This document shows, one piece after another, positions 1 to 64,000 of a DNA stretch of 64,000 nt. The DNA lies in contig JAUWZS010000001.1 of the NCBI GenBank assembly GCA_030615205.1, forward strand, positions 143,212 through 207,211. The letters are read 5' to 3'. The translations under genes and the position numbers were made by a program. Origin of the DNA: Candidatus Aenigmatarchaeota archaeon (GTDB lineage Archaea > Aenigmatarchaeota > Aenigmatarchaeia > CG10238-14 > SCSR01). The number at the start of each line of letters is the position of its first letter. The first letter of the stretch is position 1. A model generated the notes under the pieces. It did not search any database. It was given only the letters and a program-made list of their open reading frames with translations, and was not told where the DNA came from.

Positions 1-97
1 CTCCAAGAACGAAGAACCAATAGCCGAGGATTGCTACTACAGCTATGCCAAGCAGTAAAGCTATTATATAAGGTATTGGAACTGCTCCCTTGCTCAT
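1..97 (-). CDS. Partial (5' end only) pilin-like protein, N-terminus MSKGAVPIPYIIALLLGIAVVAILGYWFFVLG; runs off the window edge
   Basis: ATG at 95-97 (minus). Short N-terminus + KG|A + about 22 hydrophobic residues, the class III signal pattern. Co-directional with the pilin-like genes upstream. Confidence 0.4.
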   Translation of the reverse strand, partial: MSKGAVPIPYIIALLLGIAVVAILGYWFFVLG

Positions 98-174
98 CTT
101 TTAATTCACCTTAAAATTAATTTTGTATTTTAGTATATTAAAGATTTAATTTATTGCTTTTATCCAATCATTTT

Positions 175-1488
175 TCATTGTAGCACACAGCAACATGTTG
201 CTGGATATTCTGTACAATCTAATGGATATTCATAGCATTCATAACCATCTGTACAATCGCTAGGACGATCACAAGTTCCACCGACATCTGCACAAGATAA
301 AACTACTGGACATTTTACCGGATCTGGATAACAGTTAGCAGTAGCTGTGGGATTACCACACACACACCCCCACCCACAACATACACTACAGGTTGGAAAT
401 GGTTCACCTGTATCAATACAAGATCCTCCTACTGTACAAGAATGGCAATCCCAGCATGCTGGACATATACCACAACAACAAGATGCTATTGCTTCATCAC
501 ACCAAAGACGATCCCCGACATAAGTATATTTCATGCTAAAAATGAATGTCCCTCCCAATGGTAATCCCTCCATACCAATAAAAGCCACTTTGAGTGCATA
601 CCCCCCTTCTAGATACCAAATATGAGATATCGGTGGTTTATACTTGTACGATATCCGAGTTTCATCTTTATCATTTATCAGAACAGCGACACTACGGGAA
701 GTGGCATCCCAATTTTTGTAAGTGAACTTGACTTTGTAATCAGAGTCTTCTATACATATTCCTCTATCAGCAGTACCTATATCCATTATAGCCGGAAGCT
801 TTATTTCTTTTTCTACATTTTTTTCGAGGGTTATATCACAAGGAGTATGATCACAAATCATAGTAGCTATGCATGTAACACCTGCGCTACAAGCATCTGG
901 CCAATAGTGATCTTCGCTCCATAAATAGAAAAGCCCATTAGCAGATATTGTACAACTATCATATTCTACTCCTTCTCTGCCAACAGTTTTTATCGAACAT
1001 TCTGAATCTTCGGGAAAAATTAAGTTATCATCACTATACCTATATCCACGACCGACAGTACAATCTGTTTTAAATAACGTGTTGTGACTATTTCCAGTAA
1101 CTACATCCCACCATGCATCTGTTATTGTTACACTATCCTCTAAAGTCACTTCAATTGGAAACCGCTTGGCATTCTCCCCACATACTTTATTATCTGGCCT
1201 AAATTCTGCAGGAAGTGCGCTGCAAAAATCTGAGCAATCTAAAAGATCGCTATCGACTGAATTTTCTGCAACAGCGCATCCATCCTTGCATCTGTAATAA
1301 GAACATTTTATAGCTTCTGTAAATTCGTCCCTATATTCTACTCCAAGCAAGGCTTTGATGTATTCTGTAATAGCCCCTACGTTGTTAAAAACATAAAACC
1401 CAAGTAATAACACTCCAATTATGAGACCTAACCAAATAGTTGTTGCTACTGCAACTCCTTTACGCATCTTTTTATTTTTCAAACTCAT
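175..1488 (-). CDS. Large Cys-rich secreted/pilin-like protein (437 aa) with class III signal-peptide-like N-terminus
   Basis: N-terminus MSLKNKKMRKG|VAVATTIWLGLIIGVLLLGF. Shares the EAIKCSYYRCxxGC motif with the next ORF. C-terminal ~110 aa hold about two dozen Cys, including CCC runs. Confidence 0.75.
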   Translation of the reverse strand: MSLKNKKMRKGVAVATTIWLGLIIGVLLLGFYVFNNVGAITEYIKALLGVEYRDEFTEAIKCSYYRCKDGCAVAENSVDSDLLDCSDFCSALPAEFRPDNKVCGENAKRFPIEVTLEDSVTITDAWWDVVTGNSHNTLFKTDCTVGRGYRYSDDNLIFPEDSECSIKTVGREGVEYDSCTISANGLFYLWSEDHYWPDACSAGVTCIATMICDHTPCDITLEKNVEKEIKLPAIMDIGTADRGICIEDSDYKVKFTYKNWDATSRSVAVLINDKDETRISYKYKPPISHIWYLEGGYALKVAFIGMEGLPLGGTFIFSMKYTYVGDRLWCDEAIASCCCGICPACWDCHSCTVGGSCIDTGEPFPTCSVCCGWGCVCGNPTATANCYPDPVKCPVVLSCADVGGTCDRPSDCTDGYECYEYPLDCTEYPATCCCVLQ

Positions 1489-1539
1489 ACGCCTAATATT
1501 AATTCGAATTTTGGATTTATTAAAAATTAGTCTATCGCT

Positions 1540-2421
1540 CTATGGTAAGGTTACTGTTGGGCTGCACGCCCCATCAACACAGATTGTTCCTGCAGGACAA
1601 CTAGTATCAGCCGAACCTACACATGAATCGCCAGTCGGGTTGCACATGTATTCTCCTATATTATTAGCGGGTAAACAAGTATCAGTGTAAGAACCGGTTG
1701 GATCAGTACAGGTTCCCTTTACCAATTTATTATCTCCGCCATCTGTATCAGTGCACGCTGCAGGAGATTCGGTAGTAACAGAGGTGTCTTTTGTTCCTAA
1801 TATGCCCCATGGATAACTCCAAGACCAAACGTAATATGTACCAGGCTTTATTACTAGTGATTCATAATTGTCACCAATCATATGAAGCCCTCGGCATATA
1901 CCCTTACCAATTTCTTGCTCTACATCATCTTTATCAACTATTACTACTATTCGATCACCTCCTAAAACATTAGTATAATCCACTTGGCTCATCAAACAAT
2001 CTGTAAATTCGATTTCATTCATATAAACTGCAGTTTCTTCGATTACTTGCACCTTAACAGGGTGACCCTTGGCCTGATCGTCACAAACTTTCGCCGTTTC
2101 ATCGTACCACTCTGAACATGGACAATTAGCATCTGTTAAATGCTGCCATGTCATAGCGTTAACATAATCGCATCCTTCCGTGCATCTGTAATAAGAACAT
2201 TTTATAGCTTCTACCATTTCCTCTCCAGATGCCCATTCTCCATTCCCTTCTCCATTTTCTCCTGGTATTCCTAATGCATAAAATATGCGCGTTGCCGCAT
2301 CTACCAAACCTGGCGCGTAAAAAATAGCAAGGTATATTCCAAAAGCAAAAATAACTATGCCAAGGAATAGAAATACTAGATAACGTGTTGCAACTCCTTT
2401 ACGCATCTTTTTATTTTTCAA
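1540..2421 (-). CDS. Cys-rich secreted/pilin-like protein (293 aa), paralog of 175..1488 in the N-terminal part
   Basis: N-terminus (TTG)KNKKMRKG|VATRYLVFLFLGIVIF; an ATG start is possible at 2406. Carries the EAIKCSYYRCTEGC motif. C-terminus has a CTDTDGGDN...C...C...DGAC module. Confidence 0.75.
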   Translation of the reverse strand: MKNKKMRKGVATRYLVFLFLGIVIFAFGIYLAIFYAPGLVDAATRIFYALGIPGENGEGNGEWASGEEMVEAIKCSYYRCTEGCDYVNAMTWQHLTDANCPCSEWYDETAKVCDDQAKGHPVKVQVIEETAVYMNEIEFTDCLMSQVDYTNVLGGDRIVVIVDKDDVEQEIGKGICRGLHMIGDNYESLVIKPGTYYVWSWSYPWGILGTKDTSVTTESPAACTDTDGGDNKLVKGTCTDPTGSYTDTCLPANNIGEYMCNPTGDSCVGSADTSCPAGTICVDGACSPTVTLP

Positions 2422-2445
2422 TGTCTACCGACCTCGGGACTTGCT

Positions 2446-2715
2446 CTAGCACCCTAAAAGAGGTCCTATAACCGGCCAATTCAAAACTGGTATTTGGTTG
2501 CATATCATTCTTTTGAATCCGCTAATCAAATTTTCTACTGCATTAGTAACTAGAGGCATCGTATCTGTTAAAAACAACCAAACCAGTATCAAAGCTGCAA
2601 CAGCAAAGACAAGGCTGACTACCATCGTCAATACCTTTCCACTCACACCTTTTTTGCCAAGCGGTCGCATATCCATTTGCACCTGCACGTTCATTTGCAT
2701 GCTCGTACAACCCAT
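2446..2715 (-). CDS. Small pilin-like protein (real start probably MDMRPLGKKG.., near 2670-2676)
   Basis: RPLGKKG|VSGKVLTMVVSLVFAVAALILVWLFL fits the class III signal pattern. Same strand and operon as the platform and ATPase genes. Confidence 0.5.
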   Translation of the reverse strand: MGCTSMQMNVQVQMDMRPLGKKGVSGKVLTMVVSLVFAVAALILVWLFLTDTMPLVTNAVENLISGFKRMICNQIPVLNWPVIGPLLGC

Positions 2716-2725
2716 AATATTATTT

Positions 2726-2887
2726 TTATCCTAGAACTTCTTTAATAAACAGGGCTTCAATCAGCTTACGGGCCCCGCCAAAAAACAAAGCGATTATCAC
2801 TACTATCAAAATCAAAAGCACTATGGCATAAAGTATGTAGCGGTCCACATCTCCTTTTTTTCCGACAATTTTCCATCCGAACTTCAT
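2726..2887 (-). CDS. 53-aa small membrane/pilin-like protein, below the ORF-track length cutoff
   Basis: Hand translation: MKFGWKIVGKKGDVDRYILYAIVLLILIVVIIALFFGGARKLIEALFIKEVLG*. It lies directly downstream of the platform gene. The track ORF 2766..2948 in another frame looks non-coding. Confidence 0.4.
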   Translation of the reverse strand: MKFGWKIVGKKGDVDRYILYAIVLLILIVVIIALFFGGARKLIEALFIKEVLG

Positions 2888-2899
2888 TGCGATACGACC

Positions 2900-4882
2900 T
2901 CAGACTAAACCTGTTATTGGTATAAGCGACACAAAAACAGAATAACATACCACCATTACGACTGAATAGATTGCGATGGCTAATAAAAGGGTCTTGCCGA
3001 GTTGCAGGCGTTTCAGCAGGCTTTCATCACCATGTTCTATTATACTAAGAAAGATCGCGATCATACCAACGACTTCCATCATGTAAATACTCACGATCAA
3101 TTGGAATGTCTGGACAGACATCATCTTGTCAAGATTTACAATAGAAGTGAACATCCCACTGCCTGCAGCACCAAGCGGACCAAATTCTCCTAGATTGCCG
3201 TATATTTTTTCTATAACGCCTTTGAGCATAACAAGCATTCTCATTATCATGGCTGAAAGCGCAACAACTATGCCTGATGACAAAGGTGCAAGAAGTATTG
3301 CTTGCATCTGCATTGTTGACGTGACTTCTCCGAGCATTTCTTTAAGATATTCTTCCACATCGTGCGAGTCCCTTAGATAATTGGAGATCGTTATCATCGC
3401 TTTTGAAGCAGTGACCATGCCACGCTTTGAAATCTCAACAATCGCATGCATCACTGCATTTATGAGCTTTGATGGGTATTCTCGAATTGCACCGGAGTCT
3501 TTGTCAAACACTGCCTGTTCAAGCGTCATCCCAAAAGTCTCTATGTTGTATAGTATCTTTTCGAAAAACTTTGATATTTTCAGGTTCTTGATTTGTGGAG
3601 TTATACTTTTCAATGCTGTTTCAAGAGGTATGCCCCGACTTATTTGGTTTCCTAGCTGAAAGAGCACCCCTGCAAACTCGCTTTCGATTTTCACAACCTC
3701 TGTACGCAGTTTGATTTTCCTAATGGCTGATAGAATACAATAAGAAACTACTCCGAAGCTTATCCCTAGTGAGACAATCAAAGAGTGGATAAGCTGCTCT
3801 ACGCCGAAAAATTCTGTAGCTATCAGTATCTGGTATCCGCCAAACGCAACAAAAGGAACAGCCACTGCTATTCCTATAGCAGGGAACAACCACTTCTTCT
3901 CTGCACGGAACTTTGGATGCCTAGTTATGTCCGGCTGGTGAAAACCATATGGCCTCTTGTCAAGATACGATTTCATGATCCAATAAACCACAAGAGGGAG
4001 CATTATATTGTAACCGATTATTATGAAGATTGGCTGTATGCCTTCTGGCATGAAAACCGCCATCATTGGGAGAAAGACCAAACCAATAATAGGAAGAAGT
4101 ATGCCCAATGCATTCAAAACCATCACTGGCGTTTTCAAATCTTGCGCGTAATGCTTCATCCGCTCGCGTGTGCCCTGAAGCATAACTGATACAGCCTCGT
4201 CCAGAACACGCTCACGCCGAGTTGCACTTTCAATTGTCGATGTTTTGATAAGGTATAGCGCTTCTGCGAATTCATCATTTTCCCGTTTCCACTTTTTGAT
4301 GAAACTATCTAGTGCGACTGAGGCAGAATCAAATTTGCGTAAGTAAATGTCCCATAACAGCTGATGTAAATCTTCGCTTAATGCACCTCTGAGGTTGTCT
4401 GCTGCAAACTTGATTGCGTTTTCTATATTCGCACTCACCCGCATAGATATTGTCATGTAGACTATTGACAGAACCATCTCAGAACTGGCTTTTATACGGA
4501 ATATAACTGCAAAGTGGAATGGATAATCATAAAGATAGTAGAATATCACTACGCCAAGAACACCTATAACCATGATCGTAGCTAATGAGAACAGATTTAG
4601 AAAAACAGTTATGATTGTTGGTACTGCAACAGCCAAGATTGTTGCCAAAATTATTAATGAAAAGGCACCGCGTGGGCTAATTTTCAAATGGCTGAATTTT
4701 ATTGCTTCGTAATATTTGTCTATCAAGCTTTTCCACGGCGAAATCGGCAGAATCTTTTCAGAAATGCCACATAATTTTTCATATAGTGAAAGTGATATGA
4801 CCTTCGCTTCGCCTTTCAAAAACTCTTCATACTCTTTGGAGTGCATAGCAGGTATGTTTGCCCTTGTTGCCATTTCCCTCAC
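2900..4882 (-). CDS. FlaJ/TadC/PilC-type polytopic membrane platform protein of a type IV filament system
   Basis: 660 aa with alternating soluble helical domains and TM bundles. The start (GTG 4880-4882, or ATG 4873) overlaps or abuts the ATPase stop, the canonical ATPase-platform pairing. Confidence 0.75.
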   Translation of the reverse strand: MREMATRANIPAMHSKEYEEFLKGEAKVISLSLYEKLCGISEKILPISPWKSLIDKYYEAIKFSHLKISPRGAFSLIILATILAVAVPTIITVFLNLFSLATIMVIGVLGVVIFYYLYDYPFHFAVIFRIKASSEMVLSIVYMTISMRVSANIENAIKFAADNLRGALSEDLHQLLWDIYLRKFDSASVALDSFIKKWKRENDEFAEALYLIKTSTIESATRRERVLDEAVSVMLQGTRERMKHYAQDLKTPVMVLNALGILLPIIGLVFLPMMAVFMPEGIQPIFIIIGYNIMLPLVVYWIMKSYLDKRPYGFHQPDITRHPKFRAEKKWLFPAIGIAVAVPFVAFGGYQILIATEFFGVEQLIHSLIVSLGISFGVVSYCILSAIRKIKLRTEVVKIESEFAGVLFQLGNQISRGIPLETALKSITPQIKNLKISKFFEKILYNIETFGMTLEQAVFDKDSGAIREYPSKLINAVMHAIVEISKRGMVTASKAMITISNYLRDSHDVEEYLKEMLGEVTSTMQMQAILLAPLSSGIVVALSAMIMRMLVMLKGVIEKIYGNLGEFGPLGAAGSGMFTSIVNLDKMMSVQTFQLIVSIYMMEVVGMIAIFLSIIEHGDESLLKRLQLGKTLLLAIAIYSVVMVVCYSVFVSLIPITGLV

Positions 4883-7125
4883 TATATTTTCAATTTCTTT
4901 TTAAACCAGTTTTCCCATTTTTCAAAAATTATCTTCGAGTCCAAGCTTCCGATCTCTTTCTTAACGCTCTCAGATATTATGTGGAACATTTCATTGCCCT
5001 CTACTGTCCAATCTGCTTCGAGTATCTCCGGTCTGCCCAAACGATTCGCATAGTTGAGCATGGCCTCTTTTATTTTCGCACGTAGTTGTATGTTGTCCCA
5101 AATATCATCCCACCGACCATGCCATTCACGGACGCGCTCAGCAATTCCATTCAGCACTTCTGATTCGCCGTCTGTAAGCACAGGCGTCGGTTTAAGCCTA
5201 TCTTCTTTTGCAGAGTATTTCATTAAATCCACGAACCCGCCTTCTAAATCTGGGTCTTCTTTCCAATTTTTCCTTACTTCTGTAAGCGCTGTAACCCGGC
5301 GGAATCTATGCAGACCGTCTGGGCTTCTAAGCATACTGCATATTGTGATAAGGTCTATTGCTTTGAAGCTTGTATTAGGCACGCCGAGGTCGTTCACAAT
5401 TCGATCATAAACACCATAGGCAGACTCGCCATGTATTGTACCGCCAACGAAATTCGCAAGCGCGCCAATTCTCATTGCCTCGAACAATGCCTTGCCTTCC
5501 ACGCTTCTGACTTCGCCGAGAATCAAAACAGAATCGCCCAAACGTAAAGCAGTGCGCAGGGCTTCATCAGCCGGCAGTTCTGTTTCCACACGCGTTATAA
5601 CAGACCGCGACTTTAACCGCTCAATATTATAGCCCGCTTGACGCATCTGAACAACAGGAAGCTCTAAAGTGTCTTCTTGCACAATCATACGGAACTTTCT
5701 CATAACCTCTAACATCATTGCGCCGAGCAGCGAGGTCTTTCCAGAGCTTCTGCCTCCAGCTATCAAACATGCACGGCCGCCGTCGATTATAAAACTCATC
5801 AATCCAGCGTAGAGCGGATCGAAAAATTTCACTTTCAAAAACAGTGGGAAAGTCCATGGCCTCTCTCGATGGCGTCTGAATGTAAATGCAAGTCCTTCAG
5901 GCGAAAGTGTACGTGTTATCGCTGCTACACGTGCGCGACCGCCTGGCACCGTCAGTTCGGTGTCAAGCACTGGATTTGCTTCATCAAGCGGCCGGCCTGA
6001 ATAAAGCCTGAAACGTGTTGCCCAAGCCTCTGCATCTTCCTTTGTAGGAATAAGATTGGTCTCACATTCTTCAAAATCAGAATGGTAAATGTATATCGGT
6101 GTAAGTCCGATTGGCGAATTTACATGGACATCCTGTATTTTGTCGTCGCTCAATAGTAACTCGAGCACACCAAATCCGGCTGTGTAGCGTGCGAGTATTG
6201 TTGCCAGTTCTTCGATCTCTTCAGCGTCTAATGAAACATTCATTCTTCTGGCAAGTTCATGTATAAGATCTCGACCGATGTTTTTGAATATGGCCCGCGA
6301 CTGTTCTGGTTCTGCGATCTCTCTTTCGCTCGGCCTATGCTCTGCGAGGTAACGGCGGGCTGCATCAAGGATCGTATACTTTTCCTCTGTCAGCTTGAAT
6401 TCAGCAGGGGTTATGTGGTATATGTATCTGACACGAGTGGGTACTTTAAAAATCTCGACTAGCGTGTTTCCGATATAATATTTTTCAACAAGCCTGCCTG
6501 TTTTCGGTGGGACAAGCATGAAACGAGTAAGCATGAAATTCGGTCTGACAATAGGATGGAAAATATCTCTGTATATAGATCTGTCTCCTGGTTTACGCGT
6601 CTTAAGTGTGGGTTTTGCTAGCTGTATGAGTTTACACGATTCTAAAATTATTCTTATTGGCTCTAAGGCATGCTGTATGTAGTATGCATAGCACTGCTTT
6701 CTTTTTGTGCTTCGAGCAGATGTCATGCTTGATTTTTCGCGCAGTATCATCATTTTTATTTGCAAGTAAGCTCCAATCGGATCTTTACGCAGAACTTCTA
6801 AAATCAAGAACTGGAGTTCAGCTAGTCTTCTTGGATAAAATTCTTCACACCCGGCTGGTCCAAGTTTATCTAATGAAAGAAGCTTATCAACATTGAGAAT
6901 CCTATTAAATGCATCTGCTATTTCTATAAGCATCTTCGTTTGCTCAAAGTCGTACTCGTTCTCTCTTGTTTCTGCAAGCACGATGCGAGTGACGCCTTTA
7001 TTCTTTATGAGCTTGTCAATCGTTGTTGCCATGCACGCTTCAAAGTCTTCTATGCTTGATCCATATACGCATCCTAAACAGTTCACACGCAAAGTATTAT
7101 TCACTATTTCAGATTCACATACCAT
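4882..7125 (-). CDS. Type II/IV secretion-family ATPase (FlaI/PilB/VirB11 superfamily) with a long N-terminal extension
   Basis: Walker A AGGRSSGKTSLLGAMM. Typical GSPII_E-like core (..LILGEVRS.E...F.AM..G..). 747 aa. Confidence 0.9.
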   Translation of the reverse strand: MVCESEIVNNTLRVNCLGCVYGSSIEDFEACMATTIDKLIKNKGVTRIVLAETRENEYDFEQTKMLIEIADAFNRILNVDKLLSLDKLGPAGCEEFYPRRLAELQFLILEVLRKDPIGAYLQIKMMILREKSSMTSARSTKRKQCYAYYIQHALEPIRIILESCKLIQLAKPTLKTRKPGDRSIYRDIFHPIVRPNFMLTRFMLVPPKTGRLVEKYYIGNTLVEIFKVPTRVRYIYHITPAEFKLTEEKYTILDAARRYLAEHRPSEREIAEPEQSRAIFKNIGRDLIHELARRMNVSLDAEEIEELATILARYTAGFGVLELLLSDDKIQDVHVNSPIGLTPIYIYHSDFEECETNLIPTKEDAEAWATRFRLYSGRPLDEANPVLDTELTVPGGRARVAAITRTLSPEGLAFTFRRHRERPWTFPLFLKVKFFDPLYAGLMSFIIDGGRACLIAGGRSSGKTSLLGAMMLEVMRKFRMIVQEDTLELPVVQMRQAGYNIERLKSRSVITRVETELPADEALRTALRLGDSVLILGEVRSVEGKALFEAMRIGALANFVGGTIHGESAYGVYDRIVNDLGVPNTSFKAIDLITICSMLRSPDGLHRFRRVTALTEVRKNWKEDPDLEGGFVDLMKYSAKEDRLKPTPVLTDGESEVLNGIAERVREWHGRWDDIWDNIQLRAKIKEAMLNYANRLGRPEILEADWTVEGNEMFHIISESVKKEIGSLDSKIIFEKWENWFKKKLKI

Positions 7126-7232
7126 ACTGTAAAACCTAATTAAATTTATCTTCGATTACACAAATTCTTTATTAAGTGTTTGTTAAATCATAAATCATAT
7201 CCGGACTGTTGCCCGAGCTGTTGGTGTTTTAA

Positions 7233-7622
7233 TTGGCGCCCCAATCCAAAGAATCAAATGTACTTACTGAGCTTGTCAGAAGAATAAACGAAGATAGAAG
7301 AAGGATCAGGCTTATAGAGCAGAGCGTCAACCGAGTAGAACAAAACCTAAGCTCTATTGAAGAGTCTGTCATTTCGCAAATGGGTGACTTGAAAATAAGT
7401 CTTGATCGCATTAATAACAAGCTTGCATCAGCAGCCGAAAGACTAAGCATGATAGAAAGCGATATAGCCAGGTTGAATAAACAGACAAGTAAAAGTGCGA
7501 CAAGAATTGAACTCAAACAAATCGAGAGCTTTATAGATCTTGTGAATCCAATCACATCGAAATTTATAACAAAGGATGAACTTGAAAGGGCACTCGACGA
7601 AAGATTAAAAAGAAAAATCTGA
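7233..7622 (+). CDS. Coiled-coil protein, unknown function (129 aa, TTG start right after an in-frame stop)
   Basis: Heptad-like charged sequence (LTELVRRINEDRRRIRLIEQSVNRVEQNL...). The opposite-strand ORF 7229..7555 is Leu/Ser-rich, as expected for an antisense shadow. Confidence 0.6.
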   Translation: MAPQSKESNVLTELVRRINEDRRRIRLIEQSVNRVEQNLSSIEESVISQMGDLKISLDRINNKLASAAERLSMIESDIARLNKQTSKSATRIELKQIESFIDLVNPITSKFITKDELERALDERLKRKI

Positions 7623-7670
7623 TTTGTGGTTGATTTAAAATTGTAGCTCTGATTTATGGCTGATTTAATA
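7619..7670. repeat. Two ~22-nt direct repeats (CTGATTTRTGGYTGATTTAA) spaced 30 nt apart
   Basis: 7619-7640 ctgatttgtggttgatttaaaa versus 7649-7670 ctgatttatggctgatttaata, 19 of 22 identical by eye. The first copy overlaps the stop codon of 7233..7622. Confidence 0.6.
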
Positions 7671-7672
7671 AA

Positions 7673-7764
7673 GAAAAAAGCTTATAATATATTGATAAAA
7701 AAAGAAAATTTAATAAGCGGATAGATGTGAGCAGCTGTGGATAGCTGAAAAAAAGCTTATAATA
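7673..7764 (+). promoter_or_regulatory. Duplicated A-rich/TATA-like element GAAAAAAGCTTATAATA (7673-7689 and 7747-7764) flanking GGATAG half-site repeats, upstream of 7779..8576
   Basis: Two near-identical 17-18-nt copies containing TTATAATA. ggatagatgtg / ggatagctg lie at about 7719 and 7739. The exact TSS cannot be set from sequence. Confidence 0.3.
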
Positions 7765-7778
7765 ATCAGAGTGAGATA

Positions 7779-8576
7779 ATGCAATTGCCTTTTTTTGGGA
7801 AAAAGAAAGCTGAAGAATCTAAGGGCAGAGGCTATGTTCCTACAGATAGAGTAAGGGAGCTAACAGGTAAAGGTTTTTCTGAGCTAGACGCGATTGATGC
7901 GCTTAGACGCGAAGGGTTTTCGCCAGATGAGATAGATAAAGCTCTCACACAAGCTGTGAAAGAAGGGGTTGTCGGCAATAGCAGAGGAGCTGGTGGGCTT
8001 AGAACTGGCGGTTTTGTTGAACCATCTATGCAACCAGTCCAGTCTTCCCAGGATTTTGATCAAGCTTATCAATCGTTCAGGCAACAAGAAAGACCGACAC
8101 CTAGTTTTCCACCAAGAAAAGAGGCATCTGAAGAGAAAGGGAACGAAGAAGGGCCTGTATTAAAACTGCCGACAATTGAAGAACTTCAGCCGCATAAAGG
8201 AAGTATGCCGTCCATGCCTGAGACATCATTGCCTGAGGAATACTATCAAAGTTATCCAACTGAAGAGTACGTTGATTACGCTGTTCAAGAGAGGACACAA
8301 GATATAATTGAGCGGATGAACATACTCGCAATAAGAAACAGAGACTTGGAAAATAGGATAAAGGAAATGAACGAGCGGGTTCGTGAGCTCGGAAAGGGTC
8401 GAGCCAACGAACAGCAGCAGGTCTTAAGCAGCGTAGAAACACTTAAAGAAACTGTAAACGATGTAAATATCCGAATGGCAAGTTTAGAAAAGGCATTCAA
8501 AGAAACACTTCCAGCACTCATAGAATCTGTGCGTGCATTGACCGACCTTGTCCAGAGATTGAAAAGAGAATCTTGA
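7779..8576 (+). CDS. Protein with N-terminal UBA-like helical hairpin, low-complexity linker and C-terminal coiled coil; unknown function
   Basis: VRELTGKGFSELDAIDALRREGFSPDEIDKAL resembles the UBA/TS-N pattern (helix-GF-helix-G-helix). The C-terminus is heptad-rich (RNRDLENRIKEMNERVRELGK...). Confidence 0.65.
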   Translation: MQLPFFGKKKAEESKGRGYVPTDRVRELTGKGFSELDAIDALRREGFSPDEIDKALTQAVKEGVVGNSRGAGGLRTGGFVEPSMQPVQSSQDFDQAYQSFRQQERPTPSFPPRKEASEEKGNEEGPVLKLPTIEELQPHKGSMPSMPETSLPEEYYQSYPTEEYVDYAVQERTQDIIERMNILAIRNRDLENRIKEMNERVRELGKGRANEQQQVLSSVETLKETVNDVNIRMASLEKAFKETLPALIESVRALTDLVQRLKRES

Positions 8577-8635
8577 GAATCTTAAGCATATTAGATTTAG
8601 ATTAGACTTTAATTTTATAAAAACAATTTTATAGT

Positions 8636-9019
8636 ATGGAAGAATACGATGTAATTAATTTCTTTTCACAATTATTCAATTTACCATCTAGGTTCTTCAA
8701 ATTTCCAGATACTATATTCTATTTCATAATCCCATTCATCGCATTGGTTTTTCTTTTTTACACTCTGCTCAATAAAAAATTAAGAATATTCAGGAGCACT
8801 GGCATAAATCTGATAATAGCAATTATGATATCTTTTTTCAGTGCAATGGTAATAGCCATCTTCCCTCCGTCTTGGACAGTCAGCATGGTTATCGGATGTG
8901 CCATCTTAGTGATGGGTAGATTTACGCTCAAGAGGCTCGCAATCACCGGAATTATTTTTATACTAATTCAATGGGGTTATCCTTTGGTTATGAATTGGGT
9001 TATGAATTTAGTTTTATAA
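8636..9019 (+). CDS. Paralog 1 of a six-member small polytopic membrane protein family (127 aa)
   Basis: Core FYFIIPFIALVFLFYTLLNKKLRIFRSTGINLIIAIMISF matches the family motif phi-PF-phi(10)-L-x-K/R-x-x-phi-F-G/R ... N-x-phi-I-A/S. Confidence 0.7.
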   Translation: MEEYDVINFFSQLFNLPSRFFKFPDTIFYFIIPFIALVFLFYTLLNKKLRIFRSTGINLIIAIMISFFSAMVIAIFPPSWTVSMVIGCAILVMGRFTLKRLAITGIIFILIQWGYPLVMNWVMNLVL

Positions 9020-9097
9020 AATCAGACCTTTTGATAGATGATAGACTATTTTAGTAAAAGGTTTAATAATTTAAGACCCTAATAAATATTAGTTAAG

Positions 9098-9727
9098 ATG
9101 TTTAAGAAAATTCAGTTGCTTACAATTTTAACTGTCTTGTTTTCGCTGCCATGCTTAGCAATAGCAGCAAATGATTTTGAGGCACCTGATATAAGCGCTG
9201 GGCTCATTACAGTAGTGGAAGTTTTCTTTGGCCCAGGTGCTGAGGCGTATACGGCAAATCCAGTACAAATTCTACAATTTTTGATATTCCCGTTCATCGC
9301 TCTATGGGCCGTGCTTTTCGGTATATTAATAAATCTTAGAATCTTTCGCTATCAAAACTGGCTTAATAGCCTGCTCTCGTTTTTGATTGCTGTAATAGCA
9401 GGCCCAACAGGTGGACTTGTATGGCTTGTAAGAACAGTATTTGTGCTTATGGGCGGGTGGGGATTTATAGCATTTGCTGCTCTATTCTTTATTGGAGTTG
9501 GGGCCTGGCTCCTTAGTGGTGTGATTAGATTCGGGCAACCTCTCTCAAAATATTTCAGTAAAGCTGGGCGTTTGGAAGATGAAATATACATAATTAGGCA
9601 ACAATTAGACGCAGCCAGAGCTGCTGGTGCGCCTGTTACACCGCTTCGCAATAAATTAGAAAAAAAGATTAGAGAGTGGGAAAGAGCTAAAAGAAAAATA
9701 ACAGAAGAGCATCGTGCTGGAAGTTAA
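9098..9727 (+). CDS. Paralog 2 of the membrane family, with cleavable-looking signal peptide and C-terminal charged coiled-coil tail (209 aa)
   Basis: MFKKIQLLTILTVLFSLPCLAIAAN... then FLIFPFIALWAVLFGILINLRIFRYQNWLNSLLSFLIAVIAG. Tail is RNKLEKKIREWERAKRKITEEHR. Confidence 0.7.
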   Translation: MFKKIQLLTILTVLFSLPCLAIAANDFEAPDISAGLITVVEVFFGPGAEAYTANPVQILQFLIFPFIALWAVLFGILINLRIFRYQNWLNSLLSFLIAVIAGPTGGLVWLVRTVFVLMGGWGFIAFAALFFIGVGAWLLSGVIRFGQPLSKYFSKAGRLEDEIYIIRQQLDAARAAGAPVTPLRNKLEKKIREWERAKRKITEEHRAGS

Positions 9728-9743
9728 AATATTTTATTATTAT

Positions 9744-10547
9744 TTAATGACCAACTCTGTGGTCGCCTGCAGTTCCGGCATCTCCTGGAATGGCTCTTAT
9801 TTTTCGTATTCTGTATTTAAACCATCCGGGGTCGTTACCTAAATCGCCAATAGGTTTTCCTCCTGCATCTTTTTTGCCGAATATCTTTTTAACGTCTTTT
9901 GGATCCATTTCCAATCTCAAATCTTTTTCAAAAAAATCAGCCGCAAATTCTTCAGTATCTTTGGCTATTTCAACTTTGAATTTTGCAAAACCACCTGGCA
10001 ACCCTGAATTTATTTCAATCGTATCGCCAGTTTTCAAAAGCCCCTTCTTTTTGCCTTCCAGTCCCTCGTTTATACCTTCCACAAGATTATCTTCATATCC
10101 GAAAAGTCTACGAGCAGGAGTATAGATGTTGTATAAGAGTATCTGCCAAGCTCTACCAACAGTAATCACACCTTTTTTTGGCTCTGCTCTTGTTTCTGTT
10201 CTCGCTCCTCTTGCTTCGGCCGGTGTCGTAAGTTTAATCGGTTTTCTGACGCTCTCCAAGTTCAGAGCGCCAAGCATTTCCTGAGTTACTGCGTATATCT
10301 CTTTCGGTTTTATGCCTTCCATTAGATAAGTGCGACCCTCTTCTATATGCTCATAGAATATGTCTGTTATTCTTTCGAGTTCAGAATAATAGATAGGTCT
10401 AGTTTCTTCTCTGTCATGCTCAAGAAGAGATTCCTTTCTTACGGCCCTTATTAGTCTCCGTACTTCTGGAGACACATCAGACCACATCAGGTAATTTGTA
10501 ATCTCAGTCCAACACGAATCCATACTACTACTAATAAATAGTAACAT
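9744..10547 (-). CDS. Hypothetical soluble protein (267 aa) on the opposite strand, interrupting the membrane-protein array
   Basis: Long ORF with ordinary amino-acid composition. No motif recognised. Confidence 0.6.
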   Translation of the reverse strand: MLLFISSSMDSCWTEITNYLMWSDVSPEVRRLIRAVRKESLLEHDREETRPIYYSELERITDIFYEHIEEGRTYLMEGIKPKEIYAVTQEMLGALNLESVRKPIKLTTPAEARGARTETRAEPKKGVITVGRAWQILLYNIYTPARRLFGYEDNLVEGINEGLEGKKKGLLKTGDTIEINSGLPGGFAKFKVEIAKDTEEFAADFFEKDLRLEMDPKDVKKIFGKKDAGGKPIGDLGNDPGWFKYRIRKIRAIPGDAGTAGDHRVGH

Positions 10548-10642
10548 ATTTAAACCTTTGGAGATGCCTTTGCTGTATCACAGCTTCGGATGAATTGAGA
10601 TTGTCGAATTATAATTTTACCTTTAAAAAACAATTATTAAAT

Positions 10643-11122
10643 ATGGCTTTATTCGATATCGATCTGCTGGGCGCCAGTGCAATTGATTTTGCTAATATGA
10701 CACCGTACGAACTTGGGAGAAACGTGTTTTTGCCGTTTATTTTGGTATTTGTGATCCTTTGGGTTGTCCTTGAGAGGATCCATGTATTCGGTAAAAAAGT
10801 AAACATAATAATCTCTCTCGGAATAAGCATATTGCTTGCTACTACGCCTGCATTTACAATGTTCTCAACTTACATTACAGAAGTTAGCGGAACTAGTATG
10901 CTTGTAATATTTGGAATTTTATTGATCGGTGGTACAGCTGTTTGGGCACTTAGTCGGGGCAGAGACATATACTATGAGCAAGCTGCGCCGGAAAAGAAGA
11001 TTATGCAACTTGAAAAGAAAATAGAAAAGGCGAGGAGAAAAGGACGTATACAAGCTGCAGAAGCGTTGGAAAGGGAGAAAAGACAGTGGGAACATAGAAT
11101 GAGGGAAAAATACAGACGATAG
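10643..11122 (+). CDS. Paralog 3 of the membrane family with C-terminal charged coiled-coil tail
   Basis: ATG at 10643; the track ORF starts at TTG 10595. Core VFLPFILVFVILWVVLERIHVFGKKVNIIISLGISILLA. Tail is EKKIEKARRKGRIQAAEALEREKRQWEHRMREKYRR. Confidence 0.7.
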   Translation: MALFDIDLLGASAIDFANMTPYELGRNVFLPFILVFVILWVVLERIHVFGKKVNIIISLGISILLATTPAFTMFSTYITEVSGTSMLVIFGILLIGGTAVWALSRGRDIYYEQAAPEKKIMQLEKKIEKARRKGRIQAAEALEREKRQWEHRMREKYRR

Positions 11123-11205
11123 TTTTTGAATAAAAAGTAAATTCAGACAAACTTAAATTTCTCGCAAACGAAAATTAATTTAGTGTTGGCTTATTGGTGG
11201 GTTAA

Positions 11206-11730
11206 ATGGCAAACGTGTTTGAGACTGTTGTGCAAAAACTCATAGAAGTTGGTTTTTACGACCTTCTAATCTTTGTGATTTCGCTGACGATTTTTTATGC
11301 TATTCTAAGAAAGGTAAAGATTCTAGGAGAGTCACCTGTTGTAAATGCTGTCCTTGCGTTTTCCATAGCTTTTCTAATATTCGGTTTTCCGGTAATAGTT
11401 GGGTTTAGTCTCACGCTGCCGCTCGTGTCGTTTTTCACACAGTCCTTTGTTTGGATATTGGTATTTTTTATTGGTTTTCTAATAGCAAGTTTCTTTTATC
11501 CGGATTTGCCAAAATTCTTGGCTGAGAAGTTCACCAGCAGAAGCATGATAAGCATCGCAATCACGATTGGATTTGTAAGTGTAATTATAAGCGGGTTGAT
11601 AGGTGTCTTATGGGCAACTCCGCCAGGAGCAGGAGGTATTCAACTACCATTTGACACAGTAATTACTGCTGCTGGTGTGATAATATTTATTATATTAATT
11701 ATAGTTGCTGCTTCGATTGCAAAGGGATAA
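11206..11730 (+). CDS. Paralog 4 of the membrane family (174 aa, about 5 TM)
   Basis: MANVFETVVQKLIEVGFYDLLIFVISLTIFYAILRKVKILGESPVVNAVLAFSIAF. Confidence 0.75.
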   Translation: MANVFETVVQKLIEVGFYDLLIFVISLTIFYAILRKVKILGESPVVNAVLAFSIAFLIFGFPVIVGFSLTLPLVSFFTQSFVWILVFFIGFLIASFFYPDLPKFLAEKFTSRSMISIAITIGFVSVIISGLIGVLWATPPGAGGIQLPFDTVITAAGVIIFIILIIVAASIAKG

Positions 11731-11732
11731 AA

Positions 11733-12296
11733 ATGACAAGTCCATTTGAAACAGTCATATTAAACATGAGAGAAACTGGGATGTTCCAATTCTTATTGCC
11801 ATTTATGCTCAGCTCTGCAATATTCTACGGTTTGCTCAGAAAATCACAAATTTTTGGAGAACCAGTTCGTTCAGTCACAATAAACGCAGTTATTGCACTT
11901 GTAGCATCGTTCATGGTGTGGTCAGCGCCAGTACTGCTTGGGATGGATATAGAAATGCATCTCGCATCGTTCTTTGTTCAAGGTATAAGTGTTACACTCA
12001 TAGTTATGGTGGGTTTGATGGTTGTTGGCATGATTGCACCTCCTAATCTGCCAGCACATTTCGAAAAAGTTTTTAAAGACAAGCCCAAAGTCTGGATGGC
12101 CATTCTTATCGGCGGTATTTTGGCTGGGGTTATACTAGCAATATCAAGCGGTTTGATGACTATTTATTTCCCTCAGTTAGGATTAGATGGTGTGGGGGTT
12201 GGGCTACCAGTTTTGTCTGAAGATGCTATTATGACTTTAGGAGTCGTATTGTTACTAGTGATAACAATTGTGTTGATTGTTGCTTTGATTAGATAA
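11733..12296 (+). CDS. Paralog 5 of the membrane family (187 aa, about 5 TM)
   Basis: MTSPFETVILNMRETGMFQFLLPFMLSSAIFYGLLRKSQIFGEPVRSVTINAVIALVASF. Starts 2 nt after paralog 4. Confidence 0.75.
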   Translation: MTSPFETVILNMRETGMFQFLLPFMLSSAIFYGLLRKSQIFGEPVRSVTINAVIALVASFMVWSAPVLLGMDIEMHLASFFVQGISVTLIVMVGLMVVGMIAPPNLPAHFEKVFKDKPKVWMAILIGGILAGVILAISSGLMTIYFPQLGLDGVGVGLPVLSEDAIMTLGVVLLLVITIVLIVALIR

Positions 12297-12372
12297 AAAC
12301 AATTTAAAAAATAATCTGGTACGTGCAAAAAGGATTTGAATAATAAAAAAGAAAATAAATATAGGTAATGAA

Positions 12373-13008
12373 ATGGCAGGATTCACGCTGATAGCAGATC
12401 TGGTCGCTGCTGGAAAGGAGTTTGGAATATTCGAGTTCTATCTGCCATTTGTAATAATGTTTGCAGTATTTTGGGCTATTTTGACAAAGATTAAACTTTT
12501 CGGAGATCCGTATGGCGACGATAAAAAACAAGCAAGGATGGCGCGAGGTATCAATTTAATCATATCATTGGGCGCTTCGCTGTATATAATGGCCAATACG
12601 GCCATAGGATTGAGCTTTGCTACATTTCTATCTGCACTTTTTGGTGGAACATTCATGGTAATACTTACAATAATTGCATTCACAGCTGTTGTTTATGTTG
12701 CAGCGTCAGTAGCTAAAGGTGGGGATCCACTTGTAGACACACCAAAATGGAAATATCTTGCAGCACTCACTGTATTAGCAGCGATAATATTTGCTTTAAG
12801 TGTCTATATTTCTAGTTCTGGTACAGCAATATTTCCAGGCTTCGTTCTCCCTGGTTTTGAAGTACCATCTATTCCAACTATCGCACTACCATCAATAGGA
12901 TTAGCTTCACAAGATTTAGCAATAATTTTCCTGGTTGTAATCACTGGTTTAATAATATTCTATGTTACGTGGGGAGGCAAGGGAGAAAAACCAGCAGCAA
13001 CAACGTAG
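12373..13008 (+). CDS. Paralog 6 of the membrane family (211 aa, about 5 TM)
   Basis: EFGIFEFYLPFVIMFAVFWAILTKIKLFGDPYGDDKKQARMARGINLIISLGASL. Confidence 0.75.
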   Translation: MAGFTLIADLVAAGKEFGIFEFYLPFVIMFAVFWAILTKIKLFGDPYGDDKKQARMARGINLIISLGASLYIMANTAIGLSFATFLSALFGGTFMVILTIIAFTAVVYVAASVAKGGDPLVDTPKWKYLAALTVLAAIIFALSVYISSSGTAIFPGFVLPGFEVPSIPTIALPSIGLASQDLAIIFLVVITGLIIFYVTWGGKGEKPAATT

Positions 13009-13046
13009 CACGATAATTATCGATTAAGAATTTTCTAGATTATTTA

Positions 13047-13523
13047 TTAGTGTACTGTTCTTTCCTCTTCTGTTGTGTTTGTTGATGGCTGTGTCGCAGC
13101 TTCAGCCTCTATTTGCCTTAAATGTTGTTCAAATGGAGGTATGTCCTGATAATCATATGGATGAAATTCATTCCTTCGTATTCTTTCTCCTCCTGATAAC
13201 AGAGATAGTAGCCCCTGTAACCAAGGAAAACTTATTGTACCAAAAGTTCGGCCTAGATAACTCAACCCTCTACCAAAATAAGAGCCAGACTTTTCTTTAT
13301 ATTTTCTAGAAAACGATTTATATAAACTAATAGCAGATTTTGTACCGCTGTATATGGTTGCTGCTCCGAGTATTGCAACACCGATTAAAGTCGAGAATCC
13401 GCCAGTCAAAAATCCGGCTAATACACTAAGGCCATAGCCGATGCTTCTAAGTCCCTTTTTTGTTGGTCCGCTTACTCTGTATGGTCGTTCTGTTGTTGCT
13501 GGCTGTGGGATTGGTTCTGCCAT
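13047..13523 (-). CDS. Hypothetical membrane protein (158 aa, Gly-rich double TM hairpin)
   Basis: GLRSIGYGLSVLAGFLTGGFSTLIGVAILGAATIYSG. No family recognised. Confidence 0.55.
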   Translation of the reverse strand: MAEPIPQPATTERPYRVSGPTKKGLRSIGYGLSVLAGFLTGGFSTLIGVAILGAATIYSGTKSAISLYKSFSRKYKEKSGSYFGRGLSYLGRTFGTISFPWLQGLLSLLSGGERIRRNEFHPYDYQDIPPFEQHLRQIEAEAATQPSTNTTEEERTVH

Positions 13524-13568
13524 AGTTAACTATTGAAACAAGGGGTATATAAACATTTCTATTTTTCA

Positions 13569-14321
13569 CTACTCGTAAGTGACTAAATAGTCCCTTTCGC
13601 TGAAATGCAGAATCCCTGGAACAATCAGAACCATAGGCGGTTTGCCGAAATCCTTATTTTTCATCTCGCGCACTTTCCCAAAAACTATCAACGAATCGCC
13701 ACTGCCAGCACGCGCAAAAACCACGACTTTTGTATCATCAGTAAATATGCTCTCCTTCCTCTGTTCTTCTATGGTCAGTAAAAGCTTCATTGCTTCGTTC
13801 GCAGTCATGCAGCGCTCCGGTGTTATATCAAGCAGAAGCAGAGTGTGCAGCCCGGTTTTTTTGTTCAGTTTTATAACATCGTATATTGACTCAGGCAACT
13901 TTCCTTTGGTTTTTTCTGGAAACGGCACAGTCGCAGTTGCGCCGAATTTATAAATATGCAGACATGTTTCGCCGATCGCGGATATAATCGATGCGTTGTG
14001 TACAATGTTGACTTCAACATTGTCCTTCTTTGCTTGTTCAATGAGTGTTATATGCGTGGTCGCAATCATCGGGTCCCCAGGAACGAAAATTACAATATTT
14101 TTTGTTTTTGCTTGTTCGACGATTCTATTTGCATGCTGCTCTAAATCCTCACGTTCCAATTCTTCGATCTTTTTGCCGATTGTCTCTTCGAGTTTTTCCT
14201 TTCCATGCCAAACACTTGTATAAAGCTCAATGTAAATTGTATCTGCTTGCTTGGCTGCTTCAATTCCACGCAATGTCAGATCCTTTTCATTGTATAAACC
14301 AAGTCCAACCAATGTCAACAT
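13569..14321 (-). CDS. dph5: Diphthine synthase (tetrapyrrole-methylase fold)
   Basis: N-terminus MLTLVGLGLYNEKDLTLRGIEAAKQADTIYIELYTS matches the archaeal DphB/Dph5 pattern. 250 aa. Confidence 0.9.
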   Translation of the reverse strand: MLTLVGLGLYNEKDLTLRGIEAAKQADTIYIELYTSVWHGKEKLEETIGKKIEELEREDLEQHANRIVEQAKTKNIVIFVPGDPMIATTHITLIEQAKKDNVEVNIVHNASIISAIGETCLHIYKFGATATVPFPEKTKGKLPESIYDVIKLNKKTGLHTLLLLDITPERCMTANEAMKLLLTIEEQRKESIFTDDTKVVVFARAGSGDSLIVFGKVREMKNKDFGKPPMVLIVPGILHFSERDYLVTYE

Positions 14322-14398
14322 TCAATTCACCAATAGTAACCAATAGTAAATTCGATATAAGAATAACTATTAAAAGTATATTATTTTTATTGATTGGT

Positions 14399-15187
14399 AT
14401 GTCTAGAAGCTTTGATGTCATTGGTTCCAAGGAAAAAGCCATAGCTATAGTTGAAATATCCGATGAAGACGAAGGCCGAGAAAAAGAAATCGCAAAAGCT
14501 CTACTGCAAAAGCAGAAAAACGTAAAATCTGTTCTGAAAAAGGAATCATCACGCAAAGGTGAATACAGAATACGCAAATACAAACTCATCGCTGGCGAAA
14601 AAAATACAGAAGTTTTGCACAAAGAGCATGGATACACCCTAAAGCTCGATCCGCAGAAAGTTTATTTTTCTGTTCGAGAAGGTACAGAAAGGCAGCGTAT
14701 TGCTAAGCAGGTTAAAGCAGGTGAGTTTGTTATGGTGATGTTTAGTGGCATAGGTGTTTATGCTATATCAATTGCAAAAAAACAACCGGACGTAGAAAAA
14801 ATAATTGCAGTCGAAATAAACCACCAGGCTGTAGACTATATGAAGTATAACATTAGAGTCAACAAGATGTCCCATAAAGTTGTTCCTGTCCTTGGCGACG
14901 TTCGTACAGCTTGCAACAAGTGGTATGGGAAATGCGATCGAATCGTAATGCCGCTTCCATTGGGTGCAGAAAGCTTTCTAGATATAGCTGTCAAGTGTGC
15001 TAAGCCTGGTGCCACAATCCATTTTTACAGTTGGGGCGGAAAAGATTCGTTGTACGATGCTGCTGAAAAGGCGATTGGCGAAAGCTTAAAAAAGGTTAAT
15101 AGGGAATATAAAATCACTGGCAGGCGTATCGTGCTTCCATACGCGCCTGGACGATACAAAGTCTGCGTAGAATTCAAGATATTATGA
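14399..15187 (+). CDS. trm5: tRNA (guanine37-N1)-methyltransferase Trm5/Met-10+ family
   Basis: FDVIGSKEKAIAIVEI..., the SAM-binding segment FSGIGVYAISIAKK, and IVMPLP. ATG at 14399; the track start 14045 overlaps dph5 on the other strand and is rejected. Confidence 0.8.
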   Translation: MSRSFDVIGSKEKAIAIVEISDEDEGREKEIAKALLQKQKNVKSVLKKESSRKGEYRIRKYKLIAGEKNTEVLHKEHGYTLKLDPQKVYFSVREGTERQRIAKQVKAGEFVMVMFSGIGVYAISIAKKQPDVEKIIAVEINHQAVDYMKYNIRVNKMSHKVVPVLGDVRTACNKWYGKCDRIVMPLPLGAESFLDIAVKCAKPGATIHFYSWGGKDSLYDAAEKAIGESLKKVNREYKITGRRIVLPYAPGRYKVCVEFKIL

Positions 15188-15197
15188 GCTGATAAAA

Positions 15198-16061
15198 ATG
15201 CATGAGATGGTACACGAGGGAAACACAGAACAAATGCTTATGGAGAGCTACACAAAAGTAGGCGAACATCTATATGTAAGGCCAGGCTCAGAAATAGCTG
15301 TTACGGCTGTAGGTGATGGAGAAAAAGAAGGTCTGCAAATCGTTTTTTCAATGGGCGGTATCGGAACTAGGCTCAAACATATAACAGAAGACAAATATTC
15401 TAAGCATCTGATACAAGTTAACGACAAACCTATAAGCAAATATGTTGTTGATTTATGGTTGGGTAGCGGGTTCAGCAATTTTTGTTTTTTGATAGACAAC
15501 ACGCATCGAGGAAAAAGCGTAGCAGATCATTATAAAGATGGGAAGCAGCTCGGCGCTGAGATAAAATATTCGGTCGAACATACAAAACTTGCGTCTGGTG
15601 GTGCGATAAGGCTGGCTATTGAAACCGGCACAATAACAAAACCCTTCATCAACCATTATCCGGACGATTTGATAGTGAATTATCCTAACTTTGCGGATGA
15701 TCTTGCAAAGATATTCATATCAGCAATGCGAGCCGGGTATCAATGTGTTATTGTGTGTGTTCCTGGAAAGCTATATCCGTATGGTGTTATTGAAGACAAG
15801 GATGGTAAGGTTGCTAATTTTGTTGAGAAACCTTTTATAGCAAAAGACACAAACACTGGTATTTTCGGCATGAGCGAAGAAACGTTCTCATTAGTCAAGG
15901 CTTTGGAACCGGACAAGGAAATAAAGATCGAGCGAACTGTGCTAAAACAAATAGCACAAAGTGGCAAGATGCTAAAAGTGCTTCTGCCAACAGAATATTG
16001 GATTCCTGTGAACGACGTGTTGAATTTAAACAAGTTCGCAGAAATAGTTAAAAAGAAGTAA
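15198..16061 (+). CDS. Sugar-phosphate nucleotidyltransferase (NTP_transferase fold) with N-terminal extension
   Basis: GGIGTRLKHIT matches the G-G-x-G-T-R-L signature. 287 aa. Confidence 0.7.
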   Translation: MHEMVHEGNTEQMLMESYTKVGEHLYVRPGSEIAVTAVGDGEKEGLQIVFSMGGIGTRLKHITEDKYSKHLIQVNDKPISKYVVDLWLGSGFSNFCFLIDNTHRGKSVADHYKDGKQLGAEIKYSVEHTKLASGGAIRLAIETGTITKPFINHYPDDLIVNYPNFADDLAKIFISAMRAGYQCVIVCVPGKLYPYGVIEDKDGKVANFVEKPFIAKDTNTGIFGMSEETFSLVKALEPDKEIKIERTVLKQIAQSGKMLKVLLPTEYWIPVNDVLNLNKFAEIVKKK

Positions 16062-16088
16062 ATTTAATTTAGGAGTGCAATAAACTCA

Positions 16089-16174
16089 GCGGGGGTCCGA
16101 TAGTCTGGTCAATTCGGCTGGGTTCAGGTCCCAGTGGATTAGTTCCTACGTGGGTTCAAATCCCACCTCCCACA
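16089..16174 (+). tRNA. tRNA-Leu (anticodon CAG), type II with long variable arm, no encoded CCA
   Basis: Hand fold. Acceptor GCGGGGG/CTCCCAC + discriminator A. D stem CCGA/TCGG. Anticodon stem CTGGG/CCCAG with loop TTCAGGT (CAG at 16125-16127). Variable arm GGA-TTAGT-TCC. T arm GTGGG-TTCAAAT-CCCAC. One C2:A71 mismatch. Confidence 0.85.
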
Positions 16175-16175
16175 T

Positions 16176-16667
16176 TTATTTAGATAAATCTTCACCAAGT
16201 TCTTTCAATTGCTTAATTGCACTTTTATCATTATCAATTTCTTCTAGTCCCAAAGCTATGGCAAAAACATAATCAACAAACTCCATTCCATGTATTTCAC
16301 AAATATTCTTAAGAAAATCTATGACAAACTTTCGCGATACTTCACCTTCTTTTCCTTTCAATTGTCCAACTATTACAAATGAAAATTTTTTCCCCTTTAA
16401 TTTATTGTAAATAGGATTAGTTCTGTCTATAAAATTTTTCAACAAACCTGTCACACCATCATAATATATCGGCGAACCAAAAATTATAGAATCCGCTTCC
16501 AAAAGTTTGCTCCTTATCTCATCCATATCATCGCTTATAGAACATTTTCTGCTTCCGCCTTTACAAATATGACATCCGTCACAAAATTCAATTTTCTTTT
16601 CCCTTAGAAGAATCAACTCTGTCTCAGCATCTAATTCTTTTGCTCTTTCTAAAACTGTTCTTAACAT
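16176..16667 (-). CDS. Iron-sulfur flavoprotein / NADPH-dependent FMN reductase family (Isf-like). As annotated it lacks its first strand and phosphate loop because of an in-frame TGA (see findings)
   Basis: CDGCHICKGG Cys cluster, GSPIYYDGVTGLLKNFIDRT flavodoxin-like motif. In-frame upstream: MKIIAICGSPRK-TGA-NTEF-M... Confidence 0.8.
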   Translation of the reverse strand: MLRTVLERAKELDAETELILLREKKIEFCDGCHICKGGSRKCSISDDMDEIRSKLLEADSIIFGSPIYYDGVTGLLKNFIDRTNPIYNKLKGKKFSFVIVGQLKGKEGEVSRKFVIDFLKNICEIHGMEFVDYVFAIALGLEEIDNDKSAIKQLKELGEDLSK

Positions 16668-16828
16668 AAATTCTGTATTTCATTTTCTTGGGCTTCCACA
16701 AATAGCAATAATTTTCATACGATTCACTATTTATAATTGATATTTATATTTCTTAGTTTTGTATCCTGCCTTCTCTACATTTCGCACCGCATGAAATTCT
16801 AATAAATCCCAAAAACAAATAATTTTCT

Positions 16829-18046
16829 ATGTTTGATATGTATTTCTGGTCTGTAGTTGTGTTCTTTGCGATACTGGTCGCGTTGATTTACAAGGACAGG
16901 AAGAAAGTGGAGTTCCACGCCTACGTACTAGCCATGAGGAAAACAAAACGCGGCAGGGGCTTTATATACCGGATTGCTGATGCGTCTCCTAGGCTTTGGA
17001 AGATATTGTCAACTATTGCCGTGATTGCAGCTTTTGGCGTTATGGCATATGGATTGTATCTGCTGTTCTTATCGTCCCAGTTGATTATTACCAAGGCTAT
17101 TACAATACCTGCCATACAATTCATACTCCCTGTACCGCAAGCACAGCCTATTAGTGGCACAGGTTTCATCGGCGTGCCTTTCTGGTTCTGGATATTGATA
17201 GTGCCGTTTGTGCTTTTTCCACACGAGTTTGCGCATGGTCTGATCGCCCGCGTGACAAAGGTCAAAATAAAAACTGTTGGCCTAATACAGCTGTTGATAT
17301 GGTCTGGCGCGTTTGTAGAGCCTGATGAGAAACAACTCAAAAAATCCAAGCTTATAAATAAACTCAGAATATTCAGTGTCGGCTCGATTGCAAACATTAG
17401 CATAGCTTTGGTTGTTATACTTTTGACACAGTACTTGTTATGGCCATTTGTTGTACCTACGGGTGTGATGATAACTGGGGTTGTTGAAGGCAGTGGTGCT
17501 GATGCTGCAGGCCTCGAACCAGGAATGGTTATCCAAGAAATAGGAGGTAATAATGTAAATGTAGATTATGACACTTTTGTAGCAGTTTACGGCTATTCTC
17601 TTTTCAGAGGTTATAATCTAACAAGCAGTGATTTGAAAGGTTTCTCCTCAAGAGTGGAAGTCGGCGCCATAATCAACCAATTCGAACCGAACCAGACGAT
17701 CAAAGTACAGGCTGATGACACTGTATATGATTTAACTCTGTCCGGAAGACCTGAAAATTCTTCATTACCTTATATGGGTATTGTTGCATCAACTGCTGGC
17801 GATAATGATGTTATGTTCGAATTTACATTTCCTTTGATTTGGTGGTTGACAACGCTCAGCCAACTAGTCGCAATATTCAATTTGTTGCCTATTTATCCAC
17901 TTGATGGTGGGTTGATGGTCGAAGCTGTTGCCGAGAAGCTTAACAGGAAGCACGCCAAAACGATTGTTAAGATAGTCACAATAGCTATGCTCGCTTTATT
18001 GATATTCAACTTTGTAGGCCCTTCAATAATTAGTAGTTTCTTTTAA
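16829..18046 (+). CDS. Site-2 protease (peptidase M50) with PDZ domain
   Basis: HEFAHGL (HExxH) within a TM segment, PDZ-like GSGADAAGLEPGMVIQEIGG, C-terminal NLLPIYPLDGG motif. Confidence 0.9.
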   Translation: MFDMYFWSVVVFFAILVALIYKDRKKVEFHAYVLAMRKTKRGRGFIYRIADASPRLWKILSTIAVIAAFGVMAYGLYLLFLSSQLIITKAITIPAIQFILPVPQAQPISGTGFIGVPFWFWILIVPFVLFPHEFAHGLIARVTKVKIKTVGLIQLLIWSGAFVEPDEKQLKKSKLINKLRIFSVGSIANISIALVVILLTQYLLWPFVVPTGVMITGVVEGSGADAAGLEPGMVIQEIGGNNVNVDYDTFVAVYGYSLFRGYNLTSSDLKGFSSRVEVGAIINQFEPNQTIKVQADDTVYDLTLSGRPENSSLPYMGIVASTAGDNDVMFEFTFPLIWWLTTLSQLVAIFNLLPIYPLDGGLMVEAVAEKLNRKHAKTIVKIVTIAMLALLIFNFVGPSIISSFF

Positions 18047-18076
18047 ATTACTAATCTCTTTTAATCTAGCAGAAAA

Positions 18077-18634
18077 TTATTTAGTTAAAACTTGTGTTTT
18101 TCTTATTTCGAAATTCCTGACAGGGTAAATCCTCCTTGCTTCTCTTAGAACTTTATTTTTTATGCTATCTGAGATTATCCCTCTTATAAGTCCTTCCAAT
18201 GTGCCCCCCTCGACTTCCCTTTTAATAATTTCGCGCATAACAATGCGTATATTGTTCTTTATGCTACTCTTAACTCTGCTTCGTATAATTCCCAATCCTT
18301 TCACGCGAATCTTAATACCGTCCTTTGTTATCAAGTCCTGCACAGTGTCAACACGGCGCGAATATCTGAGAACCATTCTTGAAACATAATCACTGAGGCA
18401 TTGGGATCCGTCAAACTCTGTGTGCGCATTGCTATCGTCAACTGACACAATCTTGAACTTGAATTTCATATAGTATTTTTTAAAATCGTTTATCAAAGTC
18501 ATCAGACTTACGTCTATCTTTCTACCGATTAGCGAATCCGGATCTGCTGCGCTCGTCTGTCCTATTTCCACGCTTCCAAAAATTTTCGGAGCAAGGATTG
18601 TGTACCATTTCTTGTCTTTGCTTTTCTTGACCAA
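18077..18634 (-). CDS. rps3ae: 30S ribosomal protein S3Ae (eS1)
   Basis: KKWYTILAPKIFG... N-terminus typical of S3Ae. 185 aa. Confidence 0.9.
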   Translation of the reverse strand: MVKKSKDKKWYTILAPKIFGSVEIGQTSAADPDSLIGRKIDVSLMTLINDFKKYYMKFKFKIVSVDDSNAHTEFDGSQCLSDYVSRMVLRYSRRVDTVQDLITKDGIKIRVKGLGIIRSRVKSSIKNNIRIVMREIIKREVEGGTLEGLIRGIISDSIKNKVLREARRIYPVRNFEIRKTQVLTK

Positions 18635-18635
18635 T

Positions 18636-20012
18636 TCATTTCACCTGATTACTTAATTTATTTTCTGTTGCTTTAATAAATTCATCTTCCTTTCCAGCAG
18701 CAATCAATGCACCAGCAGCAAACTTATGTCCTCCTGCCTCTCCGCCTACACTATGCGCTGCTTCGACTATAATATCTCTCAAATTAAGGTTTAAATTTCT
18801 TGACATACGGGCTGAAATTTTCAGATTGCCATCCTCATCATCAGCAAATCCTATCACTATCTTCGTAGAATCAACTATACCAGAGCTAAGAGCGATTGAC
18901 AATAAAGTACCGATTATAGTATCCGGTATCTTCTTGCCGCCTTTCACTATTGTTATGCTATTGCGAGCCTCAAAATTCCCGTCGCGAAGCCAGTTCAATC
19001 CAGTACTTATCATCTTTCTGTAATTTTCTAATATTCCCCACGAGTCCCGGAGTGCAGTAAGATCATTCAGACAAAGCCTCACTGCGACACCAAAATTTCC
19101 AGTTCGGCCACAAGCGTTCAGAAGAGTTGCAAACTCACGTGCATCCTGCAGATCTTTCGGCCGGCCAATCAAATTATATATCTCCCCAAATATGTCTTCT
19201 GCGTCTTCATGTCCGTTCTTCAACCGCTCAACAATTATTGCACTCGCCAATTTCTTCTGCTCTTCCAATGTCAGGTCCTTAAGCATTCGCCAGCGCTCGC
19301 CCTCTTTAAGCTCGATTCCAAGCTCAGCCAAAAACTGTACAGCGTTTGATTCAGACCCAGTAATGCCTGGTATAACTGCGTCTGAAGAATATTCAAGTGA
19401 TTTGAAAATAGGTCTTGTATTCCTACCGTAAAGCCTGATTCCTCGTTCGATAGATATTTTGCCGAGCATCTCCGCTTCTTCCAGAATTTTTCTTCCAAGA
19501 CCTTTCAATTCCCATTTCTCATCCATTATGTCGCCCATCGCGCCAACAATCGCAAGATCTATCAAGTCTGTATTTCTAATGTTGAGCATTTTTGCAAAGA
19601 GGTAACATATCATTGACGCAGATATTTCTTCTTCGCCGAGCACAAGAGGGTTTATGTGAAGCAGGTTCATGTGCTCTTTCCGCACAGGATCGTGATGGTC
19701 TAAAACTAAGACTTGCGTTTTGTCAAGCACATCCTTCAGACCATTTATTTGTCCGCTGCCTAAATCCAAAAGAATCAAGAAATCTGATTCGCCAATGTCC
19801 AGCTCTTTTATATCATTTTCAGTAAGCTGCTTCAATATGCGAAATTTGAAGTTCACGCCCTCGCGTGTGAGTGCTTTTATAAGAATTGCAGCTGAGCTGA
19901 GGCCATCGGCATCATGATGTGAAATAACTTTCACATTCTTTTCCCTGATCAGCGCCTTCACAATCTTCGATACTTTTTCTATTTCTTCAAAAAACAGATT
20001 ATCACCTATCAC
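18636..20012 (-). CDS. DHH/DHHA1 phosphoesterase, archaeal RecJ/Cdc45-like (GAN-type)
   Basis: ISHHDADGLSSAAIL, VLVLDHHDP (DHH), GGHKFAAGA (DHHA1). Sits between rps15 and rps3ae. Confidence 0.85.
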   Translation of the reverse strand: MIGDNLFFEEIEKVSKIVKALIREKNVKVISHHDADGLSSAAILIKALTREGVNFKFRILKQLTENDIKELDIGESDFLILLDLGSGQINGLKDVLDKTQVLVLDHHDPVRKEHMNLLHINPLVLGEEEISASMICYLFAKMLNIRNTDLIDLAIVGAMGDIMDEKWELKGLGRKILEEAEMLGKISIERGIRLYGRNTRPIFKSLEYSSDAVIPGITGSESNAVQFLAELGIELKEGERWRMLKDLTLEEQKKLASAIIVERLKNGHEDAEDIFGEIYNLIGRPKDLQDAREFATLLNACGRTGNFGVAVRLCLNDLTALRDSWGILENYRKMISTGLNWLRDGNFEARNSITIVKGGKKIPDTIIGTLLSIALSSGIVDSTKIVIGFADDEDGNLKISARMSRNLNLNLRDIIVEAAHSVGGEAGGHKFAAGALIAAGKEDEFIKATENKLSNQVK

Positions 20013-20100
20013 CTATTATCTCTATTTGTTAAATAATGTCAACGGAATTATAAAAATCGAGTGAGAGCACAGTTCCGCTATCCGCTGGAATCTGCTGGTT

Positions 20101-20559
20101 CTATTTCTGCACAATAAGTTTCGCCTGCTCGTACGAATATTTCCATTTCTTCGGCAAATCGCCTTTTCGTACATAATATTTTCCAAGCCTTCTTATTTTT
20201 GATTCCAGATCTCCCAGACCTTTTTTTGAGTGTTTGTCTGGTTTGTGCTTTTCAAGATGTTCATGCAAAAGCACTGCCTTTCTCAATAAGCTCATCATAT
20301 CTTCCGGCAAGTCAGGATAAACTTTATTCTCTTTCATTATTTGGCTTACAGTTTTGCCTGTAGCTGACTTTACATCAGGTACGCCGTACTTGTCCCGCAA
20401 AAGCAATCCAATGATCGCAGACGTCTTTCTATCTTTCGCCAACTCAATAATAAGCTCTTCTATCTCTTTCTTTTTCAGCTCTGTCCATTCCTTTGGTTTT
20501 CGTACAACCGGCTTTTTACTTCCGTGCTTTCCCTTTTTTCTTGAATAAATCCTTGCCAT
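20101..20559 (-). CDS. rps15: 30S ribosomal protein S15 (uS15, S13e type)
   Basis: MARIYSRKKGKHGSKKP... and HLEKHKPDKHSKKGL...RRLGKYY. Confidence 0.9.
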   Translation of the reverse strand: MARIYSRKKGKHGSKKPVVRKPKEWTELKKKEIEELIIELAKDRKTSAIIGLLLRDKYGVPDVKSATGKTVSQIMKENKVYPDLPEDMMSLLRKAVLLHEHLEKHKPDKHSKKGLGDLESKIRRLGKYYVRKGDLPKKWKYSYEQAKLIVQK

Positions 20560-20577
20560 TTAACCACTCTATTTTTT

Positions 20578-20829
20578 TCACTCTTCACGTTTTCCAAAAA
20601 TCTCCTTGGCCAGCCAAACGAATACAAGAAAGACACTTGCGCAAAAGGCAATAACAGCGCCCATCATTGTAATTATCACTGGTATTCCGCTTGTGGTAAT
20701 TGCAGTCAGTCCTATTCCGCCTGCAAAAACGAGTGCTCCAAAAATTATTCCTACCATTGAATAATTCTCAAGTGTTTCAAACCTATTTCCGCTTCTCAGG
20801 TCCTTTAGTGTCTTTATTACGTTTAGCAT
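20578..20829 (-). CDS. Small two-TM membrane protein; start uncertain (ATG 20829 overlaps the kinase 3' end, ATG 20757 does not)
   Basis: MVGIIFGALVFAGGIGLTAITTSGIPVIITMMGAVIAFCASVFLVFVWL. Confidence 0.45.
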   Translation of the reverse strand: MLNVIKTLKDLRSGNRFETLENYSMVGIIFGALVFAGGIGLTAITTSGIPVIITMMGAVIAFCASVFLVFVWLAKEIFGKREE

Positions 20830-21448
20830 ATCTCGCCCTGCCCTCAATTTCCTCTATCTTTTTTATTACTTCATCTGCATTCTTATATTCTTTCCTGTAT
20901 CCGATTAGAATATTTCGCCAGCAAAGTTTTAATATCTTGTAGTGCGCTGCTTTTACAGCATCATGCAGAAGCTTCAAATCAACACCCTTATCCTCAACGC
21001 GCTTCGAGTATCCGCCAAGTCCAAAATCAATAAAGTAGATTTTTCCGTTTTTATCTAAAATCATGTTCGATGTTGTAAGGTCGCCGTGTATTATATTAGC
21101 ATCATGCAGCCTGCCGATCGCACTGCCGATTTTCTCACAGATTTTTTCAATTTCCGTTCTTTCCGCATGTCCCAACTTTTCCTTTATCCGTTCGCCAGAA
21201 ATAAATTCCATAAGTATTTTGCATTCTGTTTTGTCAACATGCAGAATCTGCGGTGTTGCCACGCCAACCGTACGCGCGTCTGTCAAAAGTTTTACCTCGT
21301 GGCTCGTTCTCTCTTTGCGCAACTTTTCGTCTATTTGCTTTACGCGGTATCCTTTCTTTATCCGCTCTTTCACAAGCACACGCTGGTTTTCCCAATTGTC
21401 CAAATAAAGTATTGCTTCAGCACCACGAGCGATTATTTCCTTTTCCAT
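20783..21448 (-). CDS. bud32: Bud32/PRPK-type atypical Ser/Thr kinase (KEOPS subunit)
   Basis: RGAEAILY N-terminus, catalytic IIHGDLTTSNMI, DFGL motif. About 220 aa. Confidence 0.9.
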   Translation of the reverse strand: MEKEIIARGAEAILYLDNWENQRVLVKERIKKGYRVKQIDEKLRKERTSHEVKLLTDARTVGVATPQILHVDKTECKILMEFISGERIKEKLGHAERTEIEKICEKIGSAIGRLHDANIIHGDLTTSNMILDKNGKIYFIDFGLGGYSKRVEDKGVDLKLLHDAVKAAHYKILKLCWRNILIGYRKEYKNADEVIKKIEEIEGRARYAKRNKDTKGPEKRK

Positions 21449-21519
21449 AAAATCAATTAATAGAATTAGTTTTTAAATACAACTCGTATTTTCAACTAAA
21501 GAAATTTTAATGTTTTATT

Positions 21520-21948
21520 TTAATCAGGAGGGTGAAGAGGTAAATCTTCTCCTTTCTTACCATAAACAACTTCAAGTAAATTATTCAAGTACCAGGCCTC
21601 ATGAAGTCCCTTATACTTTAAAGGCAGTCCTCCTCTACCAACAGGAGGGCCAGTGCATTCACATCTAACATCAAGGTGCAGATACATCGCCAACCAGTCT
21701 TTATCAAACTCTCTAACGAATTCCTCAAAATTTTTTGTCAAATTCCATATTCCAGCTAAGTTCATCTCTATATAGGGTTTGGCATCATATGTTCTCTTGT
21801 CATATAGTTTTAATGGTTTAACACTCAAGTTGTCTCCTATAGCGCTCCCCCAACCATAATCTTTATCACCCACCCATATAATCGTAGATGGGTGACAAAA
21901 TTCATCTACTTCCACAGGTTCCAAAATCACGTGTCCCAAACTGGTCAT
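21520..21948 (-). CDS. Hypothetical protein (142 aa)
   Basis: Long ORF only; no motif recognised. Confidence 0.5.
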   Translation of the reverse strand: MTSLGHVILEPVEVDEFCHPSTIIWVGDKDYGWGSAIGDNLSVKPLKLYDKRTYDAKPYIEMNLAGIWNLTKNFEEFVREFDKDWLAMYLHLDVRCECTGPPVGRGGLPLKYKGLHEAWYLNNLLEVVYGKKGEDLPLHPPD

Positions 21949-22046
21949 TCTCTATCACTCTAGAATAAATAATGAAAAGTAAAATTTATTAATCTTTCTA
22001 TTCCCAGAACAAAAACAGGAAGTGGGATTTAAATCTGACATAGAGG

Positions 22047-22331
22047 TTAAGCTAAATCTGTTATAAATGTCTTCATTTTATACAAAAGCTCTGTCGGAGT
22101 TGCAAATCTTGCCATCACTGGAGTTTCTTTACCTGTTCCTTTAAGTTTAGTTTTTATAAAACCATATCTTTCTAAAACCCTCAAGTGGAAATTAGTTACG
22201 TTTGTATCATATCCTAATTTTTTTGCTATTTCACCTATGAACATTCCAGAAGTTTCTAATAACATTCTCGCAATGTCATATCTCTCAGGTTGAGTTACTA
22301 CATGCATTTGAAATATTTCCTGTTCTTTCAT
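22047..22331 (-). CDS. Winged-helix (ArsR-like) transcription regulator
   Basis: ARMLLETSGMFIGEIAKKLGYDTNVTNFHLRVLERYGFIKTKL. ATG at 22331; the track start 22373 is TTG. Confidence 0.7.
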   Translation of the reverse strand: MKEQEIFQMHVVTQPERYDIARMLLETSGMFIGEIAKKLGYDTNVTNFHLRVLERYGFIKTKLKGTGKETPVMARFATPTELLYKMKTFITDLA

Positions 22332-22430
22332 AAAAAGAAGATAGATAAATAAACATTTAAGCCCTATTCCCAAAGAACAAAAATCTATCTGGTTCTATTG
22401 ATAACGTTATTAAAGATATGTTAGCTATTA

Positions 22431-23138
22431 GTGATTATGCAAAGGGATTTCCGAAAGGACTGGAGAGAATATCCAGCAGATAAAATTCCGTCCAAAAATA
22501 AATTGCCTGATTTTTTATTTGAATTATTAAAAAAAGAACAAGTTAAAACAGTATTGGATTCGGGTTGTGGGGTTGGAAGGTCTGCTATAGATCTTTATCG
22601 AAGAGGATATTCAGTTGTTGGAGTGGATATTAACCAAAAAGCAATAGAAAAAGCAAAGGCAGAAGCACAAAAAATTATTGATCCACCTTCCGACAATTTC
22701 TTGAGGTTTTATGTAAAGGATATAACTGATTTACAACTGGAAGAAGCACCATTCGATGCTGTTTTAATGCAATTAGTGATATCGTTGATTGGGGATGTAG
22801 ATGATAGAAAAAAACTATTACAGATGAGTAGAAAATTAATAAAACCTGATGGGATTCTTTATCTCTCTGCTTCTGGAGTATCGGATGATATTAACCCAAA
22901 ATATGAAGAAACATATAAAAAGGATTTTCCGATAACTGGAGAAATGTACACTTATTTATCAAGAGATTCTGAAGGGAGAGTCTTGTATGCCACTCACCAT
23001 TTTACAGAAAAAGAACTAAAAGAATTGTTACAAACTGGATTTAAAGAAATCAAAATAATAAAAAAGAAGGAAATGAGTAGTAGAAGACCTGACGAAGTGG
23101 CTTATTTCTTCTATGCAACTGCAAGAGCAAAAGTGTAA
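22431..23138 (+). CDS. Class I SAM-dependent methyltransferase
   Basis: VLDSGCGVGRSAIDLYRRGYSVVGVDIN (motif I and post-I). The first ATG is at 22437. Confidence 0.85.
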   Translation: MIMQRDFRKDWREYPADKIPSKNKLPDFLFELLKKEQVKTVLDSGCGVGRSAIDLYRRGYSVVGVDINQKAIEKAKAEAQKIIDPPSDNFLRFYVKDITDLQLEEAPFDAVLMQLVISLIGDVDDRKKLLQMSRKLIKPDGILYLSASGVSDDINPKYEETYKKDFPITGEMYTYLSRDSEGRVLYATHHFTEKELKELLQTGFKEIKIIKKKEMSSRRPDEVAYFFYATARAKV

Positions 23139-23211
23139 GATAACTAAAAAATCGAGTGAAAATCTATCTGATTCTGGTTGATTTAAATCTTTTCCTATCA
23201 ATATCTAAAGT

Positions 23212-23601
23212 ATGAAAACTCCGAGTGAAATTTTCTCCAAAGCATTCACCGCTTATAAAATTGTTAAGGGTTTGTATTACGAAGGGAATGATGTATACAC
23301 GAATCGAAATGGTAAAAAAGTTTGGTTCGGAACAAGTGGTCTTCTTCATGAAGATGATAACCCACTTTGTTCTTTAATAGGGTTTAGAGAGTTTGATGCT
23401 TTCGCAGCTGGATATCTTAGTGGTTGGGAATATTTATTATTGGGTGATATCAAACCCCTCTATAGGTATGTTGTTACCAGATTTTCAGGACGTTTGAAAA
23501 AAGCATTCGAAGTTGGAGAAGTTGCAAGAAAAGTTGGATTCTTAGAAGCTCGTGATAAGATGAATGATATTAAGAGATTTGATCGGCCAGAGTCTGATTA
23601 A
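23212..23601 (+). CDS. Hypothetical protein (129 aa)
   Basis: ORF only. Confidence 0.5.
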   Translation: MKTPSEIFSKAFTAYKIVKGLYYEGNDVYTNRNGKKVWFGTSGLLHEDDNPLCSLIGFREFDAFAAGYLSGWEYLLLGDIKPLYRYVVTRFSGRLKKAFEVGEVARKVGFLEARDKMNDIKRFDRPESD

Positions 23602-23647
23602 ATTAGGATACTTTTCTAACCATTCTATTTTTAAGAAAACTAAAAGA

Positions 23648-23824
23648 TTATCTTCTTCTGCGACTTTCAATATATCTTCTAATAGTTTGGATGCGTCTTT
23701 CCGGTACATCATCTAACATCGAGTGTCTAGAACCATACGGGCCTCTTACAGTCCGGCGATTTTTAATGATCTCAGTCCCTTCATCATACTCTTCAACAAG
23801 TCTGGGATCAACAAATCCTGACAT
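23648..23824 (-). CDS. 58-aa Arg-rich small ORF, below the ORF-track cutoff
   Basis: Hand translation: MSGFVDPRLVEEYDEGTEIIKNRRTVRGPYGSRHSMLDDVPERRIQTIRRYIESRRRR*. GC is noticeably higher than in the flanking spacer. Confidence 0.35.
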   Translation of the reverse strand: MSGFVDPRLVEEYDEGTEIIKNRRTVRGPYGSRHSMLDDVPERRIQTIRRYIESRRRR

Positions 23825-23888
23825 AATTTAATAAGTACAGTTAGAGATTTATATCCTCGTAATAGGATAAACCTTTATCGGCGAGTAC

Positions 23889-24023
23889 ATGTGGGGATAT
23901 GCTTACATAAACTGCGACAAATGCGGCAACAGGCTGAAGATACGGCTCGGCCAACGAACACGAAGATGTCCTTATTGTGGTAAGCAAGTTAAAGTTGCTG
24001 GTAAAGTTAAAGAGAAAATATAA
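23889..24023 (+). CDS. 44-aa zinc-ribbon protein (CxxC...CxxC), below the ORF-track cutoff
   Basis: Hand translation: MWGYAYINCDKCGNRLKIRLGQRTRRCPYCGKQVKVAGKVKEKI*. Resembles small archaeal Zn-ribbon proteins. Confidence 0.5.
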   Translation: MWGYAYINCDKCGNRLKIRLGQRTRRCPYCGKQVKVAGKVKEKI

Positions 24024-24045
24024 TAATTGTGAATTTTTTAATTCC

Positions 24046-24693
24046 TTATTTGTTTAAAATACACTCTGCCCAATGTTTTAGGAATTTAATATAATTTTCT
24101 CTATCGTCTATTGTAACTTCTATTTTTCTAGAACCCGTTTTTTTATTTAAGTTCACTTCGATTAAACCTTTTTTTCCAGATAACTTAATATCTATCCAAT
24201 CGTCTCCAAGTTTTCGATCTCGCAATATTAGTTCAAATGCGTATTCATATGTATTTTTAACAAAAATTTCTGTATAAAGTAAGAATAGATTTGCCACATC
24301 TAAAAAATCCTCGACTTGATCACGTATAGGTTTTTTGAATTCGTGTTCCAACTCATTCCTTTTTCTATTTATCTTAGTCAATATTCGTGGTGCTACTATT
24401 CCAGTCTTAAGTAAGAAGTCTATTTTATCTGGAAAAGTCCAGCCCTCTTTTTTAGCTTTCTCATACAGCCCAAACAGGTATAAGAGGGATTCTATTCTAC
24501 AATCTATGCTTCTTTTAATGTTAGAAAGTGAATTAACTAGAGCTTTTTCTGTATCTTCTTTCAAGTCATCTTCGGCAAATTTTATAAAATCTTCTGGTTT
24601 AAGCTCGAATGGTAAATCTAAGGGTTCGTCAGACCAACTATCAACTCCTTTAATCAAATCTTTTCTTTCTAAGAATCCTAGCATTTCCTGCAT
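24046..24693 (-). CDS. Candidate HEPN-domain protein (215 aa, all-helical, RNxxxH motif)
   Basis: R-N-E-L-E-H at residues 112-117 (nt 24343-24360) in the context ILTKINRKRNELEHEF, which fits the Rx4-6H HEPN signature with a polar residue after R. Confidence 0.45.
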   Translation of the reverse strand: MQEMLGFLERKDLIKGVDSWSDEPLDLPFELKPEDFIKFAEDDLKEDTEKALVNSLSNIKRSIDCRIESLLYLFGLYEKAKKEGWTFPDKIDFLLKTGIVAPRILTKINRKRNELEHEFKKPIRDQVEDFLDVANLFLLYTEIFVKNTYEYAFELILRDRKLGDDWIDIKLSGKKGLIEVNLNKKTGSRKIEVTIDDRENYIKFLKHWAECILNK

Positions 24694-24716
24694 ATCTTAA
24701 GTAATGATGTTTATAT

Positions 24717-25199
24717 TTAAATTTTTATTTTTTCTATGTATTTTTTAAATTCAGCCTGCATCTTTTTTAAGTCTTCTATGGTTTGGGTACGAATTTTTAT
24801 TTGGTCTCTAATTAGAGAATCCAGACTATTTTCAATTTCATTAGTTTTATACAACATATATCCACCTACAGAGAAGACAATCAATATTGAAATGGATAAT
24901 ATTGAGATAATCAATCTGTTTGAATCAATTTCTATATCATCAACGTTTGAAATATAAAATTGAACAAGTCCAAAAGATAAGATTAATCCGACATATAGAA
25001 ATGTTCGAGCCAATTCCAATCTACTCTTATGTTTAAGCTTTGTTAATTCGAATGCATCTTCTCTCGCTTCTTTTTTATACTCTCTTATGATGTTAAGTAA
25101 GTAATTGTTCATCTCTTCAGTTGCTTTTACAATTCGAAGCTTCTTTTCCAAATTATTTATCTCTTTTTTGTCCATCACGACCAAATCATAATTTACCAA
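24717..25199 (-). CDS. Coiled-coil protein with central two-TM hairpin (160 aa)
   Basis: TFLYVGLILSFGLVQFYI and IISILSISILIVFSVGGYMLY, flanked by Lys/Glu-rich helices. Confidence 0.55.
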   Translation of the reverse strand: MVNYDLVVMDKKEINNLEKKLRIVKATEEMNNYLLNIIREYKKEAREDAFELTKLKHKSRLELARTFLYVGLILSFGLVQFYISNVDDIEIDSNRLIISILSISILIVFSVGGYMLYKTNEIENSLDSLIRDQIKIRTQTIEDLKKMQAEFKKYIEKIKI

Positions 25200-25260
25200 T
25201 AAACTTAAAAAACTTTTTCAGAAACACCAATTTCAAGCAAAGAATAAAATTAGATATTAA

Positions 25261-25590
25261 TTATTTTTCACTAAGGAGTTTATCTAATAGCATCACAAGC
25301 ACTCCATAAGTAATAGGATATCTCTTTGCAATTTTCAAAAGATATGTTCTATTTTTATTGTAATATTTTTTAACAAATTCTTTTTTATTTTTCAAATATT
25401 CATTATATAATTCTTCCCATTTTTTTAAAAGTCTTTGATTTTCTTCAACATTTTTTTTATTTAATTTGATAACTTTTTCAAAACCTGTATTTAGCCATTC
25501 AACATCAAATTCTTTTACTAAGGTTGACTTACTCATTAATGCTGACATGAGAGCGTTTCTGACTAATGTATCTTTACTCCAATTTCGCAT
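25261..25590 (-). CDS. Hypothetical Lys-rich helical protein (109 aa)
   Basis: ORF only, co-directional with the two downstream genes. Confidence 0.45.
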   Translation of the reverse strand: MRNWSKDTLVRNALMSALMSKSTLVKEFDVEWLNTGFEKVIKLNKKNVEENQRLLKKWEELYNEYLKNKKEFVKKYYNKNRTYLLKIAKRYPITYGVLVMLLDKLLSEK

Positions 25591-25642
25591 AATTAAACCT
25601 TATTTTAATTTAATTAAATTTAACTGTTAAATGTTTTTAGAA

Positions 25643-26692
25643 TTATTCTACTTGTATTAATCCGTCTTCTGTGATTTTGAAAATGCATTCAGCTTCTGGA
25701 AGATTTGCTGCATCCATCAATTTGCATACGCGTGTTCCTGCACGGCCTTTTCGTAAGTATAAACGATATGTTGCCTGATGTGCAAGCACGTGTCCGCCTA
25801 CGGGCGTTGTGGGATCGCCGAAAAGCATGTCTGGTCTTGCCATAACTTGATTTGTAATATATATTGCTAAATTGTGGCCGTCTGCCAAGCGCTGCAGCGC
25901 ATGGAGATGCTTGTTGAGCTTTTGTTGCCTGCGTGCTAATTCTCCCCTGCCTATGTAATCTGCACGAAAGTGTGATGTGATGCTGTCAATAATTATCAGG
26001 CCTATATTTTTTTCCTCTATCATCTCGCTTGCTTTCTCGATTAGGAAAATCTGATGCTCACTATTGAACGCGCGTGCTACAAAAATGTTTTTCAGGGTTT
26101 TTTCCGGGTCTAATCCCATTGTTTTTGCCATGCTGACTATGCGCGTTGGCGAGAACGTATTTTCTGTATCTATAAAAAGGCATTTCTTCCCAAGACCGCC
26201 TTTTTCCTTTGGAAGCTGAACACCCACAGCAAGCTGGAACCCGAGCTGAGATTTTCCGCTCGCGAATTGGCCGTATGCTTCTGTGATTGCCTGCGTTTCG
26301 ACTCCGCCACCAAGGAGCTTATTCAAGCCTTCCACGTTAGTTGTAATTTTAGAAGCTTCAAGTTTCCTTTTCATAATCTTATCAGCCCTTTCAAAACCAA
26401 GATCTAACATCTCACGTACAGAATTTATAATTTTCCTGGATTGTCCCTCGCCAATCTCAGCTATTGCAGCAAGCTCAGTTGGCGATGCAACAGCAATAGC
26501 CATAAGATCTGTAAACCCTACTTCAGCCAATTTTTCAGAAATCTTTCTCCCTACACCAGGTATTCCCTCGAGCTTAATTTTCTTTCTGTCTCTTTTAGAT
26601 TTTTTTACTTCGGTTGCTGGTGTTTTCTCTATTTTCTCATCTGATTCATCTGATGCTGTTGTTTTTATTTTTTTATTTTTTACTTCAGCCAT
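25643..26692 (-). CDS. radA: DNA repair and recombination protein RadA, with a ~38-aa Lys-rich N-terminal extension
   Basis: HhH region LEGIPGVGRKISEKLAEVGF, Walker A GQFASGKSQ, Walker B LIIIDSITSHFR, and typical ...VGGHVLAH... Confidence 0.92.
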   Translation of the reverse strand: MAEVKNKKIKTTASDESDEKIEKTPATEVKKSKRDRKKIKLEGIPGVGRKISEKLAEVGFTDLMAIAVASPTELAAIAEIGEGQSRKIINSVREMLDLGFERADKIMKRKLEASKITTNVEGLNKLLGGGVETQAITEAYGQFASGKSQLGFQLAVGVQLPKEKGGLGKKCLFIDTENTFSPTRIVSMAKTMGLDPEKTLKNIFVARAFNSEHQIFLIEKASEMIEEKNIGLIIIDSITSHFRADYIGRGELARRQQKLNKHLHALQRLADGHNLAIYITNQVMARPDMLFGDPTTPVGGHVLAHQATYRLYLRKGRAGTRVCKLMDAANLPEAECIFKITEDGLIQVE

Positions 26693-26708
26693 ATATTATC
26701 ACTATATA

Positions 26709-27749
26709 CTATCCCAACTTCATTTTTAAAAGGTCTGCTAATTTTTCACTCTCTTCTGAAATATTTAAGTTTTTCACGCGGTCTGCAATCATCTCCAGTC
26801 TCTCAAACTGTGTATTTTTCTTTACGCGTCCGTGAATTATGTATTCCTTTCCAACCAAACTTCCGCTGAGCAATTCATATCTCTCATCCAAATCTAATTT
26901 GCTTAACTTACTCGCTGTAGTGGTTGTAACGTGCTCGGCCACATCGCGAAATGCAACAACGCGTAAGACGCCTGTACCATCATCCACAATAAATGAAACT
27001 ACCATTGCTGGCTTTGCTTTGACCTCACCGTGTTTTTTGCATTCGAATTTGTTGTCGCTCGCTTCTTCTGCTTTGCCACCGCATTCCGGACATGTGTTGA
27101 AAAGGAATTTACCGCGCATGAGGTCGATTATTGTTGCACGCGTCTCGAAAGAACCTGGCGCCAGATTTTTGATTAGAATGCGGTTGGTCTGCGGGCCGAG
27201 AAAAGCTTTTGAGAGCTCATCGATTGTCGGGAATTCTATGTCTGAGCCTGCAATTTCGTCGGTTATGTTGAACAGGCGGCCGTATTTGCCGAGTGAAAGT
27301 TCTACATCACCGTAGATGTTCTCATTTGCAAAAGCCCCGCTGATTTGCACGACATCGCCGTTTTTGATTATCTCATCTTCAACTATTTTCACCTGATCGT
27401 TCCATAAAGGCAGGCGTACGAATCCTGTATTATCGCCGACGAATATGTTTACAACCCGTCCATCAGCGCCATTGCTTTTTGTGAAATCCACAATCCTTGA
27501 AATTTTAAATAAGCGGCCTGCTGCGCTGACGTTTCGCATGCCTGGAAGTATGTTCCTCAGCTCGATTTTTCTTTTTTCATTATTCAACAAATTCACACCC
27601 AATTCTTTTGCGACTAGGTAGGCAGCACCGTCCAAGCTTACCAGGCCTGAAAGATCACTCTGCTTCTTTTTTATCCTCTCCCCAAGTTCGTCTTTGCTGA
27701 TTTTTGTTTCAGCTTCGACCTTGCTTAGGATATCATCGAGCGTGACCAT
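26709..27749 (-). CDS. Replication protein A-type ssDNA-binding protein (OB folds + Zn ribbon)
   Basis: N-terminus MVTLDDILSKVEAETKISKDELGERIKKKQSDLSGLVSLDGAAYLVAKELGV is typical of euryarchaeal-type RPA. Zn ribbon CPECGGK...CKKHG. ATG at 27749; the track start 27851 is TTG. Confidence 0.8.
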   Translation of the reverse strand: MVTLDDILSKVEAETKISKDELGERIKKKQSDLSGLVSLDGAAYLVAKELGVNLLNNEKRKIELRNILPGMRNVSAAGRLFKISRIVDFTKSNGADGRVVNIFVGDNTGFVRLPLWNDQVKIVEDEIIKNGDVVQISGAFANENIYGDVELSLGKYGRLFNITDEIAGSDIEFPTIDELSKAFLGPQTNRILIKNLAPGSFETRATIIDLMRGKFLFNTCPECGGKAEEASDNKFECKKHGEVKAKPAMVVSFIVDDGTGVLRVVAFRDVAEHVTTTTASKLSKLDLDERYELLSGSLVGKEYIIHGRVKKNTQFERLEMIADRVKNLNISEESEKLADLLKMKLG

Positions 27750-27856
27750 AAAATTATATGTATAATTAGAAATTAAAGTTTCAACGCCCAGAGTGGGATT
27801 AGTTAAATTAGGATATTTTTGTGGGCTTTTAATATTTTTACTTGCAATCAAGTTGT

Positions 27857-28180
27857 ATGGGATTTAAAAAAGATGCTTTTGCTGAGATTGACAAATTAGT
27901 TAAGAACTATTCTGAAGAGTTTTCATCGAGAAGGATTATTCCGCAACTATATAGTCAGGTGTTTCAAGATTACCTACAACTAATTGCTCATGATATATCT
28001 TCCTTTTTAGAAAGACGGGACGCAGGCCCACTGACCGGACCTCATGGGGCAGAACAAATCTTTTCTGAATGTGTCGCTTATATTAAAAAAGAATTTGAAA
28101 AGTCTGTAAAAGATGCAGATTCTACAAAAGAATGGAAGTCTTACGTTCAGAGATTATCGAAAAATCGGCTTAAATTTTGA
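27857..28180 (+). CDS. Hypothetical protein (about 107 aa)
   Basis: ORF only; ATG at 27857. Confidence 0.45.
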   Translation: MGFKKDAFAEIDKLVKNYSEEFSSRRIIPQLYSQVFQDYLQLIAHDISSFLERRDAGPLTGPHGAEQIFSECVAYIKKEFEKSVKDADSTKEWKSYVQRLSKNRLKF

Positions 28181-28203
28181 GAAAAGTAGGATTAATTTAA
28201 GGA

Positions 28204-29283
28204 CTATTTTGTAACTAAAAGTTCTTCAAGAATGCCAGGGTCTATTTGTTTTGCGGCATCTGTTAAATTATGCCAGTTTTGGTATAAGATACCAGTTTTA
28301 TGTAAATTACTTCCCTCTTTTTTCTTAGATTGAACAAAATCCTGAACTCTTTTACCAATTGTTTCTATCATTTCTCTCCCAAAGTTTTCTCCAAACGAAG
28401 CAGATAAATTTTTTGCAACATCTTTGAAGATATTAATCAAAGGCCCACGATCATAAAAGTCAGTTTCTGTCTCCCTTTGAAGATCTGTCGATTCTGAACT
28501 TCCTTCAACACTTATTGAATAACTACCTTTTAGTGCAATTCCATTTACAAATTTTAACATTTCTTTAGCATGCCTCCCAAAAACATAATTTTCGCATATA
28601 TGAATTAGAGGAAACGGAATTGTAGTATAAACTGAACTCATTACAGAGAGGTTTGCCGCATCTAACTCAATGGATTCAAATAAATATTCAGAGCTTCTGA
28701 AATGTTCTTCATATAGATCGATTTCTGTCTTGTAAAGACAACGTTCCCAACCTGCAGAAAAAGCTCCTATAATCCTATCTAAATCTGTCAAACTTAAACC
28801 AGTTTTCGATTCAACCTCTATACGTTTTTCTTTTTTCAACTTAGAGGAAAATTCAGAGACAGTGTTTCCTAAAGCCATAGTATGATGTTCAATGAAATCA
28901 TTTTCTACTTCCATATCATCGTCTGAGAAAATCACCCCACCTGCACCATAAGTGCATGCCAATAACAAAAGTCTGTTCCTGTTTGCCCCTGCTGAACCCC
29001 CATTCATTGCTATATCAATAACTTCTCTGCTCAGACCAGACGATTTTTGCAATTGTGTTTTATACGGTTCTAATCTTTCAGTATCTACATAGTAAATCTT
29101 TGAGGGGCCTCTATTACAAAGAGTCTTGAGACGTTCGACTTCCTTAGTTTTATACTCAGGACCACTATCACTTGCAACGAATATCGGTAAACCAGGATTT
29201 GTCGGGTCTTTTTGAAGTGATTCTACTGTAATTGGTAATAATTCCGGACGATTGTAAGTTGGGATGCAAACGACTTTTTCCAT
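28204..29283 (-). CDS. GT-A-fold glycosyltransferase-like protein (359 aa), divergent
   Basis: CIPTYNRPELL N-terminus typical of GT-A enzymes; acidic FSDDDMEV (DxD-like). Confidence 0.5.
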   Translation of the reverse strand: MEKVVCIPTYNRPELLPITVESLQKDPTNPGLPIFVASDSGPEYKTKEVERLKTLCNRGPSKIYYVDTERLEPYKTQLQKSSGLSREVIDIAMNGGSAGANRNRLLLLACTYGAGGVIFSDDDMEVENDFIEHHTMALGNTVSEFSSKLKKEKRIEVESKTGLSLTDLDRIIGAFSAGWERCLYKTEIDLYEEHFRSSEYLFESIELDAANLSVMSSVYTTIPFPLIHICENYVFGRHAKEMLKFVNGIALKGSYSISVEGSSESTDLQRETETDFYDRGPLINIFKDVAKNLSASFGENFGREMIETIGKRVQDFVQSKKKEGSNLHKTGILYQNWHNLTDAAKQIDPGILEELLVTK

Positions 29284-29313
29284 GTTATTTTGTCTTATAT
29301 TAAGAAATTTAAA

Positions 29314-29520
29314 TCATTGAAACTTACGTCGTGCTAAACGGACGTCTTCTGCGAATACTGTCTTGCGTCCTGCGTGTTTTGCGAGTGCTGCTGCTTCTTC
29401 TGCGATTTTGAGTATTTTATCTTCCATAACTTTTGCCAACTCTTCTGCTGCATCATATGATACGCGCTTTGCTCCTGCACGCTTTAGAATTCTTTCGAAC
29501 GGAAGTACTGGGAAGTCCAT
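29314..29520 (-). CDS. Archaeal histone (HMf family)
   Basis: 68 aa. [29 protein letters not shown]...[17 protein letters not shown]. Confidence 0.92.
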
Positions 29521-29562
29521 ATTTAATATTCCTCAGTTTATCATATTAACTTACCATTCGTT

Positions 29563-31860
29563 TTACCATATAACTTTGAAAAGCCTTATTTCCAGGTTCT
29601 GATAAACAAGATCAAAATGCTCCAAACCTTCGCCATTGAAGAAAAACATTTGAGTGAATAATGAATCCCGTATTGCTGCGTCCATGAAAATGACTGTACC
29701 GTAACCTGGGTCAACCCAGACCATGCCATCTATTACTTCAGTTTCATTAGAAACTAAATGTTTTGGTTGTCCGTTCTCGAAATACAGTATCTCTTTCACT
29801 ATCACATTTCTTATGCCCTGATTTGGGAAATTAAGAATCGGGATCCATATACCATTCTCATATACAAGCGATACCTGGCCACCGCCGTATGATATCACGC
29901 CTTGAGCTTCGTCATAATCTGAAATGCTCAATTGAAAATAGTTTCTGCCTGTGCCTGTACCGAAATAACTGAGCCAATAGTACTTGGATATAAGGTCGCT
30001 ACTCGCAATTATGTACATTTCAGGAACTGGCCCGCAAGCATCTGCTGGAACCAGAGTGCCATATGTTTCTCTAGCTTCTGCACATTGCTCAGGTGTTAGC
30101 TCCTTGTACTTCTCTAGAATAGGAATTGCCTCTTCCTCGTCGCTTATGGAGAATACGCGACCCATGTCCTGGATTCGTATATCGTGGCTGTATGGTATAC
30201 ATCCACCTAATCCTGGTCCACAGTGAGCACCATCTGCCATTACCCTGTGCCCAGTATAACCTGCAATTATGTGACCTGGGTCCCACCATGTGACTATGAG
30301 TGCTTTTGGATCAGTCTCTTCATTAATCCAATCTAACATGTCATACCAATTACCGCTTATTCGCATACCGCCTGTACCGTACCCAACAGATATTGCATTT
30401 GAGACAAACATCAGAACTAATACTGCCACAAATCCGAAGAGCGTTACTTTTAATATTTTTTTATTGAGGTATTTTGGAATATTACCTACAATATATCCGG
30501 TTGTGATAGCAGCTGCAGTGGAAAATAGTAGTGAGAAACGGACACCCCAAGATATAAGGTAGAATGTTGCAAACGACAATAGAAAGAGGAATATCTCAGC
30601 CGGATTAATCTTTTTCTTTTTGTAGAGCTTGAAAAGCATGAACAGTATTAATGGGGATGTGATTATAGGAACAGGCCATACGCCGATTGTGAAAAGTGTT
30701 GGTCCTAGACCAACCCTGTCCACTATTGAATTAAACCCGCTTTGAACGAATATGCTTGTTTGCTGGAGCTCTGCAACAGATATGTTGACTAAGAGGAGTT
30801 GCCCTTGGGTAAAAGCGAATCCTAGAATGAATGTTACGATTATGTTTCCTAAATTCAAAAAATAACCAATTATATTAGTAACAATGATTACTATCAATAG
30901 CGGGAGTATAATTTTTGTTTCGCCTTTCAATTCAGTTAGACTTATCCTAAAACTTCGTTTATGAAATATTTGTTCTATTATTCGAAAAATGAAAAGAGCT
31001 GGTATAAAAGCAGTAAAGAAGAGCAATATTATCCAACCATATCCCCAAGTGAAAACAAACGCCAAATTAACCAGTATTGCAAAGATATAATATGGCATCG
31101 ATTTTAAAGAAACTTTTTTCTTCATCGCAAGCAGTATCGAATATATCGAAAGGAAGGTATAGAATACAACAACCATATCACTGTCGCAATAACCAGCCAT
31201 TGAAACTCCTATAAGCGTGGGTGCTAATACACCGAAAATAGCTACGCAGAGCCCGCCCCATTTATTGGACAACAAACGGCCGAGAAGGAATGCAGGTACT
31301 ACAGCGAATGCTGCCATTATAAGCGTTGACCATTTCGCAGTTTCTGTTAACGTAAAAGCCAAAAGCGGTCCGAGTATTTTTTGAAAAATGGCTATTGTAT
31401 ATGCCCATCCTTGGTATGGTTCATAGGGTCTGCCTGGTGGGAAGTGGCTCAATTCATCCCATACTGGCATCTGCATATTATTTTCTATCAATTCTTTTGC
31501 ATGCCTGTAAAACCACCATGGGTCGTAATCAAGCACAGTCGGTGAATCGAGTGTACCCGAGCGTACATAGATTGCAATGTACATTATTGCTAAAATGGAA
31601 ATTATTATGATTGCAGTACTAACTAAAGTTTTGGATTTAAAAAATGTAAAGTCTGGCAACTTTAATTTTTTAGTTTTAGGTTTAGCAGCAGTATCTGTAT
31701 CTACTTCACGATATTCTTCTGCTTCATGCTCCGCTTCAATCTCATGCTCTGCCTCAGCTGTCTGCTCTGATGGCTCTACCTGCTGCTCATCATCTGTTTC
31801 CTGCTCAACATCTGCCTCTTGCTCAACTGGTTCTTCTTCTCCAGACTCCATAGGATACAC
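29563..31860 (-). CDS. aglB: Oligosaccharyltransferase AglB/STT3 with an acidic low-complexity N-terminal extension
   Basis: About 13 TM followed by a soluble domain carrying TWWDPGH (WWDxG motif). 765 aa. Confidence 0.9.
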   Translation of the reverse strand: MYPMESGEEEPVEQEADVEQETDDEQQVEPSEQTAEAEHEIEAEHEAEEYREVDTDTAAKPKTKKLKLPDFTFFKSKTLVSTAIIIISILAIMYIAIYVRSGTLDSPTVLDYDPWWFYRHAKELIENNMQMPVWDELSHFPPGRPYEPYQGWAYTIAIFQKILGPLLAFTLTETAKWSTLIMAAFAVVPAFLLGRLLSNKWGGLCVAIFGVLAPTLIGVSMAGYCDSDMVVVFYTFLSIYSILLAMKKKVSLKSMPYYIFAILVNLAFVFTWGYGWIILLFFTAFIPALFIFRIIEQIFHKRSFRISLTELKGETKIILPLLIVIIVTNIIGYFLNLGNIIVTFILGFAFTQGQLLLVNISVAELQQTSIFVQSGFNSIVDRVGLGPTLFTIGVWPVPIITSPLILFMLFKLYKKKKINPAEIFLFLLSFATFYLISWGVRFSLLFSTAAAITTGYIVGNIPKYLNKKILKVTLFGFVAVLVLMFVSNAISVGYGTGGMRISGNWYDMLDWINEETDPKALIVTWWDPGHIIAGYTGHRVMADGAHCGPGLGGCIPYSHDIRIQDMGRVFSISDEEEAIPILEKYKELTPEQCAEARETYGTLVPADACGPVPEMYIIASSDLISKYYWLSYFGTGTGRNYFQLSISDYDEAQGVISYGGGQVSLVYENGIWIPILNFPNQGIRNVIVKEILYFENGQPKHLVSNETEVIDGMVWVDPGYGTVIFMDAAIRDSLFTQMFFFNGEGLEHFDLVYQNLEIRLFKVIW

Positions 31861-31936
31861 TTTATAACTATTAAATAAATAAAGCTATTAAAAGTTAGTT
31901 AAAAAGCTTGTGAAAAGTTGGTGGAAAGTTGATGGC

Positions 31937-32995
31937 ATGAAAATTTTGTTTACACACGAAGTGTTTCCTCCAGATGTTGCCGGCGGCGGAGAAAAGCTTG
32001 TGCTGAAACTTGCGCAACATCTTGTCAAACAAGGGCATTCTGTCAAAGTTGTGACCAGCGGTGACCCGAAAATAAAGAACTATGGCAAGGTAGAAACTGT
32101 GCGGATACCGGCCAATAGGTATCTGATGAATATTTTGGCTCTGCCAACGATTCTGGAGCATGCTTGGGATGCAGACATAATACAGACAAGCAGCGGCAAC
32201 ATGTGCTTCCCCTCGTATATTGCTGCGAAATTGCTTGGTAAACCGATTTGTTGTTGGGTGCACCATATATTTGGAAAATATTGGAGGGATATAAGAGGTC
32301 TTGTGGTTGGACGGCTTTTTGAAATCGCAGAGAGGTTCTTTCTGACTCGCAACTTTGATTCTTACGTTTTCCAAAACAAATCTTCCAAACAGATTGGAAT
32401 AGAAATCGGTGTACCGCCTGAGAAGATGGTGATTATCCCACCTGGAATAGGCCGCAAAAAATTCACGTTGAGAAGAAAAGTAAAGCGGGGTAAAAATGTG
32501 CTTTTTATTGGCAATTTTTCAATGGACAAACCTACGATAAAAACAAAGGGTGTAAAGTATCTTATCGAAGCTGCCGAGATGCTGCCTGATGTAAAATTCG
32601 TTTTGGTGGGCAAATTCAAAGAAAAAATTAGGCATCCTGAGAATGTTTTACTGACTGGTGTTGTAAGTGCAAAAAAACTTGTGAGACTTTATAACACAGC
32701 CGGTGTGTTTGCATGCAGTTCACTAAATGAAGGATTCAGCTTGGCCTTGCTCGAAGCTATGACAACTGGTTGCGCAATTGTTTCGACTATAAACATAGGA
32801 CAAGTTGGTAAAAATGTTAGGCCGAAAAGTAGTAAAGACCTTGCTGATGCAATACAATATTATATCAAAAATCCCACTAAAGCTGAGTCCGAAGGAAATA
32901 AAAATAAAAAACTGGCACGAAAACACACTTGGGATAAATTCTATAGCAGATTTGAGAAGCTTTATAAGAATTTAAATAAATACCCGAATAAGTGA
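31937..32995 (+). CDS. GT4-family (GT-B fold) glycosyltransferase
   Basis: MKILFTHEVFPPDVAGGGEKL and NEGFSLALLEAMTTGCAIV (E-x7-E). Confidence 0.85.
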   Translation: MKILFTHEVFPPDVAGGGEKLVLKLAQHLVKQGHSVKVVTSGDPKIKNYGKVETVRIPANRYLMNILALPTILEHAWDADIIQTSSGNMCFPSYIAAKLLGKPICCWVHHIFGKYWRDIRGLVVGRLFEIAERFFLTRNFDSYVFQNKSSKQIGIEIGVPPEKMVIIPPGIGRKKFTLRRKVKRGKNVLFIGNFSMDKPTIKTKGVKYLIEAAEMLPDVKFVLVGKFKEKIRHPENVLLTGVVSAKKLVRLYNTAGVFACSSLNEGFSLALLEAMTTGCAIVSTINIGQVGKNVRPKSSKDLADAIQYYIKNPTKAESEGNKNKKLARKHTWDKFYSRFEKLYKNLNKYPNK

Positions 32996-33016
32996 TATTG
33001 AAAGCGAGTGGTAACA

Positions 33017-33997
33017 ATGAATTGGAAAAATAGCACTGTCCTAATAACAGGGGCGACTGGTTTTGTCGGCACATGGCTTGCTAAAGATTTGGTAGAACGG
33101 GGCGCGAACGTAATAGCTTTTGTGCGTGATGAGATACCGAATATGCCATTACGAACAATGGGAATTTATGATAAACTTGGTGCTATTGCAGATGGTGATA
33201 TAATATCTTATGACAGCGTAAAGCGCGTATTCAATGAATATGAGATTGATAGCTGTTTCCACTTGGCCGCGCAAACTATAGTTGGTGTGGCGAAAAGCTC
33301 ACCGACGATAACATTCGATATCAATATAAAAGGCACGTGGAACATACTAGAGGCTGCACGTACATCTGAAACACTCAAGCGACTTATTATTGCCTCCACA
33401 GATAAGGTATATGGCGAACCTGTAAAGCTGCCTATAACAGAAGACCACTCACTTCTTGCGGTTTACCCATACGACGCCTCGAAAGCCTGTGCAGAGAGGC
33501 TCGCAAGAACTTTTTTCACAACATATGGACTTCCCGTAGCAATGACGAGATGTTGCAATATATATGGTGGTGGAGATTTGAATTTTTCAAGAATAATACC
33601 AGGAACTATACGATCCATATTCTTAAATCAAAATCCAATAATTAGAAGCGATGGTACGCCTGTCCGAGATTTCATACATGTAAAGGACGCTTCTGCTGCA
33701 TATGTCTTGCTCGCTGAAAATATAGGCAAAGCAGATGTTAATGGAGAAGCGTTCAATTTTGGAAGCAACGCACCAATAAGCATGCTGGATCTTGTTAAAA
33801 AGATAATCAAAGTCTCTGGCAAAACCGATCTGCAGCCTGATATTCGAGGTAAAGGAAAACCAGATGCGGAAATAGATAAACAATATTTGTCAAGTGAGAA
33901 AGCGAGGCACTTACTTGCCTGGGAACCAAAGTTCACACTTGACCAAGGATTGAAAAAAACTATAGAATGGTACGCCGCCTACTTCGCTAAAACATGA
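33017..33997 (+). CDS. rfbG: CDP-glucose 4,6-dehydratase-like SDR
   Basis: NWKNSTVLITGATGFVGTWL (RfbG-type N-terminus), YDASKACAE (YxxxK). Confidence 0.75.
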   Translation: MNWKNSTVLITGATGFVGTWLAKDLVERGANVIAFVRDEIPNMPLRTMGIYDKLGAIADGDIISYDSVKRVFNEYEIDSCFHLAAQTIVGVAKSSPTITFDINIKGTWNILEAARTSETLKRLIIASTDKVYGEPVKLPITEDHSLLAVYPYDASKACAERLARTFFTTYGLPVAMTRCCNIYGGGDLNFSRIIPGTIRSIFLNQNPIIRSDGTPVRDFIHVKDASAAYVLLAENIGKADVNGEAFNFGSNAPISMLDLVKKIIKVSGKTDLQPDIRGKGKPDAEIDKQYLSSEKARHLLAWEPKFTLDQGLKKTIEWYAAYFAKT

Positions 33998-34023
33998 TAA
34001 AATAATAGTTAATTGTGTCCCGA

Positions 34024-34665
34024 ATGGTTAAAAGTTCTAATCAACAGAATGCCGAAATTACAAGGGTAGGAACTGTATCGCTTTATACCATCCTAAGAAA
34101 TTTAACATCTGGTAAAGAGATAGAAGGCAGTGAAAAAATGAAAATACTTGATTTGGGGTGTGGGAAGAGGAAATATCCAAATTCAATAGGAGTGGATATA
34201 AATGAAAATTTTGATGCAGATGTAAAATGGGATTTGGAAAACGTCCCTTATCCTTTTGAAGACGGTTCTATTGATTTAATCATATGCGTAGAAGTGTTAG
34301 AACACTTACATAATACCAAACAATTTATAAGCGAAGTAAACCGCATACTGAAGGATAATGGCATCTTATATCTTACAACAAACAACAGAAAAAGTCTTAT
34401 TAACAGGCTGTTCAAAACATATAAGACACCATCCCATTGCTCATTACAGACGATAGATTCTTTGAAAAAACTCGTCTCAAAAGAGTTGGTCATCGACAAG
34501 TTTTTCTGTTTGCCTTACAGCGACCAAGCCAGAAACGATTTTCGTTATATATCATTGAGACTATTTAGAATATTGTTGCACTACATACTTCCACAGTCAT
34601 TACAAGAGAGGATGGTCGTCATGGCAGTTAAAAAGCCGTCGTGGACTAAACCAAAGGAGAATTAA
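34024..34665 (+). CDS. Class I SAM methyltransferase (Methyltransf_11-like)
   Basis: ILDLGCGKRKY, IDLIICVEVLEHL. Start uncertain (GTG 34015, ATG 34024 or 34138). Confidence 0.75.
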   Translation: MVKSSNQQNAEITRVGTVSLYTILRNLTSGKEIEGSEKMKILDLGCGKRKYPNSIGVDINENFDADVKWDLENVPYPFEDGSIDLIICVEVLEHLHNTKQFISEVNRILKDNGILYLTTNNRKSLINRLFKTYKTPSHCSLQTIDSLKKLVSKELVIDKFFCLPYSDQARNDFRYISLRLFRILLHYILPQSLQERMVVMAVKKPSWTKPKEN

Positions 34666-34737
34666 GGGTGGAATAAAATCCCGTGGCATAATGTAGTGTA
34701 TAAAGCTTTCGTGTTAGTATAATGATAGTGTCTATAA

Positions 34738-35454
34738 TTAAGAAGTTTCAATTCCGAGATACTTTTGTAATTCGCCTTTTTTCCATAGATCGTTAAGTTC
34801 TTGTATATCCCTAATCGTATTCATCGTTTTCCAAAAACCTTCGTGTTTGAAGGCCTGGACTTTTCCCTCAGATGCAAGGGCTTCAAAAGCATCAGTCTCA
34901 TCCATCCCTGGTTTTATATGCTCTATCAGTTCTTTGTTCAGCACGAGATATCCACCGCTTATCCAATGATCGAGAGCTGGTTTTTCTTTGAACTGCTTTA
35001 CTGTGCAGCTTTCATCCATTTCGACTATTCCAAAGTTTGAGACAAGCTTAATAGAAGTAAGTGTGACCATCTTACCATTTTTCTCATGGAATTTTATTAC
35101 ATCATTTATGTTCACATCGCACAAATCGTCGCCATAAGCCAGCAAGAATTTATCTCCCTTAATAAGCTTCTTTGCCATTCTTATCCTGTCACCTTTCTTT
35201 GTCTCCAAACCTGTATCTAAAAACGTTATATCCCAACCCGATTCCTTATTCTCTGGCTTACTAAAGTATTCTTTAATCATTTCGCCTTTGAATCCCAGCA
35301 ATAGTATGAAATCCTTATGCCCATGTTTAGAATAAAACTTCATGATGTACCAGAGTATTGGTCTGTCTCCGATATGCATCAAAGGCTTTGGCAGTTCCTC
35401 TGTTGTAGGGTACATTCTCGTACCTTTACCGCCGCATAATATAACTACTTGCAT
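34738..35454 (-). CDS. rfbF: Glucose-1-phosphate cytidylyltransferase
   Basis: VILCGGKGTRM...PKPLMHIGDRPILWYIMKFYSKHGHKDFILLLGFKGEMIKEYF closely follows the RfbF pattern. Confidence 0.85.
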   Translation of the reverse strand: MQVVILCGGKGTRMYPTTEELPKPLMHIGDRPILWYIMKFYSKHGHKDFILLLGFKGEMIKEYFSKPENKESGWDITFLDTGLETKKGDRIRMAKKLIKGDKFLLAYGDDLCDVNINDVIKFHEKNGKMVTLTSIKLVSNFGIVEMDESCTVKQFKEKPALDHWISGGYLVLNKELIEHIKPGMDETDAFEALASEGKVQAFKHEGFWKTMNTIRDIQELNDLWKKGELQKYLGIETS

Positions 35455-35579
35455 ACAAATCTCTTATTATCTCTTTTATAGAAAGATTTAAATCTTTTTA
35501 AATTTCCATTACAAACCTTGTTTAAAGATTTTATTTTATATAATTTGTCAATATATTATAGTTGTTGTAGTTGTTAAAA

Positions 35580-36473
35580 ATGTTAGCTAAAAAACCGCTC
35601 AAATCCAGAAAGAATCCTCTTGTGTCTGTAATTGTACCATTTAGAGGCAATGTGGACCAAGCGCAGGAATGCGTGGATTCGCTAAAAAGGCAGCGTTATA
35701 AGAACATAGAAATTATTTTAGTAAGCGACAGGGTAAAATGGGAGGACAAGGATAAACGGATAAAGGGTGTGCGTGATCCCAAATTCAGGGGGGTCGGAGA
35801 AAAACGCAATGCTGGTGCAAAACGTGCGAGGGGCGATATAATGTTTTTCCTTGACTCTGACTGCACGGTCAAGCCAGATGCTATAATCATGCTTGTCAAG
35901 ATGTTCAGCACAATAGATGCAGATGCAATATCTGGCAAACCGCTTGCTCCAAAACATGGGAATGTTCTGGGAATCGCAACAGGATTGGAATATGAAGACC
36001 ATTTCAACCGAATGGGTGAAAACTACGTGACTATAGCAGCAACAACCTGTCTTTCAGTCCGAAAAGAGGCTTTCAAAGCAATTGGCGGTTTTAAAGATTA
36101 TAGCTTGAAAGAAGCAACTGGTGAGGATTGGGATTTCTCAAGAAAACTCACAGCTGCAGGATATAAGATATTCCATACCAACAAGGTCCAAGTCTATCAC
36201 AACCACAGATCTGACACAGTAAAAAAGTGGTTCAAACGGTGTGTTGAGCATTCAGGTTATCGAGTCGCGCATCGTAGGAAACACGAGCAAATATTCGAGG
36301 AGTATTTCAGCATCAGTATGTTCGTATACGCAACATTCCTGCTCAGCATACCAGTTACATTAAGGCTGTATAAAAAAAGCAAAAGGCTGGAGGTCCTTGC
36401 GCTCCCGTTGTTCGCAATTCTGAGAAGCATCGCATGGTTTGTCGGAATGACCAAAGAACTTATGGGACAATGA
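35580..36473 (+). CDS. GT2 glycosyltransferase with C-terminal TM helices; paralog of 53209..54099
   Basis: VSVIVPFRGN, FFLDSDC (DxD), GEDWDFS. Confidence 0.85.
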   Translation: MLAKKPLKSRKNPLVSVIVPFRGNVDQAQECVDSLKRQRYKNIEIILVSDRVKWEDKDKRIKGVRDPKFRGVGEKRNAGAKRARGDIMFFLDSDCTVKPDAIIMLVKMFSTIDADAISGKPLAPKHGNVLGIATGLEYEDHFNRMGENYVTIAATTCLSVRKEAFKAIGGFKDYSLKEATGEDWDFSRKLTAAGYKIFHTNKVQVYHNHRSDTVKKWFKRCVEHSGYRVAHRRKHEQIFEEYFSISMFVYATFLLSIPVTLRLYKKSKRLEVLALPLFAILRSIAWFVGMTKELMGQ

Positions 36474-36536
36474 GTTTGATTGAATGGTGTGAGCGGTAAA
36501 ATATTAAGCTGTAGGTTATAAAGTTTAATTTAGCTG

Positions 36537-38174
36537 TTGGGGTTGTTAGAGTTGGCTGAAAAAGAGATAACATTGGAGCTAAAGAAACCAGAAATAGCTG
36601 TATTACTTGTGTTCCTGACATTCATTCTTGTTTTGGAACTGCAAGTAACATTTGGCACACCCATATCATTCGGCGACGAGGGGTTTCACACAAGAATGGG
36701 GCAATGGATCGCACAAAATGTCGAATATCCTGTGTGGGTACCGTTCACTGAGAATGCAGTTTCAAGAGCCAGTTTTGAGAGACAGCCTTTTTGGAATATA
36801 CTGGAAGCTGGGTTCTTTTTCATATTGGGTTTTAATGAAGGTATTGTAAAGTTTCTTGTCCCAATGATATCAATGCTGATTGGCATTGCGGTTTACCTGT
36901 TTGCCACCAAGTTCTACAACTGGCGGGTCGGGCTTATAGCAGCTGTGATAATTGCAACTGTGCCGTCGCTTGTCACATATTCAGTCCTTTTTTACACAGA
37001 CATTTTGATAACATTCTTCATGGTCATGTTCTTGTACACATTCTCGCTCTCTGTTAAAACAGGCAGGAGGCTCCATATGATGACAGCCGGGGTTTTCGGT
37101 GCTTTAGTTTTTATGACCAAACTTACTGGATATGTGGTGTATGCGTTTGTCGCGCTAATATTCCTGTACTATTTTGTGAAGCAAAAGAAGTTTTTCTCCT
37201 TGATTAAAAAATACTCTCCGCTGTTCTTGATGCTGATCCTGATACCAAGTACGTTTTTCATTCGCAATTACCGATATTACGAAACACCTGTATGTTACGG
37301 TATACCGATTATCTCGAGCGTAACTGACAAGCTTCTCGATCGTAGTGGTTGTTTGGAAGATACGTTCGAACCTCAATACGAATATGAAGGCCGTACTGAA
37401 CAGATTGGCAGCGAGGCTGATGTTTTTAGAATGGGATTTGTAAACTATCTGACTTTTGCTTATGGGAATATATGGTTTGTTGTATTCGCGATTTTTGCAG
37501 GGGTGTTTTTGATTTTGAGCAAGATTGGTAAAATAGACAAGATACTACTGATTATGCTGCTACTTTATATCCCGCTGTTTTTCATAACAACAACCCGTGC
37601 TGAAGACACTTCCAGATATGCTTTGATGTGGCTGCCCGTGTTTTCAATAGTTGCAGCAAAGTACCTAGCAGCTGTATACAGCTTCATAAAGAAATACCAG
37701 AAATATCTTGCATTGGTTATTTTTATTCTTGTGCTGTATTTCGGTTATCAAAATGCCGCTCCGAAACTTGCTGGCATGGCTCAAGTGAAACAATTCTCTC
37801 CATTATTCTTTGAAGCATGTGATTGGGTAAAAGAAAATACTCCAGAGAATTCTTTATTGTCAACAGTATGGACGTATAGGGCTGCTTATAGCTGTCAAAG
37901 ACGTGTTATAGGAAGTATGGCTGATATGGCATTGAGCAATAATGTCACTCATATTTTGTCAACAACTAAAAAAGTTGGTATAAGTCATATATTCATCCAG
38001 AAATTCGGCTTAAGCGAACAGTCTCTTTCAGAAAAATATCCAATAAGTTATGTACAGTTGTTGGAAAATAATCCAGATCACTTTAAAAAGATATTCGAGA
38101 ATGGGCCGCCTTTAGATCAATGCATACAACAAGGTGGATGCGACGGAAATATAATTTATGAAATAGTATACTGA
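36537..38174 (+). CDS. GT-C fold membrane glycosyltransferase (ArnT/PMT-like)
   Basis: GDEGFH acidic motif in the first external loop after TM1, about 11-12 TM, then a soluble C-terminal domain. TTG start. Confidence 0.65.
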   Translation: MGLLELAEKEITLELKKPEIAVLLVFLTFILVLELQVTFGTPISFGDEGFHTRMGQWIAQNVEYPVWVPFTENAVSRASFERQPFWNILEAGFFFILGFNEGIVKFLVPMISMLIGIAVYLFATKFYNWRVGLIAAVIIATVPSLVTYSVLFYTDILITFFMVMFLYTFSLSVKTGRRLHMMTAGVFGALVFMTKLTGYVVYAFVALIFLYYFVKQKKFFSLIKKYSPLFLMLILIPSTFFIRNYRYYETPVCYGIPIISSVTDKLLDRSGCLEDTFEPQYEYEGRTEQIGSEADVFRMGFVNYLTFAYGNIWFVVFAIFAGVFLILSKIGKIDKILLIMLLLYIPLFFITTTRAEDTSRYALMWLPVFSIVAAKYLAAVYSFIKKYQKYLALVIFILVLYFGYQNAAPKLAGMAQVKQFSPLFFEACDWVKENTPENSLLSTVWTYRAAYSCQRRVIGSMADMALSNNVTHILSTTKKVGISHIFIQKFGLSEQSLSEKYPISYVQLLENNPDHFKKIFENGPPLDQCIQQGGCDGNIIYEIVY

Positions 38175-38217
38175 ATTAGTAAATACTATATTTATGAATA
38201 GTTTATGAAGTGATGGT

Positions 38218-39228
38218 ATGTTGGTTTTATTATTTTCAATGCTTGTTTCATTTGCAACTACATTTCTTATTGTCCCGTATTTCATGCAGTTTTTCCGTGC
38301 TGGTGGAATAATAGGCATGGATTTGCATAAAAAAAATAAACCAAAGCTCCCAACCAGCGGTGGGACTTGTGTTGCATTAGGAGTACTTGCGGGTCTATTG
38401 ACATATATAGGATTTACAACTTTTCTCAATGGTGTGCTAGCTGACATAACAAATCTTCTGGCTGTCATTTCTAGTATTCTTATTATAATGTTTGTAGGGT
38501 TTTTGGACGACTTGAATGTGAAAGCGCGTGCTGTAATAACTAAAGAAGGATTAAACATAAGAATAGGATTCCCACAATGGGCTAAGCCGCTGCTAACTTT
38601 GCCTGCAGCTGTACCTTTGATGGTTGTAAATGCTGGAGAGACTATGATGTCTATACCTTTTATAGGGATGGTCAACTTTGGGATATTATACCCACTTCTT
38701 CTAATACCGATAGGGGTCATGTTTATAAGTAACGCAGTTAATCTTCTTGGCGGATTTAATGGATCAGAAAGTGGGATGGGAATGGTTTATTTGTTTGGTC
38801 TTGGTATCTTCGCTCTTATTAATGGTAGTATTGGTGCTGCGATATTCTTAACAGCATTTGCGGCTGTGGCTGGTTTCATAAAATACAACTGGTATCCAGC
38901 AAAATTTCTACCAGGTGATAGTTTGACATATTTGCTTGGAGCTATAGTAGCGTCTGGAGTCATTGTAGGGAACATGGAAAAGATTGGAATATTCATAATG
39001 ATACCTTTCATACTCGAATTCTTCTTGAAGTTAAGATCAAAATTCAAAGCTAGCTGCCTTGGCAAACTACGTGATGACGGGAAGCTTGATCCGCCTTATG
39101 GAAAAAATGTCTATTCTTGGACTCACTTGATTATGAACGCCGGGAAATTTACCGAAAAGCAAGTGACAATAATTTTAATCTTAATACAAATTATATTTAT
39201 TATAATTGCATTTCTAGGAATAATTTAG
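38218..39228 (+). CDS. aglH: Polyprenyl-phosphate HexNAc-1-phosphate transferase (MraY/WecA/GPT family, AglH-like)
   Basis: VGFLDDL and NAVNLLGGFNG motifs, about 10 TM. Confidence 0.85.
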   Translation: MLVLLFSMLVSFATTFLIVPYFMQFFRAGGIIGMDLHKKNKPKLPTSGGTCVALGVLAGLLTYIGFTTFLNGVLADITNLLAVISSILIIMFVGFLDDLNVKARAVITKEGLNIRIGFPQWAKPLLTLPAAVPLMVVNAGETMMSIPFIGMVNFGILYPLLLIPIGVMFISNAVNLLGGFNGSESGMGMVYLFGLGIFALINGSIGAAIFLTAFAAVAGFIKYNWYPAKFLPGDSLTYLLGAIVASGVIVGNMEKIGIFIMIPFILEFFLKLRSKFKASCLGKLRDDGKLDPPYGKNVYSWTHLIMNAGKFTEKQVTIILILIQIIFIIIAFLGII

Positions 39229-39292
39229 TCATTTAATCTATAAATTTGATAATAATAATACCTCAGCACAATATTGAACTAAAGGTGGCAAA

Positions 39293-40318
39293 ATGAAAAT
39301 ATGTTTGTTAGCTCACAGTATTGGTAAAAATTCTGGATTAGGTATAGAAAGATACGGGTATGAGATATACAAAAGGCTTAAAGATAAACACGATATTGAA
39401 TTAGTTGAAGGGACAAGATTAAAACTGCCGCAGTATATTAGCGATATTTCATACATGCCTATAAAGACAATCTTAAACAAATCAAAGATAATTCACGCAT
39501 TGACACCAAGACAGGCCCTGTTTCTGCAGTTTATTAAGAAAAGCATAGTTACCTATCACGATTTTATTCCGTTTACAAAATGTCATTCTGAAGCAAAACG
39601 CGCATTTTTTTCTAAACTTTATTTTTATTATTTCTGGAAAATAGGAACAAAAGCAATGCATATAACTGCAGATTCCAAACAAACAAAAAAAGAGTTGGTT
39701 AATTTTTTCAACTTAAGTAGCGAAAAGGTTAGTATTGTAAATTTAGGTGTGAGTAAAAAATTCAGACCTCTTAAAAAGAAAAAGAGAGATTTTAGAACTA
39801 TAGGTTATCTCAGCTCAATGGTAAAAAGGAAGAGGGTAGATAAAGCAATTGAATTTTTTAAGAGGTTTCAAGAAAAATACGACATTCCAGCTAAATTAGA
39901 AATTCACGGTTCTTTAAATGTTAAGCATATACAATGTTTCAATCCATTTGAAATTGTCCGAAGATCAAAAGTAAAAAATGTTAAAATAAATGGGTTTGTA
40001 CCAGAGAATAAAATAGTTGAAATTTATAATAGCTTTGATTTATTTTTATATCCTTCTGATTATGAGGGGTTTGGACTGCCTATGATTGAGGCTTTGTCTT
40101 GTGGAGTCCCAACTATTGTAAGAGAGGGAGCAAAAATCACACCAGAAATAAAAGACATGTGCATAGTTGCTAATGAAGAGAATATAGAAGACTTAATGTT
40201 CAAAGTCTTGACCAACAATTTATATAGAAAAAAAATTATAAAAAGGTCTTTAGAAAAAGTAAAAAAATTCAGTTGGGAGAATACGATCAAAAAACTGGAA
40301 GAAATATACAATTATTGA
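39293..40318 (+). CDS. GT4-family glycosyltransferase
   Basis: YEGFGLPMIEALSCGVPTIV (E-x7-E). Confidence 0.85.
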   Translation: MKICLLAHSIGKNSGLGIERYGYEIYKRLKDKHDIELVEGTRLKLPQYISDISYMPIKTILNKSKIIHALTPRQALFLQFIKKSIVTYHDFIPFTKCHSEAKRAFFSKLYFYYFWKIGTKAMHITADSKQTKKELVNFFNLSSEKVSIVNLGVSKKFRPLKKKKRDFRTIGYLSSMVKRKRVDKAIEFFKRFQEKYDIPAKLEIHGSLNVKHIQCFNPFEIVRRSKVKNVKINGFVPENKIVEIYNSFDLFLYPSDYEGFGLPMIEALSCGVPTIVREGAKITPEIKDMCIVANEENIEDLMFKVLTNNLYRKKIIKRSLEKVKKFSWENTIKKLEEIYNY

Positions 40319-40550
40319 GAAATTTTGGTGGTTGTATAGAAATAATATAAACAGTGTCCGAAGGAGATATTGGTTTAAATCGTACCTCTCTCACCGTATA
40401 TTTTATAAACATGGACAAGTTACTTTTCATTCATTGGGGCCTTGAACGGCTATTAAAAGTTATTTTGTAATTAAATACCTAAAAATGGCAATTGAATATT
40501 TAAATAAAAGAGAGAATAAGAAATTTATAAGAACCTTGGAAGTTGATGGA

Positions 40551-41477
40551 ATGAGATATTTTGTAACTGGAATTACAGGGTTTATAGGAAGTCACCTTAA
40601 AAAGAAGCTCGAGGGAGAAATATATGGACTCGTTAGATGGTCTCATAAAAAAGAAAAAATCAATGGATTTAACCCGATTTACGCAGACTTAAGAGACTAT
40701 CATGCTATTGCTAAAATCATAAAGGATTTACAACCTGATGTGATTATAAATTTAGGAGCAATAACACCTGTTTCTCTTAGTTTTGAGAAGCCTTTTGAGT
40801 TTATGGAGATAAATCTAATTGGAGCAATGAACTTAGCCGAGATTAATCAAAGGTATAATAAACAACTCAAGAAATTTGTTCACGCATCTACCCCAGAAGT
40901 ATATGGTATTCAAACAGAACTCCCGATAAAAGAAACGGCTTCAGTTAATCCAAATTCACCCTACGCGGTCTCAAAAGCAGCATTCGATATGTATCTTTTT
41001 TATATGGCTCGAGCATTTGACTTTCCTGTGGTACTGGCGAGACATGCAAATACGTACGGAAGAAAAAATCAAACTCATTTTGTTATCGAAGCTATAGTGA
41101 CCCAGATGCTTAATTCTGGCACAGTTTGTCTTGGTGACCCAAAACCTATTAGAGATTTTATGCATGTAGAAGATACGACAGACTTCTACAAAGTATTGAT
41201 AGAGCAAGGTAAACCTGGAGAAGTGTATAATGCTGGGTGGGGAAAAGGACAGAGTATAAGAGAAGTTGTCGAGATAGCAAAAGAAGTAACAGGATTTAAG
41301 GGAGAAATAGTTTGGAACACAATCCCAGGCAGACCTGGAAAAATAGATGTTATTGAGTTAGATGCTACTAAAGTTAAAAACGCGTTTGGTTGGACTCCTA
41401 AAATTAAAATCAAAGATGGGCTTAAAAAAGTAGCAGATTATTGGAGAGAGAAAGATATCAGCAGCAGTACCAGTTGA
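40551..41477 (+). CDS. NAD-dependent sugar epimerase/dehydratase (extended SDR)
   Basis: MRYFVTGITGFIGSHL, YAVSKAAFD. The track ORF begins at 40485. Confidence 0.8.
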   Translation: MRYFVTGITGFIGSHLKKKLEGEIYGLVRWSHKKEKINGFNPIYADLRDYHAIAKIIKDLQPDVIINLGAITPVSLSFEKPFEFMEINLIGAMNLAEINQRYNKQLKKFVHASTPEVYGIQTELPIKETASVNPNSPYAVSKAAFDMYLFYMARAFDFPVVLARHANTYGRKNQTHFVIEAIVTQMLNSGTVCLGDPKPIRDFMHVEDTTDFYKVLIEQGKPGEVYNAGWGKGQSIREVVEIAKEVTGFKGEIVWNTIPGRPGKIDVIELDATKVKNAFGWTPKIKIKDGLKKVADYWREKDISSSTS

Positions 41478-41552
41478 TATGGAAAGTTAGACGAGGGTAA
41501 AAAGACCTTTTTTAAAACAAAAAATAGTATATTTAAATTCTTTATCAAATGA

Positions 41553-42599
41553 ATGATTAATATTGGTATTATGGAAGAAAAATTTTTAGAGAAAACCATA
41601 ACAGAAATTGAAGGAAAAAGAATACTCGTGACTGGAGGTACTGGGAGTTTTGGTCATCAAATAACGTCCTCCCTCTTGAAGCTTAATCCAAAGGAGATTA
41701 TAATTTTTAGCAACGATGAGAAACAGCAATATGATATGACATTAGAATATAAAAATGAGAAAATCTTAAAATTTGTTCTTGGGGATATCAGGGACTTTGT
41801 TCGTGTATTAGATGCAACAAAAAACATTGACATAGTATATCATGCTGCTGCACTGAAGCATGTGCCAATAACCGAGAACCATCCTTTCGAAGCTGTTGAG
41901 ACAAATATCATAGGTGCGTATAACATCAAAGTAGCGAGTATACGCAACAATGTGAAAAAGGTTATTGCTATAAGCACAGACAAGGCTGTAAAACCTGTTA
42001 ATGTAATGGGTATGACCAAGGCTATACAAGAAAGGGTAATGTTGTCAAATTATGTAAAAAACAACAATACGAAATTCGTCTGTGTGAGATACGGAAATGT
42101 TGTTGGTAGCAGGGGCAGTGTAATCCCTTTCTTTTGGAGCAGAATAGTGAAAAAAATGCCGCTTCTGATAACTGATCCTAAAATGACTAGATTCATGCTG
42201 ACTCTTCCAGAAGCAATCAGACTGGTTTTCAAAGCAACATGCGAAACCGAGGATAATGAGATATATGTTAAAAAGATGCCGGCCTGTTTGATGAGCAATC
42301 TTGCTAAAGTAATGGGAAAAGAACTTGGTGGAAACGAAAACTATCCGATTGATATAATCGGGGTCAGACCTGGAGAAAAAATACATGAGACTTTGGTTTC
42401 AGAAGAAGAGATGAGAAGGGCTGTGGAGACAGAAGGCAATTATGTAATTTATCCTTATGGTAAATTGAAAGAGCCTAAACTCTTGAACAAGATAGATGAA
42501 TATACGTCCTTTAACACAAGACGTATGGATAAAACTGAATTAAAAGAGCTCTTGAGTAAAACAGGTTGGCTCTCGGCAACGCCACCTAGCCCAATTTAA
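41553..42599 (+). CDS. UDP-HexNAc 4,6-dehydratase of the CapD/PseB/FnlA/WbvB type
   Basis: VTGGTGSFGHQ, MGMTKAIQER, VRYGNVVGSRGSVIPFF. Confidence 0.8.
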   Translation: MINIGIMEEKFLEKTITEIEGKRILVTGGTGSFGHQITSSLLKLNPKEIIIFSNDEKQQYDMTLEYKNEKILKFVLGDIRDFVRVLDATKNIDIVYHAAALKHVPITENHPFEAVETNIIGAYNIKVASIRNNVKKVIAISTDKAVKPVNVMGMTKAIQERVMLSNYVKNNNTKFVCVRYGNVVGSRGSVIPFFWSRIVKKMPLLITDPKMTRFMLTLPEAIRLVFKATCETEDNEIYVKKMPACLMSNLAKVMGKELGGNENYPIDIIGVRPGEKIHETLVSEEEMRRAVETEGNYVIYPYGKLKEPKLLNKIDEYTSFNTRRMDKTELKELLSKTGWLSATPPSPI

Positions 42600-42647
42600 T
42601 TGCATTGTTTGATAGTAAAGTATTTTATAGTTGTTGTGGTGTTAATT

Positions 42648-43370
42648 ATGGTAACATTAATAACTGGTAGTGAGGGGCGGCTTGGGACCGAGTTGAAAAA
42701 AGTTTTTCCTGTTGCGTTGGTTCCAACTCTTAATGAATTGAATATAACCGATAGGGATAGTGTTTTCAAATATATTGAAAAAAATAAGCCAGATATAATA
42801 ATTCATGCTGCTGCGATGACTAGTGCAGAGGGGTGTAAAAAAAATCCAGAAAAGGCGTGGCAAACAAATGTTGAAGGAACTAGAACTCTCTTAAAAAGTC
42901 TTAAAAAAATCAATCCAGACGGCTACTTTATTTACATATCAACAGCAGGAGTGTTCAAATGCGATAGAGGTAATTATGGAGAAGATGATTGCCCAAATCC
43001 TGTGAATTTCTATTGCTTAACAAAATTATGTGGAGAGGTTGTCGTACAAGATTTTGATAACACATTAATAGTTAGGACTAATTTTGTACCTAAAGGTAAA
43101 TGGCCTCATGGTAAAGCGTTTATTGATAGGTTTGGAACATATCTTTACACAGATGATGTTGCAGGAGCCATAAAGGATGTAGTTGTGCATAAGCTTACTG
43201 GGATTGTGCATATTTGTGGAGATAAGAAACTTTCAATGTATGACCTTGCTAAACTTTCTGATCCTAAGGTTGAAAAAATAACACTAAAAGAACATGGGGG
43301 GATAACCCTGCCAAAGGATATGAGCCTTGTAACTAAGATATGGCATCCATACAGACTAGGAGGTAAATAA
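42648..43370 (+). CDS. RmlD-like 4-keto-sugar reductase
   Basis: MVTLITGSEGRLG, short SDR with YCLTKLCGE (YxxxK). ATG at 42648. Confidence 0.7.
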   Translation: MVTLITGSEGRLGTELKKVFPVALVPTLNELNITDRDSVFKYIEKNKPDIIIHAAAMTSAEGCKKNPEKAWQTNVEGTRTLLKSLKKINPDGYFIYISTAGVFKCDRGNYGEDDCPNPVNFYCLTKLCGEVVVQDFDNTLIVRTNFVPKGKWPHGKAFIDRFGTYLYTDDVAGAIKDVVVHKLTGIVHICGDKKLSMYDLAKLSDPKVEKITLKEHGGITLPKDMSLVTKIWHPYRLGGK

Positions 43371-44615
43371 ATGACCATAAAACATCGAGATGATTGTAGA
43401 ATCTGCAAGAGCAAAGATCTAGTAAAATTCCTAAGCTTTGGAAGAATGCCTTTGGCCGGGCGGTTTATAAAAAAAGAGGAAATAAAAAATGAGAAAGTCT
43501 ATCCTTTGGACGTGTATTTTTGCAGGAATTGTAAAGAGGTTCAATTATTAGATGTTGTGTCAGCTGATACACTGTTTAAAGACTATAGATATCTTTCGTC
43601 AGTCACAAAGACCATGTCAGAGCATTTCCGAAATTATGCAAAAGCTATGAAAGAGAGGTTTAAGCTAGATGAAAAATCATTAGTAGTAGAATTTGGCAGC
43701 AATGACGGAGTTTTACAAAAACCATTCAAAGATCTCGGCATTACAGCAGTTGGGGTAGAACCTGCAATAAATGTTGCGAAAATCGCAAAAGAAAGAGGGT
43801 TTATAGTGATTAATGACTACTTCACTACAAAAGTTGCAGAGCGTATCTTAAAAACTTATGGAAAGGTCGATTTAATCTGCGCAAACAATACATTCGCACA
43901 TATAGACGATATGCACGAAGTTATGAGAGCCATTAAACTACTTTTGAAAGAAAACAGTATCTTTGTGTTTGAAGTTCATTATCTGGTTGATCTGCTCAAT
44001 AAATACCAATATGATTTCATCTATCACCAACATTTGATGTATCATTCACTAATGGCCCTTTCTTACCTCCTTAAAGTTTTCGATATGGAGATATTTGATG
44101 TAAAAAGGGTTCCAATCCATTTGGGCTCTATCAGAGTCTATGCAAAAAATATTGAAAACGACAAAGAACCTGTTCACGGAATTGTGAGAGAGTTACTTGA
44201 ACTAGAGAAGAAAATGGGACTTGGTCAAGAGGGAACTTTCTTTAAATTTGCGTCAGAAGTTGTTGCAAAACGAGATAAAATTATTGAAATTGTGAAAAAT
44301 CTAAAAGCTGAGGGAAAGAGAATAATAGGTTATGGTGCTTCTGGGAGGGCAAGTGTGCATCTCAATTTTTGTAAGTTAGGTCCAAAGGAAATTGATTATG
44401 TAGTAGATATGTCCCCAGAAAGGCAGAATCGCCTTATTCCTGGAATGCACATCCCTATAATTAGGCCTGAAATATTGGAGAAGGACAGCCCGGACTATGC
44501 AATACTTTTTGCATATAACTATGAAAAAGAAGTCCTTAGGAAGGAAAGAGAATTTATAAAGAGGGGTGGAAAATTCATCATACCCATACCAAATGTGAGA
44601 ATAGTTCCTAAATAA
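43371..44615 (+). CDS. NDP-hexose C-methyltransferase (TylCIII/Methyltransf_13-14 architecture)
   Basis: N-terminal Zn ribbon CRICKSKDL...PLAGRF...YPLDVYFCRNCKEVQL, followed by a SAM domain and a C-terminal C-MT domain. Confidence 0.8.
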   Translation: MTIKHRDDCRICKSKDLVKFLSFGRMPLAGRFIKKEEIKNEKVYPLDVYFCRNCKEVQLLDVVSADTLFKDYRYLSSVTKTMSEHFRNYAKAMKERFKLDEKSLVVEFGSNDGVLQKPFKDLGITAVGVEPAINVAKIAKERGFIVINDYFTTKVAERILKTYGKVDLICANNTFAHIDDMHEVMRAIKLLLKENSIFVFEVHYLVDLLNKYQYDFIYHQHLMYHSLMALSYLLKVFDMEIFDVKRVPIHLGSIRVYAKNIENDKEPVHGIVRELLELEKKMGLGQEGTFFKFASEVVAKRDKIIEIVKNLKAEGKRIIGYGASGRASVHLNFCKLGPKEIDYVVDMSPERQNRLIPGMHIPIIRPEILEKDSPDYAILFAYNYEKEVLRKEREFIKRGGKFIIPIPNVRIVPK

Positions 44616-44616
44616 A

Positions 44617-45630
44617 CTATTTTGTAAAAAGAAAGTTTCTAAAGCTTATGGAGGCGATCTTGTTAGCTTGGTTGCTGTTGATTAAATTTAAAACTTCTTT
44701 GTCGGAAAGTTTTGCATGTTTTTTCTCTCTTGCCCGTTTTCTCATGATTTCCTTCCAGTATTTTAGAGCTTGGAAAAATGCTTTGACGTCTAAAAATCTG
44801 CTGCTTCTATAGGAGCTTATGAACGCTGACCTTAGGAATACAAGCGGTAAAAAGAGGAAATGTTTCAAAAGAATTTTCGGATCATAAAAATTTGACCAAG
44901 TAAAAATAAAGCGGTTTTTTAGCTCTTGTATATGTAGCGTTTCTTTTCTGAATGCTTTTGACAGCGTGCCTCTGTGTTTATGATAAAACACGCCTCTGGG
45001 ATCGTAAATGCATATCCATCCTCTTTTATAGGCCCTGTATGAAAGATCAACATCCTCCCAATAGAATGGGCAATAAATTTCATCAAAACCGCCAAGCTTT
45101 AGAAACTTTTTTCTATCAAACGCCGAAGCCCCGCCAGGTGCAACGAACGTCAAGCAGGATTCTTTGAACTCTTTTGTATCGACGTTACCTACGATTGGTC
45201 GAGTTTGTACTACCGTGCCGAGAATGAAAGAACAACCAAAGAACTCGGCTTCTATGGTCTTCTTATCCCACTTAATCAATTTAGGTGAAACACCAAAGAC
45301 GTTCGGTTTTTTAAAATGTTTTAGCATATGATTAAGGGAATCTTTTCTGAGGATTATATCATTGTTAAGAAAAATTAAGATGTCGCCCCTCGCGTATTTT
45401 GCACCGATATTGCTCGCTGGCGAGATTCCGGTGTTCTCCTTTAGAGGGACCACCTCCACTTTTGGAAATTTTGATTTTAGAAACTGGACGCTGCCATCAG
45501 TACTGCCGTTATCCACAACTATTATTTCGTGGGCTCCTTTAACATGTTCAACAGTGGCAATGACCGATGGCAAGCATTTTTTGAGTAAATCTTTGCCGTT
45601 CCAATTAAGTATAATTACACTTATCTTCAT
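44617..45630 (-). CDS. GT2 glycosyltransferase
   Basis: ISVIILNWNGKDLLKKCL, VVDNGSTDGS, FLNNDI. AGGAG SD-like motif about 7 nt upstream. Confidence 0.85.
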   Translation of the reverse strand: MKISVIILNWNGKDLLKKCLPSVIATVEHVKGAHEIIVVDNGSTDGSVQFLKSKFPKVEVVPLKENTGISPASNIGAKYARGDILIFLNNDIILRKDSLNHMLKHFKKPNVFGVSPKLIKWDKKTIEAEFFGCSFILGTVVQTRPIVGNVDTKEFKESCLTFVAPGGASAFDRKKFLKLGGFDEIYCPFYWEDVDLSYRAYKRGWICIYDPRGVFYHKHRGTLSKAFRKETLHIQELKNRFIFTWSNFYDPKILLKHFLFLPLVFLRSAFISSYRSSRFLDVKAFFQALKYWKEIMRKRAREKKHAKLSDKEVLNLINSNQANKIASISFRNFLFTK

Positions 45631-45716
45631 TTTATCTCCTTTAGTACATAGGTTATAAACAAAAACTACAACACTTGCTCGTAGCCACCGTCCAGTATTA
45701 TTTTTCTATCATTTAT

Positions 45717-45830
45717 TCACTTTTTAAATTTCCATTCTATGTTTGGATTTCTAATTTCATCCTTTCTCCTTATCCACAAGTGCCATTTTGGGTCGTATTT
45801 TGGGTTGAACACATGTTCTTCTACTATCAT
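45717..45830 (-). pseudogene. 37-codon ORF homologous to the N-terminus of the SPASM radical-SAM gene at 47183..48271; likely a gene remnant
   Basis: MIVEEHVFNPKYDPKWHLW... versus MIIEEHVFNPKYNPKWQER... The ATG lies 4 nt after the stop of 45835..47151. Confidence 0.5.
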
Positions 45831-45834
45831 AATG

Positions 45835-47151
45835 TCACTTTTGTAGATTGGATGCTTTTGGATATTTCCTTTTGAGTCCCTCTAATGTCACTTTCAATTG
45901 TTTATGCACACCATAAATACTCATAAATAATAATGCTCTTCTCAGCACGTACTGTCTGTGGGAGAACCATGGAAGCGAAACCGCATCCCTCACCATTTTT
46001 GACCAGCCTTCGTTCGTATCTGGTCTCTTAAATCCATTTTTCACAGCATCTTCCCATAAAGGCGTTTTCGGATAAGGAGTATAAATTTGAAGTTGCCAGT
46101 CTATATTTTCATTTATTTTTTTTAGTTTCTTGATGAATTGATATGTTTTTTGTCTATCCTTTTTGGTCTCATTAGGAAAACCGACAATAAAACTCAATTG
46201 TGCTACAATTCCAGTCCCTTTCAGATTGACCACAGCTCTTTCTATGTCTTTTGTGGTGATGCCTTTGTTCACAACTCTCAAAGTTTTATCAGAGCCAGAT
46301 TCCGCTCCTATATAAACACATTTGCAGCCATTTTTTTTAAGCCAATTTACAGTGTCTTTTGTAATTTCATTCGCCCTTGCCTGTACAAAGAATGGCAACC
46401 CTACCATCTCGATTATTTTTCTGCTTCTCTCACTATTGATGAAAAATATATCATCATTGAAATAAATACCGTCGATATCATAATTTTCTTTCAAATAATT
46501 TACCTGCTCCATAACTGCATTTATACTGTGTGCTCGCCATCTTCCCTTATTGAAACAGAATCCGCACTTGAACATACATCCTCTGGATGTCATCAGTGGC
46601 AACACTGTCTTCAATCCGGCATATCCAAAAGAATATCTGTTCAAATCTAATTTGCGAAAATCGGGTTTATAATCATCCAAATTCACAAAGTCTCTTTTTG
46701 GAGATTCAAAAAAACCATTATCATAGTATGCAACTCCTTTTATGTTGTGCGGGCTCTTATTATTGCTCAACGCTTCAGCCAATTCACAGGCAGTCTCTTC
46801 ACCTTCATACATAACAACATAATCGATATAATCCTGCTTTGTACACAATTGGGGCAGTATAGTTGCATGAGCACCGCCCCACACAACAGGAATATCCATT
46901 GCTTTAATTTTTTTTGAAGCCTTTATTGTCGGTATTAAAGCCTGTCCAGTCAAAATAGAAAATCCTACAAAAATAGGATTCTGCGCTCGTGCCATTGCAT
47001 ACAGCTTATTTAAATCATTACTACGGATGTGTAAAAGTTCTACTGAAAATCCTTTCTTCTCTAGTGCATCGGACAAATAAAGTATCCCAAAAGGGACCCA
47101 AAGCATGCTATCTTTTTCGATTTTGCACAGAATCACTTTTTTCTTTTTCAT
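45835..47151 (-). CDS. B12-binding-domain radical SAM enzyme
   Basis: N-terminal cobalamin-binding-like domain; SRGCMFKCGFCFN (CxxxCxxC). Confidence 0.85.
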   Translation of the reverse strand: MKKKKVILCKIEKDSMLWVPFGILYLSDALEKKGFSVELLHIRSNDLNKLYAMARAQNPIFVGFSILTGQALIPTIKASKKIKAMDIPVVWGGAHATILPQLCTKQDYIDYVVMYEGEETACELAEALSNNKSPHNIKGVAYYDNGFFESPKRDFVNLDDYKPDFRKLDLNRYSFGYAGLKTVLPLMTSRGCMFKCGFCFNKGRWRAHSINAVMEQVNYLKENYDIDGIYFNDDIFFINSERSRKIIEMVGLPFFVQARANEITKDTVNWLKKNGCKCVYIGAESGSDKTLRVVNKGITTKDIERAVVNLKGTGIVAQLSFIVGFPNETKKDRQKTYQFIKKLKKINENIDWQLQIYTPYPKTPLWEDAVKNGFKRPDTNEGWSKMVRDAVSLPWFSHRQYVLRRALLFMSIYGVHKQLKVTLEGLKRKYPKASNLQK

Positions 47152-47182
47152 CTATTCACACCATTTTTCTTATTCACCATAG

Positions 47183-48271
47183 TCAAATCCAATTTTCATA
47201 TACGACACATGGAGCACAAACCAAGCCGCCTCCTTCTCTAAATAACTTTTTAGCATAATTAGGATTCTTAACGGCTTTCCTTGCGTTCTGATATTTTTCG
47301 TTGTTCCATATCGCCTTGAAATTCTTTTCATTCAAGACGTTCCCGAAATCATATCTCTTGGGAAATATTGCACAACAGGGAGAGATGCCACCGTCAGAAT
47401 TAATCACGACGGCCTTCCACAGCCAGTTGCATCTTTTCTTTAGGTTTTTTTTCTTACCACCCTTAGTATAGGCACTGTACCTGCTGCCCAGCGGTGGGAG
47501 ATGCTCTTTACTAATCTCATAACTATATTCAAATGGCTTATCTACCTCACTCATGTAGACCTGCGCTGCAGCAATCCTTATGGCATCCACGCCTATTTCT
47601 CTTGCCAACTTTATCACTTTTTCAACCTCGTGTTGGTTGTGCTTGAACACCAAAAACTGCCAAACAACAAATGGGTTATCCTTGCCAAGCTCTTTTCTTT
47701 TTTCTAGAATTTTTTTTGAATTGTCAATGACTTTTTTTAAACTACCCCCACGCCTATATTTTTCATATATTTTCTGCGTCGTACCATCTATTGATACGCA
47801 CATCAGATTCAAATCCGATTCTATTAACTCCTCGGTATCTTTGTCCGATAGCGTGACATTCAGATTGGTAGCCGTGCTGACAAACGGAACGCATTTGACT
47901 TTTTTAGCATATTTGACCATCCTGAAAAATTCTTTGTTCAACAGTGGTTCCCCCCAGTTCGTGAAAAGTATGCTTATGAGATAATCTCCCAGCTTGTCGA
48001 TGATTCTTTTGAACTCATCGAATTTCAGCAAACACCGCGGCCTAGATGTGTCTCCCTGGCCAGTGGGGCAGAGTGGACAGTGCAGATTGCAGACAGTTGA
48101 AGGATCAATCAACGCAAAATATGGATAGCTTGACAACTTAATAGAGCCTAACTTGAAGTGAATGTTGGCTTTTATGAAATTCCACACTTTTCTTATGCTC
48201 TTTGGGAAAAAAACCCTTTCTTGCCATTTCGGATTGTATTTTGGATTGAATACATGCTCTTCAATTATCAT
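47183..48271 (-). CDS. Radical SAM enzyme with C-terminal SPASM-like Cys cluster
   Basis: CNLHCPLCPTG (CxxxCxxC). C-terminal CNWLW...GGISPCCAIF...VCAPC. The ATG at 48271 is supported by alignment with the remnant; GTG 48280 is the alternative. Confidence 0.85.
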   Translation of the reverse strand: MIIEEHVFNPKYNPKWQERVFFPKSIRKVWNFIKANIHFKLGSIKLSSYPYFALIDPSTVCNLHCPLCPTGQGDTSRPRCLLKFDEFKRIIDKLGDYLISILFTNWGEPLLNKEFFRMVKYAKKVKCVPFVSTATNLNVTLSDKDTEELIESDLNLMCVSIDGTTQKIYEKYRRGGSLKKVIDNSKKILEKRKELGKDNPFVVWQFLVFKHNQHEVEKVIKLAREIGVDAIRIAAAQVYMSEVDKPFEYSYEISKEHLPPLGSRYSAYTKGGKKKNLKKRCNWLWKAVVINSDGGISPCCAIFPKRYDFGNVLNEKNFKAIWNNEKYQNARKAVKNPNYAKKLFREGGGLVCAPCVVYENWI

Positions 48272-48276
48272 CGTAC

Positions 48277-49068
48277 TCACTTTTTCAATATATCTTTGGG
48301 CAACACAAACTCTACTTCGTGGCTTGTGATATAGTCCAGGATCCTATCCAACAGGGCAGACCTGTTCGCCGAACCAATCAACCATGGATGAAAATTCAGA
48401 TTGAATATTTTACCTGATTTGTCGAACTGAGTTTTGAGTGATTGATATGCGAAATCCAAACGATTCTTTGGTGATTTTTGCTTTGGATCTACAAGTTCGA
48501 GTAACTCACCATCTTGTGAGGAGAGTAAAGGAATTTCCAACAAGCCACCAATCTTGAACGGTTCTTTTTTGTAAGTCTTCCACAACATACTAAAGAACAG
48601 ATATTTAACCAGAGGGAACGCAGTCCCAGGAGCTTTTAGTATCTCTGTGCGGAAGATACTACGGTTGCTTACCCATTTATATCCACGCTTTTTCAGAATA
48701 GAATAGACCCTCTTATTATGAATAAGCCATGGCGATCTTACGCCAAAAAGTTTCTCATCGGTAATATCTTCAACCAACTTTTCTGTTTTTCTCAATACAG
48801 CACCTAATTCTCCTATCTGCTCCAACTGCACAAAATTCTCGTGCGCATAACCGTGGGACGCTATTTCATGTCCCTTATTATGTAGTTCTTTTATCATGTC
48901 TGGAAATCTTTCGACAACTATGCCACATGTGTTAAATGCAGCTCTTACTTTATGTTTGTCCAGAATTTTCGATATCTTCTGCATGTTCTCCCTCAAGTCA
49001 AAACGCCTTTTAGATGGAGCATCCAAGCACGCTTCCAAGTCAAAAAATACTGTAACCATCTTTTTCAT
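48277..49068 (-). CDS. Polysaccharide deacetylase (CE4/NodB-like), divergent
   Basis: FFDLEA (motif 1-like), SHGYAHE (HxxxH), VRSPW (RxPY-like). Confidence 0.65.
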   Translation of the reverse strand: MKKMVTVFFDLEACLDAPSKRRFDLRENMQKISKILDKHKVRAAFNTCGIVVERFPDMIKELHNKGHEIASHGYAHENFVQLEQIGELGAVLRKTEKLVEDITDEKLFGVRSPWLIHNKRVYSILKKRGYKWVSNRSIFRTEILKAPGTAFPLVKYLFFSMLWKTYKKEPFKIGGLLEIPLLSSQDGELLELVDPKQKSPKNRLDFAYQSLKTQFDKSGKIFNLNFHPWLIGSANRSALLDRILDYITSHEVEFVLPKDILKK

Positions 49069-49385
49069 TTTTCACCGCCCTTTTCCCAATAAAGATGGCA
49101 CCTACAATCGAAAATTCTTTCCAACATCCTCAAGTCAAACCTGTCAAATGGATCATCTCTACAGTTTTGGGGGCGTTTCTTGTATATCGCACATCTATTA
49201 TTCTTAAGGTGCTTACATCCTGCACAACAGCGCCCACAGCCTGGAGGGCACTTACCTTTCCGTAATTTTATCTGTTCAATAACATACTCTGGTTTGAACG
49301 TGAACAGGTAGTACATTCGAATATCCCTTACTATAAATAACATCTTCTTGTAAATCCGCCTCCACAACTTCAAAATAGTTTTCAT
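49065..49385 (-). CDS. YkgJ-type Zn/Fe-chelating Cys-cluster protein (CxxCxxCC family)
   Basis: CPPGCGRCCAGC...RCAIYKKRPQNCRDDPF. Confidence 0.7.
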   Translation of the reverse strand: MKTILKLWRRIYKKMLFIVRDIRMYYLFTFKPEYVIEQIKLRKGKCPPGCGRCCAGCKHLKNNRCAIYKKRPQNCRDDPFDRFDLRMLERIFDCRCHLYWEKGGEK

Positions 49386-50128
49386 TCTTTCACCTTACAC
49401 ACAGCGCAAAACACAGACTCATCTTCGCGCTTCAGGTCTTCTTTGTTAACTTCGATCCAGGTGTCTTGATACTTTACGTAATATTCGGAATGTATGATTC
49501 TGAACCTCTTGAGCAATCCTTTCAATCCCTTTTCATCATAGGAGCGCTCCCAGCTTGACGAAAAACATCCAAATGGAATAGTAATTATCAAAATTCCTTG
49601 TGGTTTGAGTATTTTCCTTATTTTTTCCATGGTTTTCAAGTCGCCATTCATGTCCATCTCGTCACCATAAAAACCAAGTCCCACGTGTTCAACACTCGAT
49701 ACAACAGTAACGCAATCGAATTTTCTTTTGAATCCTATCTTCAAGAAATCACCCTTTATGAACTCGAGGTTCGAATGCCTTAACACATAATCCTGTATGT
49801 CGACACCAGTGACCTTGTAGCCCATGCATGCAAGCTGTAAAGCTAGTATACTCTCAGCACAACCGAAATCCAATATTTTTGAACCTTTTGGAAGATTCGA
49901 TGTGTTCTTTATCACAAAAGCATTCTCGACTATACGAGGGGACACAATTAATTTGACTTTTTCCATATTAAACATCGTCCTGAAGAATTTAACGAACTTG
50001 TTATCGGCTGGAGCGCCCTCTATACCATACCGCACGGATGGCGCCATATCTAAGGGTGGCAATAACATCTCGTAGAGTTTCCCAAGTTTGTGATGCGTTT
50101 TTTTCCTCACGAACTTTTCTTTAACCAT
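49382..50128 (-). CDS. Class I SAM methyltransferase
   Basis: ILDFGCAESILALQLACMGYKVTGVDI. Confidence 0.8.
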   Translation of the reverse strand: MVKEKFVRKKTHHKLGKLYEMLLPPLDMAPSVRYGIEGAPADNKFVKFFRTMFNMEKVKLIVSPRIVENAFVIKNTSNLPKGSKILDFGCAESILALQLACMGYKVTGVDIQDYVLRHSNLEFIKGDFLKIGFKRKFDCVTVVSSVEHVGLGFYGDEMDMNGDLKTMEKIRKILKPQGILIITIPFGCFSSSWERSYDEKGLKGLLKRFRIIHSEYYVKYQDTWIEVNKEDLKREDESVFCAVCKVKE

Positions 50129-50192
50129 TTTAACACCTTATCCAAAAGTCTTAAACTTGCTTTTCGCTGATATCTATTTCAATTTTCATTTA

Positions 50193-51731
50193 TCAAATCT
50201 CTATATAAGATTTAGTTATAAATTTTGATAAATAATTTCTAAATTGATTGATCTGCCGCTTAAATACAGGTGTTTTCTCCACTACAAAATCTAAAACCTT
50301 CAAATCTTCTTCAACATAAAAATTCAGCTTCAAAAGAACTGAAAAGTAAATTAAACTAGCTATAATAACAAAAATTCCTGCAACCCAAAGATTAGGAGTA
50401 AGTGGTTTCGTAAAGAACAAAAATAAAAACGATGTTGCGATTGCAATCAAAACCTTTCCAATAGATTTTTTTGGCAACCTTATAGTCAAATATTTTTTAA
50501 TAAATAAAGATGTTATAGCGAGCAATGAAGCGGACGACAAAAGATAAGAAATCGCCAAACCTTCTGCAGAAAAATAATAAGTTAAAATTACAGCCGAAAT
50601 GATGTAGACTAAAGCAGAAATAACATGACTGTCCCTATATTTTTTTGGTTTTCCTATTGCGTATAGACTTGAAAGAAGGGGGGTTGCCAAACCGAGAAAC
50701 ACTGATCCTAAGACTAAAAAAGGTAAAAAAGATACTGCGGCTAAATATGCCTCAGTTGAAAAGAGTAGTATAAGGTATTTTGAAAAGACTATCATAAAAA
50801 GTGCTAATGGTAAAACAGTAAAAATGCTATATCTGAACACTAATGATATAAGGTATGATTGTTTTGACTTCGAATTTTTATCTACAGATAGGCCCGAAGT
50901 TATGGGAAATAGCGCGGTGGAAAAAATTATCGGTATGATTAAAACCACAGAAGCTATTTTCATTGCGACTGCGAAAAGCCCGGTTAGTTCAACACCTTTC
51001 ATGGATGAGAGTATGATAAAGTGACTCTTGTTGAGAATAACGGAAAAGAAAACTACTACAAATGCGGGTATAGAGTACTTGAATATAAGTTTTTTATCTA
51101 TGGTCTCTTTTTTTGAAACTTTGAACATGCCCCTTTCAATTCGAGTTAAAAAGATTATGAGGTATGCAAGAGTAAATGCTATTATTGCCCCTAAATAATC
51201 TAGACCCAAATGTATAAACAACAAAACAAAAGCTATCATCGACAATTCTCCATAAAGGTTTGTTAAAAAAACCTTTTTCATATTTTGAAAACCGTAATAG
51301 ACAAATCCGAGAATCGATGCAAACGCCATTATTATTGTAGAAGCAGCTACTAACCATATTACATCTGGAATCAAATTAAGAATGTTAGAAAGTTGTGTAG
51401 AAAAAACAATTAAGCCACCGGAAATAACTAAAGATGAAATTAAAGTTACTTTTAAAGAAAATAATATTAGACCGTATGTTTTATTTTTTTGTTTTCTTTC
51501 GATTAGCTCTGGGATTAATTTATTTACAGTTGTTCCCAAGCCAACCAAACTCAAAGCTGATAAAAGGGTGACTGTTTGCAAAGAGACAGCAACTATACCA
51601 TAAGAATCTGGCAAAAGTGTTTTTCCAAGAAGTATCCAGAATAGCATAAAGAGCAAAGTATTAAAAAACCAATTAAGAGAAAGATAGGTTGCATTTGAAA
51701 TTAATTTATCTTTTATTGACATTTGAATCAT
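50193..51731 (-). CDS. Wzx-like oligosaccharide flippase (MOP/polysaccharide biosynthesis family)
   Basis: 512 aa with about 14 TM. N-terminus ...LFWILLGKTLLPDSYG is typical of the family. Confidence 0.8.
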   Translation of the reverse strand: MIQMSIKDKLISNATYLSLNWFFNTLLFMLFWILLGKTLLPDSYGIVAVSLQTVTLLSALSLVGLGTTVNKLIPELIERKQKNKTYGLILFSLKVTLISSLVISGGLIVFSTQLSNILNLIPDVIWLVAASTIIMAFASILGFVYYGFQNMKKVFLTNLYGELSMIAFVLLFIHLGLDYLGAIIAFTLAYLIIFLTRIERGMFKVSKKETIDKKLIFKYSIPAFVVVFFSVILNKSHFIILSSMKGVELTGLFAVAMKIASVVLIIPIIFSTALFPITSGLSVDKNSKSKQSYLISLVFRYSIFTVLPLALFMIVFSKYLILLFSTEAYLAAVSFLPFLVLGSVFLGLATPLLSSLYAIGKPKKYRDSHVISALVYIISAVILTYYFSAEGLAISYLLSSASLLAITSLFIKKYLTIRLPKKSIGKVLIAIATSFLFLFFTKPLTPNLWVAGIFVIIASLIYFSVLLKLNFYVEEDLKVLDFVVEKTPVFKRQINQFRNYLSKFITKSYIEI

Positions 51732-51737
51732 TTCTTA

Positions 51738-53195
51738 TCATTTTTTCAAAGCCTTAAACAAGTATCTGAAAAATATCGGAGTTGCTTTGAACACTCGCTT
51801 GGTTTCATTCCAACTAGTCGCCATGAGCTTTAGTGTTTTTAAAATAAATTTTGGTCGCAAATAAAATTCTACTCTCGCCTTGTTACAAAGTTCGATTATT
51901 TCTTCTTTTGTCAAGTTGGGCGTGGATATAAGAGAGTCATGCCATCCTTCCTTTGTGTTCCATTTTGAGAAGTCATTCGTTGTCAGATATTTATTTTTTT
52001 GTGCCCATTCATATGCTTCTGTGCCTGGATATACTATAAGCGGGAAGAATTGTACATCGTTCGGATCCAGTTCCTTTGCAAATTCTATAGTTTTCATTGC
52101 GGTCTCTTTTGTCTCTTCTGGCAGACCAATAATGAAACACCCGTGAACAAGTAATCCGGCCTTTTTTGCGTTTTTCGCATATTCTCTGGACTGCTCCAAC
52201 GTTATACCTTTATGTGCATTGTCTAAAAGCTTTTGCACACCACTTTCATATCCAGGTATAATCAATCTGCATCCAGCCTGTTTCATAAGCTTCATAGTTT
52301 CTAAATCAAGACTAACGCGAGTGTTAGCGTACCACTTTATCTTTTTATTTATACCTTTCTCAACAATCATTCTGCAAATTTTACGTACACGCCCAATATC
52401 AGCTGTTAAAGTGTCATCCTCTATTCCTATTTCTTTCACTTCTGGCATATTGTTGGCAATGTGTTCAAATTCTTCAACCACGTTTTCCGCACTTCTGAGC
52501 CTGTACTTGTGCCCATGAAAAACCTGTGGCCAATTACACCAAAAGCATTTGAACGGACAACCGCGACCGGTTATTATCATTACCATCGGGTAGCCTGATG
52601 AAGAAAAGAAATAATCCTTCAAGTTAAGATACCTCTTGTAAACTTCGCTGACAAATGGCAAGTTATCGAGGTTTTCAATCATCGGCCTATTTTCATTGAA
52701 AACAATTTTTCCCTCGCTCGAACGGAAAACTATTCCCTTAACATTCTTCAAATCTCTTTTGTGTTCTATGCATCTTGCTAGCTCCGGTAATGTGTAATCA
52801 TATTCGTGTATTGTAACAGCATCTATATTTTCATTCAATTTTAATGTCTCCTCCGGCAACGCAGAAACATGAGTTCCAACCAAAACAACAAAAGCATTTG
52901 TAACGTTTTTTAGTTTCGAAGCTACTTTTACATCGTTAAATATACTTGGTGTGGATGTATCTACAACGATCATTTTTGGTTCGAATTCTTTTACAATTTC
53001 AATAGCATCATCAAGTGATAATCCCTGAGCAGGTGCGTCGATTAATTTAACTTCAAAACCTTCTTTTTCTAAAACCCCTGTAGCGTAGGCGAGCCAGATG
53101 GGATAATAGATTGTTCCACCTTTTGTAACAGCAGGTGACCTAGAATTCCTAGAATACTTTGGAAGGAAGGGTGGGTTTAACGTCAATATTTTCAT
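51738..53195 (-). CDS. B12-binding-domain radical SAM enzyme (second copy, different subfamily)
   Basis: MKILTLNPPFLPKYSRNSRSPAVTKGGTIYYPIWLAYATG N-terminus; GRGCPFKCFWCNW (CxxxCxxC). Confidence 0.85.
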   Translation of the reverse strand: MKILTLNPPFLPKYSRNSRSPAVTKGGTIYYPIWLAYATGVLEKEGFEVKLIDAPAQGLSLDDAIEIVKEFEPKMIVVDTSTPSIFNDVKVASKLKNVTNAFVVLVGTHVSALPEETLKLNENIDAVTIHEYDYTLPELARCIEHKRDLKNVKGIVFRSSEGKIVFNENRPMIENLDNLPFVSEVYKRYLNLKDYFFSSSGYPMVMIITGRGCPFKCFWCNWPQVFHGHKYRLRSAENVVEEFEHIANNMPEVKEIGIEDDTLTADIGRVRKICRMIVEKGINKKIKWYANTRVSLDLETMKLMKQAGCRLIIPGYESGVQKLLDNAHKGITLEQSREYAKNAKKAGLLVHGCFIIGLPEETKETAMKTIEFAKELDPNDVQFFPLIVYPGTEAYEWAQKNKYLTTNDFSKWNTKEGWHDSLISTPNLTKEEIIELCNKARVEFYLRPKFILKTLKLMATSWNETKRVFKATPIFFRYLFKALKK

Positions 53196-53208
53196 TCTCT
53201 ATCATCTT

Positions 53209-54099
53209 TTATTTTTTCATTAATTTTTTATTTCTTCTCGTCAACCCTTTTATCATACCTATAAACCATACAAAGTTCCTTAAAAAGGCAAAAATAGGTA
53301 GAGAGAATGCTTCCCATCTACCACTTTCCTTATACATACGCAAGGCCACTGGTATGCAAAGTAGTATGCTCGTGTCTATAAACATGCGTCGACTTGTATA
53401 TTCTTCAAACATCTCTCCATACTTTCTTTTGTGTGTCACACGGTAACTAGAATGTGATATACGACGTTTGAGCCATGTTTTAACAGAATCTGATGCGTGG
53501 TTATGATGCACCTGGATTTTATTTGTATGAAATATTTTATATCCGGAAGATGTAAATCTTCTTGAAAAGTCCCAATCCTCTCCAAGTGGTTCTTTAAGGC
53601 TGTAGTCTTTGAAGCCAGCAATAGATTTGAAGGCTTCTTTACGAATTGCGAGACACGTGGTTGCTGCTATGCTTACATAATTTTCTCCCATACGGTTGAA
53701 ACGGTCTTCGTATTCCAATCCTGTTGCAATTCCCAGCAGATTTCCTTTTTCTGGCGCAAGTGTTTTTCCTGAAATAGCATCTGTTTCTATTTCATCAAAC
53801 ATTTTAATAAGAGTTGTTATGGTCTTTGGTTTAACAGTACAGTCTGAATCGAGGAAAAATAATATACTTCCATTTGCATATTTTACTGCGAGATTTCGCA
53901 GGTATCCTACACCTTTAAAATTTGGTATGTAGATGCATTTTACTCTCCGGTCTTTGTCTGTCCATTTTATCTTATCGCTTATTAAAATGATCTCTATGTT
54001 TCTGTACGATTGGCGCTTTAGTGAATCTACGCACTCTTGCACTTCTTCTATATTGTCTTTAAATGGTGTTACTACAGAAACAAGTGGTTTCTTACTCAT
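53209..54099 (-). CDS. GT2 glycosyltransferase, paralog of 35580..36473
   Basis: VSVVTPFKDN, FFLDSDC, GEDWDFS. Long blocks are identical to the other copy. Confidence 0.85.
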   Translation of the reverse strand: MSKKPLVSVVTPFKDNIEEVQECVDSLKRQSYRNIEIILISDKIKWTDKDRRVKCIYIPNFKGVGYLRNLAVKYANGSILFFLDSDCTVKPKTITTLIKMFDEIETDAISGKTLAPEKGNLLGIATGLEYEDRFNRMGENYVSIAATTCLAIRKEAFKSIAGFKDYSLKEPLGEDWDFSRRFTSSGYKIFHTNKIQVHHNHASDSVKTWLKRRISHSSYRVTHKRKYGEMFEEYTSRRMFIDTSILLCIPVALRMYKESGRWEAFSLPIFAFLRNFVWFIGMIKGLTRRNKKLMKK

Positions 54100-54221
54100 T
54101 TCAATTCCCTCTCAACTATCTTGAACATTGGATAAAGTGTGCTGCCCCTAGTCACAGCCGGTGACCTTGAACTCCTAGAATATTTCGGCAAAAATGGCGG
54201 ATTTAGCAACGATATTTTCAT
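54096..54221 (-). pseudogene. 41-codon ORF homologous to the N-terminus of the B12-rSAM gene 51738..53195; likely a remnant retained as a coupled leader ORF
   Basis: MKISLLNPPFLPKYSRSSRSPAVTRGSTLYPMFKIVERELK* versus MKILTLNPPFLPKYSRNSRSPAVTKGGTIYYP... Its TGA overlaps the GT2 ATG (ATGA at 54096-54099). Confidence 0.5.
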
Positions 54222-54295
54222 CTTCTAACACCATATACAGTTTAGTGTTTCAACTTCTTGCCTAATATCCTCTTTTCATTATTCTTTCAAATCAA

Positions 54296-54670
54296 CTACT
54301 TTTTCCAAAATTTAAATAGTATTAGACTGCTTCCTATAAAATTAAATATCATATCAAAAATACTGAAATGCCGACCTGGTATAAAAAATTGGTGAATTTC
54401 GTCAGTAATGCCATAAAAGGTCGAAGTGAGTATTGCTAAAATAAATATGTACCAAAGGCTTATCTTCTCTCTAGAAAGTGCCCTAAATATTAGATAGCTG
54501 AGAATGAAAAATTCAGGAATATGTATTAGGCTCAAATCCATCTGAATCCCAACTTCTGGAGTGGGTATAGACGAAATATAAAATATGAAACCTGCGTACA
54601 AAAATACTGGTGTCCAGTATTTTTTAAAATTATTCCCCCATCCAACTGTATCAATAAATTTGTAAACCAT
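54296..54670 (-). CDS. VanZ-like membrane protein
   Basis: GITDEIHQFFIPGRHFSIFDMIFNFIGS matches the VanZ signature (DE.HQ.F.PGR..S..D...N..G). Confidence 0.8.
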   Translation of the reverse strand: MVYKFIDTVGWGNNFKKYWTPVFLYAGFIFYISSIPTPEVGIQMDLSLIHIPEFFILSYLIFRALSREKISLWYIFILAILTSTFYGITDEIHQFFIPGRHFSIFDMIFNFIGSSLILFKFWKK

Positions 54671-55141
54671 TTATAGACCCTTTAAGAATTTTTCGATTTC
54701 ATTGCAAATCTTATTTTCTGTTCTGACTTTTCCGAATTTTCTTGCAGACAATATTGCATTTAACAGATTTTTGATGTCATAAACTGCAGTTATCTTCTGC
54801 TTTTTTTCTAGAGCCCTTACTAAATCTAACTGGTGATCATTCACGTGCTCGTTATATTTTTTGTATCTCGGGACAGCTACGACCGGGTTACCATTGCTTA
54901 GGCCATTCAATATGCTGCCTGCACCTCCATGGGTGACGAATACCCTTGCGTTTTTGTAGAGTTTATTTAATTTATCAAACGTCGTGAATCTAAACCATTC
55001 TATATTTTCCGGCTCGTATGTCGAGTGGCCAATCTGTGCAATAACCTTTTCTTTTAATTTTTTGCTAGCAACCAGCCTATCTATCTCTTCAAGCAACCGA
55101 TTAAAACTTTGTGTATGTGTTCCAACCGTTACGAATATCAA
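54671..55141 (-). CDS. Alg13-like glycosyltransferase catalytic subunit (Glyco_tran_28_C)
   Basis: MIFVTVGTHTQSFNRLL..., THGGAGSI. Confidence 0.8.
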   Translation of the reverse strand: MIFVTVGTHTQSFNRLLEEIDRLVASKKLKEKVIAQIGHSTYEPENIEWFRFTTFDKLNKLYKNARVFVTHGGAGSILNGLSNGNPVVAVPRYKKYNEHVNDHQLDLVRALEKKQKITAVYDIKNLLNAILSARKFGKVRTENKICNEIEKFLKGL

Positions 55142-55590
55142 ACTATCGCCCCCCTATAAATCGCCTTGTCACCATATTTGCCAAGCATGTTCTTCCACTG
55201 AACCAAAAACAAGTCTGCAATAGGATATAGTACTCTACCACATAGAGAGGGTTCTTCAATCCTACAGATACTTTCTATGTAAACAACTTTAGAATTAAAA
55301 AACAATTTCCCTAGATAGCAGGCTGGTACCGCTACCCCAGCTCCAGTCGTCATTATCACATCTGGTTTTTCCTTAAGTAGAATCCTAAAGCTCTGATATA
55401 CGCACTTCAAGAATTTTATTACATTCCTACTTGGATTTTCTACGAAGTAGACTTTTTCTCTTTTTCCCAGCTCGGTAGTATCCACTCTTTTGAATGTAAT
55501 GAAAAAATGGGGATATTTAGAGTAACATTTTTTAATATGTAATACCTCTGTGAGATGACCTCCTGCAGAGCAAGCAACGCAGATTTTCAT
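55138..55590 (-). CDS. Alg14-like glycosyltransferase partner subunit
   Basis: MKICVACSAGGHLTEVL. 4-nt overlap with the Alg13-like gene. ATG at 55590; the track start 55632 is TTG. Confidence 0.75.
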   Translation of the reverse strand: MKICVACSAGGHLTEVLHIKKCYSKYPHFFITFKRVDTTELGKREKVYFVENPSRNVIKFLKCVYQSFRILLKEKPDVIMTTGAGVAVPACYLGKLFFNSKVVYIESICRIEEPSLCGRVLYPIADLFLVQWKNMLGKYGDKAIYRGAIV

Positions 55591-55676
55591 AAAACCACTA
55601 GCTTTTTTCCAATTCTTTTCACAAAATTCCAATAATCATCTTTAATAAATAATTAAGTAAAGGATAAAAGTATTAT

Positions 55677-56330
55677 ATGCCAAGACCAGAATTATTAAAA
55701 AAGTTAAAAGATCTTTTGGCGAACGAAGATTTCAAAAGAATTTTAGATGTTGGTGGAACACAGGAAACCTATGATTTTTTACGGAAAACCTTTCCTTCGT
55801 CCGAAATTTTTTCCATAAATATAGAAGAATCACACCTCCCGAAAGAAGATAACGCAACACTAGCGAATGCAGAGGAGCTACCATTCAAAAAGAATTATTT
55901 CGATTTAATATTTGCAAAAGAAGTTCTTGAACACATATTTAGACCAGATAAGTTCATTGATGAAGTAAAGAGAACGCTAAAAAACGGTGGTAAGATAGTT
56001 CTTTCTACCCCAAATTTGAATTCTTGGCACATAAGATTGTTGATCTTATTCGGTTATGCTCCAACTAATTATACCCCCTACCCTGGGAAGACCTATGGTA
56101 TACCCAAGTTCTTCAAAACTAAACCGATCTTCGACCATGTAAGAGTCTTTCCTTACAAGGCTTTAGAGAAAATTTTCAATTCAGGCGGGTTTGTGCTGGA
56201 AGATATAAAAGGAGTAATGACCTATTCAGAAGCTACTTGGTTGTGTAGATGGAGAAAACTAATTGGGATGTTTCTTCCAAATAAATGGAAGGAGGGCATT
56301 GTACTTAAAGCAATGCTTATTAAGAATTAA
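55677..56330 (+). CDS. Class I SAM methyltransferase (Methyltransf_11-like)
   Basis: ILDVGGTQETYDFL, FDLIFAKEVLEHI, GGKIVLSTPN. Confidence 0.8.
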   Translation: MPRPELLKKLKDLLANEDFKRILDVGGTQETYDFLRKTFPSSEIFSINIEESHLPKEDNATLANAEELPFKKNYFDLIFAKEVLEHIFRPDKFIDEVKRTLKNGGKIVLSTPNLNSWHIRLLILFGYAPTNYTPYPGKTYGIPKFFKTKPIFDHVRVFPYKALEKIFNSGGFVLEDIKGVMTYSEATWLCRWRKLIGMFLPNKWKEGIVLKAMLIKN

Positions 56331-56366
56331 AAATCTCTTGTATAGAAATTAATTATAGATGGTAAA

Positions 56367-57929
56367 ATGAATTCAAAATTCCTCTCGAATCTGGTTATTA
56401 ATAATAAAATTGAACTGTCTATAGCAATATTAACTTTATTTATCTTTTCAATCAATATATTAGATTTCCCATTCCAAGGAGAGATATATTATGCTTATAT
56501 TGGACAAGAATTACTGAGATTAAATCCCGTATTCTCAACCAGTATAGCAGTTAAGCCACCGATAGTTTATTTTTTTGACGCATTTCTGATGAAGTCGTTC
56601 TTCTTTTTACCAAATTATTTAGCCATAAGAATAGGAATGCTAATCTTAAGCTCTGTTAGTATGGTATTATTCTATAAGGTTCTGAAAAAAATTACACGCA
56701 ACAATCTAATTCCTATATTTTCGATATTAATTACTTTGAGCTTCGTGTATTTTATTCAGGACTCTTTGAACAGCGGTCTAAAACCAATAATATTATTTTT
56801 TATATTCCTAGAATTTTTATTTCTATTTAAAAAGAACTATTTTATTTCAGGCTTTTTTGCATCTTTATGTTTTATGACGTGGCAACCCAGCGGATTGCTC
56901 ATCTTCGGTCCCATTGTCTATTGCTTTTTGAATAAAGACTGTACAAAAAAATACTTCAAGATTCTGATAGGCTTCAGCATACCATTAGTTCTAATAATTT
57001 TCTATTTCTTTTTCAATGGTTTGTTAGCCAAATTTATAGAGTATGTATTTGTTTTTCCTCTTACACTTAACCTTGGGCGTTTTGAATTGTTGAAATGGCT
57101 AAAATTCAAGGGGTTATTTGGATACTATAACACAGAACTGATATTTATCCTGTTCTCTCTTTTTGGCGTATCTTTGGTATTATTTGAATTAATCAAAAGA
57201 TTCAAGAGCAAGAAAATTTTGCCATACATCAAACAAAATAAAAAAGCAATTTCCTTCATATTCCCATTTTTCTTGATATTTTTATATTCTATTTTCGATT
57301 TTCAAGGGAGTGATGATGTAATTATTTTGCTTCCTGCTATTTCATTGTTTACTGCCTTGTTCTTGAGCAAAGTTAGCAAAAAAATAACAGTGCCATTAGT
57401 TGTATGCTTTATACTCCTTTATGGGTTTATTCCATACTTACAGCCTGTTTATCCGGAAAACCCCTTCATAACTGATTCAAAAGAAGTCAAAAATATAGAG
57501 GGTTTATTTGAGGTTGCCCACAATTACAGCGTGCCCGAGTTAATCTATTTCTCTCTTTTCCACCGTAAAGGTGAAGAAATGACACTTGAACATCAAATGA
57601 AAATGGCTGAATATATAAGGAGCAACACAGCGGACGATGAAAAAATATTTTCTATGGGAGCACCCGAGTTGCTATTTCTCTCAAATAGAAGAAACATCAA
57701 CGAGTATTTCTACTTGACGGCGGGATACTACAAATATGTAGAGAAAATGGGGTTTTCAGAGGACCTGAGAGAGGATTTCATAGAAGAATCCCCGAAATTT
57801 ATCGTATCAAGAAACGTATGGATGAACGAAAGAGTCATCGACACCCTTGATATCAGAGAAGAAATTGAAGATAATTATATAGAAGTTTATTTTCATCCAG
57901 AATATGTTATATGGGAGCGAAAAAAATGA
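56367..57929 (+). CDS. Polytopic membrane protein with soluble C-terminal domain; possible GT-C glycosyltransferase or glycan polymerase
   Basis: About 11 TM followed by an acidic ~150-aa tail, inside the glycan island. No firm motif. Confidence 0.4.
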   Translation: MNSKFLSNLVINNKIELSIAILTLFIFSINILDFPFQGEIYYAYIGQELLRLNPVFSTSIAVKPPIVYFFDAFLMKSFFFLPNYLAIRIGMLILSSVSMVLFYKVLKKITRNNLIPIFSILITLSFVYFIQDSLNSGLKPIILFFIFLEFLFLFKKNYFISGFFASLCFMTWQPSGLLIFGPIVYCFLNKDCTKKYFKILIGFSIPLVLIIFYFFFNGLLAKFIEYVFVFPLTLNLGRFELLKWLKFKGLFGYYNTELIFILFSLFGVSLVLFELIKRFKSKKILPYIKQNKKAISFIFPFFLIFLYSIFDFQGSDDVIILLPAISLFTALFLSKVSKKITVPLVVCFILLYGFIPYLQPVYPENPFITDSKEVKNIEGLFEVAHNYSVPELIYFSLFHRKGEEMTLEHQMKMAEYIRSNTADDEKIFSMGAPELLFLSNRRNINEYFYLTAGYYKYVEKMGFSEDLREDFIEESPKFIVSRNVWMNERVIDTLDIREEIEDNYIEVYFHPEYVIWERKK

Positions 57930-57955
57930 AATTGAAAGAAAAAATGGTGTGAATA

Positions 57956-58090
57956 ATGAAAAAACTCCCATTAGTACTATGTTATAAAGATGTAGAAATC
58001 GGACTGGAGAAAGTTAAGAAGCTTATGGGAAAGAAAGGAGTAAACTACCACCACCCAAAAGAGGAGGTATCCTTTAGGTGTAAAAGATGA
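57956..58090 (+). CDS. 44-codon leader-like small ORF whose TGA overlaps the ATG of the next GT4 gene
   Basis: Hand translation: MKKLPLVLCYKDVEIGLEKVKKLMGKKGVNYHHPKEEVSFRCKR*. ATGA overlap at 58087-58090. Confidence 0.25.
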   Translation: MKKLPLVLCYKDVEIGLEKVKKLMGKKGVNYHHPKEEVSFRCKR

Positions 58091-59202
58091 AAAAAGTTTT
58101 AGTCGTTTCAAGAGGTTACAGCCCGTTTTCGGGGGGCGCAGCAGTTTATATTTATTCTATTCTTAGAAGAACAAAAAAACATAAATATTTAGTTTTGGCC
58201 AATCTTGCGAAACTATCATTTAAAAATTATATAAAAAACCCAAAAAATGTTAAATTGGAATATTGCCACCTCCCAAGGATAAGATATCTAAATGCCTCTT
58301 TATTTGTGATTTATTCATTCTTTTCATCTTTACTAAAAGAATTTGATTGTATAGTTGGGAATGAGCTTGTTGGTAGCATCGCGGCCCTTTTTATTCATTT
58401 TGTGAAAAGAAGACCACTCGTTTCGATTATACATAATGTTTCATATGAAGGTATGCTAAAATTCGTTCGTCGTTCTTTTTTGAAGATGATATTCGATTCA
58501 TCGAGTGTGATAATCGTCAACGGAAAGAAATTAGAAGATGATATATACAAGAGTTTTGGAGATTGTTATAAACAGAAGATTATAAAGATACTCCCTGGAG
58601 TTGAAGTCCTCCCATTTGAAAAGATAGAACTTCCAAAAAGGCATGTAGTTTTATTTGTCGGGGCTATTTACGGTCATAAGAAAGGATTAGAATATATAAT
58701 AGAAGCATTCTCAGAAGTTTTGAAAGTATTTGATAGCGAACTGTGGATAGTCGGATCAAGCAAAAATAACAAGTTTTACAACTCTTTGAAAAATTTGGCA
58801 AAAAGGCTAAAAATAAAAGAAAGTGTCAAATTCATTGGTAGAGTGAAAAACGTTTTCAGTTACTATGATGTATGTGACGTTTTTGTTTTAGCCAGCTATT
58901 CAGAATCCGAAACTTTTGGAATACCGTGTATAGAAGCGAGCGCTATGGGAAAACCCGTAGTCACAACCGATATATGTGAAAAAAGTGGCGCCATGATTGA
59001 TGGAAAAACCGGTATTGTAGTACCTAGGAAAAATTCAAAAAAAATAGCAGAAGCAATAATAAAACTTCTAAAAGATAAAAAATTAAGAATTAAATTGGGA
59101 AAAAATGGTAAGATGTATACCAAAAAGTTTAGCTGGAATAAGTCAACTAAAAGGCTTGAAGATATTATAAAGAAGGTTATAATGGATGAAGGAGAAAATT
59201 AA
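58087..59202 (+). CDS. GT4-family glycosyltransferase
   Basis: SESETFGIPCIEASAMGKPVV (E-x7-E). Confidence 0.85.
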   Translation: MKKVLVVSRGYSPFSGGAAVYIYSILRRTKKHKYLVLANLAKLSFKNYIKNPKNVKLEYCHLPRIRYLNASLFVIYSFFSSLLKEFDCIVGNELVGSIAALFIHFVKRRPLVSIIHNVSYEGMLKFVRRSFLKMIFDSSSVIIVNGKKLEDDIYKSFGDCYKQKIIKILPGVEVLPFEKIELPKRHVVLFVGAIYGHKKGLEYIIEAFSEVLKVFDSELWIVGSSKNNKFYNSLKNLAKRLKIKESVKFIGRVKNVFSYYDVCDVFVLASYSESETFGIPCIEASAMGKPVVTTDICEKSGAMIDGKTGIVVPRKNSKKIAEAIIKLLKDKKLRIKLGKNGKMYTKKFSWNKSTKRLEDIIKKVIMDEGEN

Positions 59203-59338
59203 ATATTAAAAAAATGGTTTCGATAAAATCGACGAGGGTTAATGTTATAGAATGGGGGGATTTGGGAAGGAAATAAAAAAGAACACACCGTTAGGAATCG
59301 ATTCTAAGTTTAAATGTCATATCATACTTTAATATATT

Positions 59339-60307
59339 ATGAAAATCTTAATAACAGGTGGGGCTGGATTTATAGGGTTTCATCTTAGCAAAAAATTGAT
59401 AGATGCGGGGGACGAAGTTATAATATACGACGCACTTCTTAATTTTATAGATCCTGGAAAAAGTCTCCATGATAAATATCTCAAAATACGGTTGAACTAT
59501 CTAAAAGATAAAACTACAATAATAAGAGGCGATATAAGACACAAAGTCTGTTTATTTAGAGTTCTAAAAGAACATGAACCAGAAGTTGTTGTACATCTCG
59601 CAGCATTGCCTATTGCAACCGTCTCTAATAAATTCTCAGAGGATGCTATTAGTATCAACTTAAATGGAACAATGAATGTTTTGGAATTAATAAGACTATG
59701 TGATTCTGTAAAGAAATTTGTATATGCATCTTCAAGTATGGTGTATGGTAATTTTGAAAAACCAACTGCGAATGAAAATCATCCAACAAATCCTTTGGGT
59801 GTTTACGGAGCCACAAAATTGAGTGGAGAAATATTAACAAAAGTTTATGGAAAACAGTATGGTATATCATATACTATAATAAGACCTTCTGCAGTCTACG
59901 GACCTACTGATTCTAATAGACGAGTAAGTCAGATATTTGTGGAGAATGGTTTGTTAAAAAAACCACTTATACTCCATAATGGAGGATCATCAAAACTTGA
60001 TTTTAGTTTTGTAGAGGATGTTGCAGATGGGTTTCTTCTTGCAATAAAATCTAAAAAAGCAGAAAATGAGATATTCAATATAACAAGGGGAGAAGCAAGA
60101 TCATTGAAGGAATTCGTCGATATATTGAAAAAATATATCCCTAATATACAAATACGATGTGAACAGGCAGATTTTAAAAGACCAGAAAGAGGAACATTAG
60201 ATATAACAAAAGCAAGGAAACTCCTTAATTATAATCCAAAATATTCACTCGAGGAAGGTCTTAAAATATATGTTGATTTCGTTAGAAAACATATTACCAA
60301 CCAATAA
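59339..60307 (+). CDS. NAD-dependent sugar epimerase/dehydratase (extended SDR)
   Basis: ITGGAGFIGFHL, YGATKLSGE. Confidence 0.85.
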   Translation: MKILITGGAGFIGFHLSKKLIDAGDEVIIYDALLNFIDPGKSLHDKYLKIRLNYLKDKTTIIRGDIRHKVCLFRVLKEHEPEVVVHLAALPIATVSNKFSEDAISINLNGTMNVLELIRLCDSVKKFVYASSSMVYGNFEKPTANENHPTNPLGVYGATKLSGEILTKVYGKQYGISYTIIRPSAVYGPTDSNRRVSQIFVENGLLKKPLILHNGGSSKLDFSFVEDVADGFLLAIKSKKAENEIFNITRGEARSLKEFVDILKKYIPNIQIRCEQADFKRPERGTLDITKARKLLNYNPKYSLEEGLKIYVDFVRKHITNQ

Positions 60308-60366
60308 GATTGATCAAAAATTATTAAAAACCTTAGCAGATAGTGAAAAGAAATAGTGTAATATAC

Positions 60367-61482
60367 ATGATACCATTGGCCAAACCATATATAGATGAAA
60401 GGGAGATTTCAGCAGTCGTTGAAGTATTAAAATCAGGATGGTTAACCCACGGCCCAAAAGTAAAAGAATTTGAAAGAATGTTTGCAGAGTATATAGGAAC
60501 AAAATATGCCATTGCAGTGAATTCATGTACATCTGCACTCCAGCTTGTAATGGAGGTATTAAATATAAAAGGTGAAGTGATACTACCTAGTTTTACATTT
60601 GTTGCATCAGCAAATGCCATTGTAACTTCAGGTGCAATACCAATTTTTGTGGATATAGTAGAAGATACATATAACATCGATCCTAATAAAATTGAAGAGA
60701 GAATAAACAAAAGAACTCAGGCAATCATGCCCGTTCATTTTGCAGGCCATCCATGTGATATGAAACCGATAATGGAAATTGCAGAAAAACATAACCTACA
60801 TGTTATTGAAGATTCTGCAGAGTGTATAGGGGGACTTTATAACAACAAAAAAACAGGATCTTTTGGTATAGGTTGTTTTTCATTCTTTCCCACAAAGAAT
60901 ATAACAACTGGAGAGGGCGGTATAATAACCACAAATGATGATTCGTTAGAAGAAAGGATAAAGATTCTAAGGGCACATGGAATACCATCGATGACACATG
61001 AAAGAGAAAAAAGTAAAAAACCTTGGTTAAGATCTGCAACTGAAGCTGGTTACAACTTTAGAATGTGTGACATAAATGCTGCTATAGGAATTGAGCAGAT
61101 GAAAAAAATAGATGATATGAATAAAAAAAGAATAGAGGTTGCGAGATATCTAAGCAAAAAACTAACTAATAACAAAATAACTAAGCCAACTATCCATAAG
61201 AATTGTAGGCATGTTTTCCAAATATATGTAATAATGCTTGATACATCAATCAATAGGATTGATTTTATAAAAAAAGTTATGGAAAAAGATATACAGGCAA
61301 GTGTTCATTTTGATCCTCCTGTACATTTACAGCCGTATTACACTAATATAGGGTGGAAAAAGGGAGATCTCCCAATAACAGAACATGTTTCTGAGCATGT
61401 TGTTACACTCCCATTGTTTCCATCTATAACAAAAAGGGATTTAGATTTTATTTCACAAATAATAAATTCTATTCTGGCGTAG
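60367..61482 (+). CDS. DegT/DnrJ/EryC1/StrS-family PLP sugar aminotransferase
   Basis: FSFFPTKNITTGEGG (catalytic Lys), NFRMCDINAAIGIEQ. Confidence 0.88.
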   Translation: MIPLAKPYIDEREISAVVEVLKSGWLTHGPKVKEFERMFAEYIGTKYAIAVNSCTSALQLVMEVLNIKGEVILPSFTFVASANAIVTSGAIPIFVDIVEDTYNIDPNKIEERINKRTQAIMPVHFAGHPCDMKPIMEIAEKHNLHVIEDSAECIGGLYNNKKTGSFGIGCFSFFPTKNITTGEGGIITTNDDSLEERIKILRAHGIPSMTHEREKSKKPWLRSATEAGYNFRMCDINAAIGIEQMKKIDDMNKKRIEVARYLSKKLTNNKITKPTIHKNCRHVFQIYVIMLDTSINRIDFIKKVMEKDIQASVHFDPPVHLQPYYTNIGWKKGDLPITEHVSEHVVTLPLFPSITKRDLDFISQIINSILA

Positions 61483-61487
61483 ATAAT

Positions 61488-62756
61488 ATGTTTAAAAGTT
61501 TAATTCCTTACACAACACCAGAAATCGATCCACAAGCAATTTTCATAATTATCAAAAACATATCTGAAGGAAATATTAAAGAAGGAAAAAATATCAAAAA
61601 ATTTGAGAAAAAAATTGCAGAGTATATAGGAACAAAATATGCGATTACAGTTGCTTCAGGGAGAGCTGCATTATATCATGTTTATAAATTTTTTCTTCAG
61701 AAAAACAAACGTGTAATATTACCTTCATATACATGTATTCCTGCAATAGATGCTGCTAGGTGGGGAGGAGGAATACCATATTTTCTGGATATAGATTTAG
61801 ATTCGTATAATCCAAAATTTGATAAATCAGTAAAAAAAGTGAAAAATATCGGCGCGATCTCTCTTAGTTATTTATACGGTCTTGTTGGAAATATCGAACC
61901 TTTTTTAGATTATGCAAAAGAAAATAACATACCAATAATAGAGGATTCTGCCATAGCACTAGGAGCTTCTTATAAAAACAAAAAAGCAGGAGCAATTGGA
62001 GAAGCGGGAATTTTCAGCCTACAAGAATCAAAAATATTTACTTCTCGGAGAGGGGGCGTTATAACAACTAACAATAAAGAATTATATGGATATGTCAAAG
62101 ATATAGTGAATAATCAGAAATTCCCATCTACGCCAAAACTCATATTCAATCTAATATTTTCATATAAAAGAAGTCTTTGTTCAGATCCTATGATTTACGG
62201 TTCTACAATGTACCCTTTAAAAAGGATAATGACATCTAAAAGCCTAAAATCTCTTCTAGAAAATATTATGGAATTTAACCCGTTAGAGTCGATAGATGGG
62301 AGAAGTCCAGAATTAATGCTAGAGAGCGATAAATTTAAGTTCACAAATATACAGGCATCTATTGCTTTATCTTCATTCAGAAAAATAGAGAAAATAATTG
62401 AAAAAAGAAGAGGATTGGCAAAAATATTATCAGACGAATTAAAGGATCTAGGAGTCCACATACCTAAAGAAACAAGAGGGGTTACCCACGCCTATGGAAG
62501 ATTTCCAATAAGAATTCCTGGAAAAAATAAGTTTAAACTTCAAAAATACTTTTTAAGTAAAGGTATAGAGACTTCCCTGAACTACCCATATATTATCCCA
62601 AAAACAAAATTTATGCTAAAATATAAATTTAATGAAAAGAATTATCCAAATGCAATTACTGCATCAAAAGAAACACTATTGTTACCATTTCACACACACC
62701 TAAAAGAAAAAGATTTGTTTATAATTATAAATGCAATAAAGGAGCTAATTAAATGA
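61488..62756 (+). CDS. Second, divergent DegT-family aminotransferase-like protein
   Basis: IFSLQESKIFTSRRGGVITT aligns to the Lys motif. Same fold pattern (ITVASGRAAL, IIEDSAIALGA). Confidence 0.7.
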   Translation: MFKSLIPYTTPEIDPQAIFIIIKNISEGNIKEGKNIKKFEKKIAEYIGTKYAITVASGRAALYHVYKFFLQKNKRVILPSYTCIPAIDAARWGGGIPYFLDIDLDSYNPKFDKSVKKVKNIGAISLSYLYGLVGNIEPFLDYAKENNIPIIEDSAIALGASYKNKKAGAIGEAGIFSLQESKIFTSRRGGVITTNNKELYGYVKDIVNNQKFPSTPKLIFNLIFSYKRSLCSDPMIYGSTMYPLKRIMTSKSLKSLLENIMEFNPLESIDGRSPELMLESDKFKFTNIQASIALSSFRKIEKIIEKRRGLAKILSDELKDLGVHIPKETRGVTHAYGRFPIRIPGKNKFKLQKYFLSKGIETSLNYPYIIPKTKFMLKYKFNEKNYPNAITASKETLLLPFHTHLKEKDLFIIINAIKELIK

Positions 62757-62762
62757 TTAGAT

Positions 62763-63107
62763 ATGATAACTACACAAAAAATAAGATTATTAAAAAATTC
62801 ATTTCCTGAAACATGGGTAAGAAAGATACCTCTTTTATTATTTCCAGCAGATACAATAAAGAAAAATGGTAGAGTTGTGGCAATCTGTACAACATTTAGA
62901 AAAAGAATCATTCTCTTATGCACAGATAAAAAATACAGGGGGCAAGGGTTAGCAAGTAAATTAATACAAAGAAGTGGGGCAGTAAAAACAGATACTTATT
63001 TTGGTAATGAAAAGGCTCTCAGAGTATGGATTAAAAATGGGTTCAGAATAAAAAAAATCGTGAATGGTCTCTTTGGGAAAAAATACATTCTAGTAAAAAA
63101 GAAATGA
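62763..63107 (+). CDS. Minimal GNAT-like acetyltransferase (114 aa)
   Basis: YRGQGLASKLI (R/Q-x-x-G-x-G/A acetyl-CoA loop), WIKNGFRI. Confidence 0.5.
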   Translation: MITTQKIRLLKNSFPETWVRKIPLLLFPADTIKKNGRVVAICTTFRKRIILLCTDKKYRGQGLASKLIQRSGAVKTDTYFGNEKALRVWIKNGFRIKKIVNGLFGKKYILVKKK

Positions 63108-63126
63108 TTATATCAATATTATAATA

Positions 63127-63834
63127 TTACTTTTTATCATACTTACCCGACCTAACTCTCCACCAAGCCATTATTATTTCTGGACCACCTTTTATAAATT
63201 TTGTATAGGTTCTATATTTTGTTTTACCACTTTTTCTATCTCTATGTCGCACAACAACTTCACCTATTTGCTTAGCACCTCTTCTGAGAGCTATAGGTAT
63301 TATATATCTGTGATCATTATCTACCAAATTCAAATTTTTAACTAACCCTGCTTTAAAACCAGTGAAGTTGCTTGCAGCGTCTAGTACAGGGCAATTGAAG
63401 AAAAATAGCATTGATAGGTTAAAAATTCTGGATGCCAACCTCAATGTGAGCTTATGTCTTCTATGTTCCCTTATACCATTTACTATATCGTAACCACTAT
63501 TCATTTTTTCAACAAAAAGTGGGATATCTTCTGGTAACAGTTGCAAATCACCATCAATTGTTATGATAAAATCACCTTTTGATCTATTAAACCCTGTTTT
63601 AAAACATCCTGTTTGTCCACTCCTTTTTTTTAATCTAATATACCTAAGATTTGAATTTCCTCTCAATAACGAGACTACAATCTTTTGTGTGTTATCTGTG
63701 CTCATATCATCAACTATTATATACTCCCAATCGTTTTTGTAATGTTTTTTCATCACATTTGTCGTTCTTGATATAAGCTCTTCTATAACATCTTCCTCGT
63801 TATGTACCGGTGAAATTACACTTATTTTTGTCAT
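63127..63834 (-). CDS. GT2 polyprenyl-phosphate glycosyltransferase (DPM1/GtrB-like)
   Basis: ISVISPVHNEEDVIEEL, VDDMSTDNT, IDGDLQ. Confidence 0.85.
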   Translation of the reverse strand: MTKISVISPVHNEEDVIEELISRTTNVMKKHYKNDWEYIIVDDMSTDNTQKIVVSLLRGNSNLRYIRLKKRSGQTGCFKTGFNRSKGDFIITIDGDLQLLPEDIPLFVEKMNSGYDIVNGIREHRRHKLTLRLASRIFNLSMLFFFNCPVLDAASNFTGFKAGLVKNLNLVDNDHRYIIPIALRRGAKQIGEVVVRHRDRKSGKTKYRTYTKFIKGGPEIIMAWWRVRSGKYDKK

Positions 63835-64000
63835 GTTTAATCCAACTCGATATCAGAACAAACATCTTGAACGAATTTGCCAAATAACTCCTTACATTGT
63901 CAATATAATTGTAAACTAATTCTATTTCAATTCTATTAAAGCTTCTTACCCATCTATTGATTGCCTTCTGCACCTTTTTTATGCTCTCGCACTTTCTGTT
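63797..64000 (-). CDS. Possible 3' end of a gene whose start lies beyond the window
   Basis: This is the only one of the three minus frames open from the window edge (...KKVQKAINRWVRSFNRIEIELVYNYIDNVRSYLANSFKMF...). It would overlap the next gene by about 38 nt, so it is weak. Confidence 0.2.

Follow-up and report, generated by a model that had tools for sequence, protein, structure and literature searches.

One important question raised by this locus is whether large, cysteine-packed proteins encoded beside a type IV filament machinery are themselves exported and displayed by it. The locus lies at positions 1–7125 of the window, a 64-kb stretch of an Aenigmatarchaeota contig. Aenigmatarchaeota are DPANN archaea, tiny and probably host-dependent. 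In a sequence-only reading of the section a type IV filament locus had been proposed, with ATPase and platform ORFs that abut or overlap, followed by five same-strand ORFs beginning with a basic stretch, a glycine and about 20 hydrophobic residues. The ATPase, the platform protein and the run of class III-signal proteins are all present, and all the operon genes lie on the minus strand, a detail that the earlier reading had omitted. As a whole, the best explanation, which we hold with moderate confidence, is that the section is the promoter-proximal half of an Aenigmatarchaeota-wide type IV filament (pilus-like) operon and that its large proteins are archaeal modular minor pilins displaying binding modules.

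In the 5' to 3' direction of the minus strand the ATPase gene is followed by the platform gene and by five ORFs with a Lys-Gly-hydrophobic N-terminus, with gaps of 12–77 nt (Table 1). The operon extends past the left edge of the window, and positions 1–7125 do not contain all of it; the remainder was supplied by locus L074, into which the reading frame of the fifth gene runs on. After the platform gene, the order in this genome is one tiny and one small pilin-like gene, the tandem large paralogues, three small Cys-containing pilins, three mid-sized pilin-like genes and a second large one. Dozens of related genomes have this conserved operon, of which the section is only the beginning and which counts about 11 pilin-like genes. 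The order F5, F2, large F1, two to four F0 copies, F3, F4, F6 and a second large gene (F0 to F6 being families of pilin-like proteins) recurs in many loci, with a median of nine pilin-like genes in those having at least 6 kb of downstream sequence.

Table 1. Features of the operon section and of the adjoining genes (window coordinates; / marks the predicted cleavage point)
Feature	Position	Strand	Basis or sequence mark
Secretion/assembly ATPase, 747 aa	4882..7125	-	GspE/FlaI/TadA-CpaF superfamily
Polytopic platform protein, FlaJ/TadC/PilC-like, 660 aa	2900..4882	-	weak T2SSF match and position after the ATPase
Tiny pilin-like protein, family F5, 53 aa, 0 Cys	2726..2887	-	signal ...VGKKG/DVDRYILYAIVLLILIVV
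Small pilin-like protein, family F2, ~70 aa, 2 Cys	2446..2670	-	signal ...LGKKG/VSGKVLTMVVSLVFAV
Modular pilin-like protein, family F1, 293 aa, 16 Cys	1540..2421	-	TTG start; paralogue of the 437-aa protein
C-terminal 6-Cys CTDTDGG module of the 293-aa protein	~1755..1564	-	sequence end CTDTDGGDN...DGAC
Modular pilin-like protein, family F1, 437 aa, 38 Cys	175..1488	-	class III-type leader, F1 family matches
Terminal CCC module of the 437-aa protein, 36 residues, 8 Cys	187..294	-	CADVGGTCDRPSDCTDGYECYEYPLDCTEYPATCCC
Fifth class III-signal gene, family F0, start only (cut by window edge)	1..97	-	MSKG/AVPIPYIIALLLGIAVV...
Coiled-coil protein, 129 aa, divergently transcribed	7233..7622	+	adjoins the ATPase gene in 67/73 loci
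265-aa protein, 3' of the coiled-coil gene	7779..8576	+	next to the ATPase gene in 63/73 loci

The ATPase carries the Walker A stretch GGRSSGKTS and an N-terminal extension of about 285 residues with four Cys. It matched Pfam T2SSE (1.1e-10) and, always over residues ~273–619, the PDB sequences of Archaeoglobus fulgidus GspE (2oap, 4e-25), CpaF (6e-19) and FlaI (9e-14); the NCBIfam FlaI and TadA models were also matched, under their cut-offs. Relatives with 55–87% identity were found at 73 loci, mostly in named Aenigmatarchaeota MAGs. The platform protein matched Pfam T2SSF in two stretches (E=0.0019, under the gathering score) and nothing among the PDB sequences, and its gene lies directly 3' of the ATPase gene in 57 related loci (55–74% identity). 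The TAG stop of the ATPase gene (4884–4882) shares base 4882 with a GTG (4882–4880), as the overlap proposed earlier implied; the platform protein probably starts instead at the ATG at 4873, which is preceded by GAGGG, and the two genes abut either way. Beyond the ATPase gene, the coiled-coil gene is divergently oriented in the loci listed as well, and its product, with weak coiled-coil matches only in Pfam, is a candidate partner of the machine in the cytoplasm, with an accessory or regulatory role. The 265-aa protein is another candidate accessory partner; in it a low-complexity linker joins an N-terminal helical motif to a C-terminal coiled coil, and neither Pfam nor the PDB gave a match.

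In each of the five ORFs behind the platform gene, Lys at -2 and Gly at -1 precede a run of 20 or more hydrophobic residues, and positions -2/-1 have been reported as decisive for substrates of archaeal class III signal peptidases (PMC3387779). The mature part of the tiny F5 protein would be scarcely more than one helix; homologues with a conserved KG/D-V-x-R-Y motif occupy the equivalent position in seven loci. The F2 frame is open up to 2715 (2715..2446, an 89-aa ORF), but its homologues, at the equivalent position in 14 loci, begin with MGSKG, MSRKG or MKSKKG, so the true start is probably the Met at ~2670. The translation of the fifth ORF, which starts at 97, begins MSKGAVPIPYIIALLLGIAVV. 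In related loci, genes of this F0 family encode proteins of 90–130 aa with 4–8 Cys, and two to four copies stand at the equivalent position. The F0 small pilin is a candidate major pilin, and the three small Cys-containing pilins of this operon are likely to be the filament-building subunits.

The 437-aa protein consists of a leader (residues 1–11, MSLKNKKMRKG/), a hydrophobic helix (12–47), a helical Cys module (55–109), two beta domains (112–323) and a Cys-rich tail (327–437; nt 510..178). Its upstream neighbour is a tandem paralogue (29% identity over residues 1–205, E=1e-15) in which a class III-type signal, a long helix and a conserved Cys module (EAIKCSYYRCTEGC...) precede a beta-rich body and a C-terminal module. 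A HMMER search with the 437-aa protein against 1.84 billion representatives gave 84 hits (a family of about 80 representatives), most of them covering residues ~8–125 and a few 1–322, and none for residues 325–395. Members of this F1 family range from 155 to 836 aa and follow one plan: a class III-type signal, a long helix, a conserved 8-Cys module (five Cys invariant, three nearly so) and a variable Cys-rich C-terminus, where Pfam domains including beta/gamma-crystallin, CBM_11, Big_1 and beta-propeller were found. The large proteins combine a conserved N-terminal body with C-terminal modules that can be exchanged, as would be expected of minor subunits that are displayed or of adhesin type. 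The AlphaFold2 model of the 437-aa protein (81-sequence alignment; pLDDT 71, pTM 0.61) was confident over residues ~10–330, with the tail below 50, and past the first helix it predicts a helical Cys bundle and not the classic helix-on-sheet pilin fold. Foldseek returned no pilin for this model, nor any other match at E<0.001. None of the operon's pilin-like proteins matched the pilin families of Pfam, NCBIfam or the PDB, and no resemblance to a pilin family or fold was found beyond the N-terminal segment. The F1 proteins look like a known design, the modular pilin, in a protein family with no earlier description.

The 437-aa protein is 8.7% Cys, with 24 of its 38 Cys within the last 115 positions and two CCC runs among them, in agreement with the two dozen counted earlier in about the last 110; the 293-aa protein reaches 5.5%. 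In the 53 other genes of the window Cys amounts to 1.06% (pooled), with a maximum of 4.9%. The earlier reading had taken large Cys-packed pilin-like proteins to be unusual. Within the lineage they are the norm for this operon: 17 of the 30 related loci with enough downstream sequence encode a pilin-like protein that measures 250 aa or more and is at least 3.5% Cys, the largest having 1027 aa and 85 Cys. Furthermore, P0004 and P0002, which were found through protein similarity alone, lie directly downstream of ATPase and platform genes in operons of the same type, each with a tandem short-plus-long F1 pair; the earlier reading would have been refuted by homologues never linked to such genes, and this is not what the two show. 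In comparison with the closest relative, L001, identity falls from 87% (ATPase) to 74% for both the platform and the 53-aa protein, 58% for the 89-aa ORF product and 37% for the large protein, whose alignment is limited to the N-terminal 250 residues; this gradient would speak for exposure of the large protein.

The two terminal modules, of which the CTDTDGGDN..DGAC end had been pointed out before and is indeed at the C-terminus of the 293-aa protein, have spread to non-pilin surface proteins. The mobile CCC module occurs in nine proteins at 70–80% identity. Its pilin-type carriers are P0003, P0026, L023_8601 and P0006, the last probably a subunit of the 437-aa protein's own operon, whereas P0005, P0007 and P0081 are non-pilin proteins with a Sec signal and dockerin-like repeats, and P0030, also non-pilin, has a Pfam T4SS_pilin domain (8e-10). 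The CTDTDGG module is present in three tandem copies in P0087, a Sec-signal, C-terminally anchored protein, and also in P0046, P0002 and the second large gene of L046; it matched no Pfam family (best, EB module, E=0.064).

In the mechanism that we propose, the short basic leader ending in Lys-Gly would be removed by a class III signal peptidase, and the subunits, inserted in the membrane through the N-terminal hydrophobic helix, would be assembled by the ATPase and the platform protein. The leader, helix and conserved 8-Cys module would form a carrier docking into the filament, as tip or minor subunit, or into its base. The exchangeable C-terminal modules, presumably disulfide-knotted, would face outside and most likely bind a ligand carried by a partner or host cell or by a surface.

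It is also conceivable, though unlikely, that the ATPase, the platform protein and the small pilin-like proteins build a short scaffold or pseudopilus embedded in the cell surface, and that the large class III-signal proteins are cargo held there for binding or envelope organisation and not subunits of a long filament or its tip. In archaea, functional proteins other than pilins are known to take the route of class III signals with an ATPase and platform of their own, as in the bindosome of Sulfolobus (PMC3387779), whose assembly system (Bas) likewise handles large class III-signal proteins with the help of small pilin-like ones. The unusual number of pilin-like genes in the operon (about 11, two of them tiny) and the large proteins' lack of a pilin fold past the first helix fit such a scaffold. 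The ATPase does match the BasE model weakly, but with 41.5 bits where the cut-off is 1000, far under its FlaI and TadA matches, and no solute- or substrate-binding-protein domain was found in any of the 81 F1 family members. The multi-copy small F0 pilins are what a filament-forming system needs and, unlike Bas, suggest a true filament.

Less probable still is that the large proteins are ordinary membrane-anchored or Sec-secreted surface proteins merely co-located with the pilus machine, their KG-hydrophobic N-terminus being an uncleaved anchor or a type I signal unrelated to the ATPase and platform. The unmatched pilin family or fold would agree with this, as would the search for a prepilin peptidase that the sequence-only reading had called for, in which none turned up either in the 64-kb window or in related flanking sequence totalling about 1.1 Mb. 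The class III heuristic also has a sizeable background of 2.4–3.8 hits per 6 kb in control stretches (23 related loci); its 7.35 ORFs per 6 kb on the same strand downstream of the platform gene exceed that chance level. Nevertheless, the genes are strictly co-linear with the ATPase and platform genes in dozens of genomes, the independently found homologues included. Throughout the F1 family the K-G motif is kept at the very N-terminus, most full-length members of the 81-sequence set beginning directly with M-x-K-G, and the basic residues lead straight into a hydrophobic run of 20 or more residues, which sets these N-termini apart from type I signals with their n-h-c layout. In a profile comparison the small F0 pilins and the large family aligned over exactly this N-terminal segment (probability 95%).

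That the dense Cys tail binds metal ions, clusters or haem, making the subunit metal-stabilised or electron-carrying, is very improbable: the CCC runs and the CxxCxxCxxCxxC spacing (five Cys two residues apart in CCCGICPACWDCHSC, with one CxxCH at residues 345–349), the lack of tail homologues able to settle the chemistry, and the origin of many related MAGs in anoxic sediment, groundwater and hot springs, where extracellular disulfide formation is less obvious, are outweighed by the even Cys count of 127 of the 143 complete pilin-like proteins of these operons (the large pair here included), which favours disulfides over metal sites, by a tail Cys pattern kept in no relative, although metal sites are usually conserved, by a single CxxCH that four consecutive CxxC pairs lead one to expect by chance, by passage of pilins through the membrane unfolded via Sec (PMC6098224), which makes cofactor loading ahead of export unlikely, and by a window without any cytochrome maturation or metal-handling gene. 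Of the roles first suggested for the large proteins, adhesin or tip subunits and disulfide- or metal-stabilised subunits, the adhesin-type architecture and the disulfides have gained support and the metal has lost it.

Read as modular minor pilins of a type IV filament, the F1 proteins can be set beside several known systems. Adhesin-like proteins that are large, contain Cys and carry a signal peptide have already been described from type IV pilus loci of archaea (PMC4858521; bioRxiv 10.64898/2026.04.22.720090). Such loci (Makarova, Koonin and Albers 2016, PMC4858521; DPANN, PMC6393860; 'system 2', bioRxiv 10.64898/2026.04.22.720090) share with this one the N-terminally extended ATPase, the single platform gene, many pilin-like genes and large adhesin-like proteins, as well as cysteines proposed as stabilising disulfides and fast-evolving pilins that escape family models. 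Their descriptions focus on Thermoproteales, Euryarchaeota and generic DPANN examples, and in those papers no description was found of the Aenigmatarchaeota gene order, the F1 carrier family or the CCC and CTDTDGG modules. The Epd operon of Methanococcus maripaludis ('system 1'; bioRxiv 10.64898/2026.04.22.720090) also combines, in about 11 genes, an ATPase, a platform function, a major pilin, many minor pilin-like proteins and a protein that joins a class III signal to a binding domain (galactose-binding in Epd). In Epd there are two platform genes and a peptidase belonging to the system, whereas here there is one platform gene and no linked peptidase, and the pilins of the two systems showed no relationship in sequence.

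Bacterial modular pilins (Streptococcus sanguinis PilB/PilC; CofB, GspK; PMC8179133) resemble the F1 proteins in joining a class III signal and a pilin-type carrier to additional modules known from non-pilin proteins too, in being large and encoded among small pilins of a pilus operon, and in the lectin- or carbohydrate-binding-type and Ig-like domains present among F1 members. They differ in that the F1 leader is of the archaeal K-G type without Glu5, that the F1 carrier holds eight conserved Cys and matches neither IPR012902/N_methyl nor a pilin fold, and that the displayed modules are mostly orphan disulfide-rich mini-domains; for PilB, tip location and adhesion have been demonstrated, whereas for the F1 proteins they are putative. 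The bacterial PilY1/PilC tip adhesins with their minor-pilin priming complex are similar in that a large modular exposed protein, with a proposed role at the filament tip, is encoded with four to five minor pilins. PilY1, however, is a non-pilin protein carried by a C-terminal beta-propeller, whereas in the F1 proteins the carrier is the pilin-type N-terminus itself.

In the window, the TAG stop of the ATPase gene shares one base with a GTG; the likelier start of the platform gene that follows is an ATG nine bases past this GTG, with GAGGG ahead of it. Gaps of 12–77 nt separate the five ORFs found after the platform gene. At the motif level, all five predicted products (5 of 5) carry Lys at -2, Gly at -1 and then a run of 20 or more hydrophobic residues. 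The two positions are reported to be decisive in substrates of the archaeal class III signal peptidase, many of which have no Glu5 (PMC3387779). The 437-aa protein contains 38 Cys (24 of them in the last 115 residues) and the 293-aa protein contains 16, compared with a pooled Cys content of 1.06% in the 53 other genes of the window. The ATPase, the platform protein, the five ORFs with class III signals and the Cys packing described in the sequence-only reading were thus all seen in the window sequence. N-x-S/T sequons are absent from both the 293-aa and the 437-aa protein.

Location of the operon genes and of neighbouring features in the window and on contig L074
Feature	Location	Strand	Remarks
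ATPase, 747 aa	window 7125..4882	-	contains LIAGGRSSGKTS; Walker A GGRSSGKTS present in the sequence
Platform protein, 660 aa	window 4882..2900	-	follows the ATPase
Tiny pilin-like ORF, 53 aa	window 2887..2726	-	family F5
Small pilin-like ORF, 89 aa	window 2715..2446	-	family F2; true start near 2670, as indicated by homologues
Large Cys-rich protein, 293 aa	window 1540..2421	-	family F1
Large Cys-rich protein, 437 aa	window 175..1488	-	family F1
Fifth ORF	window, from 97	-	start of an F0 gene; runs off the window edge
Coiled-coil protein, 129 aa	window 7233-7622	+	divergent neighbour of the ATPase gene
Protein with C-terminal coiled coil, 265 aa	window 7779-8576	+	divergent neighbour of the ATPase gene
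Small polytopic membrane proteins	window 8636-13008	+	six in a row, 127-211 aa, 3-6 predicted TM segments
AglB/STT3	window 29563-31860		glycosylation island
Second STT3/PMT_2-like protein	window 36537-38174		glycosylation island
B12-binding radical SAM enzyme	window 45835-47151		glycosylation island
Rest of the window's F0 (very probably), two further F0, F3, F4 (P0006), F6, 454-aa protein with 18 Cys	L074 1-4332		
Convergent membrane protein, 572 aa	L074 4347-6065	-	N-terminal zinc-ribbon motif CxxC...CxxC; closes the operon

The ATPase matched the Pfam T2SSE model (1.1e-10) and, over residues of about 273–619, the PDB sequences of A. fulgidus GspE (4e-25), CpaF (6e-19) and FlaI (9e-14), while the NCBIfam FlaI and TadA models matched it with scores under their cut-offs. 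A type IV filament system calls for a Walker A-bearing secretion ATPase from the PilB/GspE/FlaI/TadA family, and one is present here. An N-terminal extension of about 285 residues (window 7125-6270, minus strand) lies outside all the PDB matches and opens with four Cys (C3, C16, C19 and C31); variable Cys-rich N-terminal domains of archaeal pilus ATPases are mentioned in PMC4858521. The platform protein matched Pfam T2SSF weakly (E=0.0019, 18.6 bits versus a gathering score of 25.2) and gave no match in a PDB sequence search; it fits the FlaJ/TadC/PilC type by its size, its many hydrophobic segments and its place after the ATPase, which was observed in 57 loci. No prepilin peptidase was found among the window ORFs (by Pfam up to 47 kb, and by TM-count and GxGD motif checks beyond), nor in 1.1 Mb of related flanks from 74 loci, analyzed with the GxGD[..][KR] motif and the transmembrane count.

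One alternative is that these genes encode a surface scaffold similar to the bindosome (Bas). The BasE model gave the ATPase 41.5 bits versus a cut-off of 1000, and Pfam detected no solute-binding domain either in the large proteins or in their 81 relatives. Membership in the Bas system was rejected on these grounds, and a bindosome-like scaffold is considered unlikely.

Two divergent neighbours of the ATPase gene recur with it, the 129-aa coiled-coil protein in 67 of 73 related loci and the 265-aa protein in 63 of 73. Pfam and the PDB gave no match for either protein; a role as cytoplasmic partners or regulators of the pilus machine, so far unrecognised, is possible. The six polytopic membrane proteins encoded farther on lack a Pfam assignment; for three (11206-11730, 11733-12296 and 12373-13008), counterparts lie close to the ATPase gene in some 30 related loci.

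A search with the ATPase among species-representative genomes yielded 73 loci with 55–87% identity, and most of those with a named phylum come from Aenigmatarchaeota MAGs obtained from hot springs, groundwater and sediments. In a census of these loci, the genes after the platform gene recurred in one order: a tiny protein of 40–55 aa without Cys (F5 or F7), the F2 protein (about 70 aa, 2 Cys), the large Cys-rich F1 protein (221–844 aa), two to four small F0 proteins (90–130 aa, 4–8 Cys) that start like MKKG-AVPVPYIIALLLGI (the hyphen marks the predicted cleavage), three mid-sized proteins (F3, F4 and F6), and a second large protein that reaches 1027 aa with 85 Cys. The F0 proteins are likely the filament-forming pilins, and the window portion of the operon corresponds to F5, F2, two tandem F1 genes and the start of F0. 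In loci with at least 6 kb downstream, the median was 9 pilin-like genes per locus. The heuristic for the class III motif is noisy; past the platform gene, on the strand of the operon, it counted 7.35 ORFs per 6 kb, versus a background of 2.4–3.8 per 6 kb in three control stretches. With regard to the closest relative, locus L001, identity was 87% for the ATPase, 74% for the platform, 74% for the 53-aa protein and 58% for the product of the 89-aa ORF, and 37% for the large protein, of which only the first 250 residues are alignable.

Of 30 related loci with at least 6 kb downstream, 17 had a pilin-like gene encoding 250 aa or more with a Cys content of 3.5% or higher, so the large Cys-packed pilin-like proteins, which the sequence-only reading had regarded as unusual, are not peculiar to this genome. 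That reading would have been refuted if Cys-rich homologues were never linked to ATPase and platform genes. Two relatives found by protein similarity alone proved to be so linked: P0004 lies in the same operon in L075 and P0002 in the same operon in L077, each in a tandem short-plus-long pair (216 + 473 aa and 327 + 759 aa, respectively).

The operon very probably continues on L074, a Logan contig reached through P0006. Both P0006 and the window's own proteins are on record as encoded by a contig of 402,006 bp. The first 7 bases of this contig are the last 7 bases of the window reverse strand, the F0 reading frame continues across the junction, and the L074 genes match those of loci L001 and L006 with the order kept, including the zinc-ribbon protein, which is found at the same place in both. 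Zinc-ribbon membrane proteins adjoin the bindosome loci of Sulfolobus (Makarova et al. 2016). The first F0 pilin (L074 1-309) and the 454-aa protein (L074 2968-4332) share the ending ...PIPSP, which was checked as a sorting signal and discarded, this ending being absent from other loci. Just past the operon (L074 6715-10338) lie genes for AMP phosphorylase, form III RuBisCO and a member of the IF-2B family, to which ribose-1,5-bisphosphate isomerase belongs; this cluster looks like the archaeal nucleotide-salvage pathway.

The 293-aa and 437-aa proteins are paralogous over about their first 200 residues (29% identity, E=1e-15) and unrelated beyond. Word-index protein searches yielded little (7 matches for the 437-aa protein, 2 for the N-terminal profile and 6 for the 293-aa protein). 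Searched exhaustively with HMMER, 1.84 billion representatives provided 84 relatives of the 437-aa protein, with lengths of 155–836 aa; most of them cover only residues of about 8–125, a few cover residues 1–322, five cover only the last 40 residues, and none matched residues 325–395. Most full-length relatives start with M-x-K-G followed by a hydrophobic stretch. Five Cys (C62, C67, C85, C89 and C103) are invariant in the 81-sequence alignment; C71, C143 and C164 come close to this. AlphaFold2 modelling of the 437-aa protein with this alignment (pLDDT 71, pTM 0.61; a run with an 8-sequence alignment was unusable, pLDDT 40) predicted a helix at residues 14–47, a helical Cys module at 55–109 and two beta domains at 112–323, the tail (327–437) being unmodelled.

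When this whole multi-domain model was used as Foldseek query against the PDB, which lowers sensitivity, no pilin and nothing with E<0.001 was retrieved. The F1 and F0 profiles gave nothing significant against PDB sequences; the pilin chains 8fj5, 8qqj and 6w8u appeared with E values of 0.28–7.1 only, amid transmembrane-helix noise, and were discarded. The known pilin and class III models (Pfam Pilin_N, Class_IIIsignal and DUF361; NCBIfam) matched none of the pilin-like proteins, 40 F0 members or 81 F1 members. The sole link between F1 and F0 was provided by hhalign, which aligned their profiles with 95% probability over 29 columns comprising the N-terminal signal and helix. Likeness confined to this region is typical of type IV pilins and is also the weakest kind of homology. 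That the large proteins are plain signal-anchored proteins is, in our assessment, very unlikely.

Beyond the shared N-terminal part, the F1 proteins carry C-terminal regions that vary. Pfam domains were detected at the C-terminus of some members (beta/gamma-crystallin in four; a beta-propeller, CBM_11 and Big_1 in one each), most having none. The CTDTDGG module, with 6 Cys, ends the 293-aa protein, is present in P0046 and P0002, has two copies in the second large L046 gene and is repeated three times in tandem in P0087, a protein with a Sec signal and a C-terminal anchor. The CCC module that ends the 437-aa protein (36 residues, 8 Cys, CADVGGTCDRPSDCTDGYECYEYPLDCTEYPATCCC) was found in nine proteins with about 70–80% identity. 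It is C-terminal in other F1-type proteins (P0003, P0026 and L023_8601) and internal in P0006 (81% identity), the F4 subunit of probably the same operon, where it is an insertion into a family otherwise lacking it. P0005, P0007 and P0081 combine the CCC module with Sec signals and dockerin-like repeats. In P0030 (209 aa) it stands right after the Sec signal, and the C-terminal half matches Pfam T4SS_pilin (E=8e-10), so that two unrelated types of surface-filament protein bear the same knot. When searched in isolation, neither the CCC nor the CTDTDGG module belonged to a Pfam or NCBIfam family, and a match of the isolated Cys modules to the EB module (E=0.064) was rejected as insignificant. The 70 residues ahead of the terminal CCC module (CCCGICPACWDCHSC...) are an orphan sequence; the Cys-dense stretch also gave weak tblastn matches ahead of the ATPase genes in L022, L059 and L019, which were judged to be compositional artefacts. 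A modular pilin joins a pilin-type N-terminus to a module also present in non-pilin proteins (PMC8179133), and this combination was found for the CCC module, the CTDTDGG module and the Pfam domains.

The nature of the Cys residues was assessed by counting. In the operon census, 127 complete pilin-like proteins have an even number of Cys and 16 an odd number, those with 0 Cys (mostly F3) being counted as even; both large proteins have even counts. Since even counts favour paired Cys, the composition of these sequences favours disulfides rather than metal sites. A single CxxCH (CWDCH; residues 345–349 of the 437-aa protein, window 450-464, minus strand) lies within a CxxCxxCxxCxxC run. It was judged a chance motif instead of a haem site, because such a run of CxxC pairs would give one by chance and no homologue conserves CxxCH. 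The repeated conserved CxxCH or cluster motifs expected of a multihaem or metal-cluster subunit were not found. With even counts across the operon family and one CxxCH in a stretch without homologues, a metal-binding or redox-active Cys tail is most improbable.

Outside the operon the window is ordinary archaeal chromosome, with genes for ribosomal proteins S3Ae and S15, RadA, RPA, a DHH phosphoesterase and tRNA-Leu. It also contains a 35-kb glycosylation island with AglB/STT3 (coordinates given as window 28204-47151), which includes several GT2, GT4 and GT1 glycosyltransferases, sugar-nucleotide dehydratases/epimerases and a C-methyltransferase. The G+C content falls to 0.30–0.35 at window 22000-26000 and 50000-64000, versus about 0.39 elsewhere, and no Pfam family matched the ORFs 24046-24693 and 24717-25199.

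The best-supported interpretation is a type IV filament operon with the F1 proteins as modular pilins. The pilin-type N-terminus and the conserved 8-Cys carrier would anchor the F1 proteins in the filament or in its base, and the variable disulfide-rich C-terminal modules would face outward, binding being their most likely predicted role. The feature, rightly recognised in the sequence-only reading, is real and well conserved, ordinary in kind and no oddity of this genome, and its family is undescribed. We tentatively propose, as a possibility that is itself somewhat unlikely, that Aenigmatarchaeota recognise their partner or host through the fast-evolving disulfide-knotted modules, which would move as cassettes between pilus subunits, surface proteins with dockerins and the T4SS-pilin-domain protein, the CCC knot being a conserved 'plug' on two different subunits of the same machine. 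If this were true, a single operon would allow the host range of a DPANN lineage that is not in culture to be read off and put to the test.

Attachment to other cells is the presumed way of life of DPANN archaea; to our knowledge, their contact molecules are largely unknown, and we know of no cultured member of the Aenigmatarchaeota. The pilus operon is among the best conserved surface systems of this group. Its machinery is 55–87% identical over dozens of genomes, and the large exposed subunits diverge fast and exchange modules, which makes them concrete candidates for contact proteins. The F1 carrier domain offers a handle for finding more candidates, and the small conserved 8-Cys module could be expressed as bait.

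In a literature search no account was found of the Aenigmatarchaeota operon layout, the F1 carrier family, or the CCC or CTDTDGG module. Archaeal type IV pilus loci with large, signal-peptide-bearing, adhesin-like proteins and conserved Cys have been described, as have DPANN loci with unrecognisable pilins (PMC4858521, PMC6393860, bioRxiv 10.64898/2026.04.22.720090), and the idea that DPANN pili serve for host attachment goes back to N. equitans (PMC3387779). The modular-pilin design is established for S. sanguinis PilB and has so far been surveyed in bacteria (PMC8179133); its extension to archaea is an incremental gain and introduces no new principle.
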